Origin: Eledone cirrhosa
Taxonomy: Eukaryota
Direction: 5' to 3'
Length of the DNA stretch: 64,000 bases
Assembly: GCA_964016885.1 (NCBI GenBank)
Contig: OZ024743.1
Coordinates: 330,522,001-330,586,000 of the forward strand
Part shown: one piece after another, positions 1 to 64,000 of the stretch
Position numbering within the stretch: the stretch's first letter is position 1
Layout of the letters: each line of letters begins with the position of its first letter
The notes under the pieces: model-generated
What the model saw: only the letters and a program-made list of their open reading frames with translations
The model's database searches: none
What the model was told of the DNA's origin: nothing
Translations under genes and position numbers: made by a program

Positions 1-3000
1 GGTTGTAGCAGCCTCAAGGGGTTACTCGATCGATTCGACCTGGTCGATAGATTTCGACTAGATTGTCCAACTGCGCAACCTGGACCTGGGCAAACCGCAG
101 TGGACAATCTAGATCGTACCTAGATAGGTTTTTGGTTAGGAGTAAGGATAGGGACGTATTTAGTTGTCCAGAATTGATCATGGTTGGCTATTCAGATCAC
201 AAATTAGTGACCTGCGTGGTCAACCTTGATAGAACGCATAGACAGGGTCCCGGTTACTGGAAGATGAACTTGTCCTTGCCGCAAAGAAAGATTACAGGAA
301 CCGGATTAGTAGCTTAGTTAAGATGCGGTTGACGGGAGCGATTGTCAACAGTAGGTGGTGGGTATCTCTAAGAGAGAGATTAGAGTAAGTTCGATAGGTT
401 ACAGTAAGGAACTAGCGGCGAATAGAAATAGGAAGGAAAGGGAGTTAACAGATAAACTAGAAGAGGCGATCAGGAGCGGAGACGTAGCCAGAGTGTTAGC
501 GGCTAGAACGGCGTTGAGCCAGTTCTTTGACGCGAAGCACGAAGGCTGCGTTGTCCAAAGTAAAATACGTGCTTTAGGAAACGAGGGGACCAAAGCTGTT
601 AGCTGGGCCCGCGTGACAGAAGCCAAGAGTGGGATTAATCCACCATTCGGTCTTTGCGAGACCAGGATGGACGGGTGATCCTTGAACCTGAGCGGATGTG
701 CGAGGCCTTTCAAAGGCACTTTGCTCGACTGTTCGGAGGGGGGCGGGGGCCGGACGGGGATGTGGACTTCGGTCCATACCTCGACGGTCTACCGAAGCGG
801 AGTGCTGCGAAAGGCCAATCACAGCCACTGAAATCGGGGAAGCTCTCAGCCAATGCAGCAGACGCAAATCTCCGGGTCTCGATGGTCTACCATACGAACT
901 TTATTTAGCTATGCCGGTCTTGTTCTCCGAACTCCTCGAAGCTGTCTATTGCAACTGGCAACAGAACGGGAGAATTCCCTGTTCTGTGACCAAGGGGCGT
1001 GGTCACGCTAGTGAGGAAGGACGAGAGCAAGGGGGACGACTTAAGTAACTTTAGGCCCATAACTCTGCTGAATGCAGAGTTACAGATTTTGGCCAAGGTG
1101 TTGGCGAAGAGGTTGGCGCTTGTGGTGGGTGGTTTGGTGGGAGACGCGCAGACATGCGCTATCCGTCCAGGTCCATTCACGACAACCTCCACCTCATGCG
1201 ATACATCATAGAGAGGGTTGGCAACGAACCCGGCTTTGGTGGGGCCCTGATCAACTTGGATCAATCTAAGGCGTTCGATAGGGTCGACCATGGTTACCTG
1301 GAAGCGGTGCTAGCGGCGGCGGGCTTCGGACCCGTTTTCAGGGGCTGGATTTCTGCCATGCACAGTGGCAACATCTACTCTAGGATTAAAGTAAACGGCT
1401 ACCTCTCGGAGCCGTTTCAAATCACCCGGTCCATCAGACAGGGGTGCCCCCTCTCCTCCCTTCTGTACGTATTGACTCTCGAGCCACTGCTGCGGAAGTT
1501 GGAGTTGCTGCGGGGCATACCCCTGGAACCGAGATTGCACAAAGCGGTCTCGGCCTATGCCGACGACGTAACAGTAATGGTGGCGGACGCCTCGGAAATC
1601 GGGGCGATCGCCACCCTACTGGAGGAATACGAAAGGCTGACGGGGGCTAGGCTGAACCGGGACAAGTCAGTCGGTTTGCAACTCGGAACGTGGAGGGGCA
1701 AACCGATGCCGTTAGATGGTGTCGTCGGGCGGTGGACGGAGGGCCCGGTGAAGCTGCTCGGGGTCTGGTTCGGACCGGACCTCCAGGTGGAGAAGAATTG
1801 GGGCGAGGTGACGAGCAGGGTGTTTGCGCTGACCCAGAAGTGGGCCAAGTGCAAACTATCACTGAAAGGTCGGGCGGAGGTGACGAACGCTTACATAGCG
1901 TCCGTCATCTGCTACCGCCTGACCGTCGTGCCTTGCCCCAAGGAAAAGCTCACCATCATGGAACGCATGCTCTTCCAGTTCCTCTGGAAGAAGCGGCCTC
2001 CCATGGTGAGGAGATCCATCTGCTGCCAGCACCCTTCGAAAGGAGGGCTGGGTATGCCGTGGCTGTTGATGCGTAGGCACGCATTGAGGCTACGGCATCT
2101 ACAGGTATTCCTCACCGGTCAGCCGGTGTGGGCCCCGTTTGTGAGGCGAGCCTTCCCACAGCTCGTCTCGCTCACCGAGCTGCAATCCTGGGTGAAGCAA
2201 AGACCGAGAAAACTGGGCAACTGGCACACCGAGTGTGCCCAGGCGCTCACGGCTATCTGGCAAGCGGACCCGACTGTCAGTGGAGAATCCACCTCGACAT
2301 TCTATAGAGGGCTGGTGGCTAGCAGGGCGACGACACCCTTGGAGAGTCGCTAGGCATGGAGGAGGACGAACTGGCCAGCCTGTTCGGTAGAACTTTCGGC
2401 CCGGGACCCATGGACAACTTCCAGAGGTCCCTAGCCTGGCAGTGTTACCGGGGGGGCTCTGCCCGTTCGAGAAAAGCTCTACAGACACGGGCGCCCGGGC
2501 AGGGATCCAGCGAAAAAGATCTGTCCCAGATGCGTGCGCGACGAGGAAACCGTTGCACATGCACTGGTACACTGCCCGGGCGTTGCCGATCTGTGGGGCT
2601 ACGTCGAACGACTGCTGTCGCGTGTGGCGCCGATTCGATTAACCGCCGAGTCTGTGGTGAACATCAAGCCGCCTCCTCCCTTCAGAAACGAAGCAGAAGC
2701 GGTCTTTCTGTGCGTAATAGCCATGATGAAAGAGGTTGTGTGGTGGACGCGCCTGAAAGGTCTGAGGTCGGGTGACTTTCTCTCCGGCCATCACCTGGTT
2801 TACTTCTTCCGATACCACTTCGGAAGAAGGATCAGGATGGAGAGAGAAGTGCTTGGCCCCAGACAGTTTTATGAAAGGTGGGTGAAAGAAGCGAGAATGG
2901 CTCGTGTAAATGGGCCTTCTCTCTACATTGTTCTGTAGGTGAAGAAGTGAAGAGGAAAGGGGGAGCGCCTCCTCTCTGGGCTTCCCCTGCGAAAAGGGTT

Positions 3001-3168
3001 GCAGACTTTTCGGGGGTATGTGCAATCCCGAACACGCCCCCTCCCTTTTGAGGACTTTTTATTATTATATTATTATTGTTATTCCTTTTTCTTTACTCGA
3101 TTTATGTAAACTCCCCCACTGTGTATTTGTCCCCTTCTTTTGTGCCCTCGTGGCAAATAAATAGAAAT
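1..3168 (+). mobile_element. E1: L1/Tx1-type non-LTR retrotransposon, 3' part (runs off window start); ORF2 broken by frameshifts
   Basis: ORF fragments 63-2938 carry YLDRF and SDH (APE), QGCPLS and YADD (RT) and ETVAHALVHC. 3'UTR ends with AATAAA at 3156-3161 followed by (TATC)n. Near-identical inverted copy of E2. Confidence 0.95.
1154..2353 (+). pseudogene. E1 ORF2 reverse transcriptase core fragment
   Basis: LDQSKAFDRV, RQGCPLS and AYADD motifs; flanking parts of ORF2 lie in other frames. Confidence 0.9.
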
Positions 3169-3956
3169 TTATCTATCTATCTATCTATATTTCTATCTAC
3201 CTTTGTTTAACTCTATATCCCATCCTCCCTAACACCTTCACTTTTTACTCTCTATCTATCTCAATATATCTGCCTCTATCACTATATATCTCTTCCTCTC
3301 GAGCCCCCCCCTCATCTCTTTGCCTGTCTGTCTCTCCCTCCTCTCTCTCCCTATTTCTCTATCCCTCTTTCACTTTAAATTGGTCTATCTGTCTCTGCTT
3401 TCACACCTCTCCCTCTTTTTCTCTCCCTTTCCTCTCTCCCTTTCTCTCTCTCTCTCTCCTACTCTGTTTATCTATCGAGGTATTTTCCCCTCTTTATCTC
3501 TCTCTCTTTCTCTCTCTCTCGCTCTTTCACTCTCTCTCTCTCTCTCTCTCTCTCAGTCTATCTTTATAGATGGTTTTCAATTTGGCATTTCCTTTTGATC
3601 GTACAACTAATCAACTTTTACTGTTTGCATACACACACACACACACAAACACACACAAACACGCACACAAACACACACAAACATATACGCACGCACGCAC
3701 ACACACATTCAGATACACGGATATACACCCACCCACGCATATAAACACGACAGAGACTCACAGATACACACGTACCTACAGAGAGAAATCCACAAACACC
3801 CGTACACACACATATATACATATTGACACGCAAACATCCACTCATGCATACACACATATCCATACATAGAGATTTACATATATACACACATACATAAACA
3901 CGTCTCTCTCTTTCTCTCTCCCTCACCCTCTTCATATATATATATGTATATTTATG

Positions 3957-3987
<31 letters not shown>

Positions 3988-4204
3988 CTATATATATATA
4001 TATGAAGTAATTCTGTCGGAAAAGTCCCAGGAAAAAAGAGTACTCTATGTAGGTAACAGAGCTTAATAGTTATGTAATAAACAACATAAGGCAATTATTC
4101 CATTTACCAGTGGTTTCTTAAAGGCAAAAAATTTTGCTTTCAATCCTCAGAATGAAAAAATCCTGGTCTGTTTATTGAATTTGGATTTTAAAAACAAAAA
4201 ATCT

Positions 4205-9135
<4,931 letters not shown>

Positions 9136-9168
9136 AGATCTAAAGATGGTTAAATGAGTTCCATGTAG

Positions 9169-9226
9169 TTTATTATGCGCATTTCAAAACAAATATCATC
9201 AAACATTAGTGTTTTCATCAGATAAA
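9169..9226 (-). ncRNA. Minimal type I hammerhead ribozyme motif (family B)
   Basis: Minus strand: TTTAT-CTGATGA-stem II-GAAA-TGCGCA-TA-ATAAA; palindromic stem III ATGCGCAT. Confidence 0.7.
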
Positions 9227-10044
9227 ATAGGAGGACATGATATGAAGGTTAAAAACACTTGTGGATAGTGCAGTTTTAAATCAACATATGAAAAGTAGTT
9301 TTAGATTGATGTGTGATATTGGGGAAAACATTTTTTTTTTTTGAGGGCGTGGGGTGGAAAGGATGAAAAAGAGGAAGAGATGAGAGTAAAAAGTGGAGGG
9401 GAGGAGTATAATGAGGAAGGATGAGATAGGAGGAGAGATGGCTGATAGAGAGAGAGAGATAGCTTTTATAACTGAGAAAAATATATTGTTTTACATAGAG
9501 AGGTTGAAAAACCGTTGGAAGATAATGTATAAATTAAAAGAATTTGAAAATTAACGAAGAGAAAAATAATGTAAAGTTAAGGTTTGTCTATTGAAGGGTT
9601 TAATATGTGCGATGAAAGAATTGTTAATATGTATTAAGAATAATATTTAAGGGTTTAATAATATGTGCGATGGAAAGAAAATGTTAATATGTATTAAGAA
9701 TAATTTTATGGGTTTAATAATATGTGCGATTGATATGTCTTATTAAAAAAAACAGAAGTAATTTAAGTAAGGATATATTGTGAGATGAGCATGAGTAAGT
9801 TAGATGAAAGGGGGAAAATAATAATGAATAGAGGATGAATAATCTAACGTAAAAAAAAATGTTTATGTTTACGAAGGATTTTTCAAGGTGATATAAAGTA
9901 AGAATATAGTGTATTGTGTAATAATTGTTTCTATGTTAGGCACAGTGAGAAAAGGTACAGATTAGGGTTAGAAATTAAAAAAAAAAGAAAGAAAAGGAAA
10001 AGGAAGAAAGGGAAGTGATGTGTACTACAATAAAACTCACCTCC

Positions 10045-10047
<3 letters not shown>

Positions 10048-10106
<59 letters not shown>

Positions 10107-10230
10107 TAGATATTTATATATATAGATAGATATTTATATATATAGATAGATATTTATATATATAGATAGATATATATATATATAGATAGATATTTATATA
10201 TATATATAGATATATATATATATAGATAGA

Positions 10231-10288
<58 letters not shown>

Positions 10289-10333
10289 GATATATATACA
10301 TATATATATATATATATTATAGATATATATACA

Positions 10334-10409
<76 letters not shown>

Positions 10410-10511
10410 TAGATATTTATATATATATATATATATATAGATAGATATTTATATATATATATATATATATATAGATAGATATTTATATATATATATATAT
10501 ATATATATAGA

Positions 10512-10578
<67 letters not shown>

Positions 10579-10613
10579 TAGATAGATATTTATATACATA
10601 TATATATATATAT
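10048..10613. repeat. (TA)n array with recurring GATAGATATTT unit
   Basis: Directly visible. Confidence 0.9.
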
Positions 10614-11060
10614 ATATTGTTATACTTGGGGAGGATCATATTTGTGTAATATTGCCAGAATTAATAACAGAACACACTCACTGTTTGGTTGGTTTTCGCT
10701 TCTCGCTTCTGTGTCTTTTATATCGGTAATCTAACTTACTCGGTCCTCAATATAGACAGACTGAATAAAAATGGCGTAGACATACAATACAACAGGAGGA
10801 AGATATAACACCACTGACGATGTTGCAGATGTGCAACGAAAGATTTATGATAAACTATATATATGTGTTTGTGTCTATATTGTATCTGTATTATTTTTGA
10901 CCGTCGGTCAGTCAATGGCAACATTGAGGACCGAGTAAGTTAGATTACCGATATAAAAGACACAGAAGCGAGAAGCGAAAACCAACCAAACAGTGAGTGT
11001 GTTCTGTTATTAATTCTGGCAATATTACACAAATATGACCCTCCCCAAGTATAACAATAT
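10614..11060. repeat. Inverted repeat, ~138-bp near-identical arms (10614-10751 and 10923-11060)
   Basis: ATTGTTATACTTGGGG...CGGTCCTCAAT is reverse-complemented at 10923-11060. Confidence 0.9.
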
Positions 11061-11397
11061 TTGTTTCGACACACGATTTCATATAAACAACCTCGCAAAA
11101 CTAATATATATAGATATATATATATATATACGGTTATATATATATACATATATATATATATAGATAAATTTCTATTTATTTGCCACGAGGGCACAAAAGA
11201 AGGGGACATTTACACAGTGGGGGAGTTTACATAAATCGAGTAAAGAAAAAGGAATAACAATAATAATATAACAATAAAAAGTCCTCAAAAGGGAGGGGGC
11301 GTGTTGGGGATTGCACATACCCCCGAAAAGTGTGCAACTCTTTTCGCGGGGGAAGCCCAGAGAGGAGGCGCTCCCCCTTTCCTCTTCACTTCTTCAC

Positions 11398-14300
11398 CTA
11401 CAGAACAATGTAGAGAGAAGGCCCATTTACACGGGCCATTCTCGCTTCTTTCACCCACCTTTCATAAAACTGTCTGGGACCAAGCACTTCTCTCTCCATC
11501 CTGATTCTTCTTCCGAAGTGGTATCGGAAGAAGTAAACCAGGTGATGGCCGGAGAGAAAGTCACCCGACCTCAGACCTTTCAGGCGCGTCCACCACACAA
11601 CCTCTTTCATCATGGCTATTACGCACAGAAAGACCGCCTCTGCTTCATTTCTGAAGGGAGGAGGCGGCTTGATGTTCACTACAGACTCGGCGGTTAATCG
11701 AATCGGCGCCACACGCGACAGCAGTCGGTCGACGTAGCCCCACAGATCGGCAACGCCCGGGCAGTGTACCAGTGCATGCGCAACGGTTTCCTCGTCGCGC
11801 ACGCATCTGGGACAGATCTTTTTCGCGGGATCCCTGCCCGGGCGCCCGTGTCTGTAGAGCTTTTCTCGAACGGGCAGAGCCCCCCGGTAACACTGCCAGG
11901 CTAGGGACCTCTGGAAGTTGTCCATGGGTCCCGGGCCGAAAGTTCTACCGAACAGGCTGGCCAGTTCGTCCTCCTCCATGCCTAGCGACTCTCCAAGGGT
12001 GTCGTCGCCCCTGCTAGCCACCAACCCTCTATAGAATGTCGAGGTGGATTCTCCACTGACAGTCGGGTCCGCTTGCCAGATAGCCGTGAGCGCCTGGGCA
12101 CACTCAGTGTGCCAGTTGCCCAGTTTTCTCGGTCTTTGCTTCACCCAGGATTGCAGTTCGGTGAGCGAGACGAGCTGTGGGAAGGCTCGCCTCACAAACG
12201 GGGCCCACACCGGCTGACCGTTGCGGAATACCTGTAGATGCCGTAGCCTCAATGCGTGCCTACGCATCAACAGCCACGGCATACCCAGCCCTCCTTTCGA
12301 AGGGTGCTGGCAGCAGATGGATCTCCTCACCATGGGAGGCCGCTTCTTCCAGAGGAACTGGAAGAGCATGCGTTCCATGATGGTGAGCTTTTCCTTGGGG
12401 CAAGGCACGACGGTCAGGCGGTAGTAGATGACGGACGCTATGTAAGCGTTCGTCACCTCCGCCCGACCTTTCAGTGATAGTTTGCACTTGGCCCACTTCT
12501 GGGTCAGCGCAAACACCCTGCTCGTCACCTCGCCCCAATTCTTCTCCACCTGGAGGTCCGGTCCGAACCAGACCCCGAGCACCTTCACCGGGCCCTCCGT
12601 CCACCGCCCGACGACACCGTCTAACGGCATCGGTTTGCCCCTCCACGTTCCGAGTTGCAAACCGACTGACTTGTCCCGGTTCAGCTTAGCCCCCGTCAGC
12701 CTTTCGTATTCCTCCAGTAGGGTGGCGATCGCCCCGATTTCCGAGGCGTCCGCCACCATTACTGTTACGTCGTCGGCATAGGCCGAGACCGCTTTGTGCA
12801 ATCCCGGTTCCAGGGGTATGCCCCGCAGCAACTCCAACTTCCGCAGCAGTGGCTCGAGAGTCAATACGTACAGAAGGGAGGAGAGGGGGCACCCCTGTCT
12901 GATGGATCGGGTGATTTGAAACGGCTCCGAGAGGTAGCCGTTTACTTTAATCCTAGAGTAGATGTTGCCACTGTGCATGGCAGAAATCCAGCCCCTGAAA
13001 ACGGGTCCGAAGCCCGCCGCCGCTAGCACCGCATCCAGGTAACCATGGTCGACCCTATCGAACGCCTTAGATTGATCCAAGTTGATCAGGGCTCCACCAA
13101 AGCCGGGTTCGTAGCCAACCCTCTCTATGATGTATCGCATGAGGTGGAGGTTGTCGTGAATGGACCTGGACGGGATAGCGCATGTCTGCGCGTCTCCCAC
13201 CAAACCACCCACCACAAGCGCCAACCTCTTCGCCAACACCTTGGCCAAAATCTGTAACTCTGCATTCAGCAGAGTTATGGGCCTAAAGTTACTTAAGTCG
13301 TCCCCCTTGCTCTCGTCCTTCCTCACTAGCGTGACCACGCCCTTGGTCACAGAACAGGGAATTCTCCCGTTCTGTTGCCAGTTGCAATAGACAGCCTCGA
13401 GGAGTTCGGAGAACAAGACCGGCATAGCTAAATAAAGTTCGTATGGTAGACCATCGAGACCCGGGGATTTGCGTCTGCTGCATTGGCTGAGCGCTTCCCC
13501 GATTTCAGTGGCTGTGATTGGCCGTTCGCAGCACTCCGCTTCGCCGCTCGAAAGACGCGGTAGACCGTCGAGGTATGGACCGAAGTCCACATCCCCGTCC
13601 GGCCCCCCGCCACCTCCGAACAGTCGAGCAAAGTGCCTTTGAAAGGTCTCGCACATTCGCTCAGGTTCAAGGATCACCCGTCCATCCTGGTCTCGCAAAG
13701 ACCGAATGGTGGATTTAATCCCACTCTTGGCTTCTGTCACGCGGGCCCAGCTAACAGCTTTGGTCCCCTCGTTTCCTAAAGCACGTATTTTACTTCGGAC
13801 AACGCAGCCTTCGTGCTTCGCGTCAAAGAACTGGCTCAATGCCGTTCTCGTCGCTAACACTCTGGCTACGTCTCCGCTCCTAATCGCCTCTTCTAGTTTA
13901 TCTGTTAACTCCCTTTCCCTCCTATTTCTATTCGCCGCTAGTTCCTTACTGTAACCTATCGAACTTACTCTAATCTCTCTCTTTAGAGATATCCACCACC
14001 TACTGTTGACGATCGCTCCCGTCAACCGCATCTTAACTAAGCTACTAATCCGGTTTCTGTAATCTTTCTTTGTCGGTAAGGACAAGTTCATCTTCCAGTA
14101 ACCGGGACCCTGTCTATGCGTTCTATCAAGGTTGACCACGCAGGTTACTAATTTGTGATCTGAATAGCCAACCATGATCAGTTTTGGACAACTAAATACG
14201 TCCCTATCCTTACTCCTAACCAAAAACCTATCTAGGTACGATCTAGATTGTCCACTGCGGTTTGCCCAGGTCCAGGTTGGCGCAGTTGGACAATCTAGTC

Positions 14301-14826
14301 GAAATCTATCGACCAGGTCGAATCGATCGAGTAACCCCTTGAGGCTGCTACACCCCCCTCTATCGGGACATGCCCCTGCATAGTCCCAACGCGCATCTAG
14401 GATTCCATTCCAGTCCCCCACTAAAAGCAGGGAACGCGACGTTCCTAGAAAAGTCTCCAGACGTTGGAAGAAGTCGGCTCTCTCCGCCCCGAAGGGAGCA
14501 TAAAGACCGACCAGTCTGAAAGCCCCGCCTTCACCACCTCCGACGTCCAGCACCAGTAATCGACCCCCCGGGTCCGAGTGAACAATCTGTACGTCGAGAG
14601 TCAGACGTTTATCCAGCAGTACGGCAACTCCCCCCCCGCCTCCGGGTTGACAGAGAGATGCGTGCATCTCAAAGTCATCGAAGGCGGGCGCCAGCTGTCT
14701 CACGCTGCTGATCCGACTCTCGCAAACAACCATCACATCTATACTTTGTGACCTGAGGTCACTTAGAAGCTTTGCTTGCTTCCAAGCTGAGCTCAGGCCA
14801 CGCGCGTTCAAACAGCCAACTCTCAA
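11398..14826 (-). CDS. E2 ORF2: APE endonuclease / reverse transcriptase / C-terminal zinc finger (~1142 aa)
   Basis: NARGL, GDWN, YLDRF, SDH; QGCPLS, YADD; CPRC...HALVHC. No ATG at the start: the aligned start codon is ATA at 14835-14833. Confidence 0.95.
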   Translation of the reverse strand: MRVGCLNARGLSSAWKQAKLLSDLRSQSIDVMVVCESRISSVRQLAPAFDDFEMHASLCQPGGGGGVAVLLDKRLTLDVQIVHSDPGGRLLVLDVGGGEGGAFRLVGLYAPFGAERADFFQRLETFLGTSRSLLLVGDWNGILDARWDYAGACPDRGGCSSLKGLLDRFDLVDRFRLDCPTAPTWTWANRSGQSRSYLDRFLVRSKDRDVFSCPKLIMVGYSDHKLVTCVVNLDRTHRQGPGYWKMNLSLPTKKDYRNRISSLVKMRLTGAIVNSRWWISLKREIRVSSIGYSKELAANRNRRERELTDKLEEAIRSGDVARVLATRTALSQFFDAKHEGCVVRSKIRALGNEGTKAVSWARVTEAKSGIKSTIRSLRDQDGRVILEPERMCETFQRHFARLFGGGGGPDGDVDFGPYLDGLPRLSSGEAECCERPITATEIGEALSQCSRRKSPGLDGLPYELYLAMPVLFSELLEAVYCNWQQNGRIPCSVTKGVVTLVRKDESKGDDLSNFRPITLLNAELQILAKVLAKRLALVVGGLVGDAQTCAIPSRSIHDNLHLMRYIIERVGYEPGFGGALINLDQSKAFDRVDHGYLDAVLAAAGFGPVFRGWISAMHSGNIYSRIKVNGYLSEPFQITRSIRQGCPLSSLLYVLTLEPLLRKLELLRGIPLEPGLHKAVSAYADDVTVMVADASEIGAIATLLEEYERLTGAKLNRDKSVGLQLGTWRGKPMPLDGVVGRWTEGPVKVLGVWFGPDLQVEKNWGEVTSRVFALTQKWAKCKLSLKGRAEVTNAYIASVIYYRLTVVPCPKEKLTIMERMLFQFLWKKRPPMVRRSICCQHPSKGGLGMPWLLMRRHALRLRHLQVFRNGQPVWAPFVRRAFPQLVSLTELQSWVKQRPRKLGNWHTECAQALTAIWQADPTVSGESTSTFYRGLVASRGDDTLGESLGMEEDELASLFGRTFGPGPMDNFQRSLAWQCYRGALPVREKLYRHGRPGRDPAKKICPRCVRDEETVAHALVHCPGVADLWGYVDRLLSRVAPIRLTAESVVNIKPPPPFRNEAEAVFLCVIAMMKEVVWWTRLKGLRSGDFLSGHHLVYFFRYHFGRRIRMEREVLGPRQFYERWVKEARMARVNGPSLYIVL

Positions 14827-14831
14827 TTGAT

Positions 14832-16667
14832 CTATTTTGGTGTTGAAAGTGAAGAAAGAAAAGCACTTACCTCTCCGGGTTGCGTAATTTCCATGGCATC
14901 AGGTGTGTTGGGTGGAGGGATGTTTTGTGGTGGTGTGGGGGTACACGTGTGTGGTGGGGTTGGGGTATTTGGAGTTGTGTCAGGGAGAGGGGCGGTTATG
15001 GGGAAATCTTTCAAAAGGACGCGATTCAACGGTTTTAAACAGGGGGGGCTCACGTCCCGTCTAAATTGTTCTTTTAAGGAACGATAAAGGTCCAGAGGGA
15101 CCTTTATCATTTTTAAATGGGTGAAGTTCTCTGTTGAGATAAAGTTTGGCCCTTCGGTCTGCACCATAGGGTTATTGTTTATTAATTTAACCAGTTTTTT
15201 GTTTTCTTTATTTATATATGTGTATTGCAACGTCTTTTTTTGTGATGCTGTCAATGTTTCGGAGAGGGGAGGCGCAGATTTATTTTTGTTTGTTGAGGGT
15301 GGGGTGTTTTTGATTGGAGTTGGTGTTTGTGTGTGGGTTATTTGTGGTGTGCTGGGTGTGTGTTTTCTTTTTTTTCTTTTAACTTGTCTGAAGGCTTCTC
15401 CTCCTTCTTCTTCAGAAGTTGGGGGAAACTCTTCAGCGCTAGGTGGGAGGGACGTGTTGTGTGGTTGTTTTTTTTTTGCGGGAGGGGTAGATTTGTTACT
15501 GTTTTTTTTATTATTTGTTTGGAATGGGTTTTGTGGTGGTGGTGGTGGTAATGTTTGTGTCGTGCTTGTGGTTGGTAATGGTGGTGGTGATGTTTGTGTT
15601 GTGGTTGGTGGTGGTGATTTTTGTGTCGTGCTTGTGTTTGGTGCTGGTGGTGGTGATGTTTGTGTTGTGTTTGTGGTTGGTGGTGTCTGTATTTTGTTTG
15701 CTGTGTGTGGTATTAGTGTATTTTTGGAGGTGGGTGGTGCTGGTGTACTGTTTGTGGTGGGTGTGGGCAATAGTCCTTTTTGGGGGATACGTTTCGGGCA
15801 GTTAGCCTTAACGTGTCCCCTTTCCATGCATAAATAGCATGCTGGTCTTCTCCCCTCTACAATTATGTCTATTGGGGTAAGGTCATCCAGCCAGATGCGA
15901 TCCGGGATTTGTGCTATTCTTTCGGGCCTCATTTGGACTAGTATGTCGAGGCCCATTCCCAGGAACGCATCTCCAGTTGCCTTCCCCATTGACAGCATAG
16001 TGTCTTCGCCCATATCAATGAAGCCAGCAATAGCCCACCAGAAGTCCATTGTGGGCAGCATTGTTTTTACTTTTATTCTTTGTGTTCTTCTACCCATGTA
16101 GGAGGGATAGAAGCTATATGTTGTCGACGAGAGTGGGCTTAGGGAAAGCTGAACCGCCGTTTCTTTGTCTCTTGTTAGGACCGAAATGCTGCCATAGAGT
16201 CGGTCCTTTCGTATGAAGAGAATATTCTTCATATAGTCTTTTAGGACTAACTCTATTTCCATTTGGCTGGGCTGTGCTGGCTTTCTTGACTGGTTTAGTA
16301 TAGTTCTGTATATAACTGTGTTTTCTGCTCTGGCTTTCTTGAATTCTGGGGGGGAGTTAATGGAAAACATTCCGTTCTCCCCCAAAACAATATGTTTCTT
16401 TGCTTCGGCCAGTTTTTCTCTGGCGGCAGTTAGGTCAATTGGTGTGTATGTAATGGATTGCTTTGTTTTCTGGGCGAAAGTTGCCCTGTCGTTATTTGTA
16501 TTATTTTCTGTTTGTTTGTTTTCTGTTTGCTCATTTTCCTTAACATTTGTTTTTTCATTTTGTTTGTTTGTTTCAATGTCTAATTTTGTTGTAATTATTT
16601 TTTGTTCTTCAGACTTGGGGGGCGTGGCAGAGCTAATGGCAGACATGTCTGCCATCTTTTCCGCCAT
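14832..16667 (-). CDS. E2 ORF1: nucleic-acid-binding protein with CCHC knuckle (611 aa from ATG 16667)
   Basis: CYLCMERGHVKANC knuckle, Pro/Thr-rich linker, basic KRKKRK tract; lies directly upstream of ORF2. Confidence 0.9.
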   Translation of the reverse strand: MAEKMADMSAISSATPPKSEEQKIITTKLDIETNKQNEKTNVKENEQTENKQTENNTNNDRATFAQKTKQSITYTPIDLTAAREKLAEAKKHIVLGENGMFSINSPPEFKKARAENTVIYRTILNQSRKPAQPSQMEIELVLKDYMKNILFIRKDRLYGSISVLTRDKETAVQLSLSPLSSTTYSFYPSYMGRRTQRIKVKTMLPTMDFWWAIAGFIDMGEDTMLSMGKATGDAFLGMGLDILVQMRPERIAQIPDRIWLDDLTPIDIIVEGRRPACYLCMERGHVKANCPKRIPQKGLLPTPTTNSTPAPPTSKNTLIPHTANKIQTPPTTNTTQTSPPPAPNTSTTQKSPPPTTTQTSPPPLPTTSTTQTLPPPPPQNPFQTNNKKNSNKSTPPAKKKQPHNTSLPPSAEEFPPTSEEEGGEAFRQVKRKKRKHTPSTPQITHTQTPTPIKNTPPSTNKNKSAPPLSETLTASQKKTLQYTYINKENKKLVKLINNNPMVQTEGPNFISTENFTHLKMIKVPLDLYRSLKEQFRRDVSPPCLKPLNRVLLKDFPITAPLPDTTPNTPTPPHTCTPTPPQNIPPPNTPDAMEITQPGEVSAFLSSLSTPK

Positions 16668-16747
16668 GCTGCCAAGAAAGAAATTTTTCGGCAAAAATAG
16701 ATATTTATTTTACCCCCTAAAAAGGGGGTAAATGCAAAAATGTTTCC

Positions 16748-16807
16748 CTAAATAACAGGGGTTAGTGTTCCAAATGTGTTGCACTAAAAAATTTATCCGT
16801 TACTTAC
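16748..16807 (-). promoter_or_regulatory. Putative 60-nt 5'UTR intron of E2
   Basis: GTAAGT donor at 16807, branch-like ACTAAC, TTATTTAG|G acceptor at 16748. Equivalents at the same position in E4, E6 and E7. Confidence 0.6.
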
Positions 16808-16870
16808 AATAGTAAGGGTAAATCCCGATGGAATAGCGGAGCCGATGCGAAGCGTGTCTTACTCTATCAA

Positions 16871-16906
16871 GATAGATAGATAGATAGATAGGTATATAGA
16901 TAGATG

Positions 16907-16941
<35 letters not shown>
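16871..16941. repeat. (GATA)n microsatellite joining E3 3' end to E2 5' end
   Basis: Directly visible. Confidence 0.95.
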
Positions 16942-16942
<1 letters not shown>

Positions 16943-16943
16943 T

Positions 16944-19900
16944 ATTTCTTTTATTTGCCACTAGGGCATCAAAAGTGGGACAAGTACAAAGGGGGGAGTT
17001 TACACAAAAAGGCATCCTCAATAAGGAGGAGGCAATAACAAAATATAAAAATAAAATAAGATATAACAAAAAATAAAATTTTTAACAAAATCCTCAATAG
17101 AGAGGAGGCGCCTTGGGGGTTCGCACACACCCCCGAAAAAAGTGTGCAACCCTTCTCCTCAGGAGCACAGAGAAGGGGTGCTCCCTTGGTCTTTCATCTT
17201 CCTCACCTATAGTCTGATGTAGAGTGAAGGCCCATTCACACAGGCCATTCTCGCCACTTTCACCCATCTTTCATAGAAACGGCTGGGGTGCAGCACCTCT
17301 CTCTCCATCCTGATCCTTCTTCCGAAATGATATCGGAAGAAACGGACCAGTTGTTGGCCAGAGAGAAAGGTGCCCGACCTCAGTCCTTTCAGACGCGTCC
17401 ACCATACAACCTCTTTCGCCATGGCTATTACGCACAGAAACACCGCCTCTGCTTCATCTTTGAAGGGGGGAGGCGGCTTGATCATTACAATAGACTCGGT
17501 GGTCAACCGGATCGGTCCCACCCTTGACAGCAGTTGTTCGACATAGCCCCACAGATCGGCTACGCCCGAGCAGTGTACTAATGCGTGTGCAACGGTTTCC
17601 TCGTCGCACACGCATCTGGGACAGATCTTTTTGGCGGGGTCCCTACCCGGGCGCCCGTGTCTGTAGAGCCTTTCTCGAACGGGTAAAGCCCCTCGGTAGC
17701 ACTGCCAGGCCAGGGACTTCTGGAAGTTGTCCATAGGTCCCGGGCTGAATGTCCTACCGAACAGGCTGGCCAGTTCGTCCTCCTCCATGTCTAGGGCTTC
17801 TCCGAGGGCGTCGTCGCACCTGCTGCGTACCATCCCTCTATAGAATGTTGCGGTGGAGTCTCCACTGATAACCGGATCCGCCTGCCAGAGGGCGGTGAGC
17901 GCCTGGGCACACTCAGTGTGCCAGGCGCCCAGTTTTCTCGGTCTTTGCTTGACCCAGGATTGCAGCTCGGTGAGTGAGACGAGTCTGGGAAAGGTTCGTC
18001 TCACAAACGAGGCCCACACCGGTTGTCCGGTGAGGAATACGTAGAGGTGCCGTAGCCTTAATGCGTGTTTACGCATCATTAGCCACGGCATCCCCAGCCC
18101 TCCTTTCGAAGGGTGTTGACAGCAGATGGATCTCCTCACCATAGGAGCCCGCCTCTTCCAAAGGAATTGGAAGAGCGCGCGCTCCATCTTGGTGAGGGTT
18201 TCCCTTGGGCAGGGCACTACGGTCAGGCGGTAGTAGATGACGGACGCTATGTAGGTGTTCGCCACCTCCGCCCGACCTTTCAGGGATAGTTTGCAACTGG
18301 CCCACTTCTGGGTCAGTGCAAACACCCTGTTCGTAACCTCCGCCCAGTTTTTCTCCACCTGGAGGTCCGGTCCGAACCAGACCCCGAGCAACTTCACCGG
18401 GCCCTCCGTCCAGCGTCCGACGACGCTATCGGAGGGCATCGGTCTGCCCCTCCACGTGCCGAGTTGCAAACCGATCGACTTGTCCCGGTTCAGCTTAGCC
18501 CCTGTGAACTTTTCGTACTCCTCTAGTAAGGTGCCGACCGCCTCGATTTCGGAGGCCGTCGACACCATTACTGTCACGTCATCGGCGTAGGCCGACACCG
18601 CTTTCCGCAATCCCGGTTCCAAAGGGATGCCCTGCAACAACTCCAACTTCCGCAGTAGTGGCTCGAGAGTCAACACATACAGAAGGGAGGAGAGAGGGCA
18701 CCCTTGTCGGATGGACCGCGCGATTTTGAACGGCTCCGAGAGGTAGCCGTTCACCTTGACCCTAGAGCAGATGCGGCTGCTGTGCATAGCAGTGATCCAG
18801 CCCCTGAAAACGGGTCCGAAGCCTGCCGCCGCTAGCACCGCATCCAGGTAACCATGGTCGACCCTATCGAACGCCTTAGATTGATCCAAGTTGATCAGAG
18901 CCCCACCAAAGCCGGGTTCGTTCCCAACCCTCTCTATGATGTATCGCATGAGGTGGAGGTTGTCATGGATGGACCTGGACGGGATAGCGCATGTCTGCGC
19001 ATCTCCCACCAGGTTGCCCACGACAAGCGCCAACCTCTTTGCTAGCACCTTGGCCAAAATCTGTAACTCTGTATTTAGCAGTGTTATGGGCCTGAAGTTA
19101 CTTATTTCGTCCCCCTTGTTCTCGTCCTTCCTCACTAGCGTGACTACGCCCTTGGTCACAGTACAGGGAATTCTCCCGTTCTGTTGCCAGTTGCAGTAGA
19201 CCGCCTCGAGGAGATCGGGGAACAAGTCCCGCATAGCTAGATATAATTCGTAAGGAAGACCATCGAGACCCGGGGATTTGCGTTTGCCGCATTGGCTCAG
19301 CACGTCCTCTATCTCAGCGGCCGAAATCGGCTCCTCGCAGGACTTCGCCTCCCTGTCCGAGAGGCGCGGCAGGCCGTCGAGGTATGGACCGAAGTCCACG
19401 TTCCCAACCGGCTCCCCGCCCCTCCCGAACAGTCGGGCAAAGTGCCTTTGAAAGGCCTCACACATCTGCTTAGGCTCAAGAATCGCTCGTCCATCCAGGT
19501 CTCGCAAAGACCGGATGGTGGATTTAGTTCCACTGTTGGCCTCTGTCACGCGGGCCCAGCTAACAGCTTTGGTCCCCTCGTTCCCTAGAGCACGTATTTT
19601 ACTTCGGACAACGCAGCCTTCGTGCTTCGCGTCGAAAAACTGGCTCAAAGCCGTTCTCGACGCTAGCACTCTGGCCACGTCGCCGCTTCTAATTGCCTCT
19701 TCTACTCTATCTATTAGCTCCCTTTCCTTCCTATTCCTATCCGCAGCTAGAACCTTACTAAATTCTATCGAGACTACTCTAATCTCTCTCTTTAGAGATA
19801 CCCACCACCTGCTGTTGACGATCGCTCCAGTCAACCGTTCCTTAACTAACGTACTAATCCGATTCCTGTAGGCTCTACTTGCCGGCAAGGACAAGTTGAG

Positions 19901-20823
19901 CTTCCAGTAACCGGGGCCCTGTCTATGAGTTCTGTCAAGGTTGACCATGCAGGTCACTAATTTGTGGTCTGAATAGCCAACCATGCGCATTTTTGGACAA
20001 CTTAAAAAGTCCTTATCCTTAATTCTAACTAAGAACCTATCTAGGTACGACCTAGATGATCCGCTACGATTTGCCCAAGTCCAGGTTGGCGCAGTCGGAA
20101 AATCTAGTCGATATCTATCGGCCAGGTCAAATCGACCGATTAACCCTTTGAGGCTATTACACCCCTCTCTATCGGGGCAGGCCCCTACGTAGTCCCAGCG
20201 TGCATCTAGGATACCATTCCAGTCCCCCACTAATAGCAAGGAGCGGGACGTCCCTAGAAAAGTCTCCAGACGATGGAAGAAGTCCGGCCGCATTGACTCG
20301 AAAGGGCCGTAGGCGGCTACCAACCTAAACGCTCCGCCTTTACCACTGCCAAGGTCCAGAACCACTAGTCGACCCTCCGGGTCCAAATGTACCGTCTGTG
20401 TTGCGAGACCCAGATGTTTTTGCAGCAGAACGACAACTCCACCCCCACCTCCGGGCTGACAGAGAGATGCGTGCATCTCAAAGTCATCAAAGGTGGGGGC
20501 CAGCTGTCGCACGTTGCTGATCCGGGCCTCGCAAATAACCATCACATCTATACGTTGTGACCTGAGGTCATTTAGAAGCATTGCTTGCTTCCAAGTTGAG
20601 CCCAGGCCACGCGCATTTAAACAGCCTACTCTTAGCATAGCCATGTTGGTGGTGAAGAGAAAAGGCACTTACCTCTCTGCGTCCCGGGTATCGGGCTGCT
20701 CAATTTCCATTAGGGTGGGGGATGGGTTGTTGGGTGGGGTGGTGGTTTGTGGAAGTGTGGGGGCATCAGTGTGTTGTGTGGTTGGGGAGCTTGGAGTTGT
20801 GAGGGTGTTTGGGGAGGGGGTGG

Positions 20824-20824
<1 letters not shown>
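16944..20824 (-). mobile_element. E3: 5'-truncated L1/Tx1-type element with intact ORF2
   Basis: Intact ORF2 plus only ~150 bp of the ORF1 end; (TATC)n on both sides; same subfamily as E7. Confidence 0.95.
17207..20644 (-). CDS. E3 ORF2: APE endonuclease / RT / zinc finger (1145 aa from ATG 20644)
   Basis: Uninterrupted ORF with all motifs; CAACATGG start context. Confidence 0.95.
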   Translation of the reverse strand: MAMLRVGCLNARGLGSTWKQAMLLNDLRSQRIDVMVICEARISNVRQLAPTFDDFEMHASLCQPGGGGGVVVLLQKHLGLATQTVHLDPEGRLVVLDLGSGKGGAFRLVAAYGPFESMRPDFFHRLETFLGTSRSLLLVGDWNGILDARWDYVGACPDREGCNSLKGLIGRFDLADRYRLDFPTAPTWTWANRSGSSRSYLDRFLVRIKDKDFLSCPKMRMVGYSDHKLVTCMVNLDRTHRQGPGYWKLNLSLPASRAYRNRISTLVKERLTGAIVNSRWWVSLKREIRVVSIEFSKVLAADRNRKERELIDRVEEAIRSGDVARVLASRTALSQFFDAKHEGCVVRSKIRALGNEGTKAVSWARVTEANSGTKSTIRSLRDLDGRAILEPKQMCEAFQRHFARLFGRGGEPVGNVDFGPYLDGLPRLSDREAKSCEEPISAAEIEDVLSQCGKRKSPGLDGLPYELYLAMRDLFPDLLEAVYCNWQQNGRIPCTVTKGVVTLVRKDENKGDEISNFRPITLLNTELQILAKVLAKRLALVVGNLVGDAQTCAIPSRSIHDNLHLMRYIIERVGNEPGFGGALINLDQSKAFDRVDHGYLDAVLAAAGFGPVFRGWITAMHSSRICSRVKVNGYLSEPFKIARSIRQGCPLSSLLYVLTLEPLLRKLELLQGIPLEPGLRKAVSAYADDVTVMVSTASEIEAVGTLLEEYEKFTGAKLNRDKSIGLQLGTWRGRPMPSDSVVGRWTEGPVKLLGVWFGPDLQVEKNWAEVTNRVFALTQKWASCKLSLKGRAEVANTYIASVIYYRLTVVPCPRETLTKMERALFQFLWKRRAPMVRRSICCQHPSKGGLGMPWLMMRKHALRLRHLYVFLTGQPVWASFVRRTFPRLVSLTELQSWVKQRPRKLGAWHTECAQALTALWQADPVISGDSTATFYRGMVRSRCDDALGEALDMEEDELASLFGRTFSPGPMDNFQKSLAWQCYRGALPVRERLYRHGRPGRDPAKKICPRCVCDEETVAHALVHCSGVADLWGYVEQLLSRVGPIRLTTESIVMIKPPPPFKDEAEAVFLCVIAMAKEVVWWTRLKGLRSGTFLSGQQLVRFFRYHFGRRIRMEREVLHPSRFYERWVKVARMACVNGPSLYIRL

Positions 20825-20859
<35 letters not shown>

Positions 20860-20864
20860 TTTAT

Positions 20865-20959
<95 letters not shown>

Positions 20960-21055
20960 GATATATATATATATATAGATATATATATATAGATATATAT
21001 ACATATATATATATATATATACATATATATTTATATATATATATATATACATATA

Positions 21056-21097
<42 letters not shown>

Positions 21098-21102
21098 TAT
21101 AC

Positions 21103-21165
<63 letters not shown>

Positions 21166-21300
21166 CATACATATATATATATATACATATATCTATATAT
21201 GTACATATATATATATATATATACACATATACATCTATATATGTACATATATATATATATATATACATTATATACATTATATATATATATATATACATTA

Positions 21301-21336
<36 letters not shown>

Positions 21337-21403
21337 CCTATATATATATATATATATACACCTATATATATATATATATATATATGTATATAAATATATA
21401 TAC

Positions 21404-21450
<47 letters not shown>

Positions 21451-21461
21451 AATATATATAC

Positions 21462-21509
<48 letters not shown>

Positions 21510-21523
21510 ATATATGTATATAA

Positions 21524-21555
<32 letters not shown>

Positions 21556-21615
21556 GTATGTATATAAATATATATACATATATATATATATATGTATGTA
21601 TATATATGTATATAA

Positions 21616-21659
<44 letters not shown>

Positions 21660-21661
21660 AC

Positions 21662-21695
<34 letters not shown>

Positions 21696-21702
21696 ATATA
21701 TG

Positions 21703-21749
<47 letters not shown>

Positions 21750-21763
21750 ATATATGTATATAA

Positions 21764-21805
<42 letters not shown>

Positions 21806-21819
21806 ATATATGTATATAA

Positions 21820-21861
<42 letters not shown>

Positions 21862-21875
21862 ATATATGTATATAA

Positions 21876-21919
<44 letters not shown>

Positions 21920-21960
21920 ATATATGTATATAAATATATATACATATATATATATATATA
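20860..21960. repeat. Interrupted (TA)n array with a higher-order unit in its distal half
   Basis: Directly visible; TATGTATGTATATATATGTATATAAAT recurs at about 21380-21950. Confidence 0.92.
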
Positions 21961-22000
21961 ATAATATATAAGATCAAAAGATGGTTAAAAGAGTTCCATG

Positions 22001-22071
22001 TATTTTATTATGCGCATTTCAAAAACAAATATCATCATGCAATAACATTTGCGTTTTCGTCAGATAAAATA
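22001..22071 (-). ncRNA. Minimal type I hammerhead ribozyme motif (family B)
   Basis: Stem I TATTTTAT/ATAAAATA, CTGACGA, long stem II, GAAA, ATGCGCAT, ATA cleavage triplet. Confidence 0.78.
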
Positions 22072-22176
22072 GGGAGACATGATATGAAGGTTAAAACACA
22101 CTTGTGAATAGTGCAGTTTTATGATTTAAAACTGCACTATTCACAAGTGTGTTTTAACCTTCATATCATGTCTCCC

Positions 22177-22247
22177 TATTTTATCTGACGAAAACGCAAA
22201 TGTTATTGCATGATGATATTTGTTTTTGAAATGCGCATAATAAAATA
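22177..22247 (+). ncRNA. Minimal type I hammerhead ribozyme motif (family B)
   Basis: TATTTTAT-CTGACGA-AAACGCAAATGTTATTGCATGATGATATTTGTTTTT-GAAA-TGCGCA-TA-ATAAAATA. Confidence 0.78.
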
Positions 22248-22373
22248 CATGGAACTCTTTTAATCATCTTTTGATCTTATATATTATTATTTATACTCCA
22301 GTCCTACAAACTGTAGAGTGCTTCTTACCCGATATCTGCATTGCTTTATTGTACTACAATAAAACTCACCTCC

Positions 22374-22425
<52 letters not shown>

Positions 22426-22884
22426 AGGTGAGTTTTATTGTAGTACAATAAAGCAATGCAACCTCTCTATGTAAAACAATATATCTTTTCTCAGTTATAA
22501 AAACTATCTCTATCACCCATCTCTCCCTCTCCACCTTCACTCTCATCTCCTCCCCCTTTTTTCATCCTTTCCACCCCACCCCCTCCCTAAATAAAATACT
22601 TTTTCCTCGTTAATTTTCAAATTCTTTTAATTTATACATTATCTTCCAACGGTTTTCAACCTCTCTATGTAAAACAATATATCTTCTCTCAGTTATAAAA
22701 ACTATCTCTTTCTCTCTATCACCCATCTCTCCCTCTCATCTCTTCCCCTTTTTCATCCTCCCCCCCCCCTCTCTAAATAAAATATTTTTCCCAATATCAC
22801 ACATCAATCTAAAACCACTTTTCATATGTTGATTTAAAACTGCACTATCCACAAGTGTTTTTTAGCCTTCATATCATGTTCTCC

Positions 22885-22955
22885 TGTTTTATCTGATGAA
22901 AACACAAATATTATTGCATGATGATGTTTGTTTTTGAAATGCGCATAATAAAATA
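22885..22955 (+). ncRNA. Minimal type I hammerhead ribozyme motif (family B)
   Basis: TGTTTTAT-CTGATGA-stem II-GAAA-TGCGCA-TA-ATAAAATA. Confidence 0.78.
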
Positions 22956-22985
22956 CATGGAACTCCTTTAACCATCTTTTGATCT

Positions 22986-23040
<55 letters not shown>

Positions 23041-23055
23041 GTGAGTTTTATTGTA

Positions 23056-23102
<47 letters not shown>

Positions 23103-23319
23103 AGGTGAGTTTTATTGTAGTACAATAAAGCAATGCAGATATCGGATAAGAAGCACTCTACAGTTTGTAGGACTGGTGTATAAATAATAATATATAAGAT
23201 CAAAAGATGGTTAAAAGAGTTCCATGTATTTTATTATGCGCATTTCATATATATTTATTTGATATATATTTATCCTTATCGAGCCCTCTTTGGATTTTAG
23301 TCTTCAATTTTATTATTAT

Positions 23320-23433
<114 letters not shown>

Positions 23434-23967
23434 GTATATATATATACATAAATGCATGGATACATATATGCATACATACACACATAAACACATGTACATA
23501 TATATACACATATATTCATACATGCATACATACATACATACATACATACATACATACATACATACATACATACATACATACATACATACATACATACATA
23601 CATCTACACCTACACAGTAACTGATAAAATGGTGACCATCAATGAAAGACAGAACTACATTGTGACTTCATTGCTGTAATATACAGACATGTTAACAATT
23701 TCGTGTATCGTAGTCAGCCGTCTTCCCACCATCGTACGCCAGCCCTGTACTCTCTCCCACCCATCCCCACCTCATTATATGACTGTTGTGTATTTTATAC
23801 AAATTTGAAATTATGTAGAGGAAAAATTTAAATATTTTTGAGGTTTTCTGTTTTATAGTTTTGGAACATATTTAAATTAGTCTCAGTTTTGAAGTAGACG
23901 AAAAAATTTACAAATATCACAATTCATATATCGCAGTTAGCAGTTCAAAAAGATAATATTTATATAG

Positions 23968-24002
<35 letters not shown>

Positions 24003-24082
24003 GTATATATATTTGTATAAAGGTACATATATATCTATATCTATTATATATATATACACGCATATATATATATTTATATATA

Positions 24083-24143
<61 letters not shown>

Positions 24144-24440
24144 ACACACATATATAGATATAGTTATAGATGTAGATAGGTAGATATATATTATATGATA
24201 GAATACCACTTCGATGGCCACAATAATGGTCTTTCTAGTCTTAAATAGTAACATCCCATGCCGTTTCTCTCATGCATCTTTCCGGCAGATGACATCAAGA
24301 CGTCATACAACCTGGACTCAATATTTTGCAATCCCACAATTATACAAAACAAGTAATGGTCAAGGTGTGGCTGACGAGGAAGATTATGCGTTTGTTTGTA
24401 CGTATCACATTTTCTGTTGTTGTTTCGTGTGCAACTTTGC

Positions 24441-24474
<34 letters not shown>

Positions 24475-27400
24475 CTGTTTTCTTTATTAACCACAAGGGT
24501 TTACATAAAGTAGACATTAAGGACAGTACAGGACAATACAGGACGGTACAAATGGGCATTTCTGCGAGTAAAAAAACAGAGGATGTAATAAAATAACAAA
24601 GAAAAATTCCCCAATAGGGGGGAGACTTCCGAGGGACATTTGTGGAGAAAGCCCATTAAAAGACCACAGTGACCCTGACCACCAGGGCAAGTGCCCTCTC
24701 CCAGTTTTCCACCTTTCATTTACAGACACATACTCAGAGAAGGCCCATTCATTCGGGCCATACTTGCTTCTCTCACCCATCTTTCAACAAAATGCTGGGA
24801 AGAGAGCACTTCCCTCTCTACCCTGATTTTCCTTTTCAAATGAAATTTGAAACAGTTAATCAGGGCATCACCGAAGAGGTAAGTGCTCGTCTTCAGCCCT
24901 TTCAAACGTGTCCACCATACTATCTATTTCGCCATGGCCACCAGACAGATAAAAACTGCCTGCCCTTCCCGGCTAAAGGAAGAGGGCGGGGCAATCCTCA
25001 CGATGGACTCAGCTGATAGCTGGATCCGTCCTACACGTGACAGCAGGTGTTCGACATAAACCCACAATTCAGCAATGCTCGGACACGGGACGAGTGCGTG
25101 CAGGACGGTTTCGTCGCCCTGTGCGCATCTCGGACATGCCCGGCTGACGGCACCTCCATGCCTGTAGAGTTTATCCCGAACTGGCAAAGCTCCCCGGTAG
25201 CACTGCCAGGCCTTTGATTTCTGGAAGTTGTCCATAGGCCCCGGCCCGAAAGTCCTTCCGAAGAGATTGGCTAGTTGATTTTCGTCGACGCCTAGAGTTT
25301 CTCCAAGTACGTCGTCGCTCTTCCCCTCCACTAATCCTCTATAGAACGCCAAGGTGGAGTTTCCACCGATCACATTGCCCGATTGGTCGAGGGCTGTGAG
25401 CGCCTGAAGATATTCCAGTCTCCAAGCGCTCCCTCTCGGTCTTCGCTTGACCCAGGACTGCAGCTCCGCCAAGGAGACGAGCTGGGGAAAAACGTGTCTA
25501 GCAAACGGCAACCACACCTGATCACCGTCGAGGAAGAGGTGGAGATGTCGTAGCCTGAGCGCGTGTCTGCGCATCATCAGCCACGGCATGCCCAGCCCTC
25601 CACGTAGCGGGTGTTGACAGCAGATGGACCGCCTGACCATCGGAGCGCGTCCCTTCCACAAAAAGCGAAAGAGCAAACGCTCCAGCTCAGTCAGGCGGGG
25701 CTTAGGACAAGGTACGACGTTCAGGCGGTAGTAGATGACGGACGCGATGTACGCGTTAGCCACCTCCGCTCGACCTTTCAGGGATAGCTTCCTCTCGGCC
25801 CATTTCTGGGTGAGAGAAGCCACCCTGCTCGTCCCTGTCCGTCTGGAGGTCTGGACCGAACCAGACCCCTAGCAATTTAACCGGTCCGTCCGTCCAGCGC
25901 CCGACGACGCTGTTGGACGGCATGGACCTGCCTCTCCAGGTGCCGAGCTGCAGGCCCACTGACTTTTCCTGGGTGATCATTGCTCCTGTCACCGCTTCGT
26001 ATTCTCTTAGTGTAGTGCCGATCGCCTCGATGTGTTTGGCGTTCGAGACCACTATGGTGACATCGTCCGCATATGCTGACACGGATCTTCCGCATCCTAG
26101 TTCGCGAGGGACCCCCCTTTAACGTCTCCAGTTTGTGCAGTAATGGCTCGAGAGTCAATACGTACAATAGGGACGAGAGGGCACATCCTTGGCGGACCGA
26201 GCGCATGATGTTGAACGGTTCCGAAAGGTGACCGTTCACTCTCACTACAGAGCAGATGTCGCTGTGCATGGCAGCGATCCTGCCTCTGAAGACGGGCCCA
26301 AAGCCAGCCGCTCTCAGGACTGCCGCTAGGTAATGATGGTCGAACCTATCAAAGGCTTTCGACTGATCTAAATTGATCAAAGACCCACCTGTGCCAGGTT
26401 CCCTAGCTACCCTCTCTACGATGTATCGCATGAGGTGGAGGTTGTCGTGGATGGATCTGTCGGGAATGGTGCATGTCTGCGCCTCCCCCACCAGACCACC
26501 AACGACAAGCGCCAACCTCTTTGCTAGCACCTTGGCCAAAATCTTGAACTCTGTGTTTAGCAGAGTTATGGGCCTAAAATTATCTATGTTATCCCCCTTG
26601 TTCGGATCCTTTATCGGCAGCGCCACCGCTCCTCGGCTCACAGAGCTGGGATTTCTCCCGTTCTGTTGCCAGTTGCAGTAGACGTCCGCCAAGAGGCCTC
26701 CGAACAAGTCTGGCATTTGTACGTAAAGTTCATAGGGCAGACCATCCAAACCAGGCGATTTACCCCTTGTGCAGCCAGTCATTGCCTCCCGTACTTCAGC
26801 GGCTGTTATCGGCTTTTCGCAGCACTCCGCCTCAGTGGCTGAGAGCCGCGGCAGTCCGTCGAGGTAGACACTAAAGTCCATCCCTCGATCCGGCCCGCCA
26901 CTGCCCCCGAACAGTTGAGCGAAGTGTCGCTGAAAAGCTTCACACATTTGCCCGGGATCGAGTAGCATGCACCCGTCGTAGTCCACCAAAGACCGGATCG
27001 TGGCTTTGTTGCCACGACGCGCCTCCACCACTCGCCCCCATTGAACGGCTTTCGTCCCCTCGTGTCTGAGAGCACGCACCCTAGCTCTGACAACGCAGCC
27101 TTCATGCTTTGCATTGAAGAATTGGTCAAAGGCCAATTTCGCCGCAAGTACGTCGGTCGCGATGCCTTTGCAAAGCGCCTCGTCTAATTTTCTAACTAAT
27201 TCTCCCTCTGCTCTATTTTTCTCTATTGCTAAAGCCTTACTAAACCTAATGGACTCTATTCTAATTGCTCTTTTCAGAGCAAACCACTACTTGTTGTTGA
27301 CGATGGCCCCCGTCAACGCCCGCTTAACTAGTTCGCTAATCCGGTCTCTGTAGGCCTTGCACGCTGGTAAGGACGCGTTTAGCTTCCAGTAGCCGGGTCC

Positions 27401-30350
27401 TCGTCTATGAAGCCTATCTAAGTCAAGCACACAGATCACGAATTTGTGGTCCGTGTAGCTGACTATCTTGAATTGTGGACAGCCTATGCTAGACCTATCT
27501 ATTTCCCTACAAAATACTCTATCTAGATATGATCTGGATGACCCTATGCGATTTGTCCAAGTCCACATGGTACATTCGGGAAATCCAATTGGTACCTGTC
27601 AGACAGTTCAAAACGCCTGCGCAGGTTGGTGAGACTCTTGCACCCTCTTTCCCTATCCACTAATCCCACACAATCCCAACGTGCATCTAAGATCCCGTTC
27701 CAGTCGCCCACTAACACTAAAGAGCGGGACGTTCCAAGAAAGGTCTCCAGACGCCGGAAGAAATCAGGCCGCCCTGCTCCTGTCGGGGCATAGACGGCCA
27801 CTAACCTGAAAGCTTGCTCGTCTCCGCTGGTCACGTCCAGCACCACCAACTTACCTTCTGGGTCCAGGAAGATGGCCCGTATGGCAAGATCCAAACTTCT
27901 CCGAAAAAGCACAGCAACTCCTCCCCCCGATCCCGGACGGCTGGGAGATGCGTACACATCGTAGCCGCCGAAGATCGGTGCGAAGGCCCGTGCTTCGGAG
28001 ATTCTCGTCTCGCTGATGGCCACTACATCTATGTTTAGTGACCTGAGGTCGTTGAGCAGGTGGCCCTGCTTCCATGACGACCCCAAGCCACGCGCATTTA
28101 TGCTGCCTATTCTGAGTGAGGTCATGTTGAAAAGGAATGGAAAAGATGGGAAAGACCACTTACCTTACTTCTTGTAGAGGAAGGACGGTTTTTCCATCCT
28201 TTTCACTGCTTGTGGCCTCCTCAGGAAGGATGTCCTTATAAACCCTCCTGGAGAGTGCTTGTCGGAAGTCTCCGATGTCTTTGGGGAATTTTTGTTTTAG
28301 TGTCATGTACGTTTTCTGTGTGATGCGAGTGATTTGTATGTGTGGAGGTGGTGTGAATTTTTGGGTTGTTGTGTAGTCTTTTTCTGTGATGCTGGTGTTG
28401 TGTTGGATGTAGTGTAATAATTGCTTGTTGTTCAAATTTAATGCTGTGTAGTGTGTATCGTTTTGGTTGTTTTGTTTTGTTTGCGTTTGTTGCTGGTTTG
28501 TTTCTGTTTCGCATTTTGGTGACTTTTGTGGTGTAGGTGATGGTGGTGTTGGGGTTAATGATGGTGATGGTGTTGGTGTTTGGGGTGATGGCGTTGTTGA
28601 TGCTGGTGTGGATGGTGGCATATCTGTCCTAACTTTTTTGTTTGTTAATTTATTTGTTTCCCTCTGTATTTTGTTTTTGGAGGGGGAAGGAAGAGACTTT
28701 TTTCTTTTTTGGTTTCTTTTTTTTTTCCTGATACCGGTTCCCACTCCTCGTCGTCACAATCTGTCTCCAGTTGTGATAGGCCGGGGAGTGGAAAATCCTC
28801 CACAGGCGTTAGTTTTGGTTGTGGCGTGGTGGATGGTGTAGGCGCTGGTGCTAGTTCTGAAGCGTTGGGTGGTGATGGTGTAGGTTTTGCTGGTGGTGGT
28901 GGTGTTGGTTTTGCTACTGTTGCTGGGGTTGTTGCTGTTATAGTTGCTTCTGTTGTTGCTGCTACAGTTGTTGCTGCCATCTCTGCTACTGGTGGTGTTG
29001 ATGGTTTAGTCACTGGGGTGGGTAGGAGAGGTGGCCTCAACCTTTTAGCCTGAGGGCAGAAAGCCCTTAGGTGGGTTCCTTCACCACAAACGACACACCT
29101 AGGCCTTCTGCCGTCGACAATTACGGTGAGGTGGCTGCCGTCAGTGAGGTCTATTATCTCTGGGATCTCCGCAATGCTTTTTTGGTCCCCTTGGATTAGG
29201 AGCTCCATCCCAGATCCGGACCAGTTCTCCTGCTTTTCTTTTGCTATTGCTATTATCTTTGTGTTGGCTTCGATGCCGGCGAGGACGGCCGCTATTAGCC
29301 AGGGAATTTCGATGGCCGGTGGAACGTGGGTCACCCTGATCTTTACGAGTCTCTCGCCACAATAGCTTGGGACGAGTGTGAAGTCGTCACTTCTTAATGG
29401 GGCCATGGAGTGTTCTCTAGCCTCCTCTGGTGTTTCAAAGCACACGTCCACGGTTCCATACTTCTGCCCACGTCTGATGTGGGTTTTTCTTGCCCACACA
29501 TTCCCAAAGCTTTTTGGATTTGGGACTCGGATGCCCGTTCCACTCGGCGCGATTTTACATTTATTGTTCGATACGACACGGTGCATAGGCGCCGATGCTC
29601 CATTTTATTAGGTGTGGGGGTGAGGCTGACCCTGTACCCATCTTTCTTTACCATTTGTTTGGCATTTTCTAAATCCTCCTGAGTTACCGTAAATGCTTCG
29701 AACTGTTTTGCTACTCTGGCAAAACTCAGGGTGGTTTTTTTAATGTCATTGTTGTTGTTGCTATCGTTATTTTTGTTATTATTAATTTTAGTTTCAGTTG
29801 TGGTGGTGGTGACGTCAGTGGAGTTCGGTTTGGAAGAGTTCATTTTGGTTGAAAATATTTCGACATCACGAGTTGATTTATTTTTTCCTTTTGTTTCTGT
29901 TGTCGCGGTCGTGGTGAGGGTGGTGGTTGTCGCGGTGGTGGTGGTGGTGGCGGCTTTAACACCTGCAGTCATTGGTAATGGCGGGAAATGAATGTCTGCC
30001 TGAGACAAATTTAAAATATTGCTAGTGCTTAAATTGTTTGTGTTGGCAAACGTAATATCATTTACCATGGTGGTGTCGGTGTGAGGTGTTAATTTGTGAG
30101 GAAGGCTTTCAGCTGCTTGGTGCAGAGGTGAATTAGCCATTTTTTTTTCAAAGAAATTTGTTGATAATCATAAAAGTTTAAATTTGGGGCACAAGGTCCC
30201 AATCTCTTTGGGTGTCCTTTTCGGAAAACAATGTATGTGCGCTTATATATAGTTAACAATAAAAATTTTCCATAAATGGCAATTTTTAACAAACGGAAAT
30301 AACAAACCTTTGCGGAGCTCACGATGATACGATTTACTACGTAGGTCGCC
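24475..30350 (-). mobile_element. E4: full-length but decayed L1/Tx1-type element in (TAT)n
   Basis: ORF1 fragments 28160-30140 (CVVCGEGTHLRAFC), ORF2 fragments 24720-28125 (GDWN, QGCALS, YADD); (AAT)n at 24451-24474 and 30351-30371. Confidence 0.93.
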
Positions 30351-30371
30351 AATAATAATAATAATAATAAT

Positions 30372-33300
30372 GATTTCATTTATTGGCCACAAGGGCCGAC
30401 ATATAGGGGATAATACAAAAGACTGGGACAGTGGGGTTTTACAGAAAAATCGAGTAAACAATATGAATAAACAAAGTAACAATGACAAAGTAAAAATAAA
30501 GTAACAAGAAAATTACAACAAGAAAAAATTCCCCAATAGGGGGGATAACCACCTAGGGTTCGCTCAGGTACTCCACCAGTCCTGAACAACCCGACGCTTC
30601 GAGAGCACCCTGGAAGGGCACCCCTCTCCTCTTCAAATTTACCTACCTACAGCCGCATGACCAGAGTAGGCCCACTCACACGGGCCATTCTCGCCACATT
30701 CACCTACCTTTCAGCAAATGTACTGGGGGGCAGCGCTTCTCTCTCCACCCTTACCTTCCTTTCCAAGTGAAACTTGAAAAAGTTGATGAGGGATTGGCCG
30801 AAGAGAAAAGTGTCTGTCTTCAGTCCTTTCAACCTCGTCCACCATACAACCTCTTTCGCTACTGCCACCAGACAGAGGAAAATTGCCTGCCCTTCCTGGC
30901 CAAAAGAAGGTGGCGTGTCGATCTTCACTATGGACTCGGCCGATAGCGGATCCGTTCTACACGCGACAACAGCCGTTCGACATAACTCCACAAGTCAGTA
31001 ATGCACGGAGTAATGCACGGACACTGGACGAGTGCGTGCAGAACGGTTTCGTCGCTCTGCGCGCATTTTGAGCAGGTTCGTCTGATAGCACTTCCGTGCC
31101 TGTAGAGTTTATCTCGAACCGGCAGTGCCCCCCGGTAGGACTGGCAAGCGAGGGATTTTTGGAAATTATCCATCGTCCCCGGCTCGAAAGTCCTCCGGTA
31201 CAGACTGGTTAGTTCGACTTCGTCGACTCCCAGAGCAACCGAGCAAAATGTTGGCGAAAGGCCTCACACATCCTGTTGGAATCGCTCAGCTCGTGCCCGT
31301 CTCGGTCCGTCAAAGACCGAATCGTGGTTTTATTACCACGCTGCGCCTCTGCCACTTGGGCCCATCGAACAGCTTTGGTTCCCTCGTTTCTCAGAGCACG
31401 CGCCTTACCTCTGACAATGCAACCTTCGTGTTTCGCATTGAAGAAATGGTCTAATGCCATTCTCGCCGCTAGCACGTCAGTTGCAATGCCACTACCAATA
31501 GCCTCGGCTAACTTATCTACCAACTCCCCCTCCTTTCTATTTTTCTCTAATGCTACTTCTTTGCTAAACTCTATCGACATTACTCTAATCTCTCTTTTGA
31601 GAGCCCCCCACCATCTATTGTTGACGACTCTCCCTGTCAACTTTTTCTTAACTAAATTGTTGACCTGGTCCCTGTAAGCCTTACGTGCCGGAAATGAAAT
31701 GTTTAGCTTCCAGTAACCAGGTCCTAACCTACGCCTCTTATCTAGGTCGACTATACAGATCACAAACTTGTGATCTGAATAGGCGACCGTTTCAAAACGT
31801 GGACAGCTTACACTATTTCTGTCTATTTTCCCAATGAATATCCTGTCTATATACGATCTAGATGACTCTATGCGGTTAGCCCAGGTCCACACTGGCGCAT
31901 TAGGGAAATCTAGTCGGTACCTGTCAGACAGTTGGAACTGGCTGATCAGGTTCTTGAGGCTTTTGCACCCCCCGCTCCTATCGGATACTCCCACACAGTC
32001 CCAGCGTGCTTCTAAGATGCCGTTCCAGTCCCCCGCTAACAGTAGGGAGCGAGACGTACCCAGAAAGGCTTCCAGGCGTCTAAACAAGTCCGGCCGCCCT
32101 GCCCAGTAGGAGTATAGACGACCACCAGTCTAAAGGCACCACCTTCGTTATTGTTCACGTCCAGGACCACGAACTTCCCGTCCGGGTCCCGGAAGATCGA
32201 CCTTACCTCGAGATCCAGGCCTTTCCTAAACAGCACTGCCACCCCCCCCCCCCCCCCCATTCCCGGCCGGCTAGCAGATGCAAAGATCTGATAGTCGTCG
32301 AAAATGGGGGCTAGTGCGCGCGAGGGGAAGTTTTACTTACCTTCCGCGCTCTTGTGAAGGTCGGGTTGTTCGACCTCCATAGTTGGTGGGGTTTCTTTTG
32401 GGAACCGCTTTAAAAGTCTTGAAGTGGGTTTTACGTTCGGGGTTCCCACATCCCGAGGAAAGCTGTCTCGTATTTCTTTGAATATATCGAGCGCCATTTG
32501 CACCAGAACCAAATCTACCGGCACGCGAAATGTGCTCGATTTAAAATTTCCCCCTCTTTTTGTATATTTTCACTTCGTGCTACGAGGGCCATCAGTTCCT
32601 TGTTGGCCCTCCTGACGAGCACGAAGTTTTGTATGATTTGTTGGTGTGATTTTATTTGTTTGCGTGGCTGTGGTGGTGATGGTTTTGGTGGTGTTGTTTC
32701 GGTTGTATCTGTGTTTGTTGTGAGTGCGGTGTCTCTGGTTTCAGATGTTTGTGTGTATATTTTTGTTGCGTCTGTTTCGGTTGTTTGCGTTTGGGGGATT
32801 ATGGTGATGGTGGTGTTGGTGTTATTGGAGATATGTTTGCGTGGGTGGTGTCTGCGTTTTTTATTGTGTGTGCTTTTGTGCTTTGTTGAGTTTTTTTTTT
32901 CTTTTTGTGTTTCCTTTTTTGTATTTTGGGGGATTTTGGTTTTCCCTCATTTTCACTATTGGTAGATGAGGGGTCTGTATCTGTAAGTGTGTCTGTATGT
33001 ATGTTTATGGTTTTATTGGTGTGTGTATTTTTGGGGGGAGGGGAAATTTGACAGCTTTCCTCGTTTTCCCCCTGGGTGGTCAATGTTGGTGGTGGTCTTT
33101 CTATTGTTGTTGTTGTTGGTGGTTTTGCCGGTGCTGGTGTTGGTTGTGGTCCTCGCCCCGGCGACGGCAGCAGTGGAGCCTTTCGACCCCTTGCCTCTTT
33201 CAGCAGTTGAGGTCAGAAGGCTCGCAAATGGGTTTTTTCCCCACAAACATTTTGCCTTCGGTCATAATGTGAATCACCGTCCCATTCTGAAGGCGGATGT

Positions 33301-34510
33301 GGTCCGGGATTGTCTTCACATTCTCGGGCCTGATCTGCAGAAGGATCTCCAGGTCAACCCCGGACCAGTCCCCTCTGGCCGTTCTGGTCACTTCTTTAGC
33401 GACGGTATCCGTCCCCTCCACAATCACACATCCCAGAAGCCACCACATGTCAAGTCCTGGTGGGATTCTGCTAATGCGGAGACGGGCCGTTCTTTTTCCC
33501 ATGTGGGAGGGATACATTATGACCTTGCTGGTTTTGCAAGGAGTCACAGCGTGTTTCATAGCGATGGCTTCTGACTTGAACAACACCGAAATGGTGCCAT
33601 ACTGTCTGCCCCTCTCTATGTACTGGGTGTCTTCTCTGATGCACCTCAGCGCGACTTAGACATCTTCTTGTGGGATTAAAGCTGCCCTTTTGGTTTTTGC
33701 TGAGATGCATCTATAATGCACCGTTCTGCGCTCCACTGCCTCAATAGCTTCTACCGGGACAGTTAAGCTGGCCCAGGTTTGCACTTGCTTGATGAGCTTC
33801 CATGCTTGGGCCAACTTTTCATCTTTGTTTGAGAGGTCCATGTTGAAGCATGGCCTCTTTTTTTTTGCTGCTGCCGCAGCGAAAGTGTTCTTCTTGTTTT
33901 CGTTGGGGGTGTTGTGGTCGTTGTCGTTGTTCTTGTTGGTGCTTTTGTTAGCACTGTCGCTGTTATCATTGTTGTCTTTGTTGCCACCGTTGTTCTCGGT
34001 GCAGTTGGTATTGTTGCTGTTGGTGTTGTCGCTATTTGTTTTCATGTTAGTGGTGTTGATATTGTTGTTGTATTTGTTATTTTTTTTTGTTATCTGTATT
34101 TTCGTTGTCACTGTTGCTGTCATTTTTTTCAAAATTAGAGTTCTCATTGGTATCATTGGTGTCTTTGTTTACATTGTTTGTGTTTGTGTTATCAATGTGT
34201 GTTAATTTCGCTGTAGCACTCCTCTCAACTTCTACGTCGTTGTCGCACAACAGCAGGCATATCGCTGGGGGTGGGGGGTGGGGGGTGACTCAGCCATGTT
34301 TTTTTTTTCTCCGTAAATTTTTAACATGTAAAAAAAGTTAAAATATTTGGGCCAAAAGGCCCAAATATTATACTTTCCCCTTCACGGGGCAAAGTCTAAG
34401 GGCTTATATCCCTTACACAACAAGAAATATTTAACAACAAATAATTTTAACAGATGATCCTGTGTGTGTGCAGGTGAAACTCCAGAGTAACAAGACTCAC
34501 TACTTAGTCA
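30372..34510 (-). mobile_element. E5: decayed, internally deleted L1/Tx1-type element lacking the RT domain
   Basis: ORF1 fragments about 32333-34297; endonuclease part 31235-32320 is fused directly to the C-terminal region 30647-31230. 5' boundary approximate. Confidence 0.88.
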
Positions 34511-35308
34511 TAATAAAATAATATTTAAACTCTACTTCAGAATTGAGTACTTGTTTCCCTCGTCCGTCAACTAGATACCGATATATATAATAATTACTGA
34601 GATAATAAAAAGAGGCTGGATACCTTATGGCTTTGAACTCGAGAAAATAAATAAAGCTCAAGTTAATATATACCACATACCGAATTTAGCAATGAGAGAA
34701 TAGATACTAGTACCACACGGAAACTAAAGGAGGATAAAATAATCTGTGAGTCGTATGTTCACAGGACTTTGGCAAACATGGAATCGTTAGAAACAATTAT
34801 ATCTCCATTTATGGTTTATCTGAGTCCTAGTTCGTGCCATCCGGTGACTTGGTGTTACATTCAAGTATGTTTACTTTCTTCTGTTCTCGTTTAACATGTG
34901 TAATGTTTATTTTCCACGGAGTGTTGATTTTCATAACAGTTACACGTTCCGTGATTATGTCATCCATAACCCACCGAATCTGTGAAGATATCCGACGACG
35001 GGTAGCTGATGGTGGACAGCTCCTTGTTTCCTTTTCCATGCTTTCTGTTCCTCTTATTGTCTCCCTGTCTATAATTCCCCGTTTCTATAACTGTCGATAT
35101 ACTCAATATTTTCTCGTTGTCATTCGAGATCGATAAATGAAGTACATCTCTAGTACTTGTAGCTCTCTATCTATAGCTCTCTTTCTCTCGCTCTCTCTGT
35201 CTGTCTCCTTCCATCTCTATATATCTCCTCTCTGTCTTTCTATAGCTCTCACTCTCTTTTATAACTCTATCTACCCCCCCCCCCCCCCTCTATCTCTCTA
35301 TCTCCCCC

Positions 35309-35344
<36 letters not shown>

Positions 35345-35746
35345 TTCTATTTCTATATATCTCCCTCTCTCTAAAACAAATCGGTTTTGTTCAAACCTAG
35401 AAAAAAATAGGCCCCACCAGGTTTAAATGCACAAGACACACCATATGCCTACGAGTCCATCGAGTTTTAAGGAGTGATGCACGCGTGTATGTGATCCTTT
35501 AAGATACAATAAAGCACCTCTAAGGTCTGCATAATAGGCGGCTGCTCGTTAGTCTTAATGGTAGCACTGGTACACCGTATACGTCAGACACTGATTTCCT
35601 AATGAACTGGTTGGTTACGAGTTATCTACACATAAGAAAATGAAATTGTATATATATATATATATATACATGTATAAATATATAGAGATATATAATTATA
35701 CACGCAGATATACATACACACATACACACACACACACACACACAGG

Positions 35747-35776
<30 letters not shown>

Positions 35777-35777
<1 letters not shown>

Positions 35778-36374
35778 GGTGGCTGCCAACTCGTTTTCGA
35801 GTACGGCCACTACTTTATATCCATGTACGAGAACCCCTACGAGTGTGACATTTTAGTCCAGTCAGCGACTTGAAAACTCTGGTACAAACACTACACTTGT
35901 GACAATTATTGACACATAGTGCTGGGCCCATGGCACCATGTAACGACAAGTGCAGAGAGATCTCCAGATATAAAGCAATGCCTGTGCCGTGAAGCTTTTA
36001 TAGTGAGCAAAAGCACAGCACAAAGCCAATCCCACTCTCTTAACCAAGATGATATTTACCAAAAAGAAGAACAAGTCAACATCATTGGATACCATCAGGG
36101 TTGCAGGTACTATATCAGAGTTTTCCTTCTCCTAGAATTCTGCCTTGACAAAGGCTAAGGGGTCATCTCTCCCGGTGATTTTGGATGGCCATTGACTCTT
36201 AAGAGCTCATTTGCCCTTTGACAGGTTTTGTTTTTAGTGCTGCAGGGTGTCCAAAGTCACCCTCCTCACCAAGAAACGTTGGTGGGGTTGCCAGTTTAGT
36301 CGCCAACGACCCGACCATGGGACAGGTTGTACTGGAATACATGTTACCATTAGCACCAACTGGTGACCTGACAT
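35777..36374 (-). mobile_element. ~600-bp non-autonomous element, probably RTE-derived (copy 1)
   Basis: Second copy at 49319-49924 with the same ends, both in (TA)n. Copy 2 encodes CTRVFKSLAGLKSH, resembling the C-terminal C2H2 finger of RTE-type ORFs. Confidence 0.6.
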
Positions 36375-36397
36375 TATATATATATATATATATATAT

Positions 36398-37729
36398 ACA
36401 TGCATACATTTATTTTTTTTAAAATTAATTGAGGTCTTAACACGCAGGATTAAAATTATTTAAAAAAAACTAATTAACCCACGTGTATATTATTTTACTT
36501 TCTTGTGTTTCGCGATTGCCTCCCTTTTCCGCTTCATGACGCTGTGAAATTCCTCAGTCTAGGACTGCTGGAATTTCAAATTTGGCGGTCATTATGATGC
36601 GTGAAGGGACGACTTAGCTGACACGAAAAATAACTGCGGTAAGAAAAAACTTTTCTTATATCAAAGTCTGAATGGCATCCACTGATGATTTATAAGTGCC
36701 CACCTGCATATGTTCTTACAGAAAATTATGTAGGCTTCTACATAAACCGGATACATTCTCCCAACTTGTAGAAGACTTATAATGAAACAATTGTTTGGAA
36801 AGAGAGATATATTTTAATTTTTAATTATATCTCATATAAAATAATGCAACTGGCTTTCCACAAAATACATATAGTTAGCACCCCAAACACAACATTGGGA
36901 TTATACTAAAGTATATCCTAATGTTTGTTGAGTGAGATGGTAGCCAGTCAGAGTTTAGCTTAAAGCTATCTCTGTTATTGTATTACATATTTTACTCTTG
37001 ATTTGGCCAGAGAAATATATTTCCAGATACCTTTTAAGCGTAACTTTCCGTATTTATTATTGTTATGAAATATGAATTGTTATTTTGGTATCATATCTCT
37101 GTTTTTAGCCTAACAAAATATCTATATGCGTGTGTAATTAATACATGCATACATTTATTTTTTTTTAATTAATTGAGTTCTTAACACGCAGGATTAAATT
37201 TGTTTTTAAAAAAACTAATTAACCCACGTGTATATTATTTTACTTTCTTGTGTTTCGCGATTGCCTCCCTTTTCCGCTTCGTGAGGCTGTGAAATTCCTC
37301 AGTCTAGGACTGCTGGAATTTCAAATTTGGCGGTCATTATGATGCGGGAAGGGACGACTTAGCTGACACGAAAAATAACTGCGGTAAGAAAATTGTTTTC
37401 TTATATCAAAATCTGAAGGGCATCCACTGATGATTTATAAGTACCCACCTACATATATTCTTACAGGAAAATATGTTAGGCTTCTACATAAACCGGATAC
37501 ATTCTCCCAACTTGTAGAAAACTTATAATGAAACAATTGTTTGGAAAGAGAGATATATTTTAATTTTTAATTATATCTCATATAAAATAATACAACTGGC
37601 TTTCCACAAAATACATATAGTTAGCACCCCAAACACAAAATTGGGATTATACTAAGGTATATCCTAATGTTTGTTGAGTGAGATGGTAGCCAGTCAGAGT
37701 TTAGCTTAAAGCTATCTCTGTTATTGTAT

Positions 37730-37730
<1 letters not shown>
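36398..37730 (+). repeat. Tandem duplication, 745-bp period (~1.8 copies)
   Basis: ACATGCATACATTTATTTTT at 36398 and 37143; CTGATGA at 36682 and 37427. Confidence 0.9.
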
Positions 37731-37776
<46 letters not shown>

Positions 37777-38635
37777 ATATACATACATATACATATATAT
37801 CGTGTTGATAATTTGCATGACCATGTTAGATTTACTTTGATTTTACACACACACCACAGGCTTACATACATAGGAGAAGGTGGGTGGTTGAGGAGGAGGA
37901 GGAGAACAACAACAACATAAATAAATAAATAACAAGACCAACAATAAAGTAATAATGTTTTACGTAACACATATTACATATCTCAAAAGACACGGAAACT
38001 ATATTACTGACTTCCGTGGCAAAAATATAATAAAAATAATGTTAAAATATAGCAATGAATAAAACAATAAAATAAGAAAATAAAAAATAGACATAAAACA
38101 AAGATATCAGAAAATAACATTGTTTTTTTTTTCTTTTTTCTTTTTTTATCAACTTTGTTATTTATAATGAACCAAAAAAATTAAATTTCTCTGATACGAA
38201 AATTGAAAGGAGAAACAAAAAACAACAATATTAATAATAACAAAAATAATAATAATACTAATAATAAAAATAATGATAGTAATAATAATATCAATGAAGG
38301 CAATACATAAATGCAAAGTTTAAAAAAAAAAAGAGACAAATACAAGCGTAAGTATATATAATTTAGGAAGAACAATCTAGAAATTTAATAAACAATGTTT
38401 ATATTGGAGTAAATAAGTGAAAAATTCGATTTCAACGCTTTCATTAGTAACTACTGTCTGTAGCTTGCAAGTTAGTTTAGCGGAGAATTACCATGTTGTG
38501 ATGTGTGAGTATAGAGGTATATATATATATATACACACACATATATATGTGTGTGTATATGTGTGTGTGTGTGAGAGCGAGAGAGTATAAATATATATAT
38601 ATATACATAATATACATATTTGTGCGTCTGTGCGA

Positions 38636-38672
<37 letters not shown>

Positions 38673-38673
<1 letters not shown>

Positions 38674-39015
38674 TAGCAGAAATACCCGGCGTTGCTCAGG
38701 TGTTAAATAGCAGTTATGTATACCATTTATGTCAATACTTCAGTGCTGCTTCGAAAACTATACTTTTACAAAGGAGTGACCAGGAGTACGTTGTTCGGTA
38801 TTATTACGATAAGGTGTAGCAGGGAATCCCGCGTGAACTAACAGCTCGGGAGGAAACTGCTTACCTCGAACATTCATTCACCATCGTTCTTGTCAACGCT
38901 CCGTTTACTTGGTATTTGTTGGTCTACAGTTAGATGAATGGTACAAAGGGTTAATGTTTATTGGCAAGAAGTTTTTTGAATAATAAAAGACGGGTTAAAG
39001 CGACCTTCAATGTAT
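38673..39015 (-). mobile_element. Non-autonomous Helitron-like fragment, 3' terminus at 38673
   Basis: Minus strand CCTGAGCAACGCCGGGTATTTCTGCTAG|T: subterminal hairpin plus CTAG before T. Body homologous, inverted, to 44060-44320. Confidence 0.65.
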
Positions 39016-39023
39016 CTGTGTGT

Positions 39024-39068
<45 letters not shown>

Positions 39069-39296
39069 TGAGATTCTACAGGACTAGAACTGCTTCATTC
39101 TTTAGAAATCATCAGGAATCTGTTTATCAAAATATAAATATGGTATTTATAGGTCTCTTCAGGTGGTAGAAGAGGGTAGGGAGTGGGATGGGTGTAGGTC
39201 ATTGGTTGATAGAAAAGGTAATTCATTAAAAGCTCTTTCTTCATAGCTATAGTTTATATTTAGAGTAACAAAGGCAGAAAGAATTCTATAAACAAG

Positions 39297-39359
39297 TTCA
39301 GGATGGGGTACCACTCCTTATGAGAAACTTAAAAATAAGGAGTGGTACACCATCCTGAA
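39297..39359. repeat. Hairpin with ~25-bp stem and 13-nt loop
   Basis: TTCAGGATGG-G-GTACCACTCCTTAT / ATAAGGAGTGGTAC-A-CCATCCTGAA. Confidence 0.9.
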
Positions 39360-40992
39360 TTACGCACCGTATACCTCCCTGTCAGTCGATTGAACGTTTG
39401 AAAGTATATACTTTCCTTATGCATATTAATGGCTGAGTAGCCTAATTTACATATCGAGTGAGTTAGTTGGCCGGGTGTGCCGAAAACGATAAATGGAAAA
39501 ATGAAATTTCATTTCTCACTCTTAGTACGGTTGATACTTAAATATAAGTATGTATACGTACATACATATATGTATTCAGACGTACAGTAGTATATACATA
39601 CATGCACACATATATATATGTACGTATGGGTTTACCGAACATTTATTATAATGCTCGCTTTTATAATGCTCATTTTTTCCATTATTTCCAAACTTCGAAA
39701 CTGACAGGTCCAGCTCGACCTACCGGATAGAGTATGACCTACCGGATAGAGCCTGATGAGATGATCAGGACCAGGTATACAGATACTATTGCGTCCAAAT
39801 CCATAGAACTCCCTTTGGGGTTAAGCTGGAATCTGAAGTTAATTCAGCAAATAAAGTATTTTGGTAGACTATCCGCTGAGCTCGTAATAAGAAGTCTCTC
39901 TCCACGCCTGTTATTAAGAACTCATGTGTTCGGATCAATGCTGCTAAGTCGTAACCATTCTATGTGGGTGTCGGACATCGCCAAAGACGCATATTGTAAT
40001 GCCGTCAGTTCACAACCGTCATAAACAGGATTGACATGCGCAACCGGTTTGGAATTGGTATCAAACCCAGCGAGTGTTAGATCAATCGGGTTAGGTTTGC
40101 TGTACGACAGGAATGAACATCAGTGTTGTAATGACTGAGACTCTAGTCCTATTAAGAAAGCCTACGTAGTATGCTCTGCGTGGGAGCAGGTGGAGAACTA
40201 ATCGGCCCCGTTTTCACGAGTGGCTTATACTACGGACATGGGGTTAGAATGTCTCAGGAAAGAATCGCTGAACAGATTTAACGGGAAAAGCCAACCTGCA
40301 GGACACCCAGAGGTAGACTACGAGCAAGATGGTTGGATAACATCTATGACGTCGCTTGGATCATTTGGCGACGGTTACTTTTAAGCATGTCCAATGACTC
40401 GGCTCTCCACAACCAACTCAGGAATAAGTGGGCGAAGAGAAGATAGTGTAGGTAAAACGTGGATAATATCGTGTGGAAAATAAGTGATGTGTAAAATAGT
40501 GGGTCAATATTGATTCGCAGATAAAATAATTGGGTAAAATGGTGGGTAAATTAGTTGGTCATTAGTGAATGTTGGGTAAAATGGTGGATAGATAGTGGCT
40601 TGTTAGTAAAATAGTGGACAAATATGAATTGTGGGTAACAACAGATAAAATCTCAGGCTGCAGATAAATAGATGTTGATCAATTGACAGTTAAACTTCTT
40701 AACATGAATATCCAGCCGATAATCGAAAACATCAGCGACAACAAAAGAAAAATCAATTATTGATCTCTACCCGTGACTTCCCTTAAATCACGTATATATA
40801 TGAATATCTTTGTGTTGGAAAAAGGTGCTCATGATAGAGAGCCCATTACTAAAACAGAATTCTAATAAGGCCTCTCCATTCGCATTTTGATCGGGCTTGC
40901 CTTTTCTTCCAAGCACTTCTTGTCTGGGGGTCAGTGCCAATATGTGAATGGAAGCCTTCCATTAGGATTTTACTAATCATTATATGCATATG

Positions 40993-41051
<59 letters not shown>

Positions 41052-42026
41052 CGGTGTGTGTCTCTGTGTGTGTGCGTGAGAGTGTGTGTGTTTGATCGTA
41101 GACGAATTTAATCCGGCTCCATCTGAGCTCAGATCAAATCCTGCCACGCTCAATTTTGTCTTGGACGAGGTGATTAGCTGTACATGTTCCAATTCTGTAC
41201 GTTCTGTGTTCAAATTCTGCTTTCTGCCACCGAAAACCGCAGCGACACTACTACCAGGAGTTTTTACGAGTGTAACAGCAAATGAAGATCCTATGGTAGA
41301 ATTATTTTTTATCCTTTCCTTTCTTTTAATGTCTACATCGTGTTGCTTATTGAGATTATGGACATATTTAACGATCGTGATACCTGTTCCTGTTCACGCA
41401 TTCGAATAGAAAAGCAGCCCCACCACTCTTTTACACCACATTTGGCAACTGAAAGATTAGGCAACACAATATTTAATATAAGTTGGCAGTGACAGAATTA
41501 TCCAACCCACATTCCGGAGGATGTGGATCACGCTGTTTATGCACCGGTGAAATCATGCTAAACTCAAAGAGTAAGCACATTTCAAAATGTCGTCACCAAA
41601 CAAGTTTATTCTAAAAACATTTATTTTACCTTCAGGTTGAATTTAAGTGGAGATTTTCTGATTTTTTTTTAATTTCGCGTTATTTTTGAAATTCATTAAT
41701 ATGTCAAAATCAATCCAGTAGTTAAATTGAAACAAAATGAAAACGAAATTTCATTTCTCACTCTTAGTATGGCACTTACTTAAATGTAAGTATGCATGTA
41801 TACGTACATACATATATGTATACAGACGTACAGTAGCATGCACATATATATATATATATATACATATATATATACATATGCATACAGGTACACATACATA
41901 TATGCACGTATCAGTTTAGCGGCGCTAACGTCGCTTTGTTCGTTTGTAAACAAACTGAACAGCCTGAATTTATGCCATACGGTGTTAAGGCAACCACGTC
42001 ACCTTTTTGTTCAATACTGACACAGG

Positions 42027-42071
42027 AACGATGTACTAGTTTCAAGCTTGTTAGCTATCATCAGCACCGTT
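42027..42071 (-). ncRNA. Minimal type I hammerhead ribozyme (family A)
   Basis: AACGGTG-CTGATGA-T-AGCT-AACA-AGCT-T-GAAA-CTAG-TA-CATCGTT on the minus strand. Confidence 0.85.
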
Positions 42072-42312
42072 TACCCATCTGCCAGATAGTTGAACGTTCG
42101 AAAGTATATACTTTCCTTATGAAAATTAACGGCTGAGCAGCCTAATTTGCATATTGAGTGAGTTAAATCGGTCAGGCATACCGAAAACGATAAATTGAAA
42201 CAAAATGAAAACGAAATTTCATTTCTCACTCTTAGTATGGCACTTACTTAAATGTAAGTATGCATGTATACGTACATACATATATGTATACAGACGTACA
42301 GTAGCATGCACA

Positions 42313-42344
<32 letters not shown>

Positions 42345-42496
42345 CATATGCATACAGGTACACATACATATATGCACGTATCAGTTTAGCGGCGCTAACG
42401 TCGCTTTGTTCGTTTGTAAACAAACTGAACAGCCTGAATTTATGCCATACGGTGTTAAGGCAACCACGTCACCTTTTTGTTCAACACTGACACAGG

Positions 42497-42541
42497 AACG
42501 ATGTACTAGTTTCAAGCTTGTTAGCTATCATCAGCACCGTT
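42497..42541 (-). ncRNA. Minimal type I hammerhead ribozyme (family A)
   Basis: Identical motif 470 nt from the first. Confidence 0.85.
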
Positions 42542-43033
42542 TACCCATCTGCCAGATAGTTGAACGTTCGAAAGTATATACTTTCCTTATACATATATGT
42601 ATGTACGTATACATGCATACTTACATTTAAGTAAGTACCATACTAAGAGTGAGAAATGAAATTTCAGGCATAAATTCAGGCTGTTCAGTTTGTTTACAAA
42701 CGAACAAAGCGACGTTAGCGCCGCTAAACTGATACGTGCATATATGTATGTGTACCTGTATGCATATGTATATATATATGTATATATATATATGTGCATG
42801 CTACTGTACGTCTGTATACATATATGTATGTACGTATACATGCATACTTACATTTAAGTAAGTGCCATACTAAGAGTGAGAAATGAAATTTCGTTTTCAT
42901 TTTGTTTCAATTTATCGTTTTCGGTATGCCTGACCGATTTAACTCACTCAATATGCAAATTAGGCTGCTCAGCCGTTAATTTTCATAAGGAAAGTATATA
43001 CTTTCGAACGTTCAACTATCTGGCAGATGGGTA

Positions 43034-43078
43034 AACGGTGCTGATGATAGCTAACAAGCTTGAAACTAGTACATCGTT
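43034..43078 (+). ncRNA. Minimal type I hammerhead ribozyme (family A)
   Basis: Same motif in the inverted arm; GTA cleavage triplet; palindromic ACTAGT stem III. Confidence 0.85.
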
Positions 43079-43468
43079 CCTGTGTCAGTGTTGAACAAAA
43101 AGGTGACGTGGTTGCCTTAACACCGTATGGCATAAATTCAGGCTGTTCAGTTTGTTTACAAACGAACAAAGCGACGTTAGCGCCGCTAAACTGATACGTG
43201 CATATATGTATGTGTACCTGTATGCATATGTATATATATATGTATATATATATATATATGTGCATGCTACTGTACGTCTGTATACATATATGTATGTACG
43301 TATACATGCATACTTACAATCCAGTAGTCAAATGTCGTTCAAAGATATTTCGCAGGAGACTGAAAACTCTTAATAAACAGTTTTAGCTCATCTTCCATAT
43401 TCAATATTGGTACGAGAACTGGAATCACTCTGCGAATCTTATACGTATCTTGTATTTACGTTATTCTA

Positions 43469-43620
43469 TCTATATATATAAAACTGTTGTGATCTGTGTG
43501 AGTGTGTCCTCATTTTTGGAAAGTCTATACAAATCCACATTTCTACTCCGATTGACTTAAAATTTGCATTTATATATTCCTTGCGGTCTAACTGCAGCCT
43601 TTATTTTTCAATTTTCTGTT
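43469..43620 (+). mobile_element. Possible Helitron-like 5' end
   Basis: A|TCTATATATATAAAACTG start, then TG-rich sequence and CCGATTGACTTAAAATTT; resemblance only. Confidence 0.4.
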
Positions 43621-43779
43621 GTTAAAGAGGTGTAGGCGCCGGTTATTGATCACCGTCGAGCCCTTATAATATCTGTCTGTATGTCTGGCTGTCTGCATAG
43701 CGACATTCTGACGAACTCGTCATTGCTGACGTATTATCTTCGCTACATTTACACACACACACACACGCACTTATATACT

Positions 43780-43833
<54 letters not shown>

Positions 43834-43958
43834 TACATATACACACACATATATACACATATACATATATATATATATACATATACAAACACATATACAC
43901 ATATATACATATACACATATACACATATATAAATAAAGACATAAAAATATATGTATAT

Positions 43959-44014
<56 letters not shown>

Positions 44015-44318
44015 ATGTGTGTGTGTATCTGTGTATATATATGTATATACACAGATACATTGTAGGTCGCTTTAACCCGTCTTTTATTATTCAAAAAACT
44101 TCTTGCCAATAAACATTAACCCTTTGTACCATTCATCTAACTGTAGACCAACAAATACCAAGTAAACGGAGCGTTGACAAGAACGATGGTAAATGAATCT
44201 TCGAGGGAAGCAGTTTCCTCCCGAGCTGTTAGTTCACACGGGATTCTCTGCTACACCTTTTCGTAATAATACCCAACAACGTACTGCTGGTCACTCCTTC
44301 TTCCAAAAGCCGTACAAA

Positions 44319-44422
<104 letters not shown>

Positions 44423-44899
44423 ATAAGAACAGATTAAAGTTTAAGCAAAGAATCGCTGCTTTCAACATTAACGGGATCTTCTGAAACTAAAAAATTTAAT
44501 CTGTGAACTCAGAAGTAAATATTTCGAGAAACGTTGCAACCGAAGGAAAACTGGAAGACGATATTTTGGTTCGTGAAGACGTTCCCTGGTAATGAACAGA
44601 AAAAAAGCGAGGATAATACGTTGTTATGTGAGGCGAGAAGAACAATTTCATGCAAAGACAAGACCAAGTTTATGGTATAAATGGAGTCGTTAGACTAATA
44701 TTCTATTTAAAATAACCGAATGATTTCCAGCCCCGGAGTTTAAGAATGATGTAAATAAAATTGAAAACGAAAATGACAGAGGTTATTAAAATAGTAAAAG
44801 TAAATAGTGAAGATTTAGGCCAGTACATACGTATGCACCGACGGACATACACATACATATACATACGCACACATAAATACATACACACACACACACACA

Positions 44900-45052
<153 letters not shown>

Positions 45053-45059
45053 GTGCGTG

Positions 45060-45498
45060 TGTGTAAATCTTATGCATTTCTACAGTATTTTCACCAAACT
45101 TAAGACATAGATCACTTATGTACTCCGGATGATCATGGGCACCTTCATTTTCCAGATATTGATTATAGGGCCTCCCGGCAGATAACCCCCCTCAACCGCT
45201 TCCTTGGAGTCGACTGAAGCATTGCAGTTCAATGCAACACAACGTCATAACTTCTAGTGTTCGCAACCGATTTTCACAAAACTTGACACGTGGGCTACGT
45301 TTGTTCTACAGATGAATGTGAACTCTCAGAATTGGCACATATTGAGTAGGGGACCCCTGGGAGCAGGAACCCCCTTTTGGAAAAAGCCGATGATTTTGTA
45401 AAAGTAGTGTTTTCGAAGCAGCACTGAAGTATTGATATAAATGGTATACATAACTGCTATTTAATACCCGAGCAATGCCGACCGGGTACCTATGCTAG
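45060..45498 (+). mobile_element. Helitron-like fragment, 3' terminus at 45498
   Basis: TACCCGAGCAATGCCGACCGGGTA hairpin followed by CCTATGCTAG|T. Confidence 0.6.
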
Positions 45499-45599
45499 TT
45501 ATAATTATTTATCTTTATTAATATTTAAAAACAGAAAAGGAATGGAAAAGCAAGGGCTCTAGGGTCACAGAAGAATGGGATGGGGAAGCAGGAGGGAGA

Positions 45600-45745
45600 T
45601 GGGCTCTGGGCCAAGAGCGCCACGGTGTTGGGGTAGCACCCCATGGACAAAACCGAAAAGCATTTCTGCGGGCAATGGCCAGTGACACCCGCTGCAACAG
45701 CCACTCCACCTTTTCAGGGCTACTTCCTCAGACGGACTGGTGACG
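45600..45745 (-). mobile_element. Possible 3' remnant of a CRE-like (RLE) non-LTR element
   Basis: Encodes WLLQRVSLAIARRNA, resembling the QRxSxAIQRGNA C-terminal motif; short match only. Confidence 0.35.
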
Positions 45746-45769
45746 TCACCAGTCAGCTGTTTCCCCTAA

Positions 45770-46404
45770 TTTCTAAACATCTTTCTCTCATCCTCATCAT
45801 TCCGTCCATCTTTTCCCGTAGGTCGTCCTTTTTCTCTCTCTATTATTCTTTAGACATTATACCCCACACTCTCTCCTTCCTCTCTATATTTCTCCGTTCT
45901 CTCTACTTCTCTCTCTCTTCTCTCTCACTTCTCTCTATTATTCTTTAGACATGTATATTCCACACTCTCTCGCTCCTCTCTCCGTTTCTCCTTTATCTCT
46001 CTCCCTTTCTGTTTCTTTTTTTCTCTTTCTCTATTCTTCTGTTCTCTCCATTGTCTCACTCTTATCTCTCCTTTTCTTATTTCTCCCTCCCTTTCTCCTT
46101 TCTCTCTCTCTCACTGTTTCCATTCTCTTTCGTCTCTCTATTGTCTCTCTTCCGTTCTCTCCCTTTTCTCCGCTTTCTCTCACTCTCTACTTCTCCTTTC
46201 CCTTTCTCTCTCTCTCTGTCTCCCTTCTCTCTCTTCCTTTCTCCTTTATCTCTATCGCTCTTTGTTTCCATTCCCTCTCTCTTATCTCTATTGTCTTTCT
46301 ACCGTTCTCCGATCCTCCCTCTATCTATCTCTCCCTCTCTCCTTTGTCGTCTCTCCCTCTCCCTCCCTCTCTCTCCCTTGTCGTCCCTCTCTCTCTCCCT
46401 CTTA

Positions 46405-46471
<67 letters not shown>

Positions 46472-46810
46472 TTATCTATCTCTATCTATTTATCTATCTC
46501 TATCTATCTATCTATCTATCTATCTCTCCCTCTCTCCTTTGTCGTCTCTCCCTCTCCCTCCCTCTCTCTCCCTCTTATCACTTTCTCTCTCTCTCTCTCT
46601 ATCTCTATCTCTATCTATCTATCTATCTATCTCTATCTATCTATCTATCTCTCCCTCTCTCCTTTGTCATCTCTCCCTCTTCCTCTCGCTTTCTCCTTTC
46701 GTCGTCCTTCACTCTCTCCTTCGCATCTCTTTTCTTTCTCTCTCTCTATCTATCTATCTATCTATCATCTCTCCCCTGTCGTCCCGCCCCCTCTCTCTCC
46801 CTCTCCCTCC
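45770..46810. repeat. Polypyrimidine (TC)n/(TCTA)n low-complexity tract
   Basis: Directly visible. Confidence 0.9.
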
Positions 46811-47035
46811 AATCATAACTAAGTGATATTTAAATATATTCTGAAAGGTTGTAAGAGCCAATGCCCCCCCCCCCTCTCCTCCCCTCCCTTCCTTTCCTCA
46901 TAACTACAAAATGAACTTCAATTTGTCTCTAGAAGTTTATTGTATTTTTATGATATTCTTACAATGTTTTATCGGCTTTGTTTTAAGCAACGATCAGATA
47001 CTTCCCTCCTCTGTCACTATAGATCTCCTGTTTTT

Positions 47036-47073
<38 letters not shown>

Positions 47074-47212
47074 GCTACTACTACTACTACTACTACTGCT
47101 GCTGCTACTAGTGCTACTGCTTCTACTACTATTACTACTACCACCACCACTACCCTCGCTAGCACTACTACTACCACCATCACCACAACCACCACCACCA
47201 CCACCACTACTG

Positions 47213-47243
<31 letters not shown>

Positions 47244-47247
47244 CACC

Positions 47248-47278
<31 letters not shown>

Positions 47279-47289
47279 ATACTACTACT

Positions 47290-47328
<39 letters not shown>
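47036..47328. repeat. (CTA)n/(CCA)n trinucleotide repeat
   Basis: Directly visible. Confidence 0.95.
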
Positions 47329-47682
47329 GTCTTCTACATCTTCACCGTTCACTCCTCTCTCCTCTTCTCCACACCATCAGTTATATAATCATAAACTTTT
47401 ACTATTCCTCATTACCCAGTTCTCTGCTCTACACAGGAAGTAAGGACCATTATGTATTCATAGTTCTTGCTTTGTGTTGTCTCTCAGACCTTCATATTCC
47501 TTCCTATCTATTATATTTACTGTTGTTATTTTAATAAACTGGCAAATGTGGAGTTTGGGTTCAAAACCATTGGAAAAATACTATGAAAACTATTTTTGAT
47601 TGAAATATTTGAGGCTCAAGCTCTAGTTTACCCCTAATCACACGTGTAATGTGTACATCACCACGATGCTGTTGTGTATATA

Positions 47683-47873
47683 TAATTGTTTCTACGTTTG
47701 GCACAAGGCCAGCAATTATCCCAGTGTATTACTGGTGCTTTATTTTATCGACCCCGAAAGGATGAAAGGCAAAGTTAACCTCAGCGGGATTTGAACTCAG
47801 ACCATAAAGGGCCGTAACTCTATGCTGCAAAGCATAGCCACCGACCTTCTACCGATACTGCCAATCCACCGCC
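47683..47873 (-). mobile_element. tRNA-derived SINE
   Basis: A box TGGCAGTATCGG, B box GAGTTCAAATCC, body GCCTTTCATCCTTTCGGGGTCGATAAAAT; homologous to 48243-48433. Confidence 0.85.
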
Positions 47874-47899
47874 CATTGTGTATATATAATATAGACAAC

Positions 47900-48035
47900 A
47901 TAGTTTAAGTGAGTTGAGTATTTAATATGTTCGACTCACGATCATAAAGTCAGGAGTTTGATTCCTGGTGGCTCGTTGTGTCCTTGAGCAAGACACTTTA
48001 TTTCATGCTGCTCCAGTTCATTCAGCTGTCAAAAA
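47900..48035 (+). mobile_element. Degenerate SINE of a second family
   Basis: B-box-like GAGTTTGATTCC followed by GTGTCCTTGAGCAAGACACTT, a CORE/V-like SINE central motif. Confidence 0.55.
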
Positions 48036-48242
48036 TTAATTGTAATAGTAATTGAAATTGTTAATCTGGTCACACAACGTGCTACGTTGAATCTCCCAGT
48101 GAATTTGGTAAAATCAAAGTTGACCGTTCAAATTTCGTTGCAGAGAATCAGTTCCAGTGTGATATTCATGAGAAAACTTACAAGTCACGTGGTGGATTGA
48201 AGCGACATCTGAACATACACAATAAGCAAACCCAAAGTGGAT

Positions 48243-48433
48243 GCGGTGAATTGGCAGTATCGGTAGAGGGTTGGATGCCATGCTTTTCAGCATATAGTTA
48301 CGTCCCTTTACGGTCTGAGTTCAAATCCCGTCGAGGTTAACTTTGCCTTTCATCCTTACGGGGTCGATAAAATAAAGTACCAGTAATGTACTGGATAATT
48401 GGTGTCCTTGTGCCAAAAGTAGAAACAATTATT
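48243..48433 (+). mobile_element. tRNA-derived SINE
   Basis: A box 48252-48263, B box 48317-48328. Confidence 0.85.
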
Positions 48434-48542
48434 TGTGGACGGGTCTTTCACAGGCGTTCAGGACTCAAAAGACATTTGAGATCTCATGCCATAAAGTGCA
48501 AGAAGTGGTCAAGCTTTGTATGGAGCAGACGACGTCCATGTA

Positions 48543-48545
<3 letters not shown>
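48430..48545 (+). mobile_element. 3' end fragment of an RTE-like LINE
   Basis: [20 protein letters not shown]2H2-type remnant, short UTR, then (TC)n. Confidence 0.45.
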
Positions 48546-48629
<84 letters not shown>

Positions 48630-48994
48630 GTAAGTGTGTGTGTGTGTGTGTATTTATGTTTATATCCTTGTATAATATGGAAACTCATTGGTAACTGGTT
48701 AACAACATCGACATTTTGTTTCTATCGATATTTAAATTAATAGTAATGGCTATGAGCAATGTGGAAGTCAAATTTAGACTAAATTAGACTTAAACCAACA
48801 TTTCAATACATGGTGTACAGCATCCAGTATATCAATAGATTTTTATCACACAAAATCAGAAATAAGAATCTACATATTACCGCGCTATTGTCTCTGATAG
48901 ACATTTTGTTTGATAAGTTAAATGAATTTATTTAACGAGGGCAGACAGCGGAGATAGAAAAATAGAGAGATTCGGACGTGAGGAGAGAAAAAAA

Positions 48995-49180
48995 AGAGAG
49001 ACAGAGAGATGTGTATAGAGAGAGAGAGGAAGAGAGACAGAGAGACGTGTATAGAGAGAGAAAGGAAGAGAGACAGAGAGACGTGTATAGAGAGAGAAAA
49101 GAAGAGAGACAGAGACACGTGTATAGAGAGAGAAAAGAATAGAGACAGAGAGACGTGTATAGAGAGAGAAAGAGACAGAG
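48995..49180. repeat. 36-bp purine-rich minisatellite (~5 copies)
   Basis: GTGTATAGAG at 49011, 49047, 49083, 49119 and 49155. Confidence 0.9.
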
Positions 49181-49269
49181 AAGAGAGAGAAGAGGAAAGA
49201 AAGAAGAGTACATGAAGATTAATCGACTTCGTTAATATTTATATGTTCTTGTATTTCCTTTGTGTGTAG

Positions 49270-49318
<49 letters not shown>

Positions 49319-49321
<3 letters not shown>

Positions 49322-49922
49322 TGGCAGCCAACTCTTTTCGAGTACGGCCACTACTTTATATCCATGTAGGAGAACCCCTACCGATGCGCTGAACGAGTGA
49401 CTTTTTAGTCCAGCCAGTGACTTGAAAACTCTGGTACAAACACTACTCTTGTGACAATTATTGACACAGTGCTGGGCCCATGGTACCATGTGACGACAAG
49501 TGCTGAGAGATCTCTAGATATAAAGCAATGCCTGTGCCGTGAAGCTTTTATAGTGAGCAAAGGCACTGCACAAAGCCAGTCCTACTCGCTTAACCAAGAT
49601 GATATTTACCAAAAAGAAGAACAAGTCAACATCATTGGATACCATCAGGGTTGCAGGTGTTATATCAGAGTTATCCTTCTCCTAGAATTCTGCCTTGACA
49701 AAGGCGAAGGGGTCATCTCTCCCAGTGATTTTGGATGGCCATTGACTCTTAAGAGCTCCTTTTCCCTTTGACAGGTTTTGATTTTAGTCCTGCAGGATGT
49801 CCAAAGTCACCCTCCTCACCAAGAAACGTTGGTGGGGTTGCCAGTTTAGTCGCCAACGACCCGACCATGAGACAGGTTGTACTGGGATACATGTTACCAG
49901 TAGCACCAACTGGTGACCTGAC

Positions 49923-49924
<2 letters not shown>
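49319..49924 (-). mobile_element. ~600-bp non-autonomous element, probably RTE-derived (copy 2)
   Basis: Homologous end to end with 35777-36374. Confidence 0.6.
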
Positions 49925-49988
<64 letters not shown>

Positions 49989-50193
49989 CATAGATGTAAA
50001 TACATATACATATATATATAAATATATATGTGTGTGTGCATATATATATATATATACATACACACACACCTCATATATATGTACATACACACACACACAT
50101 ATATATATATGTGTGCGTGTGTATGTGTGTGCATATATATATATATATATATATACATACACACACACACACCTCATATATATATATATACAT

Positions 50194-50243
<50 letters not shown>

Positions 50244-50454
50244 TAAAATAATAGAGTAAAGTTTAAGCAAAGAATCGCTGCTTTCACCCGTAACAGGATC
50301 TTCTGAAACTAACAAAGTCAATCTGTAAACGGGTTCTTATATATTTGATATATATTTATCCTTATCGAGCCCTCTTTGGATTTTAGTCTTCAAATTTATT
50401 ATTATTACTATTTATATATATATAGAGAGAGAGAGATAGGTGTATAATAGTTAT

Positions 50455-53400
50455 GTTTCTTTATTAGCCACAGGGGCACAAAAGAAGAGGACAAATACAA
50501 AGGGAGAAGTTTAAATACAATAAAAACGTGTAAAATATTATCACAAATGCAATTTAAAAATTAGTCGATCTTCCCCAATAGGGGGAGACAGTTCATATGG
50601 GTAACACATACCCCTGAAAAAAAATGTGCAACCCTCATCTCCAGGAGTACGAAGAGTTTGTACTCCTTTCCTCTCCTCCTCTTTTTCCTCAAATTACAGG
50701 CTGATATAAAGAGGAGGCCCATTCACTCGGGCCATTCTCGCCACTTTCACCCACCTTTTATAAAACTTGCTGGCGTACAGCACCTCTCTCTCCATCCTGA
50801 TTCTTCTTCCAAAGTGGTATTTGAAAAAAAGAATTAGTTGTTGGCCGGAGAGAAAGGTGTCTGACCTCAGCCCTTTCAACCTTGTCCACCATACAACCTC
50901 TTTCGCCATAGCTATCACACAAAGGAAAACCGCCTTTCCTTCGTTTTTGAAGGAGGGTGGCGGTTTGATCATGACAATGGACTCGGTGGTGAACCGGAAT
51001 GGTCCCACCCGCTACAATAGTCGTTCTACATAGCCCCACAGGTCGGTAACGCCCGGGAAGTGTATGAATGCGTGCGCGACGGTTTCTTCGTCTCGCACGC
51101 ACCTCGGACAGATCTTTTTTGCAGGGTCCCTTCCCGGGCGCCCATGTCTGTAGAGTTTGTCTCGAACTGGTAGAGCTCCTCGGTAGCACTGCCAGGCCAG
51201 GGACTTTTGGAAGTTGTCCATCGGTCCCGGGCGGAAGGTCCTACCGAACTGACTGGTCATTTCGTCTTCCTCTACGCCTAGAGTTTCACCGAGCGCGTCG
51301 TCGCACTTGTTGCGGATCAACCCTCTATAGAATGACGAAGTGGAGTCTCCACTGATCGCCGGGTCCGGCTGCCAGAGGGCTGTGAGCGCCTGAGCACATT
51401 CTATGTGCCAGTCGCCCATTTTCCTCGGTCTTAGCTTGACCCAGGACTGCAGCTCGGTCAGCGAGACGAGTCGTGGGAGCGTTCGCCTCACGAACGGGGC
51501 CCACACCGGTTGTCCGGTGAGGAATACGTAGAGATGCCGCAGCCTGAGCGCGTGTTTGCGCATCGTCATCCACGGCACCCTCAGCCCTCCGTTGGAAGGG
51601 TGTTGGCAGCTGATGAATCTTCTCACCAAAGGAGCCCACCTCTTCCAAAGGAATTGGAAGAGCGCGCGCTCCATTTTGGCGAGCGTTTTGGCTGGACAAG
51701 GCACAACGGTCAAGCGGTAGTAGATGGCGGACGCTATAAAAGTGTTCGCCACCTCCGCTCGACCTTTCAAGGATAGTTTGCACTCGGCCCACTTCTGGGT
51801 GAGTGCAAACACCTTGGCCGACACCTCGTTCCGGTTTTTCTTCACCTGGAGGTCCGGACCAAACCAGACCCCGAGCAGCTTTACCGGTCCTTCTGTCCAG
51901 CGTCCAACGACGCCATCAGAAGGCATCGGTCTGCCTCTCCACGATCCGAGTTGCAAACCGATGGACTTGTCCCGGTTCAGCTTCGCTCCTGTGAACCTTT
52001 CGTATTCCTTCAGTAAGGTGCCGACTTCCTCGATTTGCGAGGCGCTCGACACCATTACTGTCACGTCGCTTTCCGCAGTCCCGGTTCCAGAGGGATGCTC
52101 TGCAATAGCTCCAACTTCCGTAGTAGTGACTCGAGAGTCAGTACGTACTGAAGGGAGGAGATAGGGCATCCCTGTCGAATGGATCGCGTGATATGGAACG
52201 GCTCAGAGAGGTAGCCGTTCACCTTGACCCTTGAGCAGATGTTGCTGTTGTGCATTGCAGCAATCCAGCCCCTGAACACGGGTCCGAAGCATACCACCTC
52301 GAACACCGCATCCAGGTAACGATGGTCAACCCTATTGAAAGCCTTAGACTGATCCAAGTTGATCAGGGCCCCACCGAAGACGGGTTTACACCCTACCTTC
52401 TCTATGATGTATCGCATGAGGTGGAGGTTGTCGTGTATGGACCTGGTCGGGATTGCGCATGTCTGCGCTTCTCCCACCAGGTTCTCGATGACTAGCGCCA
52501 GCCTCTTTGTCAACACCTTGGCCAAAATCTGTAACTCTGTGTTAAGCAGAGTTATGGGCCGGAAGTTGCCTATGTCATCCCCCTTATTCTCGTCCTTCCT
52601 CACTAGCGTGACTACGCTCCCCGGTCACAGAACTGGGATTTCTCCCGTTCTGTTGCCAGTTGCAGTAGACCGCTTCCAGGAGACCAGAGAATAAGTCCGG
52701 CATTGCTACGTAAAATTCGTAGAGTAGACCGTCGAGACCTGGAGATTTGCGTTTGCCGCATTGGCTCAGCGCGTCCCCTATCTCAGCGGCTAAGATCGGC
52801 CTTTCATAGAACTTTGCCTCGCTGTCCGAGTGTCGCGGTAGGCCGTCAAGGTATGGACCGAAATCCATAGCCCCTCCCGGCGCGCCGCCCTGCACGAACA
52901 GTTGAGCAAAGTGCCGCTGAAAGGCCGCACACATCTGTTTCGGCTCACGTATCACGCGTCCGTTTTGGTCCTTCAAAGACCGAATCGTGGACTTGTTGCC
53001 AGTTTTTGCCTCCGTCACTCGGGCCCAGCTAACAAGTTTGGCTCCCTCGTTTCCCAGAGCACGTATTTTGCTTCTGACAACGCAGCCCTCGTTCTTTGCG
53101 TCGAAGAACTGGTCCAAGGCCGTTCTCGTTGCTAACACGCTGGCTACGTTGCCACTTCTAATTGCCTCTTCTACTTTATCTACTAGTTCCTTCTCGGTTC
53201 TATTTCTATCTAACGCTAATTCTTTACTAAAAACTAACGAGTCTAATCTAACTGCCCTCTTGAGCGAGTACCACCATATGTTGTTGACAATGACCCCTGT
53301 CAAGTGCTGTTTAACTAAAGTGCTAATCCGTCTACTGTAGGCTTTGCATGTCGGTAACGACAAGTTCAGCTTCCAGTAGCCGGGTCCTTGTCTATGGGTT

Positions 53401-56271
53401 CTATCAAGGTTGACCATGCAGGTCACTAGTTTGTGATCTGAATAGGCAACCATGAACATTTGTGGACAGCTTAACATGTCCCTATCCTTATTTCTAACTA
53501 GAACCCTATCTAGGTACGATCTAGATGTTCTGCTCCGATTAGTCCAAGTCCACAGTGGCACAGGAGGAAAATCTAGTCGATATCTATCGGCCAGGTCAAA
53601 TCGGCCGATTAACTGTTTGAGGCTGTTACACCCCTCTTTATCGGGATATCCTCCCACATAGTCCCAACGTGCATCTAGGAATCCATTCCAGTCTCCCACT
53701 AAAAGCAAGGAGCGGGACGTTCCCAGAAAAGTCTCTAGACGTTTGAAGAAGTCTGGCCGCGGTGTCCCGGATGGGGCATATGCGGCCACCAGCCTGAAGG
53801 CTCCACCTTCACTACCGTCAACGTCTAGGACTACCATCGACCCTCCGGGTCCAGATGTGCCCTCTGTGTTACGAGGCCCAGGTGTTTCCACAGCAAAACG
53901 ACAACCCCGCCCCCACCCCCCGGCCGACAAAGAGATACGTAGATCTCAAAGTCATCGAAGATGGGGGCCAGCTGTCGCTCACTGTGGATCCTGGACTCGC
54001 AAATGGCTACTACATCCATACTGTGCGACCTGAGGTCGTTTAAGAGTTTGCCCTGTTTCCAGGGCATCCCCAGGCCGCGTACATTCACACATCCAACTCT
54101 TATATTGGCCATGTTGGTTCTGAAAATTTTAAAGAGGAGAAGAAAACACTCACCTCTTCGTCTCCCGTGGATCGTGCCGCACGGTTTCCATGGGGGTGTT
54201 AGAGGGGTTGTCTGGGTGGGTGTTGGTTTCCGGCGGGGTGGGGATAGAGATGTTTGGTGGGGTGGGGGTGTCTGGGGTGAGTGTGGGGAAACTTTTTAAA
54301 AGGACGCGGTTAATGAGTTTAACACAAGGATTACCCACGTCCTTAGGAAAGTTTTCCTTTAAAGACTTATAGGTGTCCGTAGGAACGCTAATCATCTTTA
54401 AATTAGGTTTGTCTACACAGTTCGAAAACGTTTTCCCTTCGGTTTTCACCGAAGGGTCGTTGGAGATGACCTCCATTAAAGTTTTGTTTTTACTGTTTAT
54501 GTATGTGTAATGTCCTTGTTGTGTTGCGGTGGTTTTTGTCTGTTGTTCTTGTGGGAGCTTTCGTTTTGTTGTAGGTGTTTGTGTTTGGAGTGATGTCGTG
54601 GTTTTGTTTTCGGGGCGGGGGGGTTTGTTTGTAATGTTTGTGTTGTTTGTGTTGGTGGTTGTATGTTTGTAGTGATGTTTGTTGTTTTTTTTTTGTTCTT
54701 GGGTGTCTTTTCTTCTTTCTTTTCGAACGGAGAGGCTCTCCCTCATCGTCACTTGGTGATGATGTGGGGGCCTCGTCCGTTGTGGTGTCTGTGTTATTTC
54801 GAAGGGGTATGTTTTGGGGAGCTGTTGTGTTTGTGGGTGTTTTTGCAGTGGTTTTATGTGGAGTGGGGCTGGGAGGAACTGTGTTTGCAGGTTGGTTTGT
54901 TGTTTTTGTTTTGGTTGTGTTTGCGTGTTGTTGTTGTTGTTGTGGTGGTGGTGGTGGTTGTGTTGTTGTTTTGGGTGTTGGCTGTAGTGCCTCTTTTTTA
55001 TTTTTAGTTAACTGAGTACAGTAAGCCTTCAGGTGACCACTGCTTAAACAGTGGTAACATGAAGGCCGCCTACCCTCAACAGAAATGTTTATGTGTGAAA
55101 TTCCATCCAGAGGCACACGTTGGGTATTTTAGCTATCCATTCTGACCTCATTTGAACCAGAACTTCCATGCTTGTACCATTGAATGTGCCTCTGGAGGAC
55201 TTTCCCACCGAAATGATGGTGTCTTCGTCGAAATCGATGAAGCCAGTTAGAATCCACCAGATGTTTACATTTGGTGCAATGTTCAACATTTTTTATTTTT
55301 TTAGTTCTTTTTCCCATATATGTGGGGAAAAAGGTGTAAAGGGGGGGGGGGACACAATCGGTGATACAGAATATTTTGTGCTGTCAATTGGTCTTTCAAC
55401 AACACCGAAATGCTTCCAAAAAGTTTCCCTTTTTGGATGAAGGCAATATCCTTCATGGAATTCTTCAGAACCAGTTCAATATCGTTTTGGGATAACTGAA
55501 CTGGTTTTTTCGACACATTTGAAACCGTCCTAAAAATTACTGTTTTTAGAACAGTTTCTCTGTGTAACTGTTGAGAAGTGATGCTGAAAGCACCACTCTC
55601 ACCAAAAGTTACGTACTGTTTTGCATCGCTTAACATTTCCCTAGCATTGGAGATGTCAAGGTATGTGAACAGTTCCGTCTTTTGGACGGTTTGAGCAAAA
55701 GAAATCTTTTCCTTGTTCGTGGAGTTGTTCGTGTTGCTGTTGTTGTTGGTGGTGTTGTTGTTATCATTGTTGCTGTTGTTGGTGGTGGTGTTGTTGTTAT
55801 CATTGTTGCTGTTGTTGTTCTTGTTGTTCTTGTTGTCCTTATTGTTGTTGTTGTTGTTCTGGTTGGTGTTGTTTATATTTTGCATGTTATTGGTGTTTGT
55901 GTTAGTGTTGATGTTACAATCAACGTCTGACATCGTGTTTTCAAAACGATGTCTTTCAATGAGGTGGTGAGAGGAGGTGACTGCGAGCCTAACACTCTTA
56001 CCGCCTCTCCACCACTTCTAGTTATGAACGCAGCGTTCATGACTGAATGCAATGTTTGTTTACACTTTTTTTTTTTTCAGCGGCGAAATTTTTTTCAAAA
56101 CAAAAATTTCACCCCAGGGAGGGGTGAAGATGACTTGACCCACCGTCTGAAAGTCCAGACGTGGGTTCAAGCTATAAAATAGTAATAAATTTAACAATAA
56201 ACTTTTGATTTTTTACTTAGAAAATCAACAAAAACTTACCAGCGAACTGGCACACGTCTCAAGTAAAACAG
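50455..56271 (-). mobile_element. E6: full-length, frameshifted L1/Tx1-type element
   Basis: ORF1 fragments 54150-55933 (CYHCLSSGHLKAYC), ORF2 fragments 50694-54112; a small deletion removes VSAYA of the YADD region; AATAAA at 50460-50465. Confidence 0.94.
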
Positions 56272-56293
56272 AGATAGATAGATAGATAGATAT

Positions 56294-59200
56294 GTTTCTT
56301 TTATTTGCCACCAGGGCATCAAAAGTGGGACAAGTACAATGGGGGGGGGTTTACAAAACAAGGCGTCCTCAATAAGGAGGAGGCAATAACAATATATAAA
56401 AATAAAATAAAATATAACAAAAAATAAAATTTATAACAAAGTCCTCAATAGAGAGGAGGCGCCTTGGGGGGTCGCACACACCCCCGAAAAAAAAGTGTGC
56501 AACCCTTTTCCTCAGGAGCACAGAGAAGGGGTGCTCCCTTGGTCTTTCATCTTCCTCACCTATAGTCTGATGTAGAGTGAAGGCCCATTCACACGGGCCA
56601 TTCTCGCCACTTTCACCCATCTTTCATAAAAACGGCTGGGGTGCAGCACCTCTCTCTCCATCCTGATCCTTCTTCCGAAATGATATCGGAAGAAACGGAC
56701 CAGTTGTTGGCCAGAGAGAAATGTGTCTGACCTCACTCCTTTCAGACGCGTCCACCATACAACCTCTTTCGCCATGGCTATTACGCACAGAAACATCGCC
56801 TCTCCTTTGTTATTGAAGAGGGGAGGCGGCTTGATCGTTACAATAGACTCGGTGGTCAACTGGATTGGTCCCACCCTTGACAGCAGTTGTTCGACATAGC
56901 CCCACAGATCGGCAATGCCCGAGCAGTGTACCAATGTGTGTGCAACGGTTTCCTCGTCGCACACGCATCTGGCCAGGCCAGGGACCTCTGGAAGTTATCC
57001 ATGGGTCCCGGGCTGAATGTCCTACCGAACAGGTTTGCCAGTTCGTCTTCCTCCATGCCTAGGGCTTCTCCGAGGGCGTCGTCGCACCTGCTAACCACCA
57101 GCCCTCTATAGAATGACGAGGTGGATTCTCCACTGACAGCCGGGTCCGCCTGCCAGAGAGCCGTGAGCGCCTGGGCACACTCGGTGTGCCAGGCGCCCAG
57201 TTTTCTCGGTCTTTGCTTGACCCAGGATTGCAGCTCGGTGAGTGAGACGAGTCTGAGAAAGGCTCGCCTCACAAACGGGGCCCACACCGGTTGACCGGAG
57301 AGGAATACCTGAAGGTGCCGTAGCCTTAATGCGTATTTACGTATCATCAGCCACGGCATCCTCAGCCCTCCTTTCGAAGGGTGTTGACAGCAGATGGATC
57401 TCCTCACCATAGGAGCCCACTTCTTCCAAAGGAATTGGAAGAGTGCGCGCTCCATTTTGGCGAGTGTTTCCCTTGGGCAAGGCACAACAGTTAGGCGGTA
57501 GTAGATGACGGACGCTATATAAGTGTTCGCCACCTCCGCCCGACCTTTCAGGGACAGTTTGCACTCGGCCCACTTCTAGGTCAGTGCAAACACCCTGTTC
57601 GTTACCTCACCCCAGTTCTTCTCCACCTGGAGGTCTGGTCCGAACCAGACCCCGAGCAACTTCACCGGGCCCTCCGTCCAGCGCCCGACGACGCCATCGG
57701 AGGGCATCGATCTGCCCCTCCACGTGCCGAGTTGCAAACCGATCGATTTGTCCCGGTTCAGCTTAGCCTCTGTAAACGTTTCGTACTCCTCCAGTAAGGT
57801 GCCGATCGCCCCGATTTCCGAGGCCGTCGACACCATTACTGTTACGTCATCGGCGTAGGCTGACACCGCTTTCCGCAATCCCGGTTCCAACGGGATGCCA
57901 TGCAACAACTCCAACTTCCGCAGCAGTGGCTCTAGAGTCATTACATACAGAAGGGAGGAGAGAGGGCACCCCTGTCGGATGGACCGCGCGATTTCGAACG
58001 GCTCCGAGAGGTAGCCGTTCACCTTGACCCTAGAGCAGATGCGGCTGCTGTGCATGGCATTGATCCAGCCCCTGAAAACGGGTCCGAAACCTGCCGCCAC
58101 TAGCACCGCATCCAGGTAACGATGGTCGACCCTATCGAATGCCTTAGATTGACCCAAGTTGATCAGGGCCCCACCAAAGCCGGGTTCGTTCCCAACCCTC
58201 TCTATGATGTATCGCATGAGGTGGAGGTTGTCGTGGATGGACCTGGCCGGGATAGCACATGTCTGCACATCTCCCACCAGGTTGCCCACGACAAGCGCCA
58301 ACCTCTTTGCTAGCACCTTGGCCAAAATCTGTAACTCTGTATTTAGCAGAGTTATGGGCCTGAAATTATTTATATCGTCCCCCTTGTTCTCGTCCTTCCT
58401 CACTAGCGTGACTACGCCCTTGGTCACAGCACAGGGAATTCTCCCGTTCTGTTGCCAGTTGCAGTAGACCGCCTCGAGGAGATCGGGGAACAAATCCGGC
58501 ATAGCTAGATATAGTTCGTATGGAAGACCATCGAGACCCGGGGATTTGCGTTTGCCGCATTGGCTCAGCACGTCCTCTATCTCAGCGGCTGAAATCGGCT
58601 CCTTGCAGGACTTCGCCTCCCTGTCCGAGAGACGCGGCAGGCCGTCGAGGTATGGACCGAAGTCCACATCCCCAACCGGCCCCCCCGCCCCTTCCGAACA
58701 ATCCGGCAAAGTGTTTTTGAAAAGCCTCGCACATCTGCTTAGGTTCAAGGATCACCCGTCCATCCTGGTCTCGCAAAGACCGGATAGTGGATCTGCTCCC
58801 TCTTTTGGCTTCTGTCACGCGGGCCCAGCTAACAGCTTTGGTCCCCTCGTTTCCCAGAGCACGTATTTTGCTTCGGACGATGCAGCCTTCGTGTTTCACG
58901 TCGAAGAACTGGCCCAGGGCCGTTCTCGACGCTAGCACTCTGGCCACGTCGCCGCTTCTAATTGCCTCTTCTTCACTATCTACCAACTCCCTTTCCTTCC
59001 TATTTCTATTTGAGGCTAACTCCTTACTAAATACTATAGAGACTACACTAATCTCTCTTTTGAGAGATCCCCACCACCTGCTGTTGACGATGGCGCCCGT
59101 CAACCGCTCCTTAACTAAAGTGCTAATCCGGTCCCTGTAAGCCTTACTTGCCGGTAAGGACAAGTTGAGCTTCCAGTAACCGGGTCTCTGTCTATGAGTT

Positions 59201-61934
59201 CTGTCAAGGTTGACCATGCAGGTCACTAACTGTGTTCTGAATAGCCAACCATGCGCATTTTTGGACAACTTAAAAAGTCCTTATCCTTAATTCTAACTAA
59301 GAACCTATCTAGGTACGACCTAGATGATCCGCTACGATTTTCCCAAGTCCAGGTTGGCGCAGTCGGAAAATCTAGTCGATATCTATCGGCCAGGTCAAAT
59401 CGACCGATTAACCCTTTGAGGCTATTACACCCCTCTCTATCGAGACAGGCCCCTACGTAGTCCCAGCATGCATCTAGGATACCATTCCAGTCCCCCACTT
59501 ATAGCAAGGAGCGGGACGTCCCTAGAAAAGTCTCCAGACGATGGAAGAAGTCCGGCCTCATTGACCCGAAAGGGCCGTAGGCGGCTACCAACCTAAACGC
59601 TCCGCCTTTACCACTGCCAAGGTCCAGAACCACTAGTCGACCCTCCAGGTCCAAATGTACCATCTGTGTTGCGAGACCCAGATGTTTTTGCAGCAGAACG
59701 ACAACTCCACCCCCACCTCCGGGCTGACAGAGAGATGCGTGCATCTCAAAGTCATCAAAGGTGGGGGCCAGCTGTCGCACGTTGCTGATCCGGGCCTCGC
59801 AAATAACCATCACATCTATACGTTGTGACCTGAGGTCATTTAGAAGCATTGCTTGCTTCCAAGTTGAGCTCAGGCCACGCGCATTTAAACAGCCTACTCT
59901 TAGCATAGCCATGTTGGTGGTGAAGAGAAAAGGCACTTACCTCTCTGCGTCCCGGGTATCGGGCTGCACAATTTCCATTAGAGTGAGGGATGGGTTGTTG
60001 GGTGGGGTGGTGGTTTCTGGAAGTGTAGGGGCATCAGTGTGTTGTGTAGTTGGGGAGTTTGGAGTTGTGTGGGTGTTTGGGGAGGGGGTGGGGTAGTTTT
60101 TTAGGAGGACGCGGTTAATGGGCCCGACGCAGGGGGGACCCACGTTCTCTTTAAAATTGTTTTTTAAAGTTTTATAGGTGTCCTGTGGGGCCTTAATCAT
60201 TTTGAGGTGGGGGAAATCCCCTGCCTGGGTGAAGTTAGGCCCTTGTGTTTTTACTAGATTGTTGTTGTACACAATGTTTAACAGTTTTTTGTTTCTTGTG
60301 TTTATGTATGTGTATGCATGTTTTTGTTTTTGTGTGGTGTTTTTTGTTTGCTGTTGTTGTGAGCTCTTTTGTGTTGGTGTCAGTGTTATGTTTTGGGGAG
60401 GGGTTGTTTTTATTTGTGTGTTTTCTTTTTTTTCTTTTGATTGTGTGGAAGTGCTCCTCCTCGTCTGACGACGAACTAGGGTCATCTTCCGCGTTGGAGG
60501 GGAGGGGTATATTTTCGGGTTGTGTTTGCGGTGCGGGTGTTTTGGAAATTGTTTTTGTTTTTTGAGTGGAGGGGATGGGTTGGACATTGTTTTGTTTTGG
60601 TTTGAGCTGTGGTGGTTGTTTTTGTAGTGGTAGATGTGGTGATTGTGTTGGTTGTGCAGTTGTTGGTGGTGTAGGCAGGATTGGGGTTTTCTTATTAAGT
60701 TGGGGACAGACAGCCCTCAGGTGACCTCTGGTTCCGCAGAGGTAACACGAGGGCCGCCTACCCTCAACGGTAATGTTGATGAAGGTTAGATCATCCAGTA
60801 TGACGCGTTCAGGGATCTGGGCGATCCTTTCGGGCCTCATTTGAACTACAAGTTCGAGGCTCGTTCCACTGAACGCGTCACCCGATGCCTTTCCCATGGA
60901 CACCAGCATGTCATCCTCCAGGTCCAGGAAACCTGTCAAAACCCACCATATGTCCATAATCGGCAGGATGGTGTGGATTTTTATTTTTTGTGTTCTTCTA
61001 CCCATGTACGTAGGGTAGAAGGTGTATGCGGTGGATGTGATTGGTTTGATGGACAGTTTCACTGCTGTGTCCCTGTCCTTCATGAGAATGGATAGACTCC
61101 CGTAGAGTCTATCCTTCTGAATGAAGGTGATGTCCTTCATGACGTCTTTTAAAACCAGCTCTATCTCACTCTGTGATGGTTGAGCTGGTTTTTTGCTTTT
61201 ATTCGAGATTGTCCTAAACATGACAGTGTTTAGGAGTCTCTGGCTTTTTAGTTCCGGGGAGGAATGGATTGTGAATGAACCATTTTCCCCGTACACTATA
61301 TATTTTTTGGCATCTGCCAGTAGCTCCTTCGCTTTGGTTATATCTACTGGCAGATAGTCAAGGGTTTTCCTTGCCGTCTCGGCGAAGGAGAAATTTTTTT
61401 TGTTTGTGTTGTTGTTGTCGTTGGTGGTGTTGTTGTTATCATTGTTGTTGTTGTCACAGTTATTGGTCTTGTTGTTGTTGTTATTGTTATTGGTGTTGTT
61501 TTCGTCCGTCGCATTGTTGTTGTTGCTGTTGCTGGTGCCGCTGGTTCTTTGGGTTGTTGCCATGGCAACGTCAAGTTGTCGGTTAACAGGTGGAGAAAAT
61601 CCTTCCTCTGGCTGACCTTTCTTCTTGATCTCTGCTACTGTGACAATGGCAGGGGGAAGCTGTAAGTTTATCTTCCCCTTTCCTCTTTCGAATTTTGGTG
61701 AAGAAGCTTCAGTCATTTTAAAAAATGTTAACTTTTCAACAAGAAAAAACTTTTTTTTGTTTAACTATTTCGCCTAAAGGCGTAGAATATTTTGAGAGAC
61801 TGACCAGATCAAAGTTTGACCTGGCAGTCCCTCTACAAAATGGTACAAAAATGAAAGTTTACAGTTCACAATTTCCAGTTAAATTTAAACGAAACTTACT
61901 AAGCGAGCTCAGCACATGTGTCCATCGTAAACGG
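56294..61934 (-). mobile_element. E7: full-length L1/Tx1-type element with several lesions
   Basis: ORF1 59937-61716 (CYLCGTRGHLRAVC, one frameshift); ORF2 56560-59912 with stops, frameshifts and a deletion near 56970; (TATC)n on both sides. Confidence 0.95.
60235..61716 (-). pseudogene. E7 ORF1 main fragment (C-terminus continues in the 59937-60587 frame)
   Basis: Homologous to E2 ORF1 (DRLYGS, PTYMGRRTQ, EGRRPSC). Confidence 0.85.
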
Positions 61935-61957
61935 GATAGATAGATAGATAGATGGAC

Positions 61958-62029
<72 letters not shown>
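61935..62029. repeat. (GATA)n microsatellite joining E8 3' end to E7 5' end
   Basis: Directly visible. Confidence 0.95.
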
Positions 62030-62588
62030 TTCTTTATTAGCCACAAGGGCGCACAAGAAAAGGGGACAATACAAAGACATGCCGGGAATTTTACATACAG
62101 TCGTGTAAAAAATATAAAATCAAACAATTACAACAATCGAAATCCCCAATAGGGGTGAGGCGCCACAAATGGGTTGTTTTATACCCTGTCAATAGAACAA
62201 CCCTCAACTGCAGGAGCGTGTTGTGCAGGTGCTCCTTTCTTCCTTTTGCTCTCTTCTTCAACCTACAGGCTTATAAACAGAGAAGGCCCAATCACTCGGG
62301 CCATTTTCGCTTCATTCACCCACCTTTCAGTAAATTTACTGGGGTGCAGTGCCTCTCTCTCCACTCGGATTCTCCTTCTAAAGTGATACTTAAATAGGGA
62401 ATCAATTGTTGTTCGGAGAGAAAGGCATCTGTCCTCAGTCCTCTCAATCTCGTCCACCATATAACTTCTTTCACCATAGCCACCGTACAGAGGAAAACCG
62501 CCTCTCTTTCGTTTTTGAAAGAGGCTGGCGGTTTGATCCTTACTATGGAGTCGGCAGTCAACTGGATTTGTCCCATACGCGACAGCAG
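62029..62588 (-). mobile_element. E8: heavily 5'-truncated L1/Tx1-type element (ORF2 C-terminus plus 3'UTR)
   Basis: KEVIWWTRL and GPSLFISL; AATAAA at 62033-62038; (GATA)3 at 62588-62599. Confidence 0.9.
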
Positions 62589-62694
62589 ATAGATAGATAT
62601 TAGTGTATTTTTTCTACTGTTTGGCACCTTTCAATATCTTGATAATGTCTTACAAATATAGAAATTCGGATTTAGTTGAAAGGTAAAATAACGC

Positions 62695-62830
62695 TTTCTT
62701 ATATAGGCACAAGGCCAGCAATTTTGGAGGAGGGGAAAGTCGATTAAATCGACCTCAGTGCGAGACTGGTACTTTATTTTATCGACCCCTCCCCCGAAAT
62801 TGCTGGCCTTGTGCCTATATAAGAAACCAT
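62695..62830. mobile_element. Two SINE 3' fragments in inverted arrangement
   Basis: TATAGGCACAAGGCCAGCAATTT and its reverse complement; the same tail as the 47683 and 48243 SINEs. Confidence 0.6.
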
Positions 62831-63484
62831 TATTTTACCTTTCAACTAAAGGTAAACTAATACAGTGGAGCATGGATCGAAATGAAGTTTTGATTAACAA
62901 ATTGATAAAGATTAAGATATCAAGTTCTAATTTCGGAGGTGACCTGTTTATATTTTAAATTATCTGTTGAATGTTTTAAATATCATTTTAACACTAGGGC
63001 GGCTTTCATGCGGGATGGGTTGAGCCGGTTCCATCGAGGTAATTCACAGTGTAAGTTTATTTCAATAGAGTTACTTCGGGCGATTAGTTTCACAAGCAGT
63101 GCCCAGCCCCAAATATATGCACTTTAGAATAGTGCAATCGAAGCATTACATCGGCTATAGCGGTGGTAAACACAACCTATTTGAGCCATTCTGTTGGCCA
63201 GCAGGACTTCACCCCACTGCCCAGCTCAGCAATACCGATCCTCGGCACCTATCTACAAAATATTGCAATCAAACATCATTGAAACTATATCATTTCTGCT
63301 AGAAATTGCAGTCAAATTTCCCTCAAGCTACATCTTAGCTATTAGGAATAGCAGTCATATACAGTCCACCACAAACGACGCTCTGTCTACAAAAAATAGA
63401 AGTCGATATTACCGTAAATAACATAGAAATGGCAGTCAAATCTCTTTCAAATCAAACCCTATAGCCTTAAAACTGAACACATTA

Positions 63485-63777
63485 AATTCATATAAAAATG
63501 AGAAAACTCATAGCTAGAAAAGCCGTTTAAACAGCCAAATGATGTCAATGATAGCGATTGGCAAAATTCCTCAGAGGACAGAGATCAGCGACTACAGGTC
63601 GGCAGAGATATAGAAATATGTTATCTGCTTGCCACCCACCTCGTGGATTGTCTCTCTGGCGACCACTGGTCGCTGGTCTCTGTCCTCTCGGACATTTCTT
63701 TCCCCGCTGATATTGACAGCATATGGCTGTTTAAACGACTGTTCTAGCTATGAGTTTTCTCATTTTTATCTGAATTC
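63485..63777. mobile_element. MITE-like foldback element (~290 bp)
   Basis: ATAAAAATGAGAAAACTCATAGCTAGAA...AAACAGCCA is mirrored at 63725-63769; inner GAGGACAGAGA/TCTCTGTCCTC pair. No clear TSD. Confidence 0.6.
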
Positions 63778-64000
63778 AAAAACGTCTCGATCAGAGACAA
63801 CAATATTTATGCATAGAACACATTAAATAATATAATCCGGAGTACAATAAGCTTAAATAAAATGGATAGAATGGCAATAAGTTGAAATAACAAAAGTTAC
63901 AAGATACTAATTCAAGAAAGCGAGAGTTCCGTGGAGAAGAAGATGACTTGTCGACTGTAGACCCTGTTTGGTGAATCTACAAATAAAATAACTCTCAATC

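Follow-up and report, generated by a model that had tools for sequence, protein, structure and literature searches.

Across the genome of Eledone cirrhosa, copies of a young LINE family occupy (TATC)n arrays and always face the same way, and from this placement the family likely homes to the repeat. With a probability of roughly 0.8, we read it as a young and likely still active LINE family of the L1 group that inserts one way into (TATC)n/(GATA)n, including the arrays beside its own older copies.

LINE copies of the window and their coding capacity

The window, that is, the whole stretch of 64,000 nucleotides that was analysed, contains eight LINE copies, designated E1 to E8 (Table 1). Poly(A) is absent from all eight, and their 3' ends follow the order AATAAA, a short GAAAnn linker, and a microsatellite. 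The initial annotation had described AATAAA and the GAAA linker as running into TATC in E1, E3, E7, and E8, with one unit in E2, and (TATC)n as lying directly upstream of the truncation points of E3 and E8, with TATC always on the sense strand of the element; all of this was borne out in the window. The 3' end of E2 reads AATAAATAGAAATT, followed by its single TATC unit and then by (TA)n. In contrast, E4 and E5, of a sister clade with a different linker end, run into (ATT)n. The array upstream of E3 is read as the second half of a target array split by E3. Aligned to a complete copy of 5728 bp, E3 begins at position 1843.

The count of (TATC)3 in the window was 52, versus 0.06 expected from shuffles, and all matches flank a LINE copy, except for a CT-rich stretch at 46.5-46.8 kb. 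Three head-to-tail chains of copies joined by microsatellites are present, namely E8-E7-E6, E5-E4, and E3-E2. The downstream array of E8 is at the same time the upstream array of E7, and the 5' end of E4 (GGCGACCTACG...) adjoins the (ATT)n of E5.

Table 1. LINE copies, open reading frames, and adjoining microsatellites of the window
Feature	Position	Strand	Description
E1	1-3169	plus	TATC-type copy, incomplete at the start of the window; TATC array after it at 3170-3199
E2	11167-16870	minus	Member of an older TATC-type subfamily, full length; ~84% identical to E3
E2 ORF2	11398-14733	minus	
E2 ORF1	14832-16667	minus	611 aa, one CCHC knuckle
TATC-type array, ~18 units	16871-16942	minus	Downstream of E3, adjoins the 5' end of full-length E2
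E3	16943-20823	minus	5'-truncated copy; starts inside ORF1, ORF2 complete, 3' UTR ends ...GGCAAATAAAAGAAATA
E3 ORF2	17207-20644	minus	1145 aa, intact; APE, reverse transcriptase (YADD present), C-terminal Cys/His motif
(TATC)9	20824-20859	minus	Adjoins the E3 truncation point on the upstream side
E4	24476-30350	minus	Sister-clade copy; ends AATAAAGAAAAC + (ATT)n, tail ~24451-24475
E5	30372-32189	minus	Member of a second (ATT)n-type subfamily, rearranged; tail 30351-30371
E6	50454-56272	minus	Member of the commonest TATC-type subfamily; 5' end adjoins the E7 TATC array
E7	56293-61934	minus	E3-type, full length, with 94% identity to E3; disrupted ORF2; 84-bp deletion
E7 TATC arrays	61935-62026 (upstream), 56273-56292 (downstream)	minus	Both flanks of E7
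E8	62027-62587	minus	Short 5'-truncated TATC-type copy; (TATC)3 at 62588-62599 adjoins the truncation point upstream

ORF2 of E3 matches the Pfam families Exo_endo_phos (an N-terminal APE domain), RVT_1, and zf-RVT, the last with 24.7 bits, under the Pfam cut-off of 27.5, and with a CX2C...H...C motif visible in the translation. Among proteins of solved structure it is closest to human L1 ORF2p (E 4e-48, residues 8-857), R2 proteins follow at 4e-19 or weaker, and the R1Bm and TRAS1 endonuclease chains are absent among the PDB sequence matches at E <= 0.001. By these solved relatives, together with the C-terminal Cys/His motif, ORF2 belongs to the L1 group (L1 and Tx1). ORF1 matches no Pfam family at E <= 0.001, Transposase_22 included, and its zf-CCHC match is weak. 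The closest named homologue is a protein of the cephalopod Argonauta hians, with 67% identity in the reverse transcriptase; protein-collection, cluster, and Atlas matches to the ORF are nearly all unnamed, with no Tx1 or L1 reference among them. As a lead, a table in a paper on Octopus vulgaris repeats gives 13 active 'L1-Tx1' families (PMC13282606).

Both ORFs are open in three genomic copies (L003, L005, and L032), and relatives are 99.7-100% identical, which together suggest that the family is still active. E3 itself is 99.85% identical to the full-length copy L005 over 3888 bp.

TATC arrays at junctions across the genome

For each query, the 40 genomic matches with the highest scores were sampled, from 79 candidates in the case of the E3-type query and from 1815 in that of the E6-type query; the E3-type query stopped before the repeat, so that flanks played no part in selection. 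An array was called where (TATC)>=3 was found with 11 of 12 matches at most 10 nt from the BLAST-defined 5' junction. This rule replaced a lenient unit count, allowing one mismatch per unit and accepting TATA, that was dropped after giving 16% positives at random positions. For the ATT sets, all-against-all 5' boundaries ran into neighbouring repeats and were discarded, and comparison with a reference copy was used instead.

Among the best 40 of 79 E3-type matches, such an array stands at the 5' junction of 25 of the 38 assessable copies (66%) and of 20 of the 30 truncated ones (67%), the truncation points of which range from 1802 to 5533. The best 40 of 1815 E6-type matches yielded 20 arrays in 24 truncated copies (83%). 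Control positions carry an array in about 0.6% of cases (129/20000 random window positions; 54/9300 far-upstream flanks), and the proposal that the repeat serves as the target, instead of being just a tail, is thus upheld among the matches listed. In PMC4494074, targeting is called when the target is present in over 20% of flanks, a share exceeded here by both the E3-type (66-67%) and the E6-type copies (83%) among the matches listed. Upstream arrays in GATA orientation were found at 0/38 E3-type and 0/24 E6-type junctions, and arrays in TATC orientation at 44 to 45 of the 62 listed. The initial annotation had named as contrary to its reading truncated copies mostly devoid of TATC at the 5' end, or ends in poly(A); checked genome-wide, truncated copies among the matches listed mostly carry the array, and poly(A) is absent from the 68 sampled TATC-type copies, as it is from the eight of the window.

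The remaining copies among these matches (13/38 E3-type, 4/24 E6-type) are without a three-unit 5' array, and four listed E3-type copies sit in (TA)n, a share near the (TA)n background of 8-13%. The sequence preceding the upstream array was classified by script as unrelated, and not as a LINE 3' end, in 21/25 E3-type and 14/20 E6-type cases among the matches listed; inspection by eye added one or two tail-type arrays per set (L032 and perhaps L034; L089). Upstream arrays are therefore mostly free-standing, and a minority are tails of older copies. At 10 or more of 39 loci from the best 40 of 79 E3-type matches, another sense-strand copy follows right after the tail.

Unit counts upstream and downstream of the copies, with TATA accepted as a unit, are correlated (Spearman 0.47, p 0.003). 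Two-sided tests with the lenient count gave p 0.004 to 0.02. A Fisher test with a strict 12-nt downstream window was non-significant (p 0.08), a result of the shortness or degeneracy of many downstream arrays. Unit counts at junctions may also be affected by lengthening or shortening of arrays after insertion.

Site choice and alternative explanations

In every TATC-type copy among the matches listed, TAT(C/A) stands directly after the linker. Seven listed copies are array-free and have at most one TATC unit in this position; their TSD begins right after GAAAnn in 5/7 and with TAT or TTAT in 6/7. TSDs are 5-17 bp long (TATCT, TATATTTAT, (TA)5ACAGGT, TTATATCT, TATCTTATCA, and TATCnCACTCTCT), and one array-free copy is without a TSD. 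These junctions support the arrays being target DNA, and not an RNA-borne tail. The non-TATC 3' junction that had been attributed to E6 is present in the window copy, in which GAAACA is followed by TAACTATTATACACC..., but is not a trait of the subfamily: among the best 40 of 1815 E6-type matches, 25/29 genomic copies have at least two TATC-like units after the linker. At L002, a young insertion of 663 bp between unique flanks, public contigs from 4/14 runs end at the two TATC arrays without spanning the site. No empty (pre-insertion) allele was seen, so that the split-array picture is based on the flanks only.

A small hairpin before AATAAA is conserved, with compensatory changes between subfamilies. 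A SINE-like element has its 3' end in common with the ATT clade.

We propose that the element endonuclease would nick the bottom strand and free a ...GATA-3' end, as the junctions suggest. Its partner in pairing would be UAUC at the extreme 3' end of the RNA, predicted to lie just past the AAUAAA-GAAAnn linker, and reverse transcription would be primed at the GATA/UAUC pairing, so that no poly(A) would be copied. The second strand would be cut 5-17 bp away or deeper in the array; a cut within the array would leave its halves on both flanks of the new copy, whether full-length or 5'-truncated. The leftover arrays would be open to further insertions, which would give rise to the head-to-tail chains.

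One alternative, built on the endonuclease specificity inferred in the initial annotation, is that the APE endonuclease alone is specific for (GATA)n/(TATC)n, as argued for site-specific R1- and Tx1-clade elements, and that RNA pairing has no selecting role. The strict orientation (0/62 GATA-oriented junctions among the matches listed) and the start of array-free insertions at TAT(C/A) agree with it, and PMC4494074 and PMC3812793 credit mainly the nuclease for the targets of APE-type site-specific LINEs. Primer-template pairing, however, predicts the same facts, and insertions are tolerated in (TA)n, at TATATTTAT, and at TTATATCT, sites that agree with no more than the terminal bases of the RNA. 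Moreover, the endonuclease is no more diverged than usual between clades with different targets: TATC-clade and ATT-clade endonucleases are 58-61% identical, a value not below that of the linker or C-terminal regions of ORF2, and divergence of this domain, considered as a sign of a target switch, was not seen. We therefore regard specificity of the nuclease alone as rather unlikely. Site choice may lie with the nuclease, with RNA pairing, or with both; the junctions fit pairing equally well.

That (TATC)n is only a 3' tail, derived from the RNA or from slippage of the reverse transcriptase, like the microsatellite tails of many LINEs, with random insertion sites, would agree with TAT(C/A) following the linker in every listed TATC-type copy and with the long (ATT)n tails of the ATT clade, which occur also at insertions with an ATT-free 5' flank. 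For the TATC clade this highly improbable explanation is already contradicted by the 5' arrays in 40/54 truncated copies among the matches listed, versus ~0.6% at controls, and by array-free insertions, in which the single unit, where there is one, is part of the TSD. Equally improbable is a passive association, in which LINEs and microsatellites gather in repeat-rich, low-recombination regions or chains arise by recombination or RNA template jumps: the microsatellite density of the window is extreme (221 TRF rows alongside eight LINE copies) and other copies account, through their tails, for 10/45 listed upstream arrays (12-13 by eye), but adjacency within 10 nt of the junction and a single orientation, on many chromosomes and with mostly unique sequence beyond, already contradict it.

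Comparison with known LINEs and significance

Human L1 has a poly(A) tail and inserts at nicks in TTTT/AA, and its TSDs start with tail-complementary bases. The family described here resembles it in its proposed priming, by a nicked target end that would complement the 3' end of the RNA, and in its TSDs of 5-17 bp. It departs from mammalian-type L1 in the strict sense by the absence of poly(A) in the window and sampled copies, an RNA end that would be UAUC instead of A(n), integration concentrated in one microsatellite, and an ORF1 with only a weak CCHC knuckle and no Transposase_22 match. Stringent-type LINEs, such as eel UnaL2 and zebrafish L2, have a 3' stem-loop, short tail repeats, and partner SINEs. 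The conserved hairpin, with a putative role, and the SINE-like element that shares the 3' end of the ATT clade are reminiscent of them; in contrast, our family belongs to the L1 group and not to L2, and its repeat is mostly target-derived.

Within the Tx1 clade, APE-type LINEs that target microsatellites include Kibi and Koshi of teleost fish and crocodilian Tx1 families, the latter with a preference for (TTCC)n/(TTTC)n (PMC3812793, PMC4494074). Like these, our family combines APE and RT domains and lies inside one microsatellite type with the repeat on both flanks. The unit TATC, or ATT in the sister clade, sets it apart from TC, TTC, TTCC, and TTTC, and its closest named homologue is from a cephalopod, whereas those families are from vertebrates. 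Waldo ((ACAY)n) and Mino ((AC)n) of the R1 clade are likewise described as microsatellite-specific APE-type LINEs in PMC3812793; among solved structures, our ORF2 matches L1 ORF2p and no R1/TRAS-type endonuclease chain at E <= 0.001. Dong, of the R4 clade, targets (TAA)n (PMC3812793), and the sister clade of E4 and E5 lies in (ATT)n, a trinucleotide of the same composition. R4-clade LINEs have a restriction-like endonuclease (PMC4640811), and the APE domain of our ORF2 rules out this clade.

A LINE targeting (TATC)n/(GATA)n was not found among the microsatellite-targeting LINEs described in the searchable literature, Repbase and Dfam aside, in agreement with the initial annotation, which could match the target to no described family; the targets of further Tx1 families listed in PMC4494074 may bear on this point.

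More broadly, and only tentatively, an undescribed and probably cephalopod lineage of L1-group LINEs may use microsatellites as homing sites, with sister clades having switched between (TATC)n and (ATT)n through a change in the terminal bases of their RNA. Pairing with nicked DNA, and not the nuclease, would then read the target. An APE-type LINE would thereby have its sites chosen under RNA guidance, in a way open to reprogramming and common to its partner SINE; we consider this possible but doubtful.

Microsatellite-homing LINEs are known for few repeat units only, and the (TATC)n family and its (ATT)n sister clade form, in one genome, a natural pair for separating the contributions of nuclease and RNA-end pairing to target choice. 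A large share of the (TATC)n loci of this genome is interrupted, split, and chained by LINE copies, which bears on the use of such loci as microsatellite markers, on assembly, in which public contigs break at these arrays, and on repeat annotation.

LINE copies and repeats in the window

Copies related to E3, the LINE copy under study, were identified by self-comparison of the window with E3. The 3' ends of all eight window copies share a conserved ...GTGG(C/T)NAATAAA that a GAAAnn linker connects to a microsatellite, and a poly(A) tail is absent from 8/8. Aligned to a full-length copy of 5728 bp, E3 begins at position 1843. Its ORF2 is open (1145 aa) and matches the Pfam domains Exo_endo_phos and RVT_1, with a sub-threshold match to zf-RVT; in ORF1 of E2 (611 aa), a weak CCHC knuckle was the sole domain match. 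E7, whose ORF2 is in pieces, has an 84-bp deletion relative to E3 and to most genomic copies (window about 57050, E7 position 4989). Three TATC units lie upstream of E8, and the copies form head-to-tail, repeat-joined chains (E8-E7-E6, E5-E4 and E3-E2).

Because the tails, the upstream arrays and an excess of (TATC)3 (52 observed in the window vs 0.06 expected) were all seen, the description in the initial annotation is correct as written: no poly(A), TATC after the linkers of E1, E3, E7 and E8, and TATC upstream of E3 and E8. The non-TATC 3' junction that it reported for E6 was also seen.

Tandem Repeats Finder returned 221 rows for the whole window. Some of its (TA)n-type arrays are very long, with one reaching 4.9 kb. 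Long open reading frames at 4.2-9.1 kb are artefacts of (TA)n-type repeats. A CT-rich low-complexity stretch with several short (TATC)n runs and no adjoining LINE end shows that TATC arrays also stand free in the genome.

LINE copies and associated features, in window coordinates
Feature	Position	Strand	Remark
E1	1-3169	plus	TATC after linker
(TA)n-type array	4205-9135
(TA)n-type array	10048-10617
E2	11167-16870	minus	one TATC unit after linker, then (TA)n
TATC-type array, about 18 units	16871-16942		downstream of E3
E3	16943-20823	minus	TATC after linker
Stem-loop in E3	16958-16970		just before AATAAA
E3 ORF2	17207-20644	minus
(TATC)9	20824-20859		directly upstream of E3
(TA)n-type array	20860-21970
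E4 and E5 together	24451-32189
E4	about 24476-30350	minus	(ATT)n after linker
E5	30372-32189	minus	(ATT)n after linker
CT-rich stretch	46200-46800	plus
E6	50454-56272	minus	odd 3' junction
E7	56293-61934	minus	TATC after linker
E8	62027-62587	minus	TATC after linker
SINE-like element	about 62600-62790	minus

Genome-wide junctions and the origin of the repeat

The 3.0-Gb assembly was searched with the last 158 bases of the E3 3' UTR; this query ends before the repeat, and flanks were therefore not selected for. The best 40 of 79 candidates (92-100% identical) formed the E3-type sample. The 39 loci outside the window were fetched with 6.3 kb of upstream and 0.3 kb of downstream sequence, their junctions were mapped on the full-length copy, and one rearranged locus (L016) was left out, giving 38 assessed copies. 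An array was called when at least 11 of 12 bases matched (TATC)3 and its end lay within 10 nt of the junction.

A TATC array was present at the 5' junction of 25/38 E3-type copies, comprising 20/30 truncated and 5/8 full-length ones, vs 129/20000 random window positions and 54/9300 positions in far-upstream flanks. The remaining truncated copies lay in (TA)n (4) or in neither class (6). By eye, all full-length copies, E2 and E7 among them, have at least one or two TATC units ahead of the (G)GGAT(G/A)GACAC start. For the much larger E6-type subfamily, the best 40 of 1815 candidates were scored and 29 copies outside the window sampled; at least two TATC-like units follow the linker in 25/29, and a TATC array adjoins the 5' junction in 20 of the 24 copies truncated inside the 1.5 kb fetched. 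No GATA-orientation array was found at this junction in either set (0/38 and 0/24). The TATC association is thus real and far beyond chance, which supports the proposed microsatellite-specific insertion for two TATC-type subfamilies and upholds, through the upstream arrays of truncated copies, the claim that the repeat is the target and not only a tail.

The upstream array is preceded by unrelated sequence in 21/25 E3-type and 14/20 E6-type copies as scored by script, the rest following another LINE 3' end; inspection by eye adds one or two tail-derived arrays per set (L032 and perhaps L034; L089). Another sense copy directly follows the tail at at least 10/39 E3-type loci. At some junctions (L083, L011, L013, L032), (TGTC)n runs take the place of (TATC)n or lie next to it, as GATA/GACA-type mixed arrays, and at L083 TGTC units directly follow a variant linker. 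In a search for the empty allele of L002, a young 663-bp insertion with unique flanks, public contigs stopped at the arrays on both sides.

Where the upstream array is missing, so is the downstream one, and at most one unit follows the linker. Among seven array-free copies, target-site duplications (TSDs) were TATCT (L003), TATATTTAT (L009), (TA)5ACAGGT (L020), TTATATCT (L025), TATCTTATCA (L036) and TATCnCACTCTCT (L108), and L022 had none. In 5/7 the TSD starts immediately behind GAAAnn, which places the end of the copied RNA at the linker or at most one unit beyond it and gives TAT(C/A) as the first bases of the target. These TSDs rule out a long TATC tail, RNA-borne or made by slippage, as the main array source, and the TATC arrays come from target DNA. 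AATAAA stands only 6-8 nt ahead of the array. The 5' junctions of L036 and L077 contain short inverted element fragments, as expected for twin priming in L1-like integration.

Integration model and the (ATT)n sister clade

What is seen is a LINE that encodes APE and RT and lacks poly(A), flanked on either side by the repeat in one constant orientation, with TSDs of 5-17 bp that start with TAT(C/A) and with copies arranged in chains. Since the TSDs start with TAT(C/A), the first nick would free a priming end reading ...GATA-3' (or ...TATA-3'). The GATA-3' end could then pair with a terminal UAUC of the RNA and start target-primed reverse transcription; this UAUC would stand behind the linker if transcription continued for a few bases into the array. 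The second cut would fall nearby or deeper in the array. Insertions in (TA)n (GAAACA, then (TA)n) and at near-matches indicate tolerance. The site selector, for which the endonuclease (EN) had been proposed, may be either the nuclease or the pairing, and the junction data fit both. Between the TATC and ATT clades, identity is 58-61% in EN, 60-62% in the linker region, 61-63% at the C-terminus and mostly 75-79% in RT (one copy 56%); EN is similar to the linker region and C-terminus and is therefore not singled out.

Just before AATAAA, at corresponding positions in E3 and all other copies, lies a stem of 4 bp closed by a 5-nt loop (NNCC-CNNGT-GGNN). Its variants are compensatory between subfamilies (TGCC/GGCA 42 times, AACC/GGTT 22, GGCC/GGCC 21), and the stem of the abundant E6-type is mismatched at its outer end (TGCC/GGCT, 32 times). 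This putative hairpin may serve in recognition.

The sister ATT clade is abundant, with 1553 E5-type and 371 E4-type candidates, of which loci L040-L079 were sampled. All sampled copies end in AATAAA(T)GAAA(T/A)C followed by (ATT)n. By eye, (ATT)n directly precedes the full-length start GGTCTAAGCG in at least 15/20 E5-type copies, many of these arrays following another LINE or a SINE-like element. Among ten truncated E4-type copies, ATT repeats, mostly long, follow the linker in 10/10 and lie upstream in 3/10; two more have other trinucleotide arrays upstream, and a 5' inversion is seen in at least one. Because most of these copies combine a long (ATT)n tail with an upstream flank that lacks ATT, the ATT-clade tail may be partly RNA- or slippage-derived.

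The SINE-like element ends in ...GCTGGCCTTGTGCCTAAAGTAGAAACA plus (ATT)n and also occurs, for instance, at L055:640-745, L068 and L060; of its 35 occurrences in the fetched DNA, 29 are followed by ATT repeats. The resemblance of its 3' end to that of ATT-clade LINEs suggests a LINE/SINE partnership.

Activity and relationship to known elements

E3 is 99.85% identical to the full-length copy L005 over 3888 bp, and several truncated copies share 99.7-100% identity with one another. Both ORFs are open in L003, L005 and L032; among the 40 ATT-clade copies sampled, ORF2 is never open. Young E3-type sequence (L002:5648-6295) was also found in contigs of runs X1 and X10, labelled as other organisms, with 0-1 differences over 130-240 bases and without the unique flanks of L002. 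These matches could stem from close relatives, from transfer, or from samples that were mixed or mislabelled.

Among solved structures, ORF2 is closest to human L1 ORF2p chains (E about 4e-48, residues 8-857), followed by R2 proteins (4e-19 and weaker). Relatives in a protein collection show 39-44% full-length identity, bar one 69% fragment, and are nearly all unnamed; among those with a name, a hypothetical protein from Argonauta hians comes closest, at 67% identity over the RT region, which hints at a cephalopod host. The available text of an Octopus vulgaris repeat survey records 13 recently active 'L1-Tx1' families (PMC13282606). In the available portions of three further sources, the described microsatellite targets of LINEs are ACAY, AC, TC, TTC, TAA, TTCC/TTTC and TG, with that of HERO unspecified, and TATC/GATA is absent among them (PMC3812793, PMC4494074, PMC4640811). 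A search confined to full-text literature yielded no TATC- or GATA-targeting LINE. These elements are of a known kind, microsatellite-targeting LINEs, and their TATC target is provisionally new among those described.

Follow-up and report, generated by a model that had tools for sequence, protein, structure and literature searches.

A block of hammerhead-bearing repeats, set in tandem and then inverted, lies within a 64-kb stretch of the Eledone cirrhosa genome (the window, that is, the whole stretch of DNA that was analysed). The locus raises the question of which machinery inserted a repeat that encodes no protein, and from what kind of template. Non-LTR retrozymes, as known from other animals, have been proposed to be non-autonomous derivatives of Penelope-like elements (PLEs) (PMC7229834, 10.64898/2026.07.22.740005), and PLEs have been named as the likely movers of animal retrozymes, without a motif in the repeats that points to a helper (PMC7761336, PMC7229834). 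The mechanism of mobilisation is left open in a 2026 preprint (10.64898/2026.07.22.740005).

Anatomy of the Inserted Block

The block consists of two arms joined head to head, both with outward-pointing 3′ ends (Table 1); unit positions (q) are numbered from the predicted hammerhead cut. Two places only in the window, 41711-41722 and 43317-43328, carry CAATCCAGTAGT, which forms the 12-bp target site duplication (TSD) that the earlier note had placed on both sides. Its span is 10-12 bp, in that the final two bases of the right arm, CA, are also the opening two bases of the TSD. The repeat of about 470 nt in tandem and inverted copies described in that note is confirmed as well: the cut-to-cut distance (42503..42034) is 470 nt, and the inversion is head to head. 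Its three identical hammerheads are present with stem I AACGGTG/CATCGTT, the CTGATGA and GAAA boxes, the palindromic ACTAGT and the GTA triplet. The patch at the inversion junction likely arose when the reverse transcriptase (RT) jumped templates via short microhomologies. GC content is 0.335 at 42001-44000.

Table 1. Features of the block and of the related fragment in the window
Feature	Position	Strand	Remarks
Left TSD, 12 bp	41711..41722	+	flank single-copy in genome
Left arm	41723..42590	-	q384-470, one full unit, q1-313; long (tail-bearing) 3′ site at end
62-nt tail, q252-313	41723..41784	-	at left-arm end only
Type I hammerhead 1	42027..42071	-	core 42064-42034; predicted cut 42034/42033
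Complete cut-to-cut monomer, 470 nt	42034..42503	-	ORF-less; predicted circle
Octamer ATGCAAATTAG (q352) and TATA (q394)	42104..42152	-	resembles host U6 promoters; candidate
Length-variable (TA/TG)-rich core, long hairpin	42254..42373	-	holds insertion-specific variants
Type I hammerhead 2	42497..42541	-	core 42534-42504; predicted cut 42504/42503
78-nt patch, q214-291, at inversion junction	42588..42665	+	overlooked in the earlier note
Right arm	42667..43318	+	q58-470, q1-251; short (tail-less) 3′ site; last 2 nt common to TSD
Type I hammerhead 3	43034..43078	+	core 43041-43071
Right TSD	43317..43328	+	
Older family fragment, about q100-440, 79% identical	39364..39655	-	without catalytic core

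The block is one young copy among at least 10,000 insertions and is not unusual in itself. It is atypical only in its target, which is unique DNA instead of (TA)n, and for this reason the TSD is visible in the window's copy. The proposal of a recent, single RT-mediated insertion fits the exact TSD and the family data given below. An older, diverged copy had also been reported nearby; the copy is real (39364-39628, 79% identity over 287 nt), but it stops just before the catalytic core, which is missing.

Inversions that carry microsatellites are prone to misassembly, and a chimeric or fold-back long read might mimic such a block. The left flank, the TSD and 26-29 nt of the element are found with 0-1 differences in short-read contigs, a length below the 31-letter bridging rule; these contigs come from three runs of one sample, possibly the source of the DNA, and the read check covered the left junction. 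The exact TSD, the left junction in these contigs and the recurrence of the same non-palindromic short/long architecture at 51 loci make an assembly artefact a negligible prospect. No empty-site junction was found in the short-read contigs at a depth of about 4, a result without weight for or against an empty allele. A further run of unrecorded kind, X9, with contigs that total 88 Mb, contains the element and lacks the unique flank, from which nothing follows.

Several other features of the window are recorded here in their own right. Inverted pairs of dispersed repeats flank the block (38771-39069 with 44001-44299, and 38687-38772 with 45395-45480; 91% and 93%), and the repeat at 38670 starts in the manner of a Helitron/DINE-type element. 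A direct duplication of about 745 nt (95-97%) spans 36414-37736; its CTGAGGA...GAAA stretches were rejected as hammerheads, helix I being missing. Degenerate (TA)n tracts, kilobases long and with GC of 5-16%, occupy 4000-10600 and 20900-22000 and are of the type that the family targets. Two long open LINE-type ORFs, of 1165 and 1152 aa and with Exo_endo_phos, RVT_1 and zf-RVT domains, lie on the minus strand (11398-14898 and 17207-20668), and other, broken copies are scattered over the window. Sequencing runs under 15 organism labels and a wastewater metagenome contain 0.34-0.94 of the words of the stretch; cover was deep and family-wide in organism A only, and relatives, diet and carry-over are indistinguishable. 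No RNA data set is among the runs listed as containing the stretch.

The Hammerhead Ribozyme

Each ribozyme has a helix I of 6 bp with a long conserved extension, a helix II of 4 bp with a U.U at its base, and a palindromic helix III. In an alignment of 43 diverse family copies selected by their core (5 of 48 were dropped for indels or junctions), helix I, three extending helices, helix II and the A15.1-U16.1 pair are paired in 95.5% of cells, against 30-41% in slid controls. One helix I pair appears as GU in 25 copies, UG in 9, AU in 7 and CG and GC in 1 each, and is never broken. The covariation score lies above all 500 shuffles, and pairs changed on both sides number 2 of 27, no more than in shuffles (484/500). 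The extension of helix I pairs both ends of the monomer, as would be expected of a circle or multimer, and is kept across subfamilies that are about 80% identical.

The earlier note had suggested a helix III of the dimer type, which the palindromic six-mer fits; such a helix requires a second ribozyme for cleavage (PMC4209133). Its assignment of the motif to the minimal type of PLEs has to be revised. Minimal hammerheads have a helix II of 7-8 bp, a helix I of 4-5 bp and no helix III (PMC4209133), whereas the helix lengths given above, the extended helix I and the palindromic helix III place this ribozyme in the canonical metazoan type, with the axolotl motifs (PMC7229834). RNA of the repeat is predicted to cut itself. 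Two published observations were counted against the explanation preferred below: the ribozyme is dispensable for insertion in a PLE in vitro system (PMC11167929), and eight of nine frog retrozyme dimers were uncleaved (10.64898/2026.07.22.740005).

A search of the window against Rfam gave no match at the gathering score; below threshold, all three cores matched Hammerhead_HH9 (18.5 bits, E 0.23). The Rfam miRNA matches in the window were dismissed as microsatellite noise. A fold z-score of -8.6, driven largely by the microsatellite hairpin, was set aside, and a two-strand fold of the ribozyme region, in which the catalytic dimer is not the minimum-energy form, was uninformative.

The Repeat Family

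In the 3.0-Gb genome there are 24,414 exact matches to a 33-nt hammerhead-core pattern (0 for the reversed control) and 4,480 to a 31-mer diagnostic of the window's subfamily. Complete units measure 420-592 nt, arrays reach 19 units, and at least two subfamilies, about 80% alike, can be distinguished. At 24,000 copies of about 450 nt the family is estimated to make up roughly 10 Mb of the genome, which it seeds with (TA)n-rich hairpins.

Neither the block nor the complete monomer contains an ORF. The earlier note had raised the possibility of an adjacent PLE ORF with RT and GIY-YIG domains, the combination that marks an autonomous PLE with an endonuclease (EN+); none lies in or beside the block. 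By tblastn no PLE-type ORF was detected in the window, where the long ORFs are LINE-type, nor in 506 kb beside family copies, bar one distant match of 24%. The block is thus a copy of an ORF-less hammerhead tandem repeat family, a non-LTR retrozyme: the arrays are dispersed and ORF-less, with a type I hammerhead in each unit, GC below 50% and a TSD longer than 4 bp. The description of the unit as retrozyme-like was therefore apt, and to it the family data add a PLE integration signature.

The Integration Footprint

The outer 3′ ends of the arms fall at two fixed sites of the unit, q251-255 (short) and q313-314 (long), 59-62 nt apart. All 51 typed two-armed head-to-head insertions have one short and one long end; short/short and long/long pairs number 0. 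These 51 comprise 23/23 among 55 loci sampled by position over the initial 22 Mb of contig 1, 14/14 from the most similar copies (22 loci) and 14/14 from the youngest subfamily (18 loci), with the repeated block of L140 counted once and L142 twice. Left out were false anchor calls (L085, L144 and the inner matches of L001 and L131), L117, whose arms face inwards, and loci with one end untyped (L082, L089, L107, L112, L123, L138, L143, L012, L020, L027 and L028); about 13 two-armed loci have one untypable end, and L027 among them could be short/short. Scored ends run into (TA)n in 107 of 120 cases, and long-end/(TA)n junctions number 10,026 genome-wide. One copy inside a multicopy repeat (L133) is bounded by a 9-bp duplication, and all 13 paralogues fetched are empty.

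Two fixed 3′ ends that flank a tail, a tail at one end only, and AT-rich or (TA)n targets are what is expected of an element mobilised by PLEs. Taken together, the ends, the tail and the (TA)n targets identify a non-LTR retrozyme that bears a PLE integration signature, and mobilisation of the PLE type is very probable for the family. A PLE protein, we infer, primed each of the two target strands at its own site on the retrozyme RNA. The link to PLEs, which earlier papers only proposed, is here backed by an integration signature.

One arrangement departs from this pattern. At L117:2386-5840 two arms of the youngest subfamily, one with a short and one with a long end, face inwards, 1.3 kb apart, possibly through an inversion linked to the insertion; their 5′ ends almost coincide in unit position (q344 and q350).

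Penelope-Like Elements of the Host

The autonomous RT/GIY-YIG elements of the host genome served as a control. Families A-D were found through PF01541, which gave 10,596 candidates; of these, 150 were scored, and 50 loci were read. The copies of these families, too, stop before (TA)n at two fixed sites, and each of the 12 head-to-head pairs that were typed combines a short with a long end; an ambiguous locus (L050), an inward-facing one (L031) and three untyped rows were left out. A tail at one end of inverted PLE insertions was already known qualitatively (PMC3846280, PMC8557442), and the strict count of one tail per insertion turns this observation into a constraint on mechanism. In vitro, the RT of a lizard PLE starts at two sites that flank its tail, and the protein, a predicted dimer, cuts both strands of AT-rich DNA (PMC11167929).

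Family A has a 66-nt tail and, before the GIY-YIG domain, a CX2-5CxxC finger, a mark of Neptune/Nematis (PMC8557442). All 150 scored copies share 98-100% protein identity, and 22 have an open frame of 775 aa; family A is a very young Neptune-type PLE that is currently amplifying. Besides this common frame there is a separate upstream frame that starts just past the tail, and the family may have two ORFs. In the pLTRs of families A, C and D (L061, L066, L073 and L042), hammerhead-like stretches upstream of the tails have a palindromic ACCGGT helix III and GAAA without a CTGAnGA box, and are possibly atypical ribozymes; family B has a regular core with a U.U at helix II, as in the 470-nt unit.

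Whether family A supplies the helper protein is a more doubtful matter. Its tail and the unit share only a 12-mer (p 0.002 for that pair, uncorrected for four families), which is absent from older unit subfamilies, and we put forward family A as the helper only tentatively. No autonomous element with the unit's sequence was present in the 50 GIY-YIG loci read of about 10,600 candidates; in 3 of the 50 the unit is present, either as an unrelated neighbour or as a nested insertion.

The repeats might instead be ordinary 5′-truncated pLTR fragments of an autonomous PLE yet to be found. The tail, inversion, TSD and hammerhead are all features of PLE pLTRs (PMC8557442, PMC3846280), but the units are ORF-less and abut head to tail up to 19 times, and of 41 arm starts without the tail anchor, not one continues upstream into a common ORF or UTR. 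The sole upstream stretch that is shared, before two arms of L133, was considered as a parent UTR and rejected, as it belongs to the target repeat. This explanation is already largely refuted, and we regard it as very improbable.

Circular or Linear Template

Among the 67 units of 15 young arrays, the mean number of changes is 1.16 within an insertion, likewise 1.16 across arms, and 3.24 between insertions. Of 105 units, 71 have their nearest neighbour in the same array, 25 are tied and 9 have it elsewhere. In L174 one private substitution and one private microsatellite recur in all six units of both arms; L117, L173, L176 and L179 show a similar pattern of private variants. The arms cross the ribozyme site without a scar. 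Their 5′ ends are evenly spread (uniformity p 0.73), with 0 of 34 within 5 nt of the cut (0.8 expected by chance) and 2 of 34, with no peak, within 5 nt of the predicted promoter start. The absence of 5′ ends at the cut is weak evidence for a circle, because only 0.8 of 34 would be expected there by chance.

Private variants present in both arms, together with 5′ ends placed without regard to the cut, are what rolling-circle copying of a single monomer circle predicts and speak for an RNA circle as template; such copying has been proposed for retrozymes and PLEs (PMC7229834, PMC4209133). A circular template seems somewhat more probable than a linear multimeric one. A few arrays are mosaic, which speaks against monomer circles as the only template: L136:2526-4273 is an ABAB array in which units 2 and 4 are identical and A differs from B by 15-17 changes, L139 has units that are 25 changes apart, and in L171 and L172 units of two lengths occur together. 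These four arrays indicate that some templates were multimeric or that arrays were reworked later; they can be explained by dimer circles, linear multimers or later duplication, and it is possible that the heterodimer arrays of L136 and L139 were copied from dimer circles.

The same PLE-driven integration could have used uncleaved linear read-through transcripts of an existing array, with no circles formed and with the hammerhead a relic or acting elsewhere. The mosaic arrays, the dispensability of the ribozyme for insertion in vitro (PMC11167929) and the fact that homogeneous source arrays would also yield homogeneous daughters are compatible with such a template. Arms of 15 units and a helix I extension that links the monomer ends and is conserved across the diverged subfamilies argue against it, as do many insertion-private haplotypes fixed in both arms, which would need repeated passage through a single unit. 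A linear template of this kind is, in our view, unlikely.

Unequal crossing over has been discussed as a route to arrays (10.64898/2026.07.22.740005), and single units might have been inserted and then expanded in the manner of a satellite; local duplication could account for the stretches of identical adjacent units in L172 and for the ABAB order of L136. However, the arms start at random phases, and both inverted arms are multimeric with common private variants and near-zero divergence, the TSD-bounded copy of the window included. Such expansion is highly improbable as the origin of the arrays.

A Candidate Internal Promoter

Three independent U6 loci of the host (L151, L152 and L153) carry ATGC(A/T)AAT(T/G)AG at -76 to -78 and a TATA near -30; this octamer-like motif, at about -77, lies directly before the proximal element and is missing from three other distinct upstream regions. 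The unit has ATGCAAATTAG at q352 and a TATA at q394, a spacing of 42 nt against 44-48 nt in the host U6 loci. Such a pair arose by chance in 19 of 200,000 resamples, the motif having been chosen after the data were seen. By its sequence, this pair would start an RNA near q421-429, just upstream of the ribozyme; runs of T4-T7 in the tail of the unit would stop Pol III before the second ribozyme. On balance we doubt that the internal promoter is functional, and retrozymes seem to lack promoters (PMC7761336).

The upstream regions of host U1 and U2 do not contain the unit's motif, and the comparison disclosed no Pol II snRNA promoter of the newt type. These U1 and U2 regions (L189, L191, L214 and L216-L226) have no octamer; instead, (A)TCAGT is found at about -57 and, at about -30, a stretch resembling a TATA box. 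In the vertebrate layout the octamer lies near -220 and U1 and U2 have no TATA, so that the host differs. An snRNA-type promoter is reported for newt satellite 2 (cited in PMC2220036). In the older subfamily (L108, L111, L134 and L136), a perfect 5′ splice-site consensus, AAG/GTAAGT, at q386-394 overlaps the TATA-like motif; the younger subfamily has GA in place of its GT.

Proposed Mechanism

We consider it probable that the block records a recent insertion of an ORF-less non-LTR retrozyme, likely via a Neptune-type PLE RT/GIY-YIG protein and probably from circular RNA. The cycle would begin with transcription of an array, by read-through or from the octamer and TATA motif. Paired hammerheads, joined by a 6-bp intermolecular helix III, are predicted to release 470-nt monomers, which a host ligase would circularise. 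The PLE protein would then nick the two strands of its target, which is AT-rich and in most cases (TA)n, at positions that here would be 10-12 bp apart, and cDNA would be primed at q251-255 on one strand and at q313-314 on the other, as suggested by the footprint seen in the genome. Each RT would travel round the template over 0.2 to 15 units, the ribozyme site included. Finally, the two cDNAs may be joined head to head at microhomologies; the product would be a block of tandem and inverted copies in which a single end carries the 62-nt tail.

A bolder proposal, which we think rather unlikely, is that the unit is a self-sufficient RNA-circle parasite of PLEs, with its own U6-like promoter and ribozyme and no sequence kinship to its helper; the subunits of a PLE RT dimer would each prime one target strand, at two fixed sites on one circle, with rolling-circle copying in both arms. 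If this holds, the rule of one short and one long end would prove, from the genome, that in all EN+ PLEs two subunits act on one RNA, and that retrotransposition in animals can be templated by circRNA.

That a hammerhead repeat without an ORF shows the complete PLE integration footprint, alongside an amplifying PLE family, bears on which element moves retrozymes, and integration from an RNA circle, if it occurs, would show how such animal elements spread. The family is a ready test system: its RNA of 470 nt is defined, two priming sites are predicted, and there are candidate proteins. In the literature surveyed, which included few subscription papers and not Repbase, we found no report of this family, of the PLE tail rule on a retrozyme or of octopod hammerhead repeats.

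Comparison with Known Systems

In L1 twin priming, priming once on each of the opposite target strands gives an inversion with outward 3′ ends and microhomology at the junction. The block differs from such insertions in having no poly(A) end and in that both priming sites are fixed and internal.

The closest structural parallels are EN+ PLEs of the Neptune clade and Poseidon_Ac, which share partial tandems, an inverted 5′-truncated arm, a tail at one end only, TSDs of 8-12 bp, (TA)n targets and a hammerhead upstream of the 3′ ends (PMC11167929, PMC8557442, PMC3846280). The present repeats differ in the lack of an ORF, in a tail of 59-62 nt rather than 30-40 nt, and in arms of up to 15 whole units; with the host PLE pLTRs examined they share no homology beyond a 12-mer. 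Non-autonomous Chlamys elements such as MRC1 likewise have PLE partners and multicopy head-to-tail insertions, but they have 3′ sequence in common with the helpers, and their clade lacks canonical hammerheads (PMC8557442).

Xenopus retrozymes derived from PLE pLTRs have also been proposed as non-autonomous PLE derivatives (10.64898/2026.07.22.740005). There the link consists of co-occurrence and pLTR homology in vertebrates, whereas here it consists of an integration footprint, with no parent pLTR found; the available parts of that vertebrate-centred study contain no analysis of ends or inversions.

Metazoan non-LTR retrozymes of coral, mussel, axolotl (Rtz331 and Rtz353) and newt (satellite 2) resemble the family in several respects: the tandem unit is ORF-less and low in GC, every repeat carries a type I hammerhead, TSDs are longer than 4 bp, and copies number tens of thousands; the weak palindromic helix III recalls axolotl HHR_Amex1, and the U.U at the base of helix II recalls HHR_Amex2 (PMC7229834). 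Cleavage and circles have been demonstrated for those elements and are predicted from sequence here. The retrozymes reviewed in PMC7761336 are reported to have no apparent promoter and no conserved motif that points to a helper. The present family, by contrast with those retrozymes, does give away its mobilising machinery, through arms joined head to head, 3′ ends at two fixed sites and insertion into (TA)n.
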